A program made the position numbers and the translations under genes. The notes beneath the pieces were generated by a model. That model had not been told where the DNA came from. It worked only from the letters and a program-made list of their open reading frames with translations, and did not search any database. From positions 992,001-1,056,000 of the forward strand of contig NW_027117340.1 in assembly GCF_038025025.1 (NCBI RefSeq): a stretch of DNA of 64,000 nucleotides, written 5' to 3'. Each line of letters opens with the position of its first letter. Within the stretch, counting starts at the first letter, position 1. Of the stretch, positions 1-64,000 are shown piece by piece. The DNA is from Phyllosticta citribraziliensis. Lineage: Eukaryota.

Positions 1-372
1 TGATTTCTTTTGCTGGTACATTACGAAAGTGCCTGTGCCAATAAACGCAATGATTGCGGCAGTGATGGCGCGATTTCTTGATATCCAGTCCTGTGCGCGC
101 TCCAGGTAGCTCGACGAAGCGCTCACCACAGCGCGGGGCGGTGGCGATGGGCGTGCGGATCTGGGGAGCCATGTCGAATTTGCGAGCGTTTCCCGTATAG
201 ACGTGGCTACGGACTCGAAGTGCTTGTCTGTCGCGTCGGCGAGGTCTGCTGAAAATTTCCGAACGTCGCTGGAGACGCCCGCAAGCTGCGATGGCGAGGT
301 CAGCGCTGCGTAAATTCATGGCGCGGAAGGGAGTCGTACGACATGGAGAAAGTGCTGGTCGTCGCTGGTCAT
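1..372 (-). CDS. 5' part of a DUF1776-like fungal protein (runs off the window start)
   Basis: ATG at 372, exon MTSDDQHFLHV, intron 339-286 (GTACGA...GCTGAC...CAG), then an open frame LAGVSSDVRKFSADLADATDKHFESVATSIRETL...WISRNRAITAAIIAFIGTG. The N-terminus and hydrophobic stretch resemble fungal DUF1776 proteins (from memory). Confidence 0.6.
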
Positions 373-880
373 TGTGTCTGCAAGGACTCTGGAGTTAATT
401 CCTGAGGCGCAGTCGAGCGCGGCGGATAACTAGATGATGGGTGTGTTGGGGCGAGCATCGAAGGCGGACGGGAAGTCCACTTGCGTGGGTGGAGCCTATC
501 GCGAGGTGATCAAAGCGGAGCAACCTTCGTCATCCGTCACCCAAACTCCGCTTCCAGATTAGCTTCTGATCCCCGACCAGCACGTGAACGCGTAAACCGC
601 GTGTCTACAACCCAAGCCCCGTTGAGCTGTCGCCATCAAGTCTTGGTCGTTGAAGCCTTGACGAGTCCATTCGTGGCAATGTGAGATTGCTTACGTCGGC
701 TCCTCTCCAGTCACTTCGCTCTGCCTGAGGTGCCAACCTTTCTTTTGGGCGGCGCCTTCGCGTCGCCCGTTTCACCCTTCTTCTTCACCAGTCTACTGTT
801 CGACACTTCCGCTTCAACGCTGCTCGTCAAAATTTCCTTTCATCGTCCGTGGCCCGCCTCACAAGCATCCTCGTGTGACC

Positions 881-2419
881 ATGGCTCGAGGGCACGAGTT
901 TGATCCCCTCTTTGGGAACTTTGTGCACCTGCAGCATCTACCGCGGGCCAACGAAGCACAGCTCATGCTTAAGAAGCTTGCGTCTGTCGTCAAGCCCATC
1001 ATGCGCAAAAGAAACTGGAAAGTAGGTCAGCTTGGCGAGTTTCTGCCCGAACAGGCCAATCTGCTAGGTAAGCAAAGCTGCGCCCGACCTGCACTCCATG
1101 CGGCTTCGCTGACGTTGGCGCACAGGCTTGAATGTCAACCACGGCCAAAAAATATGGATTCGGCTTCGCTACCCAAACTCGACAAATCAGTTCATGGAAT
1201 ACGATGTAGTCGCCGACACGCTGCTTCACGAGTAAGTACGAGGTTGGAGTTGCCATAGCCTTTGCCGCTTTCCACCACGACTCGCGCTGTCAATCTCCTC
1301 GACCAGTTGAGGCCTGACTTGATTGCGCGCAAAGTTGCCAGCCGTTTTCAGAAACCTTGACCAGAACTCATCGCGAAGCTCTGCTAATCAAGGCATAGAC
1401 TGTCCCACAATGCCGTGGGCCCTCACAACGCGCAGTTCCACAAGCTGTGGAATGAACTGCGAGAAGAATACTGGGCTCTCAAGCGTCAAGGCTATACGGG
1501 AGAGGGCTTCCTTTCGGATGGCAACCGACTCGGCGGACGTCGCATACCTCTCCACGAAGCTCGCAGGCAAGCTCGCATTGCCGCTGAGAAGCGCAAGACA
1601 TTGAACACCGGCTCAGGCCAGAAGGTGGGTGGCAGGCCTGTCACTCGAGGAACCGAAATGCGCAAAGTGATCGCGGAGGCTGCTTCACGCCGCACCGAAA
1701 TAACAAAGGGATGCGGTCACGGTGATCGTGATGCAGAGAAGAGAGCAGAAGAGGAAGCGAAGAGGCTAGGATTCAGCACGAAGGCCGAGATGGAAGATGC
1801 CAACCAAATCGCCATCGCCATCGCCATGATGGAAGGAGAGCAAGACGCAGACCGAGCAGTCCTCCAGCAAATCGCATCACAGTCGAGAGAGGGATTGACG
1901 TGGTCGCCTGACGGGGGTCTGGAGATGGCTCCTCCACTACCGCCGAACAAGCCATCCAGCGCTCCGCCGTCCATTGCCTCTTCCTCCACCTCCAGCTCTT
2001 CTGCGCGTTCCAAGCGTCCAGTCTCTCGCCTGGTCGCCGAACCCAGCCGCAACAGACCTCGTCCGGCCGACATCATCGACCTGACCGACGACAGGCCTTC
2101 CAAGAAACCATCCTCTGTCATATCCCGCGCCTCTTCATCCTTTACAACACCCTCGACATGGACCTGTGAAATTTGCACCCTAGTCAACCAACCTACACAC
2201 CTCTGCTGCGACGCTTGCGGCGTCGAACGGCCCTCTCCGACCGAGATGCCGGCTTCAAAGGCGCGTAGCAGCACGGCGAGCGGCATCATGCATCCGCTAG
2301 ACCGCATCCCTCCGCCGCGCGAGAAACCGCTCGGATGGAACTGCATCGGATGTGGCACGTTCATGGAACAGCAGTGGTGGACATGTTCGGCCTGCGGCAT
2401 TCTACGACCAGACTCGTAG
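881..2419 (+). CDS. WSS1: WLM-domain metalloprotease (DNA-protein crosslink protease) with two C-terminal RanBP2-type zinc fingers
   Basis: Exons 881-1067, 1126-1231, 1399-2419. Contains VKPIMRKRNWKVGQLGEF and LLGLNVNHGQKIWIRLR. The HExxH motif LLHE|LSHNAVGPH spans intron 2. Zinc fingers WTCEICTLVN...CDAC and WNCIGC...WTCSAC. Confidence 0.93.
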
Positions 2420-2879
2420 ATTTTCAGGAAAAAGCCTTCTTTGCTGCGAAGACTTGCGACGACGGTACGGTACTACATCATGGCTTGTCGCTGGATGGGC
2501 CAGACAGATAGGGACAGGGATGATGGTAGGGAGGCTTTCTTGCTACGACGATACAGAACGGAACGACTTCATGGTTCATCACGCGACAGGCATGCTACGA
2601 ATAGACAAAGACAGATGAAAGGCCGAGTAGCATCACCACAATGATAAGATGATCTGGCAAACTGCAACCAACAACCTTCTGCTCGCATCCGGATACACAT
2701 ACTATGCAGTACCTATATCATCTCATCGCTTGGCAAACACCTGTTCTTCTCTGGCTGCCCCAGAACCATCCCATCCCACCGCACCCCGTTAATTTCCCCG
2801 AATCCTCATACAAGAAAGCTCACCAAGGCTCAAGCTCGAGCTCGATCTCAGTCCACGCATACACATTCAACGCCACCCG

Positions 2880-3850
2880 ACCACCCACAGCGGCCCGCGA
2901 GCCCGCTCCCGACTCCCGACTCCCTCCAACCCTCCACTCATCTCATCACCTTTCCTCCGGTCTCCATCCCTCCCGCCTCCATCCTTCCACCAGGTCAGCG
3001 TCGGTGGCCTTGCGCTGTCGCGTGCGGTGGCGACGCATGAATTACGGGTAGCCGGTCGACCGACTGGCTGGCTGGCTGGCTGGCTCGTTGTTACTTAGCG
3101 CGGGCGAGATTGCGGAGGCGGCGGCGAGGGCCGCTGACCGCGAAAGCGCGAGAGTGCTTGCGCTGTGATGCTGAGAATGCAATGTTGATTGCCTGCGGTG
3201 GTAGATGTTGTAGACGAGTACGAAAACGTCATATTGTGTACGGTGCTGTACGTACCGCAACCAACCCCACGCCATCCCACCCACCCACTGCCGGTTCCCT
3301 TCCACCACAAACCGAATCTCTCCCACCCAGGATTCATCCAAACTCTCAACCAAGCGCATGACCACCACCACCACCCAATGAACACACTTTGCCTCCGCCT
3401 CCCCTAGTCAGCGGCGAACCGCTCTCCCGGCGCAAATACGGACCTCAAGCCATGGGTTTTGATAAACGTTTTCTGGAAGCTGACCGCCCATTCTTACTTT
3501 TGGCGCGGCAGGCCACGTGCTCATTCGTTCGTTGCCTGAGACGTAAGGAAGCCCGGCGACATTGTCAGGTTTAGGGTTGCGGTCGGTCCGAGTGGATAGT
3601 CACTGTGCCCTGGTGCTGCTGTTTGGGGAACGGGAAGCGGCCGAGCGAGATGTGGTGCGGCTAATTATGGGCGTTAGGGCTGCGTTTGATTTCAGCGGGT
3701 TCTTCAGGGGGTTTGTTTAGGTGGTGGTGGTGGCCTGCTGGGATAGGTGACGTTTGTATATCCTTAGTGATGCCTGAGGACCAAAGATTGAGCTTGAGGG
3801 AGGCTTCAAGTCGTGCAGAAATAAAAAGTTTTTCGTATGTAGAGAATTCC
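2880..3850 (+). ncRNA. Probable spliced non-coding transcript (snoRNA-host-like) with structured introns
   Basis: Donors at 2994 (GTCAGC) and 3248 (GTACGT), acceptors at 3204 and 3677 (GCTAAT branch at 3660), AATAAA near 3820. No credible spliced ORF. Both long introns contain hairpins. Confidence 0.4.
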
Positions 3851-3995
3851 CACCAGACCAAACGCCACTGTTTTGTGCTCTAAAATAGCCACTTTTCTCA
3901 GATCGTTCACGTGAAATGAACACCATCGTCCGCCGCGCCGTCTGCAAATACAACCGGGGTATCACGCTCCAACAGCACCTTTGCGCTCTGGCTCC

Positions 3996-4839
3996 TTAAT
4001 ACCGCTTTCTTCCACCGCGCCCCCTCTTCCCCCGCGGCCAGCCGCCTCTTCCAAATTTACCTCCACGCATGACGCCGCCTTGCTCCTCGAAGCGTTCTCT
4101 CTCCCTCTCCTCCTCACGCCTCGCCTCCTCCTCCCTCATGGCGCGCTCCCTCTCAATCTCCTCGGCGCTCTTCTCCTGGCGCACCTCAGGCTTCTTCAAG
4201 TCGTCGGTCCACCTGGGATGCGCGCCCTCGGTGCAAGCCTTGCCGTGGGGACAGAAGCCGGCGAGGTAGAAGCGGCAGAAGCGGTCCTTGCGGACGTGCT
4301 TCTTTGCGCAGCGCGGGCCTAGCGGGCAGAAGCCGCGGTCGTAGTGCGGACACGGTGGGCGCTTGGATTCCGGGTCGATGTGCAGGTAGAGGCAGTCGTC
4401 ACCGTTGCTGCACGTCAGGTGGCGGCTGTAGTGGTTGCATTCGGGCATGCGGCGGAGGTTGTATTCGTGCAGGAACTCGCATGTCTCGCCCTTTTTGCAG
4501 AGGCCGCGCAGCCAGTGCTTGCAGACGAGGCTGTTGTGGAAAGAGCTGTTGTTGTGGCGAACATCGTTAGCTTTGCGCGTGCTTGTGCGCGTCGGCGCTT
4601 GGCCGGGGATGGGCCACGTACTTGTTTGAGGCTGACGAAGTGGGATGCTTGTCTGGACAGAGGTTCCCTAGGGGACAGTGGCCCTGCTTAAAGGCATTGC
4701 AGATGGGTCGGCTGGGGTCGAGGCCGAATCGGTGCTCGCGCTTGAGGTAGTCGAGGAAACCAAAGTTGAAGCGCACCGGGGTCGCCGGCTCGAGGACGCG
4801 CTGGACAATGGGGAAGTCGGTCGCCGTCTCGGCGGCCAT
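3996..4839 (-). CDS. YTH1: mRNA 3'-end processing CCCH zinc-finger protein (CPSF30/Yth1)
   Basis: ATG 4839 (MAAETATDF), intron 4621-4546. Five CCCH fingers including [30 protein letters not shown] and [15 protein letters not shown]. Confidence 0.95.
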
Positions 4840-5929
4840 GACGAGGGTGCTGGGTTGGTGTTTGGGGAGCTTTGGGCAAAGGCGTGCAGTTGGAGGACAC
4901 AGGCGCTGAGGTAATGATCTACGCGAGGACCGCCGCGCCGATGGCTGTTTCGCACGTGAAGGGAAGGGCGACTCGGGCAGGACCTGAACCAGCCAAAACC
5001 ACCCACCCGCCCGCCGGGCAAGACCCGATTCGAGGCTTGACGCACCATGACATGGCTCATTCCGAAATTCTGGCCATCGGATTGAGGCCTGCGACTGGAG
5101 AGGCTCTGACTGTCGCTCGCTCTTGCGTGGGGCCTCGTGTTGCTCCGCGGCCTGTTCTCCTCGTCCACATCTGCAACTCCCCAAAAGGCAGCTCACAGCA
5201 TCTCTGCTCCACCATCAGGCATCCACTTCTACTGCGCCTTGGAGAAGCGGAGAGGGTTTGGCTGAAGCGGCCCTCGCAAGCACAATGCCTGACGGCCCTC
5301 GCCTCGTGAACTGCTGCGTCCTCGGCTCCTCGCCGACAGCTTTTCATTCAAGGGCAACCCATGGCGACATTTGCATTTTGGGCGACAGGGAAGCCGTCAA
5401 CGGTCTCATCCCAGCCCTTTTTGCATCATTTCCCTCAAACACTTCGGCCTCCAGAGACGATCCGGTGATCAATCCGCCCAGCAGGGCGAGACTGCCATTG
5501 CAACTTGTACCTCGGAAAGTGGCAGATGGGGTCGAGTGTTCGTAATCTCAGCTCTCCGTTCGAGCCGGGCTCTGCGGATTCTGCTCACACCCGGACTGGA
5601 GTCTTTCGGCTGAGTAGAGTGCTGGCAGCATGTTGACCATGGCATTCTCGTCTACGCTGGATGGTGGTTTCGTCAAGGCCGTGAACCATCCCGACTAGGC
5701 GGATCATCTGCCGCGCATGGTAGGCCCGCACTGTCAACCTGAGCTTGGATGGGGACCCCAAGACCAAAGCTTGGATGAGAATGGCCGACAGAGGTTGGAC
5801 GGAAAAGCAGCCATATTAGACCATCATGTCCGTGGATTCTGCGAAGCGCTCAACTTGCCCGTGTTGGCTACCGCATACGACGCGCCGTCCCGCCGAGCTT
5901 CGCCCTGCACAGCCTGCTTACGGTTAGCC

Positions 5930-7194
5930 ATGCTCGGCATAGGCCCCCCCAAACCAAACACCCTCCTTCGCAGAGGCTACAACACCAACGAAGCCTACGA
6001 CCGTCTCTCTCCCCAAATCACAATGTACCTCAACGGCGTCTACTATCCCAATTGGCACATTTACAAGCAGCTGCCGCCGTCCTCGCTCAACTTCGACGTC
6101 ATCTCCCACGTCTTCTATTCCTTTGCTCACGTCAAGCCTGATGGCACCGTTTACCTGAGCGACGAGTGGGCTGATGACCAAATCGATGTCGACGGCACCA
6201 AGGGATGCCTGCGGGCTTTTGCTGCTCTCAAACAAAAGTACTCGATTCTTCGCGTTGTCTTATCCGTAGGCGGCGGCGGCGCAGGCAGCGAGCCTTTTGC
6301 TGCAGCTGCCAGCACCGACGAAACAAGACAACGATTCGCCGCAACTGCCAAAGATTTGGTGAACAAGTACAACTTGGATGGAATCGACAGTGCGTTTTGC
6401 CCGTTTCGTCTTGTTCTTCCCTGGCTCGTCGTACACTTCAAGTCACAGATCCACGTGGCTTCTTATTTTCTAGCATTCCAGACAGTTTCACGTCACTGTC
6501 CACAGAACTCTAACTGTCTGCAGTCGATTGGGAGCACCCAAGCGATTCTCACCAAGGCTCCAACTACGTCAAGCTTCTGGCCGCCATCCGGTCGTACATG
6601 CCTCCTCCAAAGTACACCTTGACGACTGCCTTGCCGGCAGGGCAGTGGGCTCTTCAGCACATCAACCTGGCTCAAGCCGCGTACTACTTGGATCTCATCA
6701 ATGTCATGACGTACGACTTTTCCGGCCCTTGGGTACCCAGCACAGAGCACCACGCTCAGCTCTTCTCCCCGCAGCGCCCTCACAATCAGCACTGCGCCAT
6801 CTCCTGCAACAGCGCGATTGACTACTTTGTCTCCCATGGCGTTCCTGCCAACAAGCTGCTTCTTGGCGTCCCTGCTTACGGGCGCTCATTCCTCAAATCA
6901 AAGGGGGTCGGACACAAGTACAGCGGGCACGCCGGTGAGGAGGGGACTTTTCTTTACAAGGACCTTCCGAGACCCGGCTCCAAAGAGTACGTCGATGAAA
7001 AGGTCGGAGCTGCATTCTGCGTAGGTGGTGACGGTGGATTTGTGACGTACGACAATGCGCAGACGGTGCGCATGAAGGCGCAGTACGTCAAGGGAAACGG
7101 TTTGGCGGGCATGTTTTACTGGACGGGGACGGGGGACAAGAGCGACGCGCAGGAGAGCTTGGTGTTTAATGGTTACCTTGGGATGCACAACTAG
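5930..7194 (+). CDS. GH18 chitinase with no obvious signal peptide (start 5930 or 6023)
   Basis: YYPNW, SHVFYSFA and VVLSVGG motifs. The catalytic LDGID|IDWEHP (DxxDxDxE) spans intron 6390-6523. Also INVMTYDF, LLLGVPAYGR and GLAGMFYW. Confidence 0.95.
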
Positions 7195-7678
7195 CGGATG
7201 CATAGAGGGATTCCAGGCGGCTGGGTCATGATTTCTCTGCATAGGTACATTTTAGGAGGACACATTTTGATGCATATATACCTTACGTAGATATCACGGC
7301 GAGGATGCCCTGTTTGCTATTATCTGCCGACTTTGTCCGGCGCATAAACTCAAACTCCAGATCTAGATGGAGCTGTTTCGACGACCACCTCTGGCAACTT
7401 ATTCCACTGCTCATGGTGTTGAGTTGTGCCTCGTGGCTCAGGCACAAGGCAAGGGAGCTTTGACGCGTCTCGGCCCCCTGCTCCAGCTCCGGCCCCGGTT
7501 TACCTCGCACGTCCGCAAGCTGTTCAAAGGAACGCCCCGCGCCATCAACTTAATTCTACCCCACGATCTGGATTAATTTCGACCTGCCAGCCCTCAACTT
7601 TCTCGATACTTGATCCAGCTTTGCTTCCGAGTATCTCACACCGCTGCGTTGTCGCCAATGCGAGCGTAGGCTGACCAT

Positions 7679-10398
7679 ATGTCGGCAGCAACGTCAGCGT
7701 CGCTCGACTCTGGTATTCGCCCGCCCCTGTTCAACACCATTGTGTCCCTCTGCCAGACAGAAGCTGATGCGCTAGCAAGCCGACTACAGTCCGATCGACC
7801 ACCTGAATCGAATCTTTTCGCACCCCACGACCCTCTCCTCCGTCGCTCCCACCTCCGCCGCCCTCCGCAACTACGAATATGACTTGGACGAGGATATCGC
7901 CGAAGCCGTCGAGGCCCAGACGGCCTCAGACGCTGAGAGCGTGCGACACATACAGAGCGCCAAGGCCGAGCTGGATGTTTTGTTCAAGAAGATTGACGAC
8001 GTGCGCGACCGCGCCGTGCAGACGGAGCAGAGCATCACGGAGATGACGGCCGACATCAAGCGACTGGACAACACCAAGCGCAACCTCACCTTGTCCATGA
8101 CTGCGCTGAAGCGATTGCAAATGTTGACGACTGCGTACGAGCAGTTGAGGGGTCTGAGCAAGACCAGGCAATACAGGGAGTGCGCGCAGCTACTGCAGGC
8201 CGTCATACAACTCGTCGCCCATTTCAAGAGCTACAGGTCAATCGATCAAATTGCGACATTGAGCAGAAACGTCGCCGAACTGCAAAGGGAGCTTCTCGAG
8301 CAGATTTGCGAGGACTTTGAGGTCACTTTTGCCAAAGGCGAGGTTGCGCAACGGCGAGGAATGCTGGCCGAGGCATGCATGGTAATGGACGCCCTGGGAG
8401 AGCACGCGCGGCAGCGCCTGGTGACGTGGTACTGCAACACGGAGCTGCGCGAATATCGCCAGGTCTTTCGGGGGAACGACGAGGCGGGCTCGTTGGACAA
8501 TATTTCCAGGAGATATTCTTGGTTCAACCGCATGCTCAAGACATACGACGGTGAACACGCCGTCTTGTTTCCACCCCACTGGAGAGTCAATGAGGTGCTC
8601 GCCAATGCCTTTTGTGAAGGTACACGAGAAGATTACAAGGGCATTCTCCAGCGCACCATGAGAGAAAGGGGGCAGACAATCGATGTCAACCTACTACTCT
8701 CGTGTCTGCAAGAGACGCTTGACTTTGAGCACAGTCTTGAAAGGCGCTTCTCGGGAGATTCTCGATCGTCGATGGATACAGTCGTCTCGAGAGAGGACCG
8801 ACCGCATACCTTTACGCAGGCCATATCGGAAGCGTTTGAGCCGTACATGAGTCTTTGGGTCGAATCCCAGGACAAGCAACTAGCCACTCTGATTCCCAAA
8901 TACCGCACCCAACCTCTCCGGAATCTCGAAGAAGATTTCTCCCCTCAAGGCGTCATACCGTCATCTACCGAGCTTTTCCACTTTTACCGGACCGCGCTTG
9001 CACAATGTGCAAAACTTTCCACTGGCATCCGGCTTCTTGACCTCTCCAGAACTTTTGCAAGGTACCTCGATCAATATGGGCAACAGGTCCTCTTTCATTT
9101 CCTCAAGGAAAGAACTTCTTTGGAGGAATTGATATTGATCCTCAACACTGCCGACTACTGCTACCAGACTTGCAATCAACTGGAGGAGAAGATACGCGGT
9201 CGTGTCGATGAGGAATACCGCAACAAGGTGGACCTCCAAAGTCAGGCGGATGCCTTTATGGGGATCGCGAGCGCTTGCGTCAGGACCCTTGTCGGCAAGG
9301 TGGAAATCGAGTGTGAGCCTGTCTGGCGGGAGATGCGCAACACGCCATGGAGCAAGCTCGACAGTGTGGGCGACCAGTCCAGCTATGTGGCGGAGCTGTT
9401 GAGGCACGTCAAGGAAAAGGCGTCGGAGATTTTGAAATATGTTCACAAACAGCAGTACGCTCGGGCATTCTGCGACAATCTCGTAGACTCGATGGTCAAC
9501 ACGTACATTCTCAGCCTTGTCCAATGCCGCCCGATTTCCGAGGTCGGCGCAGAGCAAATGCTACTGGACTCGTACGTCCTCAAGAAGGGCTTCACCGAGC
9601 TCCCCGTTCTCACGAGCGAAGACCAAAATGCTCAGCCTCCGGCAGCGTAAGTTCCATGCGCGGTCATCATTGCAAATCTAACCTCGACGCAGTTTTGTCA
9701 AACGCGTCAACGCGGCCATGTCTCGCCTAGACCCCCTCCTCAAAACCCTTCAAGTGCGGCCTTCGCCGCCAGAAGCCCTCGTCCAAGCCTACCTCATCCA
9801 CATTGCTGACCGCTCTGACGCCAATTTCCGCAAGATCCTCGACCTCAAAGGTATCCGGAAGACCGAGCAAGCCGCCCTCGTCGATCTCTTCGCCGCCCAC
9901 CGCCAGTCCCCCTCGCACGCCTCGCTGCCCACCAACTCGGCCCTCCTCACCCCACTTCAGGTCTCCTCGGGCGTCAGCGGCGCACTGGGTGTCGGAGGCG
10001 TCAGCGGCGCAAGCGTCGTAGGTCTCGGCGGCGGCGCGCAAAGCGGCGGACTCACCTCGTCGTCAACGAGCCGCTTTGACCCCGCGACGTTTGCATCAGG
10101 CATCATGAACGCCGCGCGCGACGGCGTGGACCGCTTCGGCCCCGTTGGCGTCGTCGGCGCCGGCCAAGCCATCCCGGCCATGATGCGCGATCAGAGCGGC
10201 AGCGGCGGTGCCTCCTCGCCTTCCGTCCCTGGAGGCGCAGCTCAGGGGCCTGGTGGCTCAGCCTTGTCCAACGATGCGGCGTCTGCGCCGGCGGGCGGAC
10301 CTGCGGCTAATCTGAATGAGAATTTGAGGAATATCGGCAAGTTCTTCCGTCGTGATGTTGGCACTTTTGGGCGCTTTGGCCGGACGGACGCGGGGTAG
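7679..10398 (+). CDS. VPS53: GARP complex subunit Vps53
   Basis: Exons about 7679-7712, 7780-9646, 9692-10398. Motifs DYSPIDHLN, MTADIKRLDNTKRNLTLSMTALKRLQMLTTAYEQL, EAGSLDNISRRYSWF and GAEQMLLD. Confidence 0.95.
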
Positions 10399-11021
10399 GC
10401 GATTCGAGGTTGGTTGCTCGTGGTGTCGGCTCGAAAGAAGGGTGTGCGAAAACGCAGTGGAGGAGAGTATGTTGGGTTTTGTTCCGATTTTTTTTTTCCC
10501 CCTACCGTGTATCAAATATACCTTTGTTAGACTTGAATTCGACAACAGGCTGAGTGGTGTGCGGACTGAAATGTGCAAGACTAAGGCTGTGGACAAGCAA
10601 GAGAAATGAGGAGAGGGGTTGAAGGGGTCAGTAAGTCCAACCGAAGTTGCTGATGACAGGCGCAACTTCACTCCACCGGTGGAAGAGGGAAGCGGAAACA
10701 AATAGCATATTGACCTTGATCGACAGATCCTAAGCATCTCGAAAGAGAGGAGAGCGAAGTCATTGCACAACGAGCAACTAGAAGAATGTCAGTTTAAAGG
10801 CCATGGCAAGATCTTTTTTACCAGAGCTTTACTTTCCCGGTTGGGTCCGCTTAGTAGAATGATCACTTGGATTGAGGAAGGGACAGGTATTGGATGAGAA
10901 ACTTGTATTGCCAAAGGGTACATGGCCTGCACATCAATATACAGATTCCGTGCGTTGACAGAAGGACATTAACCCCACGCTTCAACTCCACCACACTATC
11001 CGGTCTCGCCGTCTCCAGGAC

Positions 11022-11780
11022 TTAGCGACCACCACCCTTTCCACCACCCTTTCCGCCTCCCTGTCCACCTCCCTGTCCGCCTGAACGCGATGGAGGAGTA
11101 CACTAGCAATGTTAGACATGAACATGTTTGAATATCAGAACAGCGGACTTACCTGAAGACGGGTGACGACAAGAGCAGGGCCGCAGTCAAACGTCTCGCG
11201 AAGGTCACCGCAGTAAGCCTTCTCACCGTTCTCGAGCTCAAGATAAACACCCTCAATCTTGCTGCCGCCCTTCTCCTTCATGCACTTGTCGCTCTCGCCA
11301 TTGCTCGGGTCATCACCGTTATCCTTCTTCTTCGGGCACTTCTCCTCGTCGGGCGAGACTGTCGAATGAGGGTTGAGGGCCTCGCAGTTGAAGAAGCGGA
11401 CCTTGATATAGCGGCCCTGGTACTGGATGAGAGAGTCACGGGTGCACCAGGCGGTGTCACCCTTGCCGATGGTGGTTTTGGCGTTGCGGACGGGTTGGCC
11501 GCCGACCCAGGCCACGTAGCGGGTCTCGCCGTTCAAGCTGTCGAGAAGTCAATTTCTATTCTCACTATATTAATACGGGGTCCTGATGGACTTACGTCTC
11601 GAGACCAACGCGGTAGTCAAAATCCTTGACCTCCTCAGGGGGGATGATGTTCGGCTGGTCACCACTACCACCGCCGCCGCCCTTGCCCTTATCCTTTTCC
11701 TTCTTCTTCGAATCTTCTTGAGCGCTGGGCAGCGCGGCGGCGAGGCCGAGGAATGCCACGGAAGGAATGATCCACTTCAT
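11022..11780 (-). CDS. Small secreted protein (about 216 aa, 7 Cys) with Gly/Lys-rich ends; effector candidate
   Basis: Signal peptide MKWIIPSVAFLGLAAA. Introns 11595-11538 and 11152-11103 with GTAAGT donors. The last exon encodes CTPPSRSGGQGGGQGGGKGGGKGGGR followed by a stop. Confidence 0.8.
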
Positions 11781-14700
11781 TATGAACACCGAAGATCAGA
11801 TGCGCTGATATGGAGGATGCTGATAACATGCGGATAGAGATGCATTGGAAGGGAGAAGGACATCAATGTATATATACTCCATCCCTCTCCTCTCTCCGCA
11901 ACGGCCGCACCCAAGGCACTTGCAAACAAGCCGACCCAGCTTCCCAGAGACTCTCAATCAAAAGTCAATCTGAGAGGCTTCGCACAGGCAAGCCTCGGGA
12001 AGCGCGGAGGGTCAGCACAAGCTGAGCAACAACCAAGCCTCACTGCCAATAGAGGTGCCGAAATTCAAAAAAAGAAAGTAGACTAAGTACAACGCAAAAC
12101 ATGGTTGAAGCCAACAGCACATAGACGGTGGTCCATGCGGTCGAGGGAAGGATGATGGGAGAGCGACGCTGAGCGTCTTGGAGCTTTGAAGTCAATTCAG
12201 ACTTCGTCTCTGAGCAACTGGCAGCACCCCGACCATCGGCATGCTCATTGGCTGGTCGGCGGGCGTGGGGAGCTAAAAATGGTCGGAGGTATGAACAAAG
12301 GCCGTTGCTGGACGGGTGCTCCCAAGAAGTGCGCTGCTTCTGGCGGCTCTCAGTGGCCGGAATGAGAACAACAACCCCGCAGAAGGGGAAGTAGAGCCAG
12401 CGTCCGAGACGTTAGCGGAAGCCGTGCTGACATGCACGTATAAAGCTAGGTTAAAGGGATGCACCCATTCCGATTACATGAAGGAAGCATCGTCGAAGGT
12501 CGCGCCAAGTCCCCGCGAGAACGGATGAACGCTGTTAGCTGTTGGTCCATGTGTCTGCGCACTTAATGTCCGATTAGATTAAGGCTGCCACCTTAGCGGC
12601 GTGATGTCAGTTGGCCCCAGGGCGGCAGCCAGGAAGGGTTCGCATGTCCAGGCGGGAACGCGCCAAACACGGCCAGGGTTGTGCCCATTTGGCTCCGCGC
12701 GGCCACCAAACGACTCATCTGCGAGTGCTTTGGCAGAGCCTCCCTAGGCCGCCAAGGGACTCTCCCGCTTCTCCAACGCTGAACCCCGGCTCTTGTGCCA
12801 GTTGTCCGTCCACCTTCTAGAAGACCTCGCTAATGGAGGCACAAACACCGACATGTGGTGGCTCGTGGCTTTCTCCATCATTTCGACGTTGATACTGTCC
12901 CCGTCGAGTGCCAAAGGCTGGTCTGAGCGCGCTCCCATCTCCCGTTCTAGAGACGTTCTACGCTGCTTCTGCCGCGCCCGCACCCCCCCAATATACCTGA
13001 TGCGACTCATGCCAATTGCCGAAATTGACGTTCGAATCGTGCCCTGCGCAAACAGAGTTGCGCCCTGAGGCCGTGCTGCAAGGGTCCTGGGTGCAACCAA
13101 CTAGCTGCCTGACCTGACTGCCGCTCAACTTGCCCACTCTCCCCCCTTTCGACCATTATAGCCGATGCCTGCAGGCTCCGATAGACAATCGTGCAGCCGC
13201 AGTCTTCCGATTGCCGCAGCCATCCGACCATCAGGAACGTGCTAGTCGCCGTCTAGAGCCGTTGTTTGAAGAGGGACTGGGAAGTGCGAGGATCTGGGTG
13301 GCTAACGCCGACACTGGCCCACAATCCGGTCGTAGTCGTTGCTAACCGGTGATTTTCACGGTCTCGAGATTCTCTGATTTGTCGATTTGTTGGTTTACCT
13401 GACCGACTTTTGGGAATCTGTTCGTGTCGACCAGGTTTTCAAATGATGCGCAGCAGGCAGTCCGGCGCCTCATTCTGCCTCCACTTGCACATTGCCTCGG
13501 CCGCCCTTGAACGCTGCGGTTGAATTGCGAGCAGGGATATCTTGATGGCTTGCTTCGTGACCTCCTGCAGGCGGTGTTTGCTTTTGCTGCGAGCGGGTTG
13601 TGCAACAGCAAAGTCAAGGTGGAGCAAAAAGGAGTTTGTCGAAGCTGAGAGACTCTCCAACCTTAAGTCTGGCAAGTCGAACATTTCACGTCATCGATAA
13701 ACCAAAAGCGTAGAAGCATAAAGCTAAAGAGCGTTGAGCATAATAGGTCGAGGCTTGGTAAAGGCTCTTGAGTCGTCCCAATTGAGGTCTGAAGAGGGAA
13801 TAGACGGCGCGAGTGTTTTGTTGCTTGTTGTGTTTCTGTTACTCAGCATAGCCAGGTGGGAAACATTACCAGTCGTAGCGTCTCGAAGGCAGCTTTGCCG
13901 CTGGAAGCTTGCAGAAATCGCAGGCGTAGCCATGGCACGGACGATGCTCATATGACACCAAAGGCTCTCACAAGCTTGGCGATACGAGAAGCATGGTGCA
14001 ACGGTCGCGATGCCGCAGCAAAAGAAGCCAATCGCCATCGCCTTGGTGACTGTCGGCGGAGAAAGTTGCATGGCTGGCAGATCATGACACGCCGCGACCC
14101 GCACGAGACGGGAGACCAAAATAGGCCACTTTGCAGTGATGAATGACCCAGACAAGTATTTTTCAAGGTCTTTACCGTCGCGAGCTGGTAAAGTGGCGGC
14201 TTCGGTCCATCGTTGAAGGGGATAAGTCATCACGTCCTGCTTCGCTCGGTTTCGGGTCTTATCTGCGAAAAGAACTGCATCAGCGTGTCTTTCTTTGAGA
14301 GGAGAATTAAGTGTTTACGACGCCAAAATATTTCACGTCTTTCAAACCACACACATGCCCAAATTGCCCTCCTCCAGCATCACGCAGCAAGTAAGGCTAC
14401 ACGCATGACCGCCTCAAAGAGTAGGACGGCTAAAGATAAGGCAATGTACCTAACCTGCAAACGTCGTATTTACCGTCGTATTTAAGCTCACTAGATCTAT
14501 AGCCTAGTTTGGCGCAGTGACCCTTGGCACTGTCAAATGTTTAAGGTTGTTTTTGATGCTTGACGCAGTCAAGCTGTCCGAAGCGAGCGACCGCCGCCCG
14601 CAAAGTTCGGGACAAGTCTGGGCGATGCTACCGAAGCCCGAAGCGCATGACTGCGAAAGTTTGCTTGTAGACGCCTGCCGGAATACGAGGTGTTGGCGTT

Positions 14701-15289
14701 GTTGATGCCTTATTGCGGCAGTGTTGGCACCAGAACACGCCTTGTCTTGCTGTCGCCCACGTCGCTCACTTAGGTCTGGAAGGTTGGAGCAGATGTCTCA
14801 CGCGGTTTGAGTGACATGCTGGCCTTTCGAAAGTGTTGCCAAGCGGATGGAGGAGGTGTCGGTAGGTGTTGGTGGTGGGTGCAAGAAGCGTGGCTTGGTA
14901 GCGACCGGGAAAAGCAAACGAGAATCTTCAAAGCCGCAGTCCGTCGCCAATGACACGAGTGGGTTTATGGAGCCTCAATCGTCCACATTTCAAGTCGCCA
15001 GGCGCTGATAATGCAGCGTCGAGCAAAAAAATCAAAGTGTCGCTTGTTGGATCCGGCGTCTGCAGCCGATGCAGCCTCGCGTGCGTTACGCCATTTCGCA
15101 CCGGTCAAACTTCGGAAGGCAGTGACGTCGTCCACTAGCGCCCCTGCAACGGTTTAGCGCCCCGTTCTCGCCCATTTTGCAGCGCAAAGCTCCCACGCCT
15201 CAGAACACTGGCAAAACAACCCAAATTCAATCCCACATGCAATGACATAGTTAAAAATACTATAGAAAGCCTCACAAGGCCAAAAAGAA

Positions 15290-15380
15290 TACCCCACGCG
15301 GGACTCGAACCCGCAGCCTCGAGATTTCGGGATTTTGAACGACTTAGAAGTCTCGCGCGCTACCATTGCGCCAGTGGGGC
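15290..15380 (-). tRNA. tRNA-Arg(UCU) with a short intron
   Basis: Acceptor stem GCCCCAC/GTGGGGT, D-arm TGGCGCAATGGTAGCGC, anticodon stem CGAGA-CT-TCT-A, an intron of about 19 nt, T-loop GGTTCGAGTCC, and a downstream T-run Pol III terminator. Confidence 0.95.
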
Positions 15381-16733
15381 TTCGTTGTTGAAATTTGGTT
15401 CACTAAGCTGCATTATCATTAATAGTTTATTCTGGAGAGCATGGTGAGCTCCTAAACCAACATATTTAAGGCCTGGAGTGACTGGTGGGGCGTAATCGTC
15501 GAAGTGTAGGTAAGAAGAGAGAGACAAGCTTGGGTGCGGACGCCCGGGGCCGGGGGCGCAACGTCCTTATCAAAGCTCTCGCCTGTGACACAGTGATCCA
15601 ATTGGTCCATTCAAGACAGCACGCAAGCACAGGCCGACCAATCAGCAACGGTTCGCTATTGCCATGCAAGTAAGCGTTGTTGCTGCAGGTACCGCGACTG
15701 ACACTGCGCAGTACTCGGATTTTTAGCTGTCGTTGTGGCTTTGCTTTCTATTCCGCGTTTGTCTTGTTTGCGGAAAGATCCTCCAGGCTTACGGTGTGAT
15801 AGGCTACTCGATTCGTTGCTAAATCGATCTTCTGGTCACTCTGAAACGTCATCGCTGCGGGCTTTGAGATCCCGCAAAGCACACCGGCAACTTCTCTATA
15901 TTCCCACTATAATGATGGCTTCACACATCGCTGCATCACACAGATGCACTTCTATTGCCTGCTCACTAAAAGGGTGACTGTCTTTCGATGACTGAATTTC
16001 CTTCCGCATAGTGCGGTCGTAAAACTCCGTGGAGCTTGTTGGGATCTTTTCCGAAGAGAGTTTCACCTCACTGCTTGCACGATGATTGTTTTCGTGGCCA
16101 AACATCACCGCAACTGGCGGAGAATCTAGCTGACGTCTGATCGACGATTTGGTTCATCGTGGGCGTGTCGAGACTGCTAAAGGGGACAGGTTGAATCTAA
16201 CGCCGCACCGTTCGCACGCACAGAAATTAGACATAGCCGTCTGACGCCAGCACAGGCATCTCTCAAGCGCACTGCAATTTTCCCTCGGCATTCTGGGTCA
16301 GACATTGTCCGCTTACCGTGAGACATTGCTGGCAGGCCAGCGGTCACAGCAAAGACGAATGTCCACAGGGCAAAAAAACGAGAATGGGAAGAAGTTTCAG
16401 CGACTCTTCTGAAGGAGATGGGAAGCGGGCATTTTTGCTGCGTGCTACAACACAACCAAGAGCAGAACCCCTTTTCACCCCCCTGTCCCTCTCCGAACGG
16501 TGCGGGCGCCTTCAGATAGCTTGCGACCGCTGCCCGCCATTTTCTCTGCCCGTCCTCTTTGACTCCCTGGCTACTCCTCACTCGTGCACAGAACCAACGA
16601 GCCTCCCTACAGTGTTATTCCTTCCAAAATCCCCCCCACACTCCACGACGCTGCTTGTGGCAGCTAAGCCTCAGATGACATCTGGTGTTTTCACTGCAGA
16701 GGCCAGTGGGACTCACATATCCAACATAGATCT

Positions 16734-16807
16734 AGGAGAGAGAGGGGGAGAGAGAGGGGGAGAGAGAGAGGGAGAGAGAGAGGGAGAGAGAGAGAGAGAG
16801 AGGGGAA
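16734..16807 (+). repeat. Homopurine (GA)n/GGGGA compound microsatellite
   Basis: About 74 consecutive purines (AGGAGAGAGAGGGGGAGAGAGAGGGGG...). Confidence 0.95.
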
Positions 16808-16947
16808 TACCACGCAAATCAGCAGCGTCCTTAAACCTGCATCTTTGCGCAAAAGGCCTCCTGTAGTCTTTGCAGTGCTCGCTGGCGCCCAGGTTCGTGG
16901 TTAATTGCGGTCCAGCACGCGCACGTAGACTCTGGCCAGAAGCCCCC

Positions 16948-18656
16948 TCAACGCGTCGGGCTCTGCGTCAGGCGTGAGGAACGGTACTGAAAAGACTGGT
17001 CCAAGTCCATGCCAGCTCTGCTGCCGTCTTCGCCGTCTTGTCCGTCAGCTGTGACGGGCAGAGGCAGCAAAGCGAAGCGTTCGTCTGTGACATCGCAGCC
17101 GTCACCGTCTTCAACTGCTCGAAGGCCAGGAAGGGAGTCTGCGCCATTGGCACACTGCTTCGCTGGTGTCGAGATGCCATCGCCAGGGCCAGAGGCGTAG
17201 GCGTAGGCGTAGGCGTCTTGTCGCAGCGGCAGTGAAAGAGACGGAAGCTCATACGCAACGCCTTCGTCTTGCCTCTGCTGCGCCGTGGTCCGACACCTCT
17301 TCCTCTTCGCCCTCCCGCCACTCTTCTGCGTCATGGTGATGGACTCGATCTCCCCGGCCATCTGCGACGGCAAAGCCTCATCCGCAGGCGCTGAGCCGTC
17401 GGGATAGTACAGCGACCTACATCCAAATCAGCACCGCCGAACGCAACCCAACCCAGCATCCTCCCACTCATGAAACCAGCAGCGCCAGCCAAGCCGTTCG
17501 AGGCCCTGATGCGAAAAGACTGCGAGAGAGGAAAAGAAAGCGCACAACGAACCGTCTGACGATATCCGCGGCATCGCGCTCGCCCACCCCATGCACGCGC
17601 CGCACGTGCTGTTTAAAATTGTCGCGGCGCGGCCATATCTTGCCGCTGCGCGTGCAGCCGGGCCCGACGCAGCGGAACGAGGGTGTCATGGACGGTGCTG
17701 CTGGCCTCCTCGTCGACGCTGTAGCAGCGGCGTTTTTGGAGTTTGAGTTGGAGGAGGAGGTGGTGATGGTGGAGAAGGTGGAAGTGTTGTGTATCGCCAT
17801 CATCTCTTCCGGATGCACGCTCTTCTTGTGCCGGTTCAAGTCGTTGACAGTCGTGAAGCCGAGGTTCTTGCCGCGCGCGCAGCCCGGGACGCTGCACGTG
17901 AAGGGCTTGCAGTGCTTGCGGCGGTCTTTTCTGCGTACGTCACCTCCTGCTTAGTTCATCTTGCCTTTAAGCGATGGAGTAGGAAATGCCAGCGACAGAA
18001 AAGGGGGGAGTCGGGTTTTACGAGGATAGAGAACTGGATGGGGATGTAAGTAAGTAAGATGGATACGCACTTGAGATCCGACGCACACTTGAAGTTGCAA
18101 TGACAAGTGCGGCAGTGAAACCGCTTCGTCCTGGTCTTCGTCCCCATCGTCATCGTCATTGGCAACGCCATTGCGTTCTCGTCCTCCCCTGGCGCCGCTC
18201 CGTCGCACTCACGGCAAGATGCCGCTCCAATCCCGTCCCCTTGGACAGAACGAACCCCCCTAGCCACCCCGCCACCCCGGCCGCTCCCATCAGACAGTGC
18301 CATTGCTGCAGATCGATCCAAAGGCGACGTCTCAGAGACGGCAGAGACGTCGCTGGTGGCGCGGAACTGGGGAGCTGGCTCTGGAACTGGCACATCGGGA
18401 GCGAGTAGCGGCGCTAGGCCTGCCCATTCGCTCGTCGTTGCTTGCACGCTGCTCCATGGGCCGTCGGCGTCGCGATAGAAGCGCGCGATGGGGTCTGCGA
18501 AGATTTGGTCGTTGTCGCTGCTCAGAGGGAATGGTCGGTGTTGAGGTGGGAACGCATGATTTAACAAAGAGTCTCGCTCCTGGTGAAATGGAACGCCATG
18601 AACCTCAAAACGGATCGCTGGCTCGAGTCTTGAGACTGTCCGGCTAAGGAAGCCAT
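16948..18656 (-). CDS. C2H2 zinc-finger protein with three fingers, the first degenerate; 5' exon uncertain
   Basis: Spliced reading gives FHCRTCHCNFKCASDLK|KDRRKHCKPFTCSVPGCARGKNLGFTTVNDLNRHKKSVH and FRCVGPGCTRSGKIWPRRDNFKQHVRRVH. Introns near 18070-17934 and 17533-17418. The start at 18656 needs a weak GTTCAT donor. Confidence 0.75.
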
Positions 18657-19606
18657 GCTGCGGGATCGGGTTTGCGGACCTGGTGGCAGGTGAACGATGG
18701 TATGGATCAAGCTGTGGCGGTATTGTTGGTAAGTGGCGAAAGGCGTGGTGGTCTGGTTCAGTCCAGACGGGGCAATATGACTACAAGCTATCTATCAATA
18801 AAGAGTCTGCAGCCCAAAGAGGGGTTATATATGTTACCGACGCAGCGCCATATGCAGCAAAGGCGGGAAAGGTCGCCTGGGACATGTCTTGAAATCAAGA
18901 CGACGACGACGACGCGGAGGCGATGCAGAGAAGTAATATCCAGGCATAAGGCTGGGGACCAAGCGCAGGGACCAAAAACAGATGGTCAAGGACGGCAACG
19001 CAAGGCCAACGCAACGCAACGCAGAACAAAGGCGTTCCCGCCAGAGCGGTTGGACAAACAGAACAACAGAACAACAGACAGGCAGGTAGGAGGGACCATC
19101 ATGACACATTAGTAGTCTTGCGCCTTGTTCACCGCCGGACGGGCAGACGACAGCCTCTCTGTGTTTTGATTGCACAAGAGCCGCAGTAGCGCGCCCGACA
19201 CTGTGAGATTGAGGCACAGACGAACGAAGACCCGTCGACTCACAGCCACTTGCTGCCTGCCTGCCTGCCAGCCTGCTTGCCCTGCTGATGGATGCGGCTG
19301 CGCCTTGAGCGAGCCTTGCTGCAACCCTGCCTCCAGTCAGAGCTTGGGAACGTCTTGCTCTCGGTCAATTGCATCACGACCCTAGATTTCTGGGGCCAAA
19401 ACTCGAGAGCGGAAAACGCCGCTTACACCCATGGCTCTACTGTTTGGGATACTGGGTTCTGTCACTCATGTGCATTCCATCCGTCCCCGAAAGCGTGAAT
19501 GGAAGGAAATTGATCCAAATAGGGGCTTAGCCAAAGCAGACCATACTATGTACAAAGGTTGGAGTCTGCAGAGCTTCCCCAAACGCGATTTCCCCTTGCG
19601 TGTTCG

Positions 19607-22600
19607 TTACAGTCCTGGGTAAAATCCCTGCTGCTGCTGCTGCTGCTGCCTCGTGTACGACGTAGCAAACAGTTCGAAGTCATCCTCTACAAACTGCATC
19701 GTGTCACCTTGTCCATACGGCATCGAGGCGGCCGTGAACGTCCCATTATCCGCATAGAGATTCGTAGGTAGGTCTGCTCCAAAAGATGGAGCTTCCACTG
19801 GGGACTGGTACACTTGCCCTGACGGCACAATGTCAGTGACCAACGCTGGAGCTGCTTGAGGATATCCGTCATGCAGTTGCTCTTGCGCATAGAATTCATT
19901 GTTTGCAAATGTGCGTGGTTTGTGACCGTAGGGGCTGAGGCAGGACTGATTTGCAAAGCCGGTACCATTATCGACTGCGTAAGTCGACAGATGCTGCTGT
20001 GAGACCTGGAGCGGCTGTGATCGTGGGCTGGCAATTTGCGGGGGCGGGTATGTCATGTTGTTTGACGGCGATGTACCCAGAGTGTTTGTCAGGTCGGAGG
20101 AGTAGCCAAGTTGCCAATCCCTCGACGGCGCATTGACTGCCAGATTGAATCCATGGCCAGCCATGTCACCCACAGGTGGAGTGACAGCAGACTTGGCTCG
20201 GCGTCGTTGAACTGGATTGATCTCGACAGGACCGAGGATTGTGTCCGCGTCAACGTCGTGACTTTCAACCAACTGAGTGATGGGCATGCTCATCACCTCC
20301 ATATGCCTTGCCAGGTGGGAAAACACGGACTTCCAGCTGGTAGACCGAACGCCGCAAAAGCGACACGGTTCGTCTTCTGGTTCCGACGACTTTTCATGGC
20401 GGCAAAGATTGACAATCAACCAAACTTTGTCTGACTGGTTGCCTGGGCCGGAGAAGTCCTCAATGCCCTTTTCCCAATCGAGCAGGTATTGCAGACGATG
20501 TCCTGCACGTACGTGGGCAACCGTGTCCTTGAAACTTTTGGTTTTTGGTTCGTTATCAGGCCCTGGCACTTTGTGCTCGCGGAGGAGATGTTGCAAGAAG
20601 TTGGACTTGCGGGCGACTTCTTTTCCACAGTCGCGCCAGTTGCATTTGAACATTTCCAGTTGCCGGTGCTTCTCCATTTCATGCCGCTTCCAGTCGGCTT
20701 TCCTGCCCCACGTCTTGCCGCAATCGCAATCCTGAAAAGTGCAGAAATAGGGTTGGACGTCGTCTCGTACATGCTGCGTCCAGTCTGACGGTCTCAAAAA
20801 TTCCCTAACTTCGAAACAGAACGGACATTCGAATTGTGCTGGTAGTCGTCTCATTGGAGGAATGGGCTCTCCCTTTTTTAGTTCGGAGACTTGTACGGTC
20901 CCGCCTTCGTCGAGGTCTTCTTCCTCTTCATCGAAAGGAGAACGTATTCGAAAGCCGCCGGACGTTGTCTTGCCATCCTTGCCTACTCGCAAGGGAAGAA
21001 CTTTGGGTTTGCCCCCAAGGGCAGGACAGAATGTTCTGGAACAGGCTCCACGCTTGACTCGTCTCAAATGCTGGGCTTTCTGCTCCAAAAGCTGTTTGTA
21101 TCGTCTGTAATGAAGTTCGGCGGCACGCTTGACGATGAAGTCTTCAATCTGGAATGTTGTCGAGTCTTGATTCCGGCCCCTGCTAGCCTCAATGGCGTTC
21201 TTGGCGAATCCGTCCAATGTCGGGACCGCAGGCCATTCAACTTGCGGTGGGGCATGGGTTTCCTCGTCGCTACCATCCGAGTCGCCATCATGTGGGCTTT
21301 CAGGACGCAAAGGGATCATGGGCGGGCCGCCGATACCAGTAATGAGCTCAGACAGACTTGGTTGAGCTTGACTTGGACTCCTGCTTCGGGTTATCGCCCC
21401 TTTGATGTTCCTGAAGGAAGGGAACAGGTTATCCCCGTGAGATCCGCTGCCTCTGGAGTGATTGGTAGGTCTTCCCTCGACTTTTGGGGACTTGGGACGG
21501 CTCCAGCTGCCGCTGCGCTTGACAGGTCCGTTGACTTTGGTGTCCAGCGACAAACTGTGTTTGGGACCCGTGGTTGAGGGAGGGCTCTTCTTCTTCAAGA
21601 GGCTGGGAGTTCTCTTGAACGTGTCCAAGATGCTGCTTTTCCGTGGACGATTGGAAGGTGTGATTTGTTTTGATATGCCGCCACTCGACCAAATGCTAGC
21701 AAGCTCAGACTCGCTCCTGCGACGTGTGCGAAATGAACTTATGGTCGCCGTGACAGAGGCCGTCTCGATGTCCCTGGCCCTGGCCTGGAACCTCTGCATC
21801 GCGGCGCTTGACGATTCCGGTTGGTATTTGTTGTCCCAGGTTGGCTGCCGTGGGAGGTCATTCCACGGCTGTATCCGCTGCGGAAGCATGTCGTAAGTGT
21901 CCTTTCGCGGGATTCGGGGAAAGTACGACTCGTCCTCCTTTGCATCCTTGATTTCCACATTTGCTGCAGGGGATTCTGGCGGCTCGGTAGGCTTCGATTG
22001 TAACAAGCGAGAAGGTTCGTCAACACGGCGTGTGTCGACACCAGATTCGTCTGGTGGTAGGGCATCGGCTTCACCTGGTGCGCGATCGACGTGACTGGAG
22101 TCAGTCCTGTCTGTATCGGTGAGCCATTTGTGGACCTCCTCCTTTTTGTCGTCGGCAATGCGCAATTTTTCCATTTCATTGATGGATGGGATGAGGGCGT
22201 CGTTGACATTGCTCCGCTCCTCTGGGCCGATCCCAGCGAGACCGGACGTGGAATCGCGTCTCCATGAACCGTCTTCATCACGTTGCGCATGCGATTGAGA
22301 GTGCGACACGTCCATGCCGCGTTGCGAATCTTCATCAGAGGTCGCTTCGGCGTCGTATGGGGACAGATGGGAACCCAAGGTCCTGCCTCCATTGCTCTTC
22401 TTTCCCAAGTAGCGGTTGATCTCGGAGCCCGAGGGGGAGTTGGCTCGACTGCAGCTCTGAACGTGAATCTCGGGACTGATTATGGAAGGTTGGTGCTCAT
22501 CAAAGAGATCGATTGAGCCTGGTGCAGGGCTGTCTGTCCCTGCTGGAGTGTGCTGTTGCTGCGGTGCAGGCAGGCCCCAAGCGTAATCGCCTTGGGCAAA

Positions 22601-23158
22601 TTGCGGGAAAGATCTTGGAGGGACACGCGATGATTGGGGCCCACTGGCCGACGTTACAAACTCGATGCTTGACCTGGGGCTCGAGTGGTTGGTGGTGCAC
22701 GGTGACATTAGTTGATTTCCGTGGTGAGTTTGTCGAAAAAAAGGAGGGTGGAGATTGCCATTCGCGAAAGTCGAGTCGGCTTTGGACACGAAGGGGCCAT
22801 GAGGCACAGCTGGAGGATTCTGGAGGCCAACTGGGTAGTCGGCGTCGTCCAGTGGCAGCAAACCATCCAGAAGCAGGTCGTGGTCGAGGTTTGGAGTAGC
22901 CTGGGTACTGGCATTGAATTGGGGATCAGAAGACCATCCGGGAGTCATGTCGCCCTGCAACGAGGAGAGGTCTGGCGAATACATGGTGGCGGTCGCGCAA
23001 AAGGAAGCTGAAGCATTGGGGTCGTGACCGGGCGACATGTTCAAGACTGGCGGAGACTTTGTCGCATGTCTGCTCGTCGAAGTTGAGCGGCTGACGGAGG
23101 AATCTGGGAGACAGGTGGAGCCGTCTCTGGAGAAGTTGGCGGCGAAATAACCGTCCAT
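19607..23158 (-). CDS. Large C2H2 zinc-finger transcription factor (1183 aa)
   Basis: Single ORF with fingers FECPFCF...DWTQHVRDDVQPYFCTFQDC...WKRHEMEKH, FKCNWRDC...FLQHLLREH and CRFCG...SHLARHME. Confidence 0.92.
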   Translation of the reverse strand: MDGYFAANFSRDGSTCLPDSSVSRSTSTSRHATKSPPVLNMSPGHDPNASASFCATATMYSPDLSSLQGDMTPGWSSDPQFNASTQATPNLDHDLLLDGLLPLDDADYPVGLQNPPAVPHGPFVSKADSTFANGNLHPPFFRQTHHGNQLMSPCTTNHSSPRSSIEFVTSASGPQSSRVPPRSFPQFAQGDYAWGLPAPQQQHTPAGTDSPAPGSIDLFDEHQPSIISPEIHVQSCSRANSPSGSEINRYLGKKSNGGRTLGSHLSPYDAEATSDEDSQRGMDVSHSQSHAQRDEDGSWRRDSTSGLAGIGPEERSNVNDALIPSINEMEKLRIADDKKEEVHKWLTDTDRTDSSHVDRAPGEADALPPDESGVDTRRVDEPSRLLQSKPTEPPESPAANVEIKDAKEDESYFPRIPRKDTYDMLPQRIQPWNDLPRQPTWDNKYQPESSSAAMQRFQARARDIETASVTATISSFRTRRRSESELASIWSSGGISKQITPSNRPRKSSILDTFKRTPSLLKKKSPPSTTGPKHSLSLDTKVNGPVKRSGSWSRPKSPKVEGRPTNHSRGSGSHGDNLFPSFRNIKGAITRSRSPSQAQPSLSELITGIGGPPMIPLRPESPHDGDSDGSDEETHAPPQVEWPAVPTLDGFAKNAIEASRGRNQDSTTFQIEDFIVKRAAELHYRRYKQLLEQKAQHLRRVKRGACSRTFCPALGGKPKVLPLRVGKDGKTTSGGFRIRSPFDEEEEDLDEGGTVQVSELKKGEPIPPMRRLPAQFECPFCFEVREFLRPSDWTQHVRDDVQPYFCTFQDCDCGKTWGRKADWKRHEMEKHRQLEMFKCNWRDCGKEVARKSNFLQHLLREHKVPGPDNEPKTKSFKDTVAHVRAGHRLQYLLDWEKGIEDFSGPGNQSDKVWLIVNLCRHEKSSEPEDEPCRFCGVRSTSWKSVFSHLARHMEVMSMPITQLVESHDVDADTILGPVEINPVQRRRAKSAVTPPVGDMAGHGFNLAVNAPSRDWQLGYSSDLTNTLGTSPSNNMTYPPPQIASPRSQPLQVSQQHLSTYAVDNGTGFANQSCLSPYGHKPRTFANNEFYAQEQLHDGYPQAAPALVTDIVPSGQVYQSPVEAPSFGADLPTNLYADNGTFTAASMPYGQGDTMQFVEDDFELFATSYTRQQQQQQQGFYPGL

Positions 23159-24386
23159 GATGGTGCCGGATCTTTGGGCTGCTGCCGCGGGGGGCGACGA
23201 TCATTCGGACGCAGAAAGACTCGGGAAGGGAATCAAGCGCGTAAGCGCTGGAGGATGACGGTCGCAGCAGTCGATTGGGTGGCGCAACGAAGGGTGGTGG
23301 AGCGCGCAGGTGACGGGACTCGGCGGCGGAGGAGATGCCAATAACAGTACGGCGAGAGTCGAGCGAAGCGAAGGGACATGGATATGAAGAGACGACGGAG
23401 GGAGAGAGCGGAGGGACGACGACTTTGATGGCCTTGGGCGCTTCGCGCTGGCGAGAGGAGCGATTGGTCTTTGCATGGCGGCATCAGGCATGATTTCCGG
23501 TGGCTCAGGACGTGGACGGTGGTGGCACAAGAGTGAGCAGGCTGAAGTCGAGGCGGACATGGAGGCAGCAGTGTGGCTCGGTGTTGGTGTTTGCCTAGAG
23601 CGACCACCGCAGAGCCTCACTCCATCGTGGGAGCTGTGGGTATGTACAAGGAGATGGGTGGTCTGCTGTCCCGTCGTCGATTCCGTCCGTCGCGCCGTTC
23701 CTTATCGGGCATGGCCCCAAGGGTTCCACCACGTTGCAGCTGAGCTGAGCGAGCGGCTGCATCCCTATGTAGACCCCACTGCACCGTGGTACCTTGCCGT
23801 GGTGAAGAATCTCGCAGCGCGCCTTCGTTCGGCCGTGGGCGCTGCAACACCACCGGGGAAAAGCGAGGCGTGTCGTTGAAAAAAGCCTGGAGGCGGACCA
23901 CGCGCTATCAATGGATCCATCCATCGAGTGACGACGACGCGCGCATCACTGGAGGCGTAAGGTAGGGCCTCCCCAGGCCGGTCTAGCGCGGCGGACGAAG
24001 GGAGAGCAGGTGGAGGGGTCTCCCTTGACCCTCGAAGACCTAACCCGATGTAAACAATGCGAGAAGACCTACATGGCCTTTATTCCGTACTTCACCGCTC
24101 CACCCCCCATCCCCCCATTCCTCCCCGCTCGCCTGGACGCTGCTTCTTCTCCACGTTGCGCTTCTAGCTGATCTCTGGCTTTGGCTTTGGCTTCCATTTG
24201 GTCCTTTCTGCATGTGACGGACATCAAAACCCACCCACCCACCGCACTACAAGTAGCTCCGTCGAGAACCTCCGCCCTCGACAAATTGCACGCCTCGACA
24301 ATCTCCTTGTCCTCTCCTCCAAAACCTCAATCCTTTGCACCCTTCCCTACCATTGAAAAAGAAGAGGCAAAAAATTGTAACAAAAA

Positions 24387-25721
24387 ATGGTGCAATTCAT
24401 TCCGCCGCCCGACCCCCACGCGTTGCTTCCTCCGCTGCTCGCTTGCTTGCCGCTCGCCTTTGCATCCCCGCGCCCACCTCCCGCTCTGCTGCCCCTACTC
24501 TCGCCCATCCTACGCCAACGAGTCCAACTTCTCTCGGGCTCCTCTCAAAACGAATCATGGCTCCCACTGCTGTGCTGGGACCGCGAAAAGGCCGGCAACC
24601 TTACCTCCATCATCGCCAACATCGAACTCGAGCCACACCCCGCCTCTGGCGAAATCGAGCTGGGACATGTGAACCAGATCCGGTACAGGAGGAGGGATGA
24701 GGAGACGCTGGAAGCCCGCATCGAGCTGCCGGACCTGCAACTGCTGCCCGTCTTCCTCTGGTGCGTGGCCGACGCCACTGGTGGTGGCCCAGGATGGCGC
24801 TTGACCGAGCTGCGCACAACTCAAGACCACGACCACAAGCCCGAAGAGTGGTTCCCCAGCATGGACGAGGCACGCGAAGCCTCCAAGGCAGCATACATTG
24901 CAGACGCCCTGCGCAGCGCAGACGTCCCAGCCGCACCTAGCAGCAGCATCAACCACCATGCACAAACCACAGCCCAAGACGAAGACGACGACGACGACGA
25001 CGACGACGACGACTACTGGAACATGTACGACCGCACGCCCAACCGCACGCCGGCCAAGGAGTCGCCGGCACCCCAAGTCCAGCGCCCTACGCACCTCCAA
25101 CAACAACAGACCTCACACTCCAACCTCGCCCCGTCGACCGAGGAGCTCGAGTACTTTGCGCGCTACGCCGCCGAAGTGCAGCCCGCCCTCGACGCGCACG
25201 ACCCAGAGGAAGAAACGCCCGCAGGCCACGGCTTCGAGTCGACGCTGCACGGCGACACATTCAGCGCCAGCGGTGCGGGCGTGCAGTTCGAGCCCGCGGC
25301 CGCCAACATCGGCCCGCGAGGCTACGACTCATCGCTGCCTCCGCACACGAACGGAGCGGGCGCGGAGGCGGAGGCGGCCACGCATGGATCGCAGCCGCAG
25401 GAGCCTCTCTCGCAGACATCGCCCTTCGAGACGCTGACGCACAGCGAGCTGAACCACCCGCAGCCCATCTCGTCGACGTCGCCCGGCGGCGGGTCGGGCT
25501 CGCCCGCGTCGGCCGCCAGCAGCAGCAGCGTGGCGCGCATGGAGGCGGCGGCGGCGGGCCAGGCGGCCGCCGAGGTCGCCATCAAGCAGCACATCAGCAC
25601 CGATCTGAAGAGCCTGTACCGGCTGGCGCGCAGCGCGGGCATTGCGCGCGACGAGTTCGAGCGCATTGTCCGGACGGAGCTGGAGGTGCTGGGAATGATG
25701 GGGTTAGACGATGACGAGTAG
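24387..25721 (+). CDS. Conserved-looking fungal protein of unknown function (444 aa)
   Basis: Long ORF with GC3 codon bias. N-terminal PPDPHALLPPLLACLP...LSPILRQRV...SWLPLLCW, an acidic tract followed by YWNMYD, and C-terminal IKQHISTDLKSLYRLARSAGI. Confidence 0.85.
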   Translation: MVQFIPPPDPHALLPPLLACLPLAFASPRPPPALLPLLSPILRQRVQLLSGSSQNESWLPLLCWDREKAGNLTSIIANIELEPHPASGEIELGHVNQIRYRRRDEETLEARIELPDLQLLPVFLWCVADATGGGPGWRLTELRTTQDHDHKPEEWFPSMDEAREASKAAYIADALRSADVPAAPSSSINHHAQTTAQDEDDDDDDDDDDYWNMYDRTPNRTPAKESPAPQVQRPTHLQQQQTSHSNLAPSTEELEYFARYAAEVQPALDAHDPEEETPAGHGFESTLHGDTFSASGAGVQFEPAAANIGPRGYDSSLPPHTNGAGAEAEAATHGSQPQEPLSQTSPFETLTHSELNHPQPISSTSPGGGSGSPASAASSSSVARMEAAAAGQAAAEVAIKQHISTDLKSLYRLARSAGIARDEFERIVRTELEVLGMMGLDDDE

Positions 25722-26266
25722 CCGGATGGTCGTGGTGGTGTTCAGTCGACGGCGGCGAGATCATTGGACTCTGTTGGAGTAAAATGTGAAAGGATTGGGA
25801 GGAGGTACGAGTAGGTGTGATGTTGGCCCATTTCCAGGTTTTGTAATGACCTTTGGTTTGGCACTTCTGGCAGCATGAACGGCATGCATGGCGTATGGAC
25901 GTTTGCAGGCGTATCGAATCGGCTACATTACATAGCTTGTCCATTGCATTCTCTAGCTACTTCTGTTTCTTCTCCGTCCCTCTCCTCTCCTGCTTCGGTC
26001 TGTTGAAAAAGAAGGACGAAATGACTCTACAGTAGCTTGATTGGTATTACTTGGACATGGGCATCACTTTGCATGGCATTGATAGCTCAGAGACATTTAT
26101 TCTTATTCTTTTATGTGTCTGCTGTGCAGATCTTGTTTTCTCGATACGACGCGGCGTTTTGGTTTCTTCGACCCAATGACTTTTCCGACACCACCAACCT
26201 ATTTCCCCATGCGTCCTCGGTCTCACAAGCCATTGAAAACCTCACTCATCCCATTAATCCCCCAAA

Positions 26267-27145
26267 TCAACCCCTCTTCCTCGCCTTCCCACCGGCCGCA
26301 CTCGCCCCCGACGAAGCAGCCTGCGCACGAATCTGGCCCAACACCTGGGCAACATTCGCCGGATTGGTCGTCTTGGTCTCAGCAGCACTGCCGCGGCCGA
26401 TCTCCTCGACGACGTTTGCCGGGTCGGCCTCGCCGACAATGGGTATCTCGGAGGCGAGGAACTGCTGGAACGGCTTGGTCACGAAGAAGCCGTCGGCCGT
26501 GAACCAGCGCGTGAAGGGGGCCGACAGCTCGATTTGCTGCCACAGCTCGGCGCGCGCCGCGGCGGGCTTGCGCGATGTCGTGTAGCGGATGGTGAGGTGG
26601 TAGATGGGGATGTGCTTTTCGACGCGGGTGGAGATGCGGATCTGTAGCAACAAGAAAGTCAGCACGCCATTGTCGACGTCCGGTTTGTGTGGGTGCTGAG
26701 AGAGGGGCGTCGCCGCACCTTCTGCCCGTCCCTCTCGCCCGCGTAGACCAGGCCCTTTTCGACCATGTACATCCAGTACATGAAGGCGCCATTGAGCACA
26801 AAGTAGGCGGCGACGGCGGGGCCCGTCCACGCTTTCGTCGCGTCCCAGCCAAACTTCCAGTCAAAGTAGAACAGCAGCCCGGCTACCGTCACGGCCGTGT
26901 AGCCCAGCGCCAGCCGCACGTCGAGGTACTTGTTGTCCGGCGTAAACTTGAGCGAGTTGAGGTAGTTGGGCAACGCATCGTCCGACGTGTTTCTCAAGTC
27001 TGTTTGGGCCCGCCGCAAAGCCTCTCGTTAGCTGGGTTTGTTGCAGTTGCTTTGCGGATAGCTGAGCTGGCTATGTACGTAGCTAGCTGGCGAGGCACGC
27101 ACCAGGAACTGAATGCACCTGGATTTTCTGCTCGGCGGTCGACAT
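26267..27145 (-). CDS. SPC2: Signal peptidase complex subunit 2 (SPC25 family)
   Basis: MSTAEQKIQVHSVP|DLRNTSDDALPNYL...DVRLALGY, two TM segments, then |IRISTRVEKHIPIY...FTRWFTADG. Two introns. Confidence 0.9.
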
Positions 27146-27448
27146 TGTAGCGGTCGGTGGAGCTGCGCGCGGAGCTCCTAGATTGGTCCAATAGTGCGCG
27201 CCGGGTTGAGGGGAAGAGATTGGGGTCGACGCGTGCGACGTGGTGAGGTTGTCGTGAATAATGGACGGGGATCAACAGGTGTTCTTTGGGGGACCGGGAA
27301 GCTCCAGCGCTCGAGCTTCACGGAACCTGGTCGCGCGGCGAACGAAACTCTTGGCCGCGCCAGCTGCTACCTACCGTACGTCGTCGGTCCGCACCACTTA
27401 CCACCTCAACACCCACTTCACGGCATCTACGGTCGACAGATTAACATC

Positions 27449-28512
27449 ATGGCTCAACCCGTGGTCCAGACGATCCACAGGGACCCGGCCTTGTTGTAGG
27501 TTTTGCTTTGCCCAACGCGCAGCTCCCCCCCAGGACCGACCGAGAACTGACGGCAATGCAGCTGGTGGATCTTGCTGCCAATTACGGTGGTCATGGTACG
27601 GACAACGACAGCATCGAACGGTCTCGACTGAATATGCGCCTCTGACCTGATCAGATTTTGACGGGCGTCCTCCGCCACTACGCCATGGTGCTGCTCCAGA
27701 GCACGCCCAAGAAGCAGGCCCTGCCCAAGCTCCGCGAGCACCGCTCCCTCATGCGCGGCGTCAACCTGCGCGGCAACGCCAACGTCGTCTCGCCGTCGTC
27801 GTTCCAGAACCGCAAGTCGTACCTCGTCTCCGCCTTCAAGGACGGCTCCTTCTTGGCCGACCCCGAGTCCCGCGGCAAGCCAAGACCGAACCCAATGACG
27901 GACCCCGCTGCCATGGAGGGCATGATGGGCATGATGAAGGGCAACGTCGCCATGATGGTCCCGCAGACTCTGATTATGAGCTGGATCAACGCCTTCTTTT
28001 CGGGCTTCGTGATACGTGAGCTGACCCTCCCCCTCCCCCCATCATGCGGGTGTGGGTGTCGACGGAGGTTGCCGATTTGCTTGCTAACATGGACCGCGCA
28101 GTCAAGCTTCCGTTCCCGCTGACACCGCAGTTCAAATCCATGTTGCAATCTGGCGTAGGCACCCGCGACCTTGACGTGCAGTGGGTGTCAAGCCTGTCGT
28201 GGTACTTTTTGACGCTGTTCGGGCTGCAGCCCGTCTACAATTTCATCCTGGGGAGCAACAATGGTAAGTCACGGCTGTGCTGTGCTGTGCTGGCGGGGCG
28301 AATGCTTGCTGACCGGGGCCCCGGTGGCTGTTCGTTTAGCGGCGAATCAAGTTACGCAGCAGATGGCCGGTATGAACCCGACGGGCTTGATGGGGCCAGA
28401 CCAGGACCCAGACAAGCTGTTTCAGAGCGAGGCGGAAAACCTCGAGGTGGTGGATCACTACTGGATCCTCGAGGGTGTCGAGGAGCGCCTGCTGGCCCAG
28501 CTGCGGGGATGA
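27449..28512 (+). CDS. EMC3: ER membrane protein complex subunit 3
   Basis: RDPALL|WILLPITVVM|ILTGVLRHY, MMKGNVAMMVPQTLIMSWINAFFSGFV, KLPFPLTPQFKSMLQSG and WVSSLSWYFL. Four introns. Confidence 0.95.
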
Positions 28513-28665
28513 CGATGGGCTATTGAAGAAGAGAGCGGCGGGGCGCAGTAGCTCCCGCGGCAGGCGAGGGCGTCCGAGTCCCGGGAAGAGATGGAGGAGG
28601 AGGACGACGACGAGAGGGGTGGGCGGAGGGTTCATGCACGCGCGGGGGCAGAACAGAACCGAGGG

Positions 28666-28700
28666 GAGCAGAGCAGAGCAGAGCAGAGCAGAGCAGAGCA
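28666..28700 (+). repeat. (GAGCA)7 pentanucleotide microsatellite
   Basis: Seven perfect GAGCA units just 3' of EMC3. Confidence 0.95.
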
Positions 28701-29820
28701 GGGCGAGGCGGAATCTGCATCTGCGCTGCACCTGCACGCTTGATCAGCACAGCCGAGCCAGCAGAGCCTCCCGGGGTCGCCCGTGGTATCTGGATAAAAT
28801 AGAGGAGCCAATGGGCGTTGGGCGAGAGGGCGCAGCTGAGGGATGCCAAGCGGCTGCTTGTGGAGGAGGGTGCATGCGAAGCTGGTGCCTCCGGGCAGAC
28901 GGCGAGTGTTTGCTGCCTCGCTCAACGCCCTCGTCCTGTCTCTGCTGCCACTTGCCGCAACCATGGGCCGATGGATGCCAACAGAACCAAGTTGCTTGAT
29001 TGTTTTTCTCTGCCCTCAGGTTGTCGTCCTGCGATCCATGGGTGCGTGCAGCAGCTCCGTTCCCGTCCGTTTCCTTGCGTCTGAGGGGGTCGAAAGAGCC
29101 CTCTCGGCCCCCAACACCGACCTCACACCTCTTTGGACCATTTGCCCTCCCAGACGTAGCGCCCGTCATCCGTCCCCCGTCCACCCACCTCGGCAATAAT
29201 CATCACTCCACCCACTGCACTGCACCACGACCCGGCCCCTTCTTCCCTCTTTGTCCGCTCTCTCGAGGCGTCGACGCCCCATATCATGATCGGCGCTCTC
29301 CAGGCGCTGCCCGTGGGACAGACGGTCGAATGCCACCATGGCTGACCCTCCCCAAACCCGGCGTGTACACACCGACCGGTCAGCATGCAGGGGTCTGGCT
29401 GGTCCTGGGTGCCACCCATGCCAGCGCTCGTGCAATTGCGCAGCGGCGCATAGGTAGAAGAATGCGGCTCTGAGATGCTGCCCTCTGTACTGCCTCCATA
29501 AGACGCTCTACACGTCCCGCCTGCGCTTGATACACAACTTCCAAGGCGGAGCACCAATCCACTTTTAGCTGCGCTGCGCTCTTGTCACTGCCCTACAAGG
29601 TGCACCTGCTTAGCCTCCTTCGTCGACTCTTCTTTGTGCCTGCGACTTTGTATAAGTACTGCTATACGCTTTGCTGAGGCCCGCCCCCACTCCCAAGCGC
29701 CTACAGATACCCGTCCAGTCCTCCTCCTTCCCGATCCTGCAGACCATTTCGACTTCACCTCCAGGCCATGTTCAACAGCCTTTGAATCATCCTCTACCGT
29801 TTTTTGCCTCTCCGACTGAC

Positions 29821-31404
29821 ATGGCTTTCCACTATTTCGACGACTTCTCGGCCATGGGCCTGCGCCCAGACGGCCATCTTGCCGAGTCTTACCCATGGCC
29901 CGGTCACGATACTCAGTGGAACGGCGTGCGCCTCAGCTCCAAGACAATCACTCTTCTCGCTCCCGATTTGGCACTAGACAGCGCATCAAGTCAGAGCTTG
30001 TCCAACATGCAACGTTACCTCAGCGGACCTGAGCGGCCACTGTTTAGCGCGGATGTCTTCCCGCTCGATGGAAGCCGAAGAGAGCACGGAACGCGGAGCT
30101 ACCATTTGGATTCGCAGTACGACGCTGTTGGTCCATGGCACTATCATCAAGCCGTTGGCAAGAAATCACCCGACTACCACCGCTCGAGCTGGTCGGCGTC
30201 CAGCTCGACCAGCTACAACCACTCTCTTCCGGACGAACCCAGCGTTGCGACCTTTAGTTCTTCTGATCCTTCCAGTCCCCTCGGCATGGCATCGCAAGAC
30301 TATGTCGAGTGCAGACCCTTTTCCACGTACCAACCAGAGGACTCGGTCAGTGGCTCTTGCGCGCTCCGCGAGATCCAACAGTACCCTTCGCCCTCGGAGG
30401 ACGCCGAGCAACAAATGGACTACGATGACAGCTCCGACATCAAGTACGAATTTACCTACGAACAGGAGGCACCCTACTACCCCAGCAGAGTGGAAAATGG
30501 CGACCACCACTACTCCCAGGTACCAGAGCATGACGAAGACTTGCAAGTGCGCATGAGAGAGGCCGAGTCCGTACAGCCGGTGTCGAAGTCCGAGGGAGAT
30601 CCCGATTCCGACTACACACCCAGTGCTTCTGGACCCAAGCGCCGTCCCAGTCGTGCTTCTCAATCGAGCAAGTTCCCCAGGCGGCTCAGTAGCGCTCGCA
30701 AGTCCATGGACATGGGCAATCGAGTGTCGAAGAGGCCCAAGGGCAGCAGATTCAACAAAGACAGCTCCGCCGCAAGACCATTCCCGTGTCCTCTGGCTGG
30801 CTATTCCTGCCAAGCAACCTTTGCGTCCAAGAACGAGTGGAAGCGGCACGTTTCCACCCAGCACATTCGACTCGGCTTCTGGCGGTGCGAGCTCTGTCCC
30901 AACACGGTCGATGGCATCACCACGTCCTACAACGACTTCAACCGCAAAGATCTCTTCGCGCAACACCTGCGCCGGATGCACTTTGCCAGCTCATCCGCTG
31001 GCCACACCGTCCCGCGCGGACCCTCTCGTGACCATCCCGTCACTGATGAAAACATGGCCGAGTATCTGCGCCGGTGCTACATCAAGCTGAGAGATCCTCC
31101 TCCCAAGAGCTCCTGCCTCTTTTGCAGCCAGATCTTTGAGGGGACGGGCAGTTGGGACGAGCGGATGGAGCACGTCGGGCGCCACTTTGAAAAGGACAAG
31201 AAGCCCGAGTGCTCGGTATATGGCGTCGGCGCCTGGAGAGAGGATGACGAGTTGAGAGACTGGCTCTGCAGCGAAGGGCTTGTCGAGTGCGATCATAGAG
31301 GCGTGTGGCAGTTGGGAGATGGGACACCTCGGAGACGAGATGGACGGGCTGCTGCTGATTGTGATGACTCTGATGATGACGACGATAACGATGGAGAGGA
31401 CTAA
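29821..31404 (+). CDS. C2H2 zinc-finger transcription factor
   Basis: ATG 29821 (MAFHYFDDF). Fingers FPCPLAGYSCQATFASKNEWKRHVSTQH, WRCELC...FNRKDLFAQHLRRMH and CLFC...WDERMEHVGRHFE. Confidence 0.9.
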   Translation: MAFHYFDDFSAMGLRPDGHLAESYPWPGHDTQWNGVRLSSKTITLLAPDLALDSASSQSLSNMQRYLSGPERPLFSADVFPLDGSRREHGTRSYHLDSQYDAVGPWHYHQAVGKKSPDYHRSSWSASSSTSYNHSLPDEPSVATFSSSDPSSPLGMASQDYVECRPFSTYQPEDSVSGSCALREIQQYPSPSEDAEQQMDYDDSSDIKYEFTYEQEAPYYPSRVENGDHHYSQVPEHDEDLQVRMREAESVQPVSKSEGDPDSDYTPSASGPKRRPSRASQSSKFPRRLSSARKSMDMGNRVSKRPKGSRFNKDSSAARPFPCPLAGYSCQATFASKNEWKRHVSTQHIRLGFWRCELCPNTVDGITTSYNDFNRKDLFAQHLRRMHFASSSAGHTVPRGPSRDHPVTDENMAEYLRRCYIKLRDPPPKSSCLFCSQIFEGTGSWDERMEHVGRHFEKDKKPECSVYGVGAWREDDELRDWLCSEGLVECDHRGVWQLGDGTPRRRDGRAAADCDDSDDDDDNDGED

Positions 31405-31836
31405 GCTTTTGGGTTCTTTTGCTGTCTTTTCACTGTGCTGGACAATGGGTGGTGTGGTTTGGGCGCTTGGACGAACTGAATGATGATTTGATACCCCCTC
31501 GTTAACTAACAATTTTCCCTGAGGAAATTCAGGAAAGATTGAGATTAATGACTAGATATTTGATTCTGGTCCTCGCCATGATCTGATCTTGAACTTGAGA
31601 TATCGAAGCCGTGTAAATTTACATGTAGTGCTTGTCCAAATGACGTAGACCAGCGGCCGGGACGTGCGCGTAGATGGGTTCATTGGTTGCTATCGATAGG
31701 TGCACCCCACGGAGCATCCCTGTCAGAGCTAGGTCGCTTCAACCCCAGTTATCACCACTCGACCTCCTCTGGACACAAGCAACCTGGAAACCAGCAATCC
31801 GATGCCCATTTGGAAGACAAAAAAGACACGGCCATC

Positions 31837-33045
31837 ATGAGTGACCTGGCGCGAACCATTGGCAAATCCAAACTGGCCAAAGTGCCCGCGAGCGCCGAGT
31901 CCAAGGCAGAAGAAGAACAAGACGACTCGTCGTCAGCATCATCCGTCTCATCAACGGGCACTGTGGTACCAACAACAACGCAAAAGGCGGCGCCGCACAT
32001 CGAATGGACCAAGTACTTTGCCCAAGAACTCTGGCTGGAGCATGCGTTTGAAAACGGCGAGCACGCCAAATACCACGTGTACCTGACGCCGCCGGCGACG
32101 GCCAAGACGCCGCTGATGGTGCTGCACCACGGGGCAGGCTCGTCGGCCCTCAGCTTCGCGCTGTTCGCGCTCGAGGTGCGGCGCCTGATGCCCGAGGTGG
32201 GCATCCTAGCCGTCGAGGCACGCGAGCACGGGTCGGTCGTCTACGACGCGGCGAGCAACGTCGACAGCAGCATGGCGCTGGCGAGCCTGTCGCGCGACCT
32301 GACGACCATGATCGGGCTGGTACAGGCGCGCATGGGCTGGGACAAGAAGGACGCCCCGTCGCCAGAGTTGCTGCTCGTCGGCCACAGCCTGGGAGGCGCC
32401 GTCGTGACCGACGCGGCGAAGAGCGGCGCCCTCGACCCCAAGGTGCTGGGCTACGCCGTGCTCGACGTCGTCGAGGGCTCGGCCATGGAGGCCCTCAAAC
32501 ACATGCAGGCGTACCTGCGCTCGCGGCCGTCCGTCTTCTCCTCCATCGACGACGCCGTCGCCTGGCACATCCGCAGCCGCACCCTGCGCAATCCCGAGAG
32601 CGCCCGCGCCAGTGTCCCCAGCCTGCTGACCCAGGTCGACGCCGCCAAGTGGGTGTGGAAGACGGATCTGAGCCGCACCGAGGCCTACTGGAGCGACTGG
32701 TTTGGCGGCATGAGCGCAAAGTTTCTGTCGGCCAGGGGCGCCAAGCTGCTGTTGCTCGCCGGCACGGATCGCTTGGACAAGGAGTTGATGATTGGGCAGA
32801 TGCAAGGTGCGTTTGACTCATGGGCTCTTCATGCCCCCCTCGATCTGTATAGGGCTGACACTCTTATTTTCGCTACAGGCAAGTTTCAGCTGCAAGTCTT
32901 TCCCGCGGCAGGCCATTTTTTGCAAGAAGATCTCCCGGACCAAGTGGCCCATTCGGTCGTCGAGTTTTTGAAGCGCAACGACAGGAGCGCGTTGGTGCTG
33001 CCGCCCAAGGTCTCGGATCTCATTGCGCAGGGAAAGAAGGTGTAG
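31837..33045 (+). CDS. PPE1: Protein phosphatase methylesterase 1 (PME-1)
   Basis: HHGAGSSALSF, GHSLGG nucleophile elbow, LDVVEGSA and LLAGTDRLDKELMIGQMQG|KFQL. Intron 32807-32878. Confidence 0.95.
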   Translation: MSDLARTIGKSKLAKVPASAESKAEEEQDDSSSASSVSSTGTVVPTTTQKAAPHIEWTKYFAQELWLEHAFENGEHAKYHVYLTPPATAKTPLMVLHHGAGSSALSFALFALEVRRLMPEVGILAVEAREHGSVVYDAASNVDSSMALASLSRDLTTMIGLVQARMGWDKKDAPSPELLLVGHSLGGAVVTDAAKSGALDPKVLGYAVLDVVEGSAMEALKHMQAYLRSRPSVFSSIDDAVAWHIRSRTLRNPESARASVPSLLTQVDAAKWVWKTDLSRTEAYWSDWFGGMSAKFLSARGAKLLLLAGTDRLDKELMIGQMQGAFDSWALHAPLDLYRADTLIFATGKFQLQVFPAAGHFLQEDLPDQVAHSVVEFLKRNDRSALVLPPKVSDLIAQGKKV

Positions 33046-33278
33046 CGAAAATTCATCTTCAAGAGTGCCTGCACGGCAAACCACTCCATTTGTTAGATTA
33101 TGTAGCACTTTTCCCCATCCCTTTATACCCCTCACATTTTTTAGACCCAAACTGACTCTGATACCCTGCCGGAACGCCGTGCAATGCAAAGACTCTACGC
33201 TGAAAGGGAAAAATCGTGGTATAAGTCGGTGGCCCCAGGGGATGTGGAACAGATAGAAAGCCCTGATCAAGCGAAACC

Positions 33279-34197
33279 CTATTCTTCCTGTGGTGCTCCT
33301 TGTTCTCCAGACGTTCCATCCTCAGTCTTAGGCTTTCTTCTCCTCTTCCGCTTCGCTGGCTCCTCAGATGCGCCTTCTGCCTTTTGTTCGACGTCCTTTT
33401 TCGGTTTTGATGCGGCAGACTGTTGCGGCTTCTTGGCCTTCTTCACGCTCAGCGGATTGGGGCCCTTGGGACCCTTTTTCCTCTTCTTCTTTGGCTCAGG
33501 CTCCGTAGTTTTCGTGTCCTCGTCTGCGCTTCCATCGCTACCCTTTTCACCATCCTCTTCGCGCTTCCTCTTCGTTGTGGCGGTCATGTTTCCGGCTGGA
33601 CGCGTCTTGATGCCGGCCTTGAATTTGTCGTGCTCAGCCTTCTCCCGAACGCCCTCGGTCGCGTTGGCCATTGGTTCCATAATCATGACGCTGCGATTCA
33701 TGTAGACGAGGGGCACGCCGGGGATCTGGCGCATGTGCGAGCGCACCTTTTGTTCCTGGCTGGCGACGACGTAGCGGTGCTTGTTGGTCTTGTTGCCGCT
33801 GGGATCGACGACGGACGAGAGGCAATCGAGCGTGGAGAGCGGCTCCTCGAGGGTGTGGTGGTTGCAGCGGCGGCGCTCAAACTCTTGCGCCTTGGCAATA
33901 ACTTGCTGGTCCTTGTCGGCGTACAGGTGGCGCATCGAACACTGGGTGATCATGATTTTGGTCTTGCCCTGCAGGGTGCGCTCAATGTAGGCGGCGAGGT
34001 CCATCTTGCAGTGGTGCGTGTCCTTGACCATGTCGGCGTCGACTGTGGGAGGTGCGCGAGGAGTCAGCTTTTGTTTTTTTCTTTCGAGGAATGCATTGAT
34101 TCAACGAACCAAGGACTTGGTACGGCTCGCGGAAGCCGAACGTGAGGCCATACTGGTGCATCAGCTTGCGATACTGCTTCGCCCGTTTGCCGCGCAT
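33279..34197 (-). CDS. UTP23: rRNA-processing PIN-domain protein Utp23
   Basis: MRGKRAKQYRKLMHQYGLTFGFREPYQVL|VDAD, ITQCSMRHLY, FERRRCNH, IPGVPLVY and KGPNPLSVKK. Confidence 0.95.
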
Positions 34198-34560
34198 AGT
34201 GACGGTGTTGGCGCAGGGTGTAGGCGCGAGAGAGAGTGGAGTGGTGCTGGTGACGAGTTGGAGTCGTTGTCAAAAGTTAAGCTTTGCGGCGCACGGACGC
34301 GGGTGCTGCGGTGGTTGCGGTAGGATTATGGTGTACCGGTAGCGTCGCGCCCTACGCAATCCATGTCTCAATAACTGAGCGGCCGTCCTCTCGGCGTTGA
34401 GGCTGCGCTTTGCTCCACTTGCAACCATACCACTTATCCCATCGCCCATCGCCGGTCAATGCCGCTGCTCCCCGTACCGCTGCTGTCCGAGACGGCGTCG
34501 TCGACCAATTCTACCCTCTAGTACTCCGCCGCCGCTACTCTCTTTCCCCTCCACGTCACT

Positions 34561-37500
34561 ATGTCTGAGGATGCCTCGCGCTCGACCCCTCCTGATCCCT
34601 CGCAACCGCACAGCCAACCTGACGCCAAGCCTACAACTGCTCCGCCGCAGTCTGAGCCTGTGGAACTGGACGAGTTTGGCCTGCCCGTGAAGCGGCGGCC
34701 CGTGAGACGAACGTATTCGCACGCGAGCGAGGACAGCGCAAAGGACGAGCCAGCCAAGCCGGTCCACGACGACGCCAACGAACAGAGCAAACCCACAGAA
34801 TCACGGCCGAACAGTGCCCCACCAGAGGGCCCGGCAAATCATGCGGAAGGGCCAAACGATCCCGCGGCTCCGGCCCCGCTGAAAGATGATCCAAGTGAAC
34901 ACAAGGAGGCGCCGCGTACGGAGCCCGTTGCTTCACCCCCCGAGAAGGAGAAGAGTGCTCCCCAGCGCAACTCTACTCACGGTGACTTCATGGCCGAAGT
35001 ACCATTGGCAGGCGAAGGGCCCGCCAACCACTTCTCCGAGTGGTCCCACATGAAGCTCGCTCCGGGAAACGAACATGAGGCGAAGAAGAACGACGACGAA
35101 GCCGCGTGGCAAGAAATGCCCGCGTACGCTCCTTACGACGTTTACAACGACGACAACAAACTCGTGGCGCGCGAGGCGCCGGACATGGACGAGGATCTCA
35201 TGCAGTACGGGACCCTTGGAGGGGCGGGCAAGGGATACACCAGAGTGCAGCTGGACGACGATGCGGAATCGGCCACGAGCATGGATGACCATACGGCGTA
35301 CTTGTTTAAGAATCCAGGAACGAACGTCCAGGACGACGACGAAGAGGCCCGCGACCCCCTGTCGCAGATGCAGGCCACCAAGGACCTACTCACCGAGGGA
35401 CAGCGCATTGCCTATGTGGGAGTAGTTAGACTCACGATGCGAGAAATGGTCAAGGAGTTGGAGTCTCTTGAGCGAACAAAGGGCGCCAAAAAGCAGCTCG
35501 ATTTTTCGACCGAGGCCATGCAAATGTGGAGCCAGAAGATGATGGTCCGTCTGTATGGCCACATGGAAATCGACTCTTCCGAACAAATCATGATTGAGCA
35601 ATTGGCTGAGCACGGCGTGCAACCTCAGGACCTGACGCCCGCGCTCATGCAAAACGCAAGAGTCAAAAACCCGGCGGCCGAGGACCGCGCCTCCGTCTCC
35701 TCACCAAGACCAGACTCGGTCCAGAGCTTCCCGAAAAGCCCGCCTCCTTACCATGAAAAGGCAGAAGATGAGGACCTGCCCGAAGTCCAGACTCCATCAC
35801 AGCTCCCCGAAACAAAAAGTATCGATATCGACCTACGCTGGACTATCTTGTGCGACCTGTTCCTCGTCCTTATTGCCGACTCCGTGTATGATTCCCGGTC
35901 ACGACAACTGCTCGAACGAGTGGGAGTCCACCTTGATGTACCATGGATAGACATTTGCCGTTTTGAAAAGCGAGTGACGGACGCCCTTGAAATGCAAGAG
36001 GCGGCAGACAAGGAAAACTGGAACGAGCAAGAGCACATTGACAACCGCAAAAAGCTGCAGCGGAATAGGCGGCTTGTGATGATGGGCCTGGCGACCGTCG
36101 GAGGTGGTCTAGTCATTGGACTCTCGGCGGGACTTTTGGCTCCAGTCATTGGTGCTGGTCTTGCAGCGGGCTTCTCCACCATCGGTGTTGCGGGAACGAG
36201 CAGTTTCTTGGCTGGTGCGGGAGGCGCTGCCCTCATCACTACTAGCGGCGTTGTCTCTGGTGGCACTATCGCTGTGCGTGCCTCTGGCAGGAGGACAGGC
36301 GCGGTCAAGACTTTTGAGTACAGACCGCTTCACAACAACAAGAGGGTCAATCTGATTCTCACAATATCTGGGTGGATGAACGGCAAGGTTGATGACGTTC
36401 GATTGCCGTTCAGCACGGTAGACCCCATCATGGGAGATATCTACTCGCTGTTGTGGGAACCGGAAATGCTGCAGAGTATGGGTGATACCATTAGCATTTT
36501 GGCCACCGAGGTAAGTTGATGCCGAAGACTACGAGCAACTCTGTTGACGATTGGTAGGCTCTCACACAAAGTCTGCAACAAGTCCTCGGCAGCACGATCC
36601 TGGTCGCCCTGATGGGTGCGCTCCAACTTCCCATAGTTCTCACCAAGCTCTCCTACCTGATCGACAATCCCTGGAACGTGTCGCTGGCGAGAGCAGAGCT
36701 GGCTGGGCTGATTCTGGCCGACTCGCTCATCGATCGCAACCTCGGTGTCAGGCCCATCACGCTAGTTGGCTTCTCATTGGGCTGCCGCGTCATCTTTACT
36801 TGCCTTCAGGAGCTCTCGAAAAGAGGCGCTCATGGGCTTGTGCAAAACGTGTACATGTTTGGAGCTCCCAATGTGGCAAAAAAGGACGAGTACCTAAAGG
36901 CGCGGGCTGTGGTCCCGGGACGCTTTGTCAATGGCTACGCCACCAATGACTGGATCCTTGGCTATCTTTTCCGGGCCACCAGCGGCGGCATCATGGGCGT
37001 CGCTGGCCTTGCTCCCGTCGATGTTCCGGGTATTGAAAATTTCAACGTCACCGAGTTGGTCAATGGCCACATGGCCTATCGTGCTGCCATGCCCCGACTG
37101 CTCCGCGAAGTAGGCTGGTCTGTCGAGAGTGACGAGTTCACCGAAATCGAGGACCCGGACCCAGAAAATCACGAAGCGCGCCAGCGTGAACTCATCAACG
37201 AAATCGAAGAGGCTCGGAAACAGCTGGACAAGAAGCCCGAAAAGAAGGGCTGGAGTCTGTTCAAGCGAAAGCAAGCGGAGAAGAAGGAGTGGGAAATGTA
37301 CGACGACAAGTTCAAGGCTGGGGCTGAGAATGGGGGAGACGCCAAGGGCAACGTTCTATTCGATGTCGATGCCATCAGAGCCGAAGCTGCGGAGATTACA
37401 TCCCAAGGAATCGAAGTGCGCCAGCTCGAAAGCACAATGCCGCCCATGAAACTGGAGACGCTAGAGTCACCCTTGAGGCAACCCGACAACAAGAATAACA

Positions 37501-37844
37501 ACGTCTCCAACGAAAAGAATGATGACGGCGCGCTCATGGGCGCGGGCAGCAAAGGCTTCACTTTTGACGACGATTACGACGACCATCATCCGTACAGCGC
37601 CAATGGCGAAGGCGCCATCTCCATGACGTTTGACACGGGCTACTCGACACCACCGCGCAGCTCGCCCCTCGAACTGCCTTCCAACGCTTCAATGCCGACG
37701 TGGACAGCAGACGTACCGGAACGACCGCCGCTAAAGACTGGCTCGACTTCATCGATTCCGGCGCCCGTTGATCTCGAGCGCAACGCATGGGCTGACGATG
37801 ATGAGTTTGGGCACGAAAAGGAGTTGCATATGACGTTTGAGTGA
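34561..37844 (+). CDS. MIL1: DUF726/TMCO4-like lipase-fold membrane protein (yeast Mil1-like)
   Basis: DLRWTILCDLFLVLIADSVYDSRSR, a hydrophobic GLATVGGGLVIGLSAGLLAP stretch, LIDNPW and RPITLVGFSLG (GxSxG). Intron 36511-36558. Confidence 0.88.
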
Positions 37845-39696
37845 AGGAGAGGAAGTATCGAGATCTCCAGATCGCCTTTGCACATTTCTCTTGCCAATTA
37901 TGGTCCTTTTCGCGCTTCTTACTCAGCCAACAGGGCAGCATACCATGCCGGGCGTTGCCGTTGCCGTTGCCGTTTGCACTCTGGTCTTTTCGGGGTCCCT
38001 TTTTCGTCTTTACTTGCACCAGGACCACGCGAAATTGAGTTGCCATCTGCTAAAAATGCACGATGATATACAACCAAATCGAGGCAGGGTCACCACAGGG
38101 GAAGAGCCTTGCTGCACGTACATGTTTGCGCTCAGCGGATGATTGCAGGTTTTAACGCATCTTTATCATCGGCGTTTTGGCTTTTTTTGTTTCATCATTT
38201 ACTTGGGCGGGCTTTTGGATTTGCGGATTGCTGGTTAGGCTATCGACTGAATGAGCAAATGAGGCGGCTGACCCATGCTGTAGCAGCACGTCTTCATTGT
38301 GTATAGCGGGAACAGGAAAGGTGGTCACCTTCATGTGGCCTTTGGACATGAACTACAAACAAACCTTGTATGATTCCTTGGCTAGATTAATGGTAATTCG
38401 TTCGTTTGTCAGGGCCGCGAGGCTTAGCACAACATGGAATGTTGCGTTTTGGAGGCGAGTCATTGACACGTTCTTCCAAATCAATCGCAGATGGCTGCTG
38501 ATGATGGGCGCAACGCCATCGATGCAGGCGACGTCGTCTTTACGTCGTCCGCTTAGCTGCCCTGCTCGCTTACTCTGCATTCCCCGTCTCGAGCAAACGA
38601 TCACCACCCTTGTCTCTGCGGCGCTGCGCCAAATCATTCATCGACTGCCCGCTCGTTGCGTGCACACGCTGGACTTGAATGCTTCAAGGATGGATGCAAA
38701 ATCTCGGAACCTGGCCGTCCGTCGGCGGTACCTGAATGGAAGCCAGCATCATGACTCTTAGGCGAAGCGCTGATCCAGAGTCCCCGGACACGTCGACGGC
38801 ACCAGCAAAGGGAACGCCATCAGGCGCTTTTGCGATGATGAACCACTCGGACAGCCAGCGCGCCAAGACGGATTTTCGGTCAATCTCCGATCAGCAGACT
38901 TCACCGCTTCGCTATCTATCCGCAGTCAGCCGTTCCGGATCTCCTCTCGACGCGGTCGCTCTCTTTTTGCGTGCCTTGGACGCTGCAGGTGCTTGAGCAA
39001 ATGCGGGTAGGGAACGCCCTGTCTGGACCCGTCGACTCCTCGATGGACAAAGATTTGCTACATGATTTTGGACCAGCATTCCATGACCATGCACCCTCGT
39101 CTCCGCAACAATATTGGGATCCTCGCCCATCGCGGGGTGCGCGGACGGTTCACGGCCCTGCATCATTGCGCCTTCTCGAATTCCAAATCCTCGCCCGTAC
39201 ATGATGACCACTTGCTTACGGCCATGGTCAAGGCCGCTTTGCCGGCTGGACAGACAAGGGCTGACCGGATAGTGCTTGTCCAGCTCTCCAACCAGCAGGC
39301 CGATGACTGCGTCATTGAATCACCACTCCATCCCGTTCGCCATTCCGGCGACCAGCAAATTCGAATTGAAAAGAGATGGCGTGCAGCACTTTGCCCATTG
39401 GGGAATGGTGAGCTTGTCAGTCGGGACTAGCCCTACTCGTCGCCCTACCCCCTACGTCAATCCCGCCTTTGCCTCCCTCGTTCCCGGGCTTTATTCAGAC
39501 GTCAGTCTGCCCTGGTGGCTTTGGGCTGGGGGAGATCATGGCATTTTTACCAAGTGCCTGGCCACTGCATGCTTCGGCACCGTCTTCCGCCTCGTAGCCC
39601 TACCTAAATTGTATATACGGGACTCTGCCCAAGTTTTGTCTCAAGCATCTTCTAGGAGCTCTTCTTTCTAGCCGTCCTTTCCAGCCAATCACAGCC

Positions 39697-41104
39697 ATGC
39701 ATACCAAGGCCTTTGTGCTGGCAGCACTCAGCACTGTCGTCGCCTCTGAAAAGACTTGTCTGAACCAGACCGTCCCCGTCACCATTTCTTCGCGCAATGG
39801 CAACTTTAGCTTGAAAGCTCCCAGCAACAACATTGAAGCCACTGCTTTTGTTCAGAACCTGTCCCGTCCAGGCCAAAATTACTCGAGCACCGTCCTCAGC
39901 GGATACAACACCGTCTCGGGTACTTACAACATTTCGACAAAGTTTTGCTACGACAACGACAAGTCGGGAACAGACGCAGCGCTGCAGATTCTCACCCACG
40001 GCATCGGCTTTGACAAGACGTACGCGCATCTCTCCGGCCTCAATGGCATAGTCTGACGGGAATGCAGATACTGGGACCTCCCTTACAACAACTACAACTA
40101 CTCTTACATCAATGCTGCGCTTGCCGCCGGCTACTCGACCCTGAGTTACGACCGCCTTGGAATCGGCAACTCGTCTCACGGTGATGCCGTCAACGAGATT
40201 CAATCTTTCCTCGAAGTGGAGGCCCTCCGCTCTCTCACGACCCAGCTCCGCAAAGGAAGCTTCCCTGGCGTCAACCAAAAGTTCAAGAAGATCATCCACG
40301 GCGGCCACTCGTTTGGTTCCATCCAGAGCTACTCATTCGCCAACCTGTACCCGACCGAGACGGACGGCCTGATTCTCACCGGCTTCTCCCTAAACTCGAC
40401 CTACAACGCCTTCTTCCTCGCCGGCGGCAACTTCCAGCTGGCGTCGCTCAACGCTCCTCTTCGCTTTGGAAACCTCAGCGAAGACCTGCTGCACGCCAGC
40501 GCCGACCTCAGCGCTCAGCAAGGTCTGGATGTCGACCTCACTGCGAACCTTGCGAACCTGCTGTCTCCGTCGGCAGGCAGCCCACAAAACTTGCCCAGCG
40601 GCTACCTGGTGACGGGAAACCCCAGCGCCAACCAGTACAACTTCTTCCTGCCCGGCTACTTTGACGCTGGCCTGCTGTATGAGAGCGAGCGCACCAAGCA
40701 GCCCGTCACCGTCGGCGAGCTGCTCACACTCAGCAGCTTGAGCCCGACCAACGCTTTTGCCGGCCCCGTCCTCGTCATCACGGGCTGTAAGTCGATTCTT
40801 CCATCCATCAATCACCCTGTCTCCTAACCTACGTCATCCACGATTTTCTCAACGGGACACATACTAACGTGCCAAACCAGCCGCTGACCTCCCCTTCTGC
40901 GGCGGCGACTGCCTGACCACGGGCACCAGCTCGCCCTCGATCCCGGCCACCGTCTCCAAGTCGTTCATCAACGTCGCGCCCGAGAACTTCACCGCGTACA
41001 TCCAGCCCAACGCTGGCCACGGCCTCAACGCCCATTACAACGCAACGGGTGCCTATGCCTACGTTAACCAGTGGCTCAAGGCTCACGGTCTGGGTGCTAA
41101 CTAG
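39697..41104 (+). CDS. Secreted alpha/beta-hydrolase
   Basis: Signal peptide MHTKAFVLAALSTVVA, then LTHGIGFDK, YDRLGIGNS, GHSFGS, DLPFCGGDC and AGHGLN. Introns about 40020-40067 and 40787-40880. Confidence 0.92.
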
Positions 41105-41790
41105 AAGACTGAGCGACGAGGAAAAGCTATGATTGAGGGATTGTGTATATGGGCTGGGTTTTTGCATGAATGAGATGCATGGATTATGGATACGGTAATG
41201 GTAATTTGATTGCTCTTCTCTCTTGTCAGAGTTTCTGTTTCTTTTGTGACGGGAGTGCCACGCCTTGTGCTTTGCTTTGCCTTACCGCCGTCTACACCGC
41301 GAGATACTCCTCCACAGCGGCAGGCTCTCTGCCCTTGGCCGCGCTTTCAAATCAACTCCAGGCCACCCTAGCCCATCAACCTCCTGCGCTCTTCCCTCGC
41401 CTGCTCCAGACCTCCCTCCGCGGCACAAGGCGCAATACCTCCAAGACCCTCGCCCGCGCGTCTGACCCACTATCCCCGAACGCGCTGGCCTAGTCGAAAC
41501 GTCTCGGTCTGCCGGCCTCCGCTACACCACATACTATCATCGGCCAAACATCCAAGTCTCATGGCCAGGGGAAGAAAGGTAAAGGAATTGGCGGCGCGGC
41601 CGACCGATGCGCCTTTGAGGACGAACAATGCTGCGACCGTGTCCAAGAAGATTCTTCCGTTGGTATCCCCTCCACCCTTACTCACCCACTGCACACGACT
41701 ACTCCACCCAAAATCCAAATCCAAAGCCCCTCGCACCACCAAACCCACGGCACGCCTATCCTACCGGTACCGCTCGCTCCTTTCATCCGC

Positions 41791-42508
41791 TCACAGCTCA
41801 AAGCTCCTCTCAGACTGCGGACACGGCTTCGTGAGCTCCTCATCTGAAAGACCGCCATCCTCGTTTCCACATGGCTCGTTGGCGTACAACATGCGGTACC
41901 GTCTCGTGCCCACTTCCTCTGGTCGCAAATCCCTGATCTCGGCGTCGGTGGCGCGGCTGTTTTTGGTGTCGGTCGTGGAATTGGAGGCGTTGGGATGGTG
42001 AGCTGAGCAGGCGCGAAGCCGTTCTTTGAAGGTTGGCGCGCGGCTCGGTGGGTGGGGGTCTGCGGTGTGGTAGATGGGCGGAAGGGTTGGTGCGTCGGAG
42101 GCGGCGACTGCGCTGTACTGTGTGGAGGAGTTGGCTGAGGTGGCTCTGGAGAGCTGGCGGCATGATTCGGCATCCTTTGCGAAGATGATAGGTGAGCAGA
42201 GTGGTGCGGATATCTTGCACTCGGGCTGGCTTACCTCTCGTCTAGATGTGGCTGCTCTGGTCATGTCTTCGAAGGTAGAGCCGCTGTCTTGTCCGGTGTT
42301 GACACTAGATTGCAGATTTGGTGAGTCTTTCTTGCTACTTTGAAGGCTCTGGACAAACTTACGCGTGTCTGACGACAGTATTACTACTGGTGTTGCCCCC
42401 AGTGCTGTTGGCAGACGCGGGCGTCCCATGTTTCCGACCACTTCGACGGCGTAGGATGGCCTTTGTTTTCTGACGGATCTTTCGGACCCAAGCGCGCCAG
42501 TCGGCCAT
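41791..42508 (-). CDS. Orphan array copy 1
   Basis: MADWRAWVRKIRQKTKAILRRRSG..., phase-2 intron 42362-42305 (GTAAGT...TAG), C-terminus IRDLRPEEVG...DEELTKPCPQSERSFEL. Confidence 0.75.
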
Positions 42509-43073
42509 TGCTGTTTGACAAGACGGGCTTGAAGGTGGTGACTTGTTCAGCGTGTTGTGTGAAAATGTCGGTTCTTGGACAACTGTCGGCGAGGTGGTCT
42601 GCATGGAGGTTGAAAGGTAAAGTAGATGCAGAGGGAGACGACAGCGTCAAAGTCAGACGCGATATCACGCGCGGTTCGGCGTATGACGCGTTCTGTGCCA
42701 TTGGGTTTGGATGACAGAGCGCCGAAGTGAACTAAAGTGAACTGTAAACAAGCCTGATTTGTTCAACCGGGAGCACTTTGCTAATGTCAAAATGTGCAGG
42801 ATCAAAATGTCGAAGTGGTTCTGCTGTTCATGTCACATTTTTCAAGCAATTAACACTGTCTAGGGCACCTGAGCATGATGATGGAAGGGCAAGGTCTTGT
42901 ATTTTCTGCTGTTGATAAAGTCCTCTCGAAACCTCTCTGGTGGTGGAAGACCACGCTCCATTGTCCAGACAAAATAGGGCAAGACTCCGCTCGAACGACA
43001 ACTCTGACGTGCCATATCCCCGAAGCTCAGGTTTCTCTCCAATTGTAACCCGTCGTCGAGTTCCCCCAGACAG

Positions 43074-43659
43074 TTACTCTTCTCCATCGTCCTTCCCGTA
43101 TGCATCCTTCATGCGTCCTTCACGCATGAGTCTGATGACCTCGGCTGGCGGCAGACGCTTGGTGAACGAGATGTTCTCGCTCGGAAAGAGCGTGTAGCGC
43201 GGAGAAGGTGTTGAGTTGGCACTCTGGTGATGCGAGTCGTGTTTCTTGGAGAAGAGATCGTCAGCATGCGAAATCAAGACAAGTCTGAGCTTTCTCACCT
43301 TAGTTTCCACCTTCGCTGGCTTCGTCGGCGGCGTCTCAAGCTCTCCGTAGGGCTTCCGGTTGGGTTTGGATGTTTTGCTCAAGTGAGCGCCTTCGGAGAG
43401 AGTCACGCCGTTTCTCGAAGACAAGTTGTCGCCGCTGGACGCAAGATCTGGTCAATGCCTTCGTCCTCGTTGCTCGTTCTCTCTGGAATACTTACGTGCT
43501 TTTGTCTGGCGCACTGGCAGATTCCAATGGGCTGGCTGACTCGTCGTGTGCAGCAGACTTGGGCGTGGACGGCGCCTCCTTCACCTCGCCGCTGCTGGAG
43601 CGGAAGACCTTCATGGTCTTCTCCTGTACCTTCAGACTCCACTTGCGAAAGCCTGCCAT
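43074..43659 (-). CDS. Orphan array copy 2
   Basis: MAGFRKWSLKVQEKTMKVFRSSSG..., phase-2 intron 43495-43435 (GTAAGT...CAG) joining ORF 43074-43424. A second in-frame intron (GTGAGA...GCTGAC...AAG) is probable. Confidence 0.65.
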
Positions 43660-44251
43660 GCTTGCTCTGCGGAGAGAGGGTCAGAGATGCTTAAGCTGAG
43701 TGAAACGTGGGCGAGGTGGTGTACTTACGTTGTTTGGTATATTTCAAGTGGAAGTGTTTGGATTCGAGGCTCGTGGTGAAGATGAGCGTCGAGGTGGGTA
43801 GATCGATGAGGAGATTCAGGGAGAAGAAGGTCGATGTCAAGACCAGGCGCAGTGTTGCGTGGTTGTTGAACCAGAGGCGCGCCTGCGCTACCCGATTGGG
43901 ACAAAAGATGTGAATGCACTGAAGTGAAGGATTTTGAAATGCCGCCATCCCCAAAAGCTGGTCGATCAACCATCTTCCTTGGCCATGTCACCAAAGGATC
44001 CAGGGAAAAAAGCTGAATATAGATTATCAAAACCACAGAAGGACAGCGCTGGAACTGTTGCAAAGCAGACCATTCAGAATACTTCAGATGTATTGTTGCT
44101 GTACAAGTCCAATTTGTTTAACCCAAGGCGCTTGTTCGCCTTTGACCCAACCCAAAATACAAAGAGTGAACAGAAAAAGCCCCGCAACAGCACCGCATCC
44201 AAGGTCTGACAATCCCTGACCGGCCCACTTTGCCAACTGTGCGCTGAGCTC

Positions 44252-45001
44252 CTAAGCAATGCCAAGGTTCTCGAAGCTGCTGCGCTCGGAACTGCAGCAT
44301 GGGCGAGTCAACTCTTCTTCGTTGACTCCGCTCTTGTTTGGCGTGGCATCGTTGGACGAACCGCTAGGGCAGTACAGGAATGAGGACCTCTTCACGCCAA
44401 TCTCCTCCGGTCGCAGGCCCCTGATTGCGTCCTTGGTGGAGTCTTCTTCGCCAACGCCTGTCATGGCAGCGTTGAGGTAGCGCTCGTAGCGCTCAAGCTT
44501 CCACTGGCGGAGTGTGGGCCTGGGACCTGCCTCCGGGTACGCCATCTCGGGTGTGATGTCCTGCGCTTTGGGGCCGTCGCGTAGGCCAGGAACAGTAGAC
44601 GCTCCAGAGACCTGGCGTTGCCATCCGTCATCCTTGGGAGAGTTGTCAGTATGCAAAGAAGACAGCTTGAAAGCGAGCTCACCTACCTCTGACTCGTTAT
44701 TTATAATGGCTTCGTGCTCTTCATAAGAGATTCGGCCGGTCGAGGATGGATTCTCCGCATCTTCATTCGCAGGGCCACCGTGGGCTTGGTCGTTGGCACT
44801 TAGAGACAAACCTGGTTATTGACGCTCCTTGGAAGACTCTCAGACTATTTACCTGTTTTTTTGAAAGCTCTCGAGGGGTGTTTCGACTGTAGCGACCTGA
44901 GGGGAGAGTTGCACTTGACTCTTGGTGCCCTTGCGAGCACAGCGGAGGAGTGTCTTCGTCTTCGACTTGAGTTTGCGACCGAAAGCTCTCAGGCAAACCA
45001 T
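44252..45001 (-). CDS. Orphan array copy 3
   Basis: MVCLRAFGRKLKSKTKTLLRCARK..., phase-2 intron 44852-44799 (AAG acceptor), C-terminus IRGLRPEEIG...EEELTRPCCSSERSSFENL. Confidence 0.7.
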
Positions 45002-46817
45002 AATTCTTCTGCTCGACGAGGTTGGAAACGCTTGAGTTGGCTTGACCTGGGGCAGGAGACATACTCGTGAGGGTTCAACAAGAGCTCAGAATCGCTGGTC
45101 TGAGGGGAGGGCAGGTTGAAGATGAAGAGAGGAAGAGGGAGAGGTTGAGTGACAGGACAACATTGAAATCAAACATTGGGTCGAGCGTGGGAGAGCTGCC
45201 AAACTTTCACAACTTGAAGTGAATGTGAATGTGGATCCAAGCTATTGTCGGATGTGAATGTGAATCCAGAACCGCGGGCTCGGAGGTTGTCGACTGGGCC
45301 AACCGCAAGTTGCTGTCCATTATCGCTGCGTCATTGTCGGCCTCACATGTCTCGCCTTTCTACAACTCTACTCCGTCTCTTCTCTTGTCATGAATCTAGG
45401 GCTCTCCGTCCAGAGGCTATACAGCTGCGTTCTTCAAATATACGTATACTTCCGGGCTCAAGCATGAAGCTCCAGCATGCTCTCACATCTATCATTCTTT
45501 TCGAAAGCCGAAGCTACCATGGTCCAGGGGATTTGAAGCTAAATGTACACCGAAAACACTCCATATTGCCCAAACAAAAACTTGTCGATGGTGCCGCTTT
45601 CTCATTGGTTACCTGCTGAATTTTTTGCTGGGTACTTGCCCTACGAACGAATATTGGTCGGGTAGCGCAAGTGGCCAGTAGCTCTGGGCGACCTTTTGAC
45701 TGTAATCTAAAGACGTTGAGATTGCGGGTCTTTCTCCTCGCGAGCAGAGAAGCGACGTAGACGCGACTTTTGAGATGCACTCATTTCAGGGGCAAAGGTG
45801 TGCTGAGCGAATATTTGGTCAGCGTTGTCCACAAGAGGTTTCAGAGACACTTACGTCTCTTTTGGCGCTAGATGTTTGCACATCTGGCTTGTGATGGAAT
45901 TGATGGGCGTAAAATGTCCTTTTCGCAGCAGCTTTCGCAGAGGACTGCTATCGCTCGCCCTTTGAAGACCCTTCCGCGCAAACCTCTCTTTCTAGACGGT
46001 ACAGAGTGCAGATCCATGTCATGCTAAAAGCTCGATGATCTGAAGCAGCAAATCGTAGCGTTGAATGATGCGCTAAACGCCGACTGGGATCAAAGGAAAA
46101 TGTGCAGTGTCGGAAGAGTCAAAGATGCGGGCGCGGAGGAGCAAAAGGCGCAACCGTATACCTAGTAAACGAAACAACACAATGCGCGCCGAACAGTTCA
46201 TTCAACCCAGCGCCTCACTCTGCCTGAAAAACTGCAGTTAATATCTTGATCCACCGAATTTCCTTGGGCCATGCCAAAGTGTCTTCTGTGGCGGCAAGCC
46301 CCTGAGGAGTATGAGTTGAAAATGCGCCCACCACCATTTCTTGGAAACAGACACTTCGGTTGGACTGTGGAAGCTATCAGTTGTTGATGACTGAACAATA
46401 GGCGGGATTTTGAGTTTTCTGTGAGCAAAGAGGCTTCGTTGGTGCGTTGTGGCTGCTCAACGCGAGCCTTCCGTGTGCTTCACTGACGGCTCCTGTGCCG
46501 CCTTTCGCAGAATGTTTCCTGCGAGGATCTAAAAGAGGTACTTCGACAATCGAAAATGAATATGAGCAGCATGTAGAAAGCATTGACTTTCTGCAGGGCG
46601 GTTTCGACACGAGAATCTCTGAGGACCGGCTACCCCTGAATGTCTCGATAACCCAAATTACGACATCTGACCCCAAAAGACCAAATAAAGACCCCAAAAA
46701 GACTGATTGCAAGTGTTGGAGAAACGAAAACTTTTGATTAGGTGGAGTAGCGACCGCAAATATCCTCGTCTGTCCAAGGCCAAACTCTCCCAAAACCCTC
46801 GCTCCACCGCGCCTTCG

Positions 46818-47181
46818 TCAGATGGATCGCCTCTTGTCAACACGGCGAGGTCCAAAATCGTTGTTCGCCGGATTTGCAAAGAGGTCGTGGCTCGAAAAAT
46901 GGATAGGACCGACCTCGTCCGGGTGAAGTTCCCACTCTTCATCCTCGCCCAGTTCGAAAGTCCTCGGCTGTTCCTCCTCTTCCTCCCTCTGCTCCGCAGC
47001 CATTTTCCTCACAAACGACGGCAAGCGAAGCTTGTGGGGCTTTCCTTCTGCCTTGGACCCCCGTGCAGCGGAAGCGTGCCATGGATTGTGCGTGCCGAAG
47101 AGCGAGGAGGTGTCGCTGCGCTCCTCCAGACGCGGATCTTGGTCGTCGGACGCGTCCGGCGCAGAGCTTGGGCTTCCATGT

Positions 47182-47214
<33 letters not shown>

Positions 47215-47603
47215 CTGGCTGGGTGGCGGTGGCGGCGCTCGTGGCATGCGGTGCGCTCGAAAGAGCAAGAGGAAACCGTGCTCGTGGAGTTGGTGGTAGC
47301 GAGAAACCGGAAGCCTACTTGACCTGCTCGGCGAGATGGACGGGCGGCGGCTTGGGCGCCAGCTGGTGAGCTGGAGCCGATGACTTCGCCTTGATGCGGC
47401 GTGGTTCGTTGTCCACGCGGCGAGCGAGCGTTGGACCTGGAGCAGTCAGTGTTGGTACAGGAGTCTGTGTTACGGTGCAAGGAGACGTACTTGTGGAGGC
47501 TTCCATCCTGCCTCTCCTGCTCTAGTCGACGTTGCCGTTCTCTGGAGAAAAGACTTCTCATCTTCGTGGCAGCCCTCCGGGCGGAAGCCGAGATGCGGCC
47601 CAT
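46818..47603 (-). CDS. Orphan array copy 4
   Basis: MGRISASARRAATKMRSLFSRERQRR..., 54-nt phase-2 intron 47490-47437 (GTACGT...CTGAC...CAG), poly-Asp tract, C-terminal GPIHF. Confidence 0.75.
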
Positions 47604-48753
47604 GGTGTACGATCTGGAGACAAATAGCTGGGGTCAGAAGCCTATAGGCAGATTATAGGAACGAGGAACGTGTAGATTGAACCACTTACTGTCAATGAGA
47701 TGGCGAAAGAACCGTGGCGTGCAGCAAGGGCGAAAGTTTTGAGATGGTGTTGGACGCGAAGCAAAGGACCGCGCAGCTCTCGTAGACCACCACTACCTTT
47801 GGCATAGTAATGACTTCACGGGCTCAGTTTATCGCCCATAGACTCCTGGTAATCTTTGCTGTGAATTCACAAAGCAGACCGAAGTGAAGAGAAGTGAAGC
47901 CAAATTGCCACCCCACCCAACTTGGCGCAAAATGGCCGGTCGAAAGCCGGGATTTCTATACTGATGACATGGAGACGTTTTATACGGAGGATTCAATAAT
48001 GCTTTGAGGAGAATTTGACGGGCGATGGGGCGTATTTATGGAAGTGATTTGGTTTGGTTGCTTGGTAAAATAGCGCCGATCTGCTTGCGTCAAACCGCCT
48101 CTCTGACGAAACTCTCTGATTGCTTGACAACTAAGGTGGCAAGCTATAATCCTTCCTTCTGCCCAAACAAAGATCGAAGTCGCTGGTTCCAGAAGCAATG
48201 GGTGTTCAAGTGGCTTCAGATTCGGCGTCCCACTCCAAGATGTTAAACCACTTCTGAAAGCTGATCATGGCGAGAGAAAACATGTGCGCCCGGCCATAAG
48301 AACAGCCCCATTCGCTGCTTCAAGGGAGAGAATACCTGCTGAAACCGTAGTCATGCAGTTGCGGCCCTCCTCTGGACAAAGCTCTAAGTTTGGGGCGTTG
48401 CTTTGTTCGTGGACAATCTTTGTTGACAACTTGTCAATGCCATTGATTTGCCCGATGCGTTTGGAAGACTTGCGGTCTTTGGATGTCGCCATCATAGGCA
48501 CTCCTTTGTTCAATCCGTACTCGCGAAGCACCCGTCCTGATGAGAGACCATCATAGCCTTACAAACTTGCTTCAAAACTTGTTCTGTGGATGGTCGAGTT
48601 ACTGCAATTTGGGTATCTAAAGTACAGGGAACCCAGCCTCAAACCTCATGACCCAAATGTTTACATGCAAACCCAGAACCAAGGAGCAACAGGGACTAGA
48701 AGTGAAAGCAAACCCGCGATGCCCCATCCCGAACCAAACTGAATGTCCCAGCG

Positions 48754-49703
48754 CTAGTTATTGTAGCCGTGCCTTGCGCGCCAGGCCTTGACGAACTCTT
48801 CGTCGAGTTCTTCGGCCTCCTCCAAGTTACCGATGCGAACATTGTCGTCTTCTAGAACGACCAGCGAGTCGCTGAAGTCGTAGCCGCGACAGTAACCGTA
48901 GTAGCGGCCATCTTCGTAATCATCGACTGCGGCGTCCTCACTGCCCATGGAGATCGAGTTGGTTGAGATTCCGGACAGAGAGAAAAGGCAAATCTCCGAG
49001 CGCTCAACCATTGGGATGCGGACTTTCGGAGCAGTGTCGACCTTGTTTGCGTGGAAATCAGCGTCGTGGTGAGAGTCGGTCTCGCAGGCCGTGCTGGCGT
49101 CGGGAGAGAACTCCGAGTTGAATTCAGTGGCAGAGGAGATCTCGTGATGATGGTAGATCTCACTGCTGTCGTCCGCGGCGTACTCCGATTCGAATTTGGT
49201 CGTCGAAGAGGACTCGTGGTTAGGACGAGTCTCGCTGCTGGCGTCGGCGGAGTCCACGTCGTACGTGCTGGGCGAAGAATACGAGCGGCTGGGATCGGTC
49301 TCGAGCAGAGCGACGCTGGTGTTGGCGAGCACCGGCAAGTCAAATTGCAAGGATGAAGAGATCACCATTCCGCTCAACGATCCGAACGATGGTAGCTGGC
49401 GGCAGAGCGGGCGGCTTGCTTCGGAGCCGCTGGTCTCGATGTTGCTGCGTTTGCTGCTGAGCAAGTTGCCCTCTGCATTGCGCTGGGGAGACGCCTCGTT
49501 GACGCGCTCAAGAGATCTGTGAGAGGGATTAGTGCCTGAGCTCTGAATTGAAGTGGGCAGGCTTACGAATCGTCGGCTTCCTCGTTGGAAACCATAGTGC
49601 TGGTGACAGTCGTTGAAGCCTTCGACTTGCGACGAAGCAGCGCTTTGGAAATCTTGCTCAGCCTGGCCTTGGCCTTACTTCCAAAGTTCTTGACGCGAGC
49701 CAT
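48754..49703 (-). CDS. Orphan array copy 5
   Basis: MARVKNFGSKAKARLSKISKALLRRK..., phase-2 intron 49566-49517 (GTAAGC...CTAAT...CAG), C-terminus YGYCRGY...EEFVKAWRARHGYNN. Confidence 0.78.
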
Positions 49704-50096
49704 TCTTGAAAGCAAGGTGGCGAGGTAGAGTCTGCTTGGACGAAGAAAGGTGGAGGTTGAGCGGTAGGAAAGGCGAGCTCAATGGCGACAAGGCCAATGG
49801 GCGAGAGGCAAAAGAGACGCGTCGTGATCTGGACGAGAGAAGATTGAGGGGTGGTGTGGTTGAGGACGCACAAGATGGGACAAGGTCTAAAGTATTTGAA
49901 GGGACGCGCCTCGTGGAGCACGCGTGCGGGCGTGCAGTGTGTCGCGCGGGTGGAGGCAGGGACGCCGAAAGAGGAAGGAGGCTTCACAACCCACATTGCC
50001 AAACGCCCGAAGCTGTATGTGTACATACCTTACTGTAAAATTACATGCATTTTGCTGAATCACGCTCCCGCATTTGTCTGCGCGGAAAATATACAT

Positions 50097-50472
50097 GGGA
50101 GTCTTACTGAATCCACACTCCCACCCCCTGTTGACAACTGAATCCACACACTGTTACTGAACCCACCCTCCCACCCACGGCTTTACTAAATCCACCTTCT
50201 ACTTTACTAAATCCACCCTCCCATAACTAATTATATACTATATCTTAGGCTTTGTTTTAGTTAGGGAAGTCTATACTAGTAAGACTATTCATGGGTATAT
50301 ACATAGGTAAAAGTAAATATAGAAAAAACGTTAAGGTTATCTAGTAAAGAGGGTGGATTTAGCAAAGTAGAAGGTGGATTTAGTAAAGCCGTGGGTGGGA
50401 GGGTGGGTTCAGTAACAGTGTGTGGATTCAGTTGTCGACAAGGGTAGGGAGGGTGGATTCAGTAAATAACCC
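50097..50472. mobile_element. Non-autonomous Mutator-like (MULE) MITE, 376 bp
   Basis: Near-perfect terminal inverted repeats of about 124 bp (50097-50220 and 50349-50472) starting GGG and built from five ACTRAAYCCAC subrepeats. Perfect 9-bp target-site duplication AATATACAT at 50088-50096 and 50473-50481. AT- and TpA-rich core with no ORF. Confidence 0.92.
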
Positions 50473-50754
50473 AATATACATTGGGAAAGAAGGAACACCA
50501 AATCCAGCCTATTGGTTGGCATTTTTGACTAATGGCTACTGCAAAGGTGAGAAACGAAAGGACATCGAATCTGGCATCTGCATTTGAAGAAACTATCGCA
50601 AGTCTGATTTAGACTCTGAACCCCTCCCAGCCGACAAGTCGTATATTTGCAAGTGACGGGTTCACCAATCTTCCTCCGAGCCAGCCTCTCCACATGCTAC
50701 ATCTTCCGGGCAGCCACTCGAACGAGTCCAATCCAACCAGAAGGTGGCGATCGA

Positions 50755-51474
50755 CTACCCAGTAACCTGACTGACATCCTCAATCGTATCCGTGACGCTG
50801 GCGCCATTTCTTGACAACCTCATTTTGAAAGCCATGTCTCCACCATCAACTCCGTGTTCGAAAGAAGTTTCCGTCTCGGCGAGTTGACAGCTGTCTCTGA
50901 AGAGAGTGCAGATTCCGTAATGATGGGCCGGGCCTTCGAAGTTGTATTTGTTGATGTCATTCGCGTCTTCTTCGCTCTTGGATTGAAAGCCGTCGAGGGA
51001 GAAGTCGGATCTCTGTTCGCGTGGGCAGACGACCTTGGGAGCCATGATCTGCGTATCTTGCTGGGTCTTGTTCTCGCACATCGCAACACCAGTATCGATC
51101 GACTCATTGGTCTCAGATGCGGTGGATTCGGAGGACTTATTCTCGCTCACAGACTCAGGCAGTGGCGAGTCGCGAGATTGAGGACGGTCGGCTTCAATAT
51201 GGTCGTCGCCAGTGTCGTTCAACTCTCCGGTCAAGCAAATGTGATCATGAGAAAGCATTTTGCCGTGAGACTTGTGCTGTCCATTTGATCTGCAGAAGGC
51301 GACTCAGCGATTGCAATGTACAAGGGGTAAGCGTGCTTACGTTTTGTGAACTTCTGCATCGATCAAAGCTGAGATGTTGGAAGCCGATTCTGGAGTCTTG
51401 CGCTGGCGACGCGCTTTGAATAGACGTTGGAGACTGATCCTGGCTTTGGTGGCAAGTCTTTTGATGCGGGCCAT
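50755..51474 (-). CDS. Orphan array copy 6
   Basis: MARIKRLATKARISLQRLFKARRQRK..., phase-2 intron 51340-51290 (GTAAGC...CAG), then APKVVCPREQRSDFSL...YGICTLFR. Confidence 0.78.
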
Positions 51475-52199
51475 GCCGGAAGTTCCCCAGAGAAACGGGG
51501 GAATGTGTTGCGTAGCTGGGTTGCTTGCTTGAAGGTGTGCAGCGGCTCGCAAGGAGAGGTAAGGTTGGAGACGTAGGAGCAAAACAAATGTGTGGTGGTG
51601 GATGTTGACAGTGATACGGGAAAAGGATGGGACAGAAGGTTTGCAAGAAAAGAACAATGACATGCCAAAATCCACGCACAAAGCGCGACGCGCCAGGGCA
51701 GGCAGACGCGTCCAGCGAGGAACAACACAACACCGCAAAAAACACAGAAAACATGGAAAAGACAATGAACGAGTGAGATTGGCTTAGGGTGATGATCAGG
51801 CGTATCACGACTGTTGGCCCAGACGTAGTCAACCTCGTATGGGCGGCGGTTTTCAAGGTGAATATACCCATGTAGAGTGATATGGGTGCAATTGGCACGC
51901 TGTCGCTGGTTCTTCGTCGCGACCGTGACGTGAGGGAAATCGCCCACGTAAGTCTGGGAAGCCAGATCAAAAGTTTATAAGCATTTTGCTGAATTATGCT
52001 CTCCATTCATCTACGCAAGATATATGTTAGAAAATAAAGAGGACCAAACAAATCCTGATGCTTGAGTTGTGGAGTGATGACTATAGCAAAGACGGGAATG
52101 AAGACGAGTCGAAGACTGAATCCGAGCAACCCAAGCCTCCAAGGTCCCAATTAGGCATTTTTGATATACTCTAGCTGTTTTGGCGCACAGCTGCCGCAG

Positions 52200-52711
52200 C
52201 TACTCGTATCCATGACGAGCCCGCCACGCCCTGATGAACTCCGCATCCGGAGCAACCTTCGGTTCTACAGCAGTGCCCGCCAGCGTCTCCTCCGGCATCG
52301 CGAAAAGATTGCCATGCCTGAACAGTCTGCAGACGCCGTACTCGCGGGACGGGCGATCAGAGCGGTCATCGTAGCCCTGAGCCGGCTCGTCCCCGCGGGA
52401 ATGGATGCTCGGCGTCAGAGAGAGGGAAAAGTCGGACCTCTCATCGGAAGGGCAGAGGATCGTCGGAGATGTGGATTTGGCAACGACCTTGTCGAGTGAG
52501 GATTGAGAGGAGCCCTCGCCCGTTGGGTTGGTCGATCCGTCGGAGCTCTTGCTGTCGGATTTGTAAGGGCAACGGCCATACATGTACGGAAATCCTGTGA
52601 GTGTAACCTTAGGCGCCGGTCTGGTTCTTGTGACAAGCAGCAAGTTCCGCCCAGGTCCCGTCAAAAGAGAACAACGTACAAATTCTTAAGACACCGTATC
52701 GGACAAGCCAT
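52200..52711 (-). CDS. Orphan array copy 7 (short first exon; ATG overlaps the stop codon of copy 8; may be a pseudogene)
   Basis: ATG 52711 gives MACPIRCLKNL. Phase-2 intron 52679-52621 (GTACGT...CAG, weak branch site) joins ORF 52200 in frame: PTILCPSDERSDFSL...YGVCRLFR...EFIRAWRARHGYE. Confidence 0.55.
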
Positions 52712-53430
52712 CACAAAGGCCAATCAAAAGCAAAAACAATCGGCCCATATGACCACGGATCACGCCTCCGCTCGCTCTCCAACCCATCATCCACGGTCGT
52801 CGTCACGGGCGGCAGCCCCTTCCAGCCAGTGATTAACCTGTCACTGCGCTCCTCCTCGCGGCGCAGGTCGCGCTTGGGCGGCCGTTTGGCGCGCGACGGC
52901 GGCTCGAGCAGCTCGAAGATCGTCGACAGCACGACGGGACGGCGGAGGTGCTTGTGGAGGTTGGCGCGCGGGGGCGCTGCTGCTCTGCCCACGGGACGGT
53001 CGCTTTTGGGACGAATGCGCTTCCAGGGGTTCGCCGCGGGCGCGGGGGCTTCCGGGAGGGAGAGGGGTTGGACGGGCAGGACGACGCGCGTGGCTGGACT
53101 TGTGTCGAGCTCCTCGTCCTCTTCTTCTTCTTCGTCATCGTCGCCGTAGTCCTTGTCGTCCTCGAAGTCGGAGCTGTCGAGGGAGAATTTTGAGACCATA
53201 TTGGCCTCAGAGATGGGTCTTTGGGCAGCTCTGCTGGGAGGATTAGCTGTCGTCCTGTGCGTGAGGCTTGAGAATACTGACGATGTGCGGGGGTCCCGAT
53301 CGCTCGAGGTGTGCGAAACTGGCTTTGCCGGAACCGCGTCGTTCGTGTCCAAGCGGGCACAGTGGCGGGCCATGAAGAACTTGAAGACCTTGCTGGAGGC
53401 GCGGCGGGCGAGGGACTTGGTGCGAGCCAT
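52711..53430 (-). CDS. Orphan array copy 8
   Basis: MARTKSLARRASSKVFKFFMARH..., 48-nt phase-2 intron 53281-53234 (GTCAGT...GCTAAT...CAG), acidic tract, C-terminal GPIVF. Confidence 0.75.
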   Translation of the reverse strand: MARTKSLARRASSKVFKFFMARHCARLDTNDAVPAKPVSHTSSDRDPRTSSVFSSLTHRTTANPPSRAAQRPISEANMVSKFSLDSSDFEDDKDYGDDDEEEEEDEELDTSPATRVVLPVQPLSLPEAPAPAANPWKRIRPKSDRPVGRAAAPPRANLHKHLRRPVVLSTIFELLEPPSRAKRPPKRDLRREEERSDRLITGWKGLPPVTTTVDDGLESERRRDPWSYGPIVFAFDWPL

Positions 53431-54117
53431 CGCTGAAAATTGCGAGAAAGGTGGTGAAGAGAAGGTGGAAAGCAGAGAATATCAGCTCGTCTCAAGGAGA
53501 GTATCTGGTCGCCGGGGAAAGGAGGCTTGTCTGTGGAGAAGTGAGGTGTGCAGCGAGAGTGTCGATAGCTGTTGGGAACCCAGTGCTTTATAGGCGCGGG
53601 AGCCAGGAAATATGACCCTTAACGAATCCTGTTGGTCTGCCGTGTTCGGTCAAAAGTGTGACAGACATCTGTTTTCTTTCCTGTGATTCGACTTTGACCT
53701 GGAAACTTGTCAACGGTCGTCTGGTAGAGCCTCGGTCGTGATTAAGCAAAAACGCGACCCCAACGATGTGATCAAGAGTACCAATAGTGCGAGGCCTTGC
53801 GAAAAGCCAAATGAGGCATGGTGGAAACCAGAAGACCAACGACCAAAGACAAAACGAAGTGGGTCATAAGCTAATGGAAATGCAGTGTCTTTTCCAAGAA
53901 TGATACGCAGAAACAGACAGGGGAACCCAAGCCGTCGTTGTCCGGGTCTTCACACCCTTCCGTAAGTTAGCGGCCCATGATTTTCTTTCATCCTAACAGT
54001 CAAAGTCCCTGCTTCTCCCAAGACTAGTTACAACAATGACTTCAGAAAACAGTGAAAGAGAACCTTTGACACATGCAAGAAGCCCAGTATCGTGTTTCCA
54101 CCTCAGATCTTTCCCAG

Positions 54118-54844
54118 TCAGCGGTCGGCAGAGGTCAGATCGCGCGTAGGGGTGAGATCGTAAGCACCCGCAGAAAAGTAGTCGTAGGGATTTCTCAGAA
54201 TACCGTAACCTGGTGTCGGTGGACCCTCTGGGATCTCCATTGAAATTCGATAATCCGCAAAACTTGCCGCTGAAGCTGTCTGGGGTTTGTCGTTCTCGTT
54301 GATAGGTTCGACACAGTTAGAAGACGAAGCCGTGGTCGGAAGGCGGTTTTCTCTGAGGCTTTGCTGGCCGGTGGTGCCAAGTGACTTGGGGCGAGACGTT
54401 GAGCGGGTATCGAGCGCCGGCTCCGGTCCTGGTGAGAACGAGAAGTTGGATGCGAGAGCGGGAGTAGGCATCGACGAAATGGCAACAGGGCTGGTCGGGC
54501 GAGGACAGCGGTGCAGGATCTCCAGTTCCGAGGGAGCAGGGAGCGTGTCAAGGGTCTCGTCAAGGCTCGTCGGACCCGAGGGACTGCTCTGAGGCTGAGC
54601 GCCCTTCTTCCTCAGTCGATTGACCAGCTTGCGCAGAGCATTAAGCGCGAATCTGGTTGAGCGTATTGAGCAGGCTTTTCATTGATAGGAGGCATTGAGA
54701 TGGCACTTACCGCATCTTGGTGCTTGGAACGGGCTGACTCTGAGGCTTGCTTTCCATGGTAGAAGGGTCCTGACACTGGCGCGTTGAGAAGAGGGTCTTC
54801 GCTTTCTGGCTCGAGTTCTCTGTCTCGGGTCTGAGTTGAGCCAC
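54118..54844 (-). CDS. Orphan array copy 9 (GTG where paralogs have ATG; first in-frame ATG at 54757)
   Basis: (V)AQLRPETENSSQKAKTLFSTRQC..., phase-2 intron 54710-54653 (GTAAGT...CAG) joining ORF 54118, GYGILR near the C-terminus. Confidence 0.6.
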
Positions 54845-55758
54845 GGTAAAGGCTGCAAAATGAGTGAAGTGGACCAGGTTGAGTAACGATGGTAAATAGG
54901 TCGGGGTCACTCGACAGACAGGCGGGTGCAGACACCACGAATGTCAACCAAGATCTGGAAGTTTGCGCGGACTCGGTGCACCCACGACATGTCCACGCTA
55001 TGCAGGCACAAAAGCAGACGCCAACGCGGTTCTTGGCGCGCGGAAAGGAGAAGAATATCGGCCACCACCAAACTTGCGCAACCATGCTACGACAAACCTT
55101 GGAAATCTGCTTCCTCTTGAAATCTCCGGCTTCGCCCGATCTGATGCGACGAAATGAACTCTCCAGCACCTGGTGAGTCTCTTCGGACCCCATGAGGAGC
55201 TATGCCACCGAGCCTTCTCCAAATTGAGAGAAAGAAAAGAAGGGAAAATATACCCACGTCAAAGTTCAGCGAACCCCATCTGAGGTCAAGAGTCTGCAAG
55301 ACATCTCTCGAACATGTCGGCCGTCAGTCGAGCAGGCCAATCCAGTGGTCGTAGTGCCTCTTACAGAGCAGGGCGCCCTGGAGCCATGCCCTGAGCTCGC
55401 ATATATATGCCTCACCACGACAAATGGCAAAGTTTGTTGCCAAAGGCGTACGTAGTGGCATTGATAGACAAAAAAACGCGACTATGAAAAGTAAAAGGCC
55501 TACCAAATAGACGCGTTTGGCGTATAGCAAGTGGCACATGACCAAAGGACATAGCAGGAGATGAAGGTGAAAGGAGAAGAGAATATGCATTTCCGAAAGC
55601 AAGCCGCTGTAGCAGGAAGCGGCATCACCAACGTGTTGGTTGTAAACGTCAAACGCCGTTGACACGTATCTATCATGTCTAGGAGTGGTATTTTACTGGT
55701 TTCAAAAAGGGAAGAAGAGAAAGTCCGGGGCCGATCTTTTCGTGTTAAGGAGAAGAAC

Positions 55759-57107
55759 TTAAGCACCGTTGGAGAAGCCGTTGCTGGCGACACCACCGAT
55801 GGTCTTCTTCAGCGCTTGCTGGATATCGCTCACCAAGTCTGCGCCGTCTTCGATGCCGCAGCTGACTCTGACCAGGTCGTCAAAGACGCCGGCGGCCTCC
55901 CTCTGGTCCTTGGGGATGCCCATGTGCGTCATGCTTGCGGGCACCTCGACCAAGCTCTCGACGCCGCCGAGGGACTCGGCGAGGGTGAAGATCTTGGTGT
56001 GTGTGCAGAAGCGCTCAGCGGCCTCCTTGCCACCCTTGATGCGGAAGGAGAGCATGCCTCCGCCCATGCCGTTGCGGTGTTGCTTGAGCGTAATGTAGTG
56101 CTGGGGATGCGAGGCGAGACCGGGGTAGTTGACGGCAATGACCTCGGGCGATTTCTCCAGCATGGTCGCGACCGCTGTTGCGTTTGTGGTCGCCTCCCGG
56201 GCGCGCAGGTGGAGCGTTTTGAGACCGCGATGCGCCAGCCAGCAGTCGAATGCGCCGGGCACAGCTCCAATCGCGTTTTGCAGAAATGACAGGCGCTCGA
56301 ACAGAGCGTCCGAGTTGAATGCAGCGACACCCATCAACACGTCGGAATGTCCGTTGATGTACTTGGTCACGCTGTGTACCACAAAGTCGGCGCCATGGTC
56401 GAGCGGGTTTTGCACGTATGGAGAGAGGAAAGTGTTGTCAACCACGACGAGAATTCCATGCCTGTGAGCAATGGTGGCGACGGCTCGGATGTCCACTAGG
56501 CTGAGCGTAGGGTTGCTGGGCGTCTCGATCCAGATCAACTTGGTCTCGTTCGGGCGGATCAGGTTCTCGATATCGAGCTCGATGGATGGCGAGAAAGTGA
56601 CGTGGACGCCATGCGCGGCGGCGACCTTGGTGAAATAGCGGTGGGTTCCTCCATATACGTCCGACACGGAAACGACGTGCGAGCCTGAAGCCAGAGACTG
56701 GAGTATTATAGCGGTGGTTGCGGAGCCGGAGGAGAATGCGAGAGAGTAGCGAGCATGTTCGAGAGCAGCAACCGCCTTTTCAAAGTTGTCCCTGGCGCGC
56801 GAGGTTAGAGACTACCTGCAAAACATGGAGATGTGCTCACCTGTTGGGATTTGAGCTGCGAGTGTACTCGTACTGGCCCACGGGCTTGCCAACGGCTGAT
56901 TGCGCAAAGGTGGTGGACAGGGAAATCTAGCGACAAGTCAGCGGTCAATTCTCATGGGGTTTGCGCAAGCGCAGAGCATACAGGCTCAATGACGGCTCCA
57001 GTGACGGGATCGTGAGGCGAGCCAGCATGGACAGCCAGAGTGCCAAAACGGTGGTCCGGCGATGGAGCGCGCGGCGGGGTATCGATAGAGTGTTCGGTCT
57101 GCGTCAT
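55759..57107 (-). CDS. CYS3: Cystathionine gamma-lyase
   Basis: FGTLAVHAG...|ISLSTTF...YEYTRSSNPNR|, DVYGGT, ETPSNPTL, VDNTF, the PLP-lysine motif HSVTKY and LAESLGGVESL. Introns 56981-56927 and 56840-56792. Confidence 0.96.
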
Positions 57108-58270
57108 GGCGGCGGCGACTACGGTATGTACAGTACAGCGACGGCGGATGGCTCTTTGAGGAGGCGAAGAAGAAGAAAAAGCAGAGGGCCGAGGGCGTCG
57201 AAGAGGATTTCAAAGTCTTGGGTAATAGAATGGCAGTCGACGTCGTATGACGGCGTCCGTGTGGTGGGCTGGTCGGGCAAAAAGGCGCAGCGCTGGGTTT
57301 AAGACAAGACGGATGGAATGAATGGGATGGCTTCCCTGGTAGAGTCACACACACCTCAAGTCGACCGACTATGGCGCAATCGCAACTAGACAAGCAAGGG
57401 CTTCGACTGTTGTTTCTGGCGCATGCCACTACTTCTGCGAGCTCCTGTTTAGCACCACAAAGTGCTTGGTAATTCGGCCTGGAGAGAGCGTCAATAAGCC
57501 CGGCAGCACGCCTCGGGCCCTGGTGGCGTCGCGCTTTGCCCCGCATTGTTAGACGCGTCGGGTCGCTGTCATCATCGCACAGTACATGTCCGTCGGCTGC
57601 GTGGAGTCGTTGTCGCTTACCGTCTGCTTGTCCATTTGTCATTCGTCCGACATGAATCCTTTGGTTTCTCTAGCATTTGAGCCAATCAATCCGACTCCGA
57701 GGCCCAGGGCTGCTTTTACAATTTATCCGTCCGACGACACCCATTTTGTCGTCGGGATATCCGGTCATAGATTAAGAGCTAGTGATCTGTCAAGCCTGAA
57801 GCTGAAATACCTACGTGTACCTATCTAGCAACTCAAGATGCTTTCTCTGGGTACGGAGTGGGTGCTGGCCGAAGACGCAGTTGCGACCGCAATTTTCCGA
57901 CGCCGTGCCGACTGCACCACCAACGACGTCTCTATTCCGTAGGCCAAGCTGTAATCCATCCCACGACACCTCCGCTCAACCTCGAGCACTTCATCTCGTT
58001 CATCAGCACCGCCTCACCCGACACAACAGGCGATTGATTGCTAGACCACTGGAGCTGCTACTCTCTTGGAATCGTAGTCCTTTGCCTTTCCCAAGCTGTC
58101 GATCGAGGCACCATCATCCGACAAACACTTGCTAGATACGCGAGTCAAATGAACAACTCTGCAGGCGGTCCTTGTCCTTGAAAATGCCATGAGCGTGGCC
58201 ACGCTCAACCGGGCTGCCGAGTCTTCTTCCATGCCCTAGGAGCGCCGACAACAGGCTCGCAATCACATCT

Positions 58271-58942
58271 CTACTCAGCCTCCTGCTCACGCTTGATAGC
58301 CTTATCTCCCTCCTTCTTGCCTTTGTCGTTTCTGTCTCGCTTGCGCTTGCTGCTGTTGGGCGGCATCAACGTCTTGCAAATGAGGACGTAGATGTCGTCC
58401 GCTTCTCCAAGCTTGATGTCCTCCAAAATCTGGCACAGCTGCATTGCAGATTCACCGGGCTGAGAGTCGAGGGTGCTCATGGCGTAGCTGCAAAAGTCGA
58501 TACCGGTCCTGGCAGGCGTAGCACTGAATGCGTATGATGGCTGATTGCCCGAGCCGACCCAAAGATGTAGGACCATGGCAAGCAGCTCCCTGCTCTTGCC
58601 CTCAAACATGGCCACTTTTCCCTCCAGATCCTTGGATTCTTGGCTCTCCTCCGCGATATCCTCAGAGACGGTGTCCTTCTGCATGATCTCAAGTTTGTCG
58701 AGAATGTTCTCCAAGAGTTCTGCATGGGCAGCCTGATTGGCAGCTAGGGTGGTCTGCTTAGCAGCTATGACGGCCAGGTTGTTCTGCGTCATGCGCTCGG
58801 TGGAAGACAGGCTGAATAGATGATTTGCCTTCTGCCACTCAGTGTCTCCCTCCTGTGGAACCGGCACGTTGATCGTGTCCGCAGCCATCAGCGAACGAGA
58901 GGAGGGCTCGCTACGACGTGACTCTTGTTTGGTACGAGCCAT
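58271..58942 (-). CDS. Hypothetical protein (223 aa) with an H3-like N-terminus, coiled coil and basic NLS-like tail
   Basis: ORF starts MARTKQESRRS, has a heptad-like segment (AHAELLENILDKLEIM) and ends with KRKRDRNDKGKK. A probable 5'-UTR intron lies upstream. Confidence 0.7.
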   Translation of the reverse strand: MARTKQESRRSEPSSRSLMAADTINVPVPQEGDTEWQKANHLFSLSSTERMTQNNLAVIAAKQTTLAANQAAHAELLENILDKLEIMQKDTVSEDIAEESQESKDLEGKVAMFEGKSRELLAMVLHLWVGSGNQPSYAFSATPARTGIDFCSYAMSTLDSQPGESAMQLCQILEDIKLGEADDIYVLICKTLMPPNSSKRKRDRNDKGKKEGDKAIKREQEAE

Positions 58943-59704
58943 CTGAGTGTGTGCTGGTGCGCGTAATGGTGTGGTAGCCGCCTCGCTGGAAGAAGTCTTC
59001 TTGGCTCTGGTTCCTTAGAAGAGCGTCAGCAGGAGCTTTGATCATGCCATGAGAGGGGAATGGAAGTACCTTGGAGATGCTGGACTATAGGCTGTGAAGG
59101 GATGACGGTCGAGGAGCTAGGACGAGCAAGCGGATCTCAGTACCGATGAAAGGCTCTCCAGGCTCTTCAGGCTGTGACAGCACTGCCTGACAAGCTCTTC
59201 GAGTCGAAGTGTTTGGCGAGAGTAGTGATTGGAGATGCTGGCGGAGGACTTAAGAAGCGACCCGACGAGGTGTTGCCAGCAGGTACTGGCAAAAGGCCGG
59301 AGTCCCAATGGTTGTAGACGTGTAGTCGACAATATCTCTTGTTGCAGATCACGACCCGACGCGTCGCGTTGCTCTTCCGTTCTACCTTTTGACACACAGA
59401 CTCACTCCGCAACACCAACACTGACGTTTACACCCACTGATTCCCCTCACCTCCACTCTTTGGTGTTGGCAGGGCTTTAGCTTCTCAACCGACAGTGCTC
59501 TCCACACCAAGCCTTTTCCTGCCGAGTCCCTGACCATCTACGGCTTTCACCTCACCAAAGCACCTGCTCCTCACCATCCACTCTCAACGCCTTCTGCCTG
59601 TACCGCCTGGCACCTCCCCGGCAGTCTATCCTGACAACTTGTTTTTCCCCAGCGGGTCATCAGCTTCACTCAGCAAAATAATTCGGTCCACCCACTCGCC
59701 CAAC

Positions 59705-60238
59705 ATGCTCCCGCACGGACGCGCCGGCCCCACGCTGGGCCAACAGCCAGCAAGGATCGCAAACATGACCGACGAAGAAGTCGAGCCGCTCAGGCAAGAA
59801 ATTTTCAGAATGGAGGAAGAGGCTCGAGCAGAAACCCAGGCGCGCCAGGACCACGTCCTAGACCTTTACCTCGACTTTCTCAGATCCGACACGCTGAAAG
59901 CAGAGCACCAAAACAGCTCCAAGGACGTCATCATGCAGGCTGCTTTCCCAGCCGACACCCAAAAGATGACTGAGCTATTCTGCGCCTTCTTTTCGTTCTC
60001 GTTCGCGCAAGCAATGAAAAGTGGCGACCGCTTGGATGAGCAGACTTTGGTCGAGTACCGCGACGATTTGCTGCAAATCCGTCTCGAGCGCAATGAAACA
60101 TTGCCTTCGCGCAAGCTCTTCAATCGCATGACTGAGACGATCGAGCAACTTCAGATGGAGGATGGAAACACCGGCGACTCTGAGGAGCGCCAGGAAGGGA
60201 AGGGGAAGATCCAAACAACGCTTCCCGTTGAGGACTGA
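59705..60238 (+). CDS. Hypothetical helical protein, possibly the isolated N-terminal domain of a fungal tyrosine recombinase
   Basis: ORF with QDHVLDLYLDFLRSD...AFPAD...FCAFFSFSF...TLVEYRDDL...LFNRMTETI. The family resemblance is from memory only. Confidence 0.6.
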   Translation: MLPHGRAGPTLGQQPARIANMTDEEVEPLRQEIFRMEEEARAETQARQDHVLDLYLDFLRSDTLKAEHQNSSKDVIMQAAFPADTQKMTELFCAFFSFSFAQAMKSGDRLDEQTLVEYRDDLLQIRLERNETLPSRKLFNRMTETIEQLQMEDGNTGDSEERQEGKGKIQTTLPVED

Positions 60239-60967
60239 GAAGCAGTTTTCCATGCTGGTCACCACAAAGGCAGCAAACCACTCTTCGCCCACCAGGCCCG
60301 TAGCCACAATTCCGTCAATAACCCCGGATCTACCGCATCCTCGTGTGACGGTAGCTCCAGCTTAATCAACTTTCGCCTCATCTTCGAAGCCCGGTGCGGC
60401 ACTCAACGTCCACAGCACATCCACTCGCCAGCATTTCGAACGAGCAAATCCAATCGAGAAGTCCGGCCAGCGCCCAGGATGTTTATGTTCCGTCCAACTC
60501 CGATTTCTTCAGCCACTATTTGCCACACGTCTTGCTTTGCCGCATGGTCGATACCGTACGATTGATTTTGCTTCCTTTTCTTGCTTCTGCCTTCGTTCAC
60601 CATTCCCGGCGGATTCCATACGGATAAATCACTTTGCCGGCATGGTCGGTCCGTTCACTTTATGGAATTTAGCAGGTGGCACAGGCGGACTGGGCAGTGC
60701 GGTTGCTTTGGCGGTAATCCACAGCGTCGGTGATACATAGCATTCGGTTGTGATGTAGCCAGCGTCCCTGTGGCCAAGGGTGAGAGACACATGGTAAAAA
60801 CGGAATGACAGACAGAGCATTTGCAGATAGAAGAAAGGACTTTAGCTTTTCCCCAGCCCCATTGACGCCGTGACAGTCGTGGTCTACGATATAGCCAAAA
60901 CCGTGTGCTTTTCAACCCTACATGCAGAAACCCCCCTTTTTTGCGACCAACCCCTTGCATACTCCAA

Positions 60968-62907
60968 TTACTTCTTTCCCCCGCTCTTCTTCCACGCCGT
61001 CCCCCGCTTGCTACTCCGTGACGCCGGCTTGCCACCCTTCTTGCCGCTCGCACCCTTCTTCGCGCCTCCCAGCTTCAACCCCGACTTGCCTCCCTTGGAG
61101 CTGGCGCGGTACCCCTCAAACACAAACGCCTCAGGGGCCTTGAAGCCGCCGGGCCCAGTGGTTGCTGCCGCAGGCTTGCCGCCAGCCTTGCCGTCCTTCA
61201 TCTCGACGGCGTTGGCTCCAGTGCCAAAGTCGGGCTTCTTGAGCTTTGCGGCGCCGGCCTTGCCCAGCAGCTTGGCCGCGCGGCCCTGCAGCGACTTTTC
61301 CTCGGCGCTGAGCTTGGGGTTGTAGATGCGGGACGAGCCGCCGCCGACGGCCGGGCGAGTCGACGCGCCTGTGGCCTGCTGCCGCTGCTGGTTGCGCTTG
61401 AAGGGTTTGGCACGCGTCACGCGCAGCTTGCGGGGGAGCATGGGCGGGAACTTTTTGTCGTTGAAGAGCAGCGCGGCTTCGACGCCGTTTTCGTCCTGGA
61501 CCATGTCAGTTTGTGTACAACTGGGAAATCACAGCTGAAGGTAGCTTTGACTTACCGTGAACTGTACGTATGCGAAACCCTTGCCGACTCTCGTTTTGGG
61601 GTCGCGCACGACGCGGACACTTTCGACGGTGCCGCATTTTCCAAATTCGCGCCACAGGCCCTCCTCGACGTCGCTCGGCTCCTTCTTCTTGGGAGGCGCC
61701 TTCTTGAACCGCTCGGCCTCGGCCTGCTGGATCCCGCTCTCGTCGTCGACAAATCCTAGATTGCCGACGAAGACGCAGCGCTTGTGGTCAGCCTTGGCCG
61801 GATGCGCGACAGAGTCGACGCGAATGTGCCGCTCGAGGACGACGGTGCCATTGAGGCGGCGTATGGCTTCGCGAGCCGCAAGTAGAGTCGAGTAAACGAC
61901 GTAGGCGTTGGTGCTGTGCGCAGTTGCGTCCATGATATCCTTGGTAACGTAGGCGGCCTTTTTGGGCAGACTCGCCGTAAAGGGCGTCGAGCGGAAGCGG
62001 TGCGACTCCAGCTTGTGGGCAGGCTTTTCTTTAGGGAGTTCGGATAGGAAGGACGACATGTGCTTGGTGAAGATTTTCTGCGCAGATTTATCTTTGATGG
62101 CCGCAGTCGACACGTTGCCAACGAAGACTGTCCGCGCTGCCTTGTCGAGCTCTGCATTCTCTCCCGTGGGCTTCGTGGAGGACTTGGACTCGTGCGCGGG
62201 GACCTCGGCGTCGGAGTCAGCGTCTGCCTCGGACGCGTCGCTTGCATCCTCCATCTCTGAATCTTCATCTCCCTCCTCTGAGGAGCCATCGTCCTCGTCG
62301 GAGTCATCCGACTTCTCGGCGGCCTGCCCGTCCTCCTTTTTCAGACGCTTCTTGCTCCTCTCGCTTTCCCGCTTTGCTGTCTCCTTGGCTTCTTCCTTTG
62401 CGAGCTTGCGCATGTACTGACCCTCGAGATCATCGTCTTCTGCCTTGCGTTTCCGCTTGCGCTCAGGCTTGTCTTGGCCGTTGGTCAGAGATTCGTGCAC
62501 CGGAATTTCCACCTCCTCGGAATCTTCTTCGGACGGTTTCTGCTTCTTGTCTGAGACATCATCATCTGAATCCTCGTTTTCGTCGTCGTCGTCGTCGTCG
62601 GGCAATTCCTCGTCGATACTCGACAAGTCCTCGTCGTCAACTTCCTCCGCGTCGTCGGACTCGTCCTTGGCTTCCTCCTCCTCCTTTCTCTTCAACTCTT
62701 GATACACTTCTTTCGGCAGAGGCTTCGCAGGTCCAACCTGAATGACGTGTTAGGAGATTGGCATGCAAATGCAGGGATTCTACCCACGGGTTTTGCGAAC
62801 AAAGATGCCAGGCCAGGATCAATGGATTTTGTGTCGGCCACCAGCTTCAGGGCTCGAGCATCCTTCTGGGAGACGGCTGCATTCTTCTTGGACTTGTCCT
62901 TGGCCAT
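60968..62907 (-). CDS. NOP12: Nucleolar RRM protein Nop12
   Basis: IDPGLASLF|, acidic tracts, IPVHES, RTVFVGNV, SHRFRS, NAYVVY, HIRVD, CVFVGNL, VESVRVVRD and GKGFAYVQF|. Two introns. Confidence 0.94.
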
Positions 62908-63730
62908 TGTGCCAGTGTGCGTGGGTGTAGGAAATTTGGGTAGGGCAAGCGCAGAGCAGAGCATGCAGAGAAACGCGCGCATCCAGAAAAAGCGTCGGCG
63001 TCAGGGCTCCCAAACGCCGACCGGGACCCGGCGAGCTCACGCGGAGGGGCCACTGGCCGGGGTTTTCCCGCCTCTGGCCATGGCAATCATCAGGGCCATT
63101 TGAGGTCACTCCTACACCCGCACCACCAGCCAGCGCGCCCGAAGCTGATGCCTCTTTCTCCCTCGTCACCTCTATTCTTCCGCTTCGAGCATCTCGCGCG
63201 AAGTCCGTTTCGACACGCCCAAGACCCTTCCCTGGCGAGCCTTGCTCCTGGTCCTCTCTACGCGCACTCGCTCCACACGCAATCCCGCCAATTTTGACGA
63301 CGCGAAGCTCCCAACGCCCTATACGCATTTCAGAACACTTGCTGGATCTCGTGGGACCATCGTACCGGCAGCGCACCATGAGCGCGCCCTTTCGGAGCAG
63401 CAGAAGCCGGTCCAAAGAGGCCGGCGCACACGCACCCGGTGGTGAGTCGAGACCTGAGCCTCAGACCTCGATACGCTTGCTTCTGCTCTCGATTCAAGCC
63501 TTCTCCATGGCTTTCATGTCACGGTGGATGGCTGAACGTGGACGTGTTGGCCGAGTAGCTCCAAGCGCCGCCTTTTTTGCACCCACCGCATCCCACGTCA
63601 CAAGGAAACCACAAGAACAGCCGCTAATACATGATCGCTCGTAGAATCCGACATCACACACCCCACGGCATCGCCTTCCAAAGCCCCTACTCCAGAACCT
63701 CTCGAGTCCTCTCCCGAGCCCGACACCGTG

Positions 63731-64000
63731 TTACCGCCCCAGTCTCGCGACGAACCCCACCCCGACAACTCCACGGTCGCAAATGATAGCTCCGCCGTCC
63801 CGACTCAGACGTTCGTCCCTACATTCGGTGAGAGGCTGGACGATACGCCAGACTTGGGCAGAGATACTAGGAACGACCATTATGACAATTTTCTGGGAGA
63901 CGAGGGCTCCAGCAGCCTCAGTGAACCAGAAGAGAGTGTTGAAGGTCGTGAAGACGAAATTCACAGAGCCAACGAAGCTTCGCCGGACGCTGAGGAGAAC
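63731..64000 (-). CDS. Possible 3' end of a gene entering from beyond the window
   Basis: The frame is open from the window edge to the stop at 63731 and includes a hydrophobic stretch (NFVFTTFNTLFWF). No family recognised. Confidence 0.3.
   Translation of the reverse strand, partial: VLLSVRRSFVGSVNFVFTTFNTLFWFTEAAGALVSQKIVIMVVPSISAQVWRIVQPLTECRDERLSRDGGAIICDRGVVGVGFVARLGR

Follow-up and report, generated by a model that had tools for sequence, protein, structure and literature searches.

Nine small co-oriented genes in Phyllosticta citribraziliensis that probably comprise two families and one unrelated gene

Do nine small genes lying side by side on one strand of a contig of the citrus-leaf fungus Phyllosticta citribraziliensis descend from a single ancestor, and what could their products do? 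The array covers 13 kb (positions 41791 to 54844, minus strand) of the window, the 64,000-nucleotide stretch of DNA analyzed here, and was described in the initial annotation as one tandem family of diverged paralogs hidden by introns between an alpha/beta-hydrolase gene and CYS3. The reading that we favor, with a probability of about 0.6, is that these nine small minus-strand genes belong to no known family and comprise two families (I and II) and an unrelated gene, copy 9, with mostly disordered products of putative role.

The right flank is indeed a CYS3-like gene (Pfam Cys_Met_Meta_PP, 1.6e-126), whereas the left neighbor is only weakly alpha/beta-hydrolase-like (4.6e-5, under the cut-off). 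The neighboring genes are housekeeping genes (Vps53, EMC3, SPC25, UTP23, the CYS3-like gene, and an RRM protein), and the neighborhood is not a biosynthetic cluster. An open reading frame (ORF) just past the CYS3-like gene starts with MARTKQ.

Gene models and RNA evidence

The nine models are adjacent and co-oriented, and all frames are intact. An ATG stands at eight of the nine proposed starts (42508, 43659, 45001, 47603, 49703, 51474, 52711, and 53430); the ninth, 54844, is a GTG, and the real start of copy 9 is placed at 54757 because this is the sole in-frame ATG before its intron. Every model carries a GT..AG first intron in phase 2, as proposed, with lengths of 58, 61, 54, 54, 50, 51, 59, 51, and 58 nt for copies 1 to 9. 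In seven copies this intron sits 37 to 54 codons in, right after a basic helix, but copy 9 departs from the pattern, with 15 codons and 2 nt ahead of its intron rather than about 44.

Spliced RNA contigs (run X1) exactly lack the predicted intron in four of the nine copies, and these four introns, all in phase 2, read CT..AC on the plus strand. Copy 5 (48754 to 49703; exons 49703-49567 and 49516-48754; 299 amino acids [aa]) loses 50 nt at 49566-49517, and copy 6 (50755 to 51474; exons 51474-51341 and 51289-50755; 222 aa) loses 51 nt at 51340-51290. The intron of copy 8 (52711 to 53430; exons 53430-53282 and 53230-52711; 222 aa) spans 51 nt at 53281-53231 and would be in frame if retained, and that of copy 9 (54118 to 54757; exons 54757-54711 and 54652-54118; 193 aa) spans 58 nt at 54710-54653. 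The splicing proposed for copy 7 (52200 to 52711), with a 32-nt first exon at 52711-52680 followed by an intron at 52679-52621, is not seen in RNA: the one contig that covers this copy (52015-53230) reads through the intron. The ATG proposed for copy 7 overlaps the stop codon of copy 8, the open frame runs from 52685 to 52200 with its first methionine at 52583 (127 aa), and the contig ends at 52015, 185 nt beyond the copy 7 stop. Copy 7 may not be an independent gene.

Copies 5 to 9, at least, are transcribed. One RNA contig (52015-55707) runs unbroken over the CYS3 3' end and copies 9, 8, and 7, so that any division into transcript units is tentative, and some ORFs in the array could ride on read-through RNA. 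The remaining genes are gene models. Copy 1 (41791 to 42508; exons 42508-42363 and 42304-41791; 219 aa) has a predicted 58-nt phase 2 intron at 42305-42362 on the minus strand, which is used in deposited model P0004 and was not seen spliced in the RNA contigs of run X1. The sole RNA joint at copy 1 is an antisense GT..AG intron on the plus strand (42321 to 42378; GTGAGT...CTGAC..CAG), which overlaps the exon 1/intron boundary and comes from one contig of low depth (9.3), where the shorter arm of the joint has 29 letters. Copy 2 (43074 to 43659; exons 43659-43496 and 43434-43074; 174 aa) and copy 3 (44252 to 45001; exons 45001-44853 and 44798-44252; 231 aa) have predicted phase 2 introns of 61 and 54 nt, respectively. 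The predicted phase 2 intron of copy 4 (46818 to 47603) is a 54-nt in-frame segment at 47490-47437; the product, which includes a run of ten aspartates, has 243 aa if spliced and 261 aa if unspliced. For copies 2 to 4, the RNA contigs gave no splice junction.

The nine genes are genuine, and expression is seen for at least part of the array. That introns had hidden them was overstated, since most copies are already in databases as hypothetical proteins. Copy 1 equals P0004 over 199 of 199 aligned residues, with one extra internal stretch dropped in P0004; copy 2 forms part of the chimeric model P0006; the copy 3 model from this genome, P0003, has a different 5' end; and copy 4 appears in the ESM Atlas in its unspliced 261-aa form (pLDDT, 0.45). 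Copy 5 is 100% identical to the partial model P0001, and copies 6 and 8 equal P0008 and P0010, respectively, each over 222 of 222 residues.

Relationships among the copies

Pairwise comparison does not bear out a single nine-member family. BLAST similarity at an E value of ≤1e-3 is confined to 5 of 36 pairs, namely, copies 1 and 3 (full length; E, 2e-11), the N terminus of copy 2 and copy 1 (1.8e-4; shuffle p, 0.0002), copies 5 and 7 (7e-11), copies 5 and 6 (1.7e-4), and copies 6 and 7 (8.8e-8). In shuffle tests of the N termini, 6 of 28 pairs survive Bonferroni correction, all within one class (1-2, 1-3, 4-6 [p = 0.0006], 4-8 [p = 0.0002], 5-6, and 6-8), and none of the 12 cross-class pairs reaches p < 0.05. 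Hidden Markov models (HMMs) of the class N termini hit only their own members among the 1567 six-frame ORFs of the window. In hhalign comparisons, copy 2 likewise matches the profile of family I (E, 1e-4), whereas the family I and family II profiles align with each other at an E value of 0.055 over a stretch that is mid-protein and not N-terminal. Copy 9 shows no similarity to the other copies by BLAST (E of at least 0.41), hhalign (E of at least 0.21), or helix tests (p of at least 0.17).

By these comparisons, family I is copies 1 to 3, and family II is copies 4, 5, 6, and 8, joined by the N-terminal helix, together with copies 5, 6, and 7, joined by the C-terminal region; copy 7 lacks the basic N terminus, and copy 8 has a C-terminal motif of its own. 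Only the N-terminal 28 to 45 residues tie copies 2 and 4 to their respective families. Copy 9 is a small gene that, on the same comparisons, is unrelated to the other eight. Local amplification thus stands within the groups, on the BLAST and N-terminal shuffle results, and not across all nine genes. The claim that nucleotide similarity is largely gone holds, as only runs of acidic codons remain similar among the copies.

Because two families of the same architecture, intron phase, and strand lie side by side, and a weak N-terminal link between them gives a p of 0.005, the split into two families may reflect only lost signal. It is possible, although we rate the chance as clearly below even, that one old family, founded by a single ancestor and enlarged by tandem duplication, includes eight of the genes, perhaps with copy 9, and that its members have diverged past ordinary detection. 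All copies are adjacent and co-oriented, all nine models have a phase 2 first intron (50 to 61 nt), and its placement just past the basic helix is common to seven. The common phase would, however, require only a coincidence of about 1 in 16 for three independent groups, as estimated from typical phase frequencies. The N-terminal profiles of families I and II align best at offset 0 (score, 9.8; column-shuffle p, 0.002 to 0.006), but in a control with family II reversed the score drops only to 7.5 (p, 0.018), and the cross-family signal may therefore be amphipathic periodicity rather than ancestry. A single [EQ]RS site, in comparable surroundings, is present in each of copies 1, 3, 4, 5, 6, 7, and 8, yet the ERS and LRPEEVG motifs, which seem to span the groups, are not significant between them in shuffle tests (p of at least 0.12 in 17 tests and at least 0.20 in 10 tests). 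The missing cross-class N-terminal pairs and HMM cross-hits, the mid-protein position of the profile alignment, and the lack of any match for copy 9 also argue against common descent. Two families and one separate gene remain the preferred grouping.

Relatives and divergence within Phyllosticta

All nine named matches come from Phyllosticta species, at 45 to 75% identity, in searches that used word filters or 50% representatives and predicted proteins only and that would miss unannotated relatives outside the genus. By named relatives, both families thus appear restricted to this genus so far. Orthologues were found for copies 3, 5, 7, and 8. Copy 3 is 45 to 50% identical to proteins of P. citriasiana and P. 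paracitricarpa, and its basic N terminus is the same in the deposited orthologues P0005 and P0007. The P. citrichinensis orthologue of copy 5, P0002, shares the N terminus and the junction at 68% identity, and that of copy 7, P0009, is 75% identical and likewise has no basic N terminus. Beyond P0010, copy 8 has one other relative, P0011 (43% identity), among 1.84 billion representatives. One study (PMC9073689) gives P. citrichinaensis as the closest relative. The identities of copies 3, 5, and 7 confirm fast divergence between close species.

No orthologue was returned for copy 2, which was covered only within reach of the copy 1 and 3 profile, or for copy 4 in the ESM Atlas, the sole database queried for it, and copy 9 has no Pfam, PDB, or Atlas relative. 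Together with the gapless contig over the CYS3 3' end and copies 9, 8, and 7, and with a helix-less copy 7 that abuts the copy 8 stop, this is what would be seen if copies 2, 4, 7, and 9 were not working genes but duplicates in decay or recently arisen ORFs carried on read-through RNA. We regard such partial loss of function as unlikely, since conservation in P. citrichinensis is higher for the C-terminal portion of copy 7 than for copy 5, the intron of copy 9 is precisely removed in RNA, and the frames are intact throughout.

Protein features and candidate roles

Seven copies have a conserved basic helix of 20 to 25 residues, followed by an acidic or Ser-rich linker and then by short C-terminal motifs. 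The proposed Lys/Arg-rich amphipathic start was found in copies 1 to 6 and 8, where the first 25 residues carry a net charge of +4 to +10 and the hydrophobic moment is 0.51 to 0.69; copy 7 has no such helix, and copy 9 has a basic helix only after its intron. The C-terminal motif of family I reads LRPEE[VI]G...PC..SERS, and copies 5 and 7 share a terminal helix, EFxxAWRARHGY. As the initial annotation had it, the proteins have no recognizable domain (no Pfam domain in any of the nine, with two sub-threshold matches due to chance; no PDB relatives found), no signal peptide, and no membrane segment (maximum 19-residue hydropathy, ≤1.14). AlphaFold models with pLDDT values of 54 and 50 are disordered apart from short helices, at residues 5 to 26 in copy 8 (pLDDT, 50) and at residues 114 to 123 of the C terminus, the sole confident element, in copy 7. 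These features support the reading of the products as largely disordered intracellular proteins.

Clustered secreted effectors, such as those of Ustilago maydis, are also co-oriented tandem arrays of small, domain-less, fast-diverging genes in a plant-associated fungus. The array proteins differ in having no signal peptide, highly charged N termini, and low hydropathy (maximum, 1.14), and would therefore be intracellular unless exported unconventionally.

In charge and hydrophobic moment, the sole basis of the comparison, the N-terminal helices resemble basic targeting or docking helices (mitochondrial presequences, nucleolar signals, and calmodulin-binding helices). It is improbable that the proteins are mitochondrial or otherwise organellar, with the helix as a cleavable presequence. 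Copies 3, 4, 5, 6, and 8 have their first acidic residue at positions 22 to 41, the hydrophobic moment and the charge, +7 to +10 over the first 25 residues, are in keeping with a presequence, and the copy 8 model has a helix at residues 5 to 26. At approximately 40% Lys/Arg, however, the array helices are denser in charge than typical mitochondrial presequences, and nuclear or nucleolar signals or basic-helix ligands fit equally well; acidic residues come early in copy 1 (Asp, position 3) and copy 2 (Glu, position 13), and matrix proteins do not usually have long bodies that are acidic and disordered.

MAR[TIV]K, which resembles the histone H3 N terminus, opens three of the proteins in family II (copy 8, MARTK; copy 5, MARVK; copy 6, MARIK). 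As H3 tail mimics they would engage chromatin readers or writers, and the MARTKQ ORF beyond the CYS3-like gene could be counted in favor. This is extremely improbable, as the start is lost in orthologues (MSHTK in P0011 and MVRVK in P0002), the exons have no Pfam histone match, the MARTKQ ORF falls outside the family II N-terminal HMM (E, 7.8), and chance alone is estimated to give a few matches of 4 to 5 residues in any proteome.

A conflict system, in which antagonistic intracellular factors of meiotic drive, allorecognition, or genome defense are under diversifying selection, would account for the tandem amplification, the single-genus restriction, and the 45 to 75% identity between close species, all of which are circumstantial. 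Fungal genes for meiotic drive and allorecognition (Spok, wtf, and HET-domain genes) are similarly lineage-restricted, fast-evolving, and sometimes multicopy, but the array proteins lack their domains and membrane segments. A role of this kind is very unlikely: no HET, Spok-type, nuclease, kinase, or transmembrane feature was found, copy 1 is identical in two assemblies of the species (199 of 199 residues), and disordered proteins are expected to change fast without conflict.

Septal-pore-associated intrinsically disordered proteins of filamentous ascomycetes (the subject of PMC10023807) are likewise lineage-restricted, intracellular, and domain-less; their genes are not known to form tandem arrays, and the likeness is a lead only. 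The array also resembles the taxonomically restricted (orphan) tandem gene families of fungi, whose products are small, disordered, fast-diverging, locally duplicated, and without homologues outside the genus; these are a category without a mechanism, whereas the array holds two families with an unusual common architecture of basic N-terminal helix, phase 2 intron, and acidic linker. Under the favored reading of two families and an unrelated gene, the arrays would have expanded by local tandem duplication, with constraint only on short modules, which would explain the fast divergence. The N-terminal helix would most likely be a targeting or docking module for the nucleus or nucleolus, an organelle, or a basic-helix receptor, and the C-terminal motifs would most likely be short linear sites that bind partner proteins.

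Gene models, transcripts, and public annotation

The minus-strand open frames between 41.8 and 54.8 kb, once spliced, yield nine small genes (copies 1 to 9), which extend from 41791 (copy 1) to 54757 (copy 9). Every model contains one canonical GT..AG first intron in phase 2 (9/9), as described in the initial annotation, and these introns measure 58, 61, 54, 54, 50, 51, 59, 51, and 58 nt on the minus strand for copies 1 to 9, respectively. Eight of the nine starts proposed there are ATG codons, but the remaining one, at 54844, is GTG, and the sole in-frame ATG before the copy 9 intron is located at 54757. Likewise, the intron follows 37 to 54 codons in seven copies and 10 codons in copy 7, as proposed, but only 15 codons in copy 9. 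The initial annotation of the array holds up for the most part; one of its starts is wrong, and one of its copies is doubtful.

Splicing was assessed with contigs from the public sequencing run X1, in which 28% of the sampled words are present. The contigs were aligned to 40001 to 58000, where they were at least 99% alike in 17 of 18 pieces and contained joints, showing that this is RNA from Phyllosticta citribraziliensis. Four of the nine predicted introns are removed exactly in these contigs, namely, 49517 to 49566 (copy 5), 51290 to 51340 (copy 6), 53231 to 53281 (copy 8), and 54653 to 54710 (copy 9), all on the minus strand. All four joints read CT..AC on the plus strand and are thus minus-strand introns at the predicted places. 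No contig covers 43001 to 48400 (copies 2 to 4), a blank that says nothing about the expression of these copies. Furthermore, X1 was read as Logan contigs, which could miss rare isoforms such as those with the copy 7 intron removed, the copy 1 sense intron removed, or the first exon of copy 8 joined to copy 7.

One X1 contig of 3,607 nt runs from 55707 to 52015 with no gap, and the introns of copies 9 and 8 are the only ones removed from it; the predicted intron of copy 7, which this contig crosses, is not spliced. It spans copies 9, 8, and 7 beginning at the 3′ end of the CYS3-like gene, shares 30 nt with the CYS3 contig, and ends with adapter sequence 185 nt beyond the copy 7 stop and approximately 700 nt beyond the copy 8 stop. 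This pattern points to transcriptional read-through, or to untranslated regions that overlap, across the four genes on this strand (52015 to 55707). Transcript units are undefined at copies 7 to 9, because this single contig crosses the copy 7 intron unspliced and ends beyond both stops. The sole X1 joint at copy 1 is an antisense intron on the plus strand (42321 to 42378; GTGAGT...CTGAC..CAG), found in one low-depth contig. Its length of 58 nt equals that of the predicted sense intron of copy 1, from which it is offset by 16 nt.

The genes had been described as hidden by introns, but most of them are not hidden, being deposited as uncharacterized hypothetical proteins. The 100% matches in sequence searches carry the name Phyllosticta citribraziliensis. 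The deposited proteins P0008 and P0010 are identical to the models of copies 6 and 8, respectively (222/222 residues each), and P0004 equals the copy 1 model over 199/199 residues and removes one extra stretch. In the ESM Atlas, copy 4 is present in its unspliced form. Copies 4 and 8 have introns divisible by three (47437 to 47490, 54 nt; 53231 to 53281, 51 nt), and the frame stays open if they are retained, which accounts for the public model of copy 4 being unspliced. The public gene models are corrected at the start of copy 3, whose deposited protein P0003 has a different 5′ end from the orthologue-backed start (orthologues P0005 and P0007 begin with the basic N terminus of the present model); at copy 5, deposited as the partial protein P0001 with the same junction as in the present model; at copy 2, which lies fused to copy 3 within the chimeric model P0006; and at copy 7, for which the sequence search returned no deposited P. 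citribraziliensis protein.

Relationships among the nine copies

A single family with nine members, as originally put forward, is not supported in that form, since BLAST, hhalign, and class hidden Markov models (HMMs) fail to link all copies. The sequences are read here as two demonstrable families plus copy 9: family I comprises copies 1 to 3, and family II comprises copies 4, 5, 6, and 8 by the N-terminal helix and copies 5, 6, and 7 by the C-terminal region. All-against-all BLAST gave E values of ≤1e-3 for 5 of 36 pairs, every one within a group: copies 1 and 3 (2e-11, full length), 1 and 2 (1.8e-4, N terminus), 5 and 7 (7e-11), 6 and 7 (8.8e-8), and 5 and 6 (1.7e-4). A composition-controlled test of the first 28 residues in 28 pairs yields two classes, one of copies 1, 2, and 3 (p 0.0002 to 0.007) and one of copies 4, 5, 6, and 8 (p 0.0002 to 0.05, with the exception of the pair 4-5, p 0.33). 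All 12 pairs across the two classes had p values of at least 0.08 (0/12 with p < 0.05), and the helix of copy 9 gave no p value below 0.17 against the seven other N termini (0/7).

Profile comparison with hhalign, in which the profiles include orthologues, relates family I to copy 2 (E 1e-4), family II to copy 8 (E 0.0076), and copy 4 to copy 8 (E 0.021), with copy 9 at E ≥0.21 against everything compared. The N-terminal HMMs of the two classes show no cross-hits and retrieve only their own members among the 1,567 six-frame open reading frames (ORFs) of the window. Between families I and II, hhalign gives an E value of 0.055, with an aligned stretch that is mid-protein and not N-terminal. The two N-terminal classes, compared profile versus profile, give a column-shuffle p of 0.002 to 0.006 at a best offset of 0; the reversed control gives p 0.018, so this signal may reflect shared amphipathic periodicity and not ancestry. 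Gene structure points both ways: all nine models have phase 2 introns of 50 to 61 nt (four of them confirmed by RNA), but the intron position differs in copy 9, and the copy 7 intron is not seen spliced. Common ancestry of families I and II is possible on these sequence comparisons.

Three candidate cross-group motifs were rejected in shuffle tests: the [EQ]RS site, single and present in seven copies (n = 17, p 0.12 to 0.96); LRPEEVG, of which copy 4 has a similar site (n = 10, p 0.20 to 0.98); and the EFxxAWRARHGY helix beyond copies 5 and 7 (n = 8, p 0.06 to 0.87; copy 6, 0.12). Outside the array, a possible tenth member at 59117 to 59401 on the minus strand matches the family I HMM with an E value of 0.007 over a 40-residue C-terminal stretch only, resembling ...EEL..PCC.S..., and no N-terminal match was found there. 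This likeness is either a degenerate relic or due to chance.

The first exon of copy 8 (donor 53282, phase 2) is in frame with the acceptor of copy 7 at 52621 (minus strand), and their joining would encode a hypothetical product of 189 amino acids with the family II helix and the family II C-terminal region, the architecture of copies 5 and 6. No such joint occurs among the X1 contigs. A far-reaching reading would have all eight helix-bearing genes form one fast-diversifying Phyllosticta-specific family of disordered proteins inside the cell, with a basic docking helix and exchangeable C-terminal cassettes, growing by tandem duplication and by first-exon sharing (for example, copy 8 exon 1 with the copy 7 body) and acting as an antagonistic or self/non-self module, for example, one for drive, incompatibility, or host interaction that is delivered without a signal peptide. 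We consider this very improbable.

Distribution and genomic setting

By their named database matches, the array proteins are genus-restricted orphans, most of them already deposited as hypothetical proteins. All hits with a species name belong to Phyllosticta, namely, P. citribraziliensis (two assemblies), P. citrichinensis, P. citriasiana, and P. paracitricarpa. For copy 8, an exhaustive HMMER search of 1.84 billion representatives retrieved only copy 8 itself and one protein with 43% identity (P0011). Global identity to the P. citrichinensis orthologues is 68% for copy 5 and 75% for copy 7, and that of copy 3 to P. citriasiana and P. paracitricarpa is 45 to 50%. P. citrichinaensis is described as the closest relative of P. 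citribraziliensis (PMC9073689). The literature search found no published work on the locus or on either family.

The neighbors of the array are ordinary genes, namely, those for WLM, CCCH zinc finger, GH18, Vps53, EMC3, SPC25, alpha/beta hydrolase, UTP23, and DUF726 proteins, followed by a weakly hydrolase-like gene, the array, the CYS3-like pyridoxal phosphate (PLP) enzyme, and an RRM protein. Apart from one MITE-like inverted repeat, nothing around the array points to a biosynthetic or mobile-element island. This element (50104 to 50465) lies between copies 5 and 6 and is composed of two 117-nt arms, 95% complementary, around a 128-nt spacer, with internal direct subrepeats of 21 and 50 nt.

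Just past the CYS3-like gene, an ORF of 223 amino acids (58274 to 58942, minus strand) begins with MARTKQ, like copy 8. It has no Pfam match, and its E value of 7.8 with the family II N-terminal HMM is no match. This start also resembles that of histone H3. A reading of such N termini as mimics of the H3 tail is weakened because the ARTK-type start is not kept in orthologues, which begin with MSHTK (P0011, the copy 8 relative) and MVRVK (P0002, the P. citrichinensis orthologue of copy 5).

Protein properties and possible roles

No domain is recognized in the array proteins, in agreement with the initial annotation: none of the nine second exons or ORFs and none of three first exons matches Pfam above the gathering score. 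A sequence search of the PDB with four queries gave one chance match (E 0.035) and no relative, and the best ESM Atlas scores for copies 9 and 4 (0.80 and 0.82, respectively) are under the 0.9 lead level. Both AlphaFold predictions are of low confidence, with a pLDDT of 54 for the copy 7 alignment, where only the terminal helix at residues 114 to 123 (EFxxAWRARHGY motif) is confident, and of 50 for copy 8, where the helix spans residues 5 to 26. The first 25 residues of copies 1 to 6 and 8 have a net charge of +4 to +10 and a hydrophobic moment of 0.51 to 0.69, and the remainder of these proteins is neutral to strongly acidic, reaching −32 in copy 5. The reported lack of a signal peptide holds by hydropathy, with a maximum 19-residue Kyte-Doolittle mean of ≤1.14 in 9/9 copies, and no segment of the nine copies is hydrophobic enough by the same measure for a membrane span.

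Secreted effector clusters are expected to encode signal peptides, in contrast to the N termini of the array, with their charge of +4 to +10 and hydropathy of ≤1.14 across the nine copies. The proposal that the array is a conflict system drew on its tandem, diverged copies, but conflict genes of the Spok, wtf, or HET type carry HET domains, Spok nuclease/kinase domains, or multiple membrane segments, whereas the array proteins have neither a Pfam domain nor a hydrophobic segment, which argues against that proposal. A further alternative is that the N termini are mitochondrial presequences. The basic amphipathic N terminus is free of acidic residues in copies 3, 4, 5, 6, and 8, where the first one occurs at position 22 to 41, as would suit a presequence, but acidic residues appear early in copy 1 (Asp3) and copy 2 (Glu13).

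The conserved parts of the proteins are short: at the N terminus a basic amphipathic helix, and toward the C terminus linear motifs, with an acidic or Ser-rich linker between them that changes fast. Disordered adaptor or regulator proteins have this helix-linker-motif layout, and the N-terminal helix may accordingly serve for targeting or docking and the motifs at the C terminus as putative partner-binding sites. Tandem duplication together with relaxed constraint on the linker would account for the array.

The locus by itself reveals no new mechanism. If the reading given here holds, the locus would be a compact, expressed case of genus-restricted disordered-protein genes that multiply and diverge beside housekeeping genes while retaining only the basic helix at the N terminus and a small number of short motifs. 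P. citribraziliensis is an endophyte, and its closest relatives include citrus pathogens (PMC9073689). The array would then offer a tractable case for studying the roles of orphan families of this type in such an endophyte.
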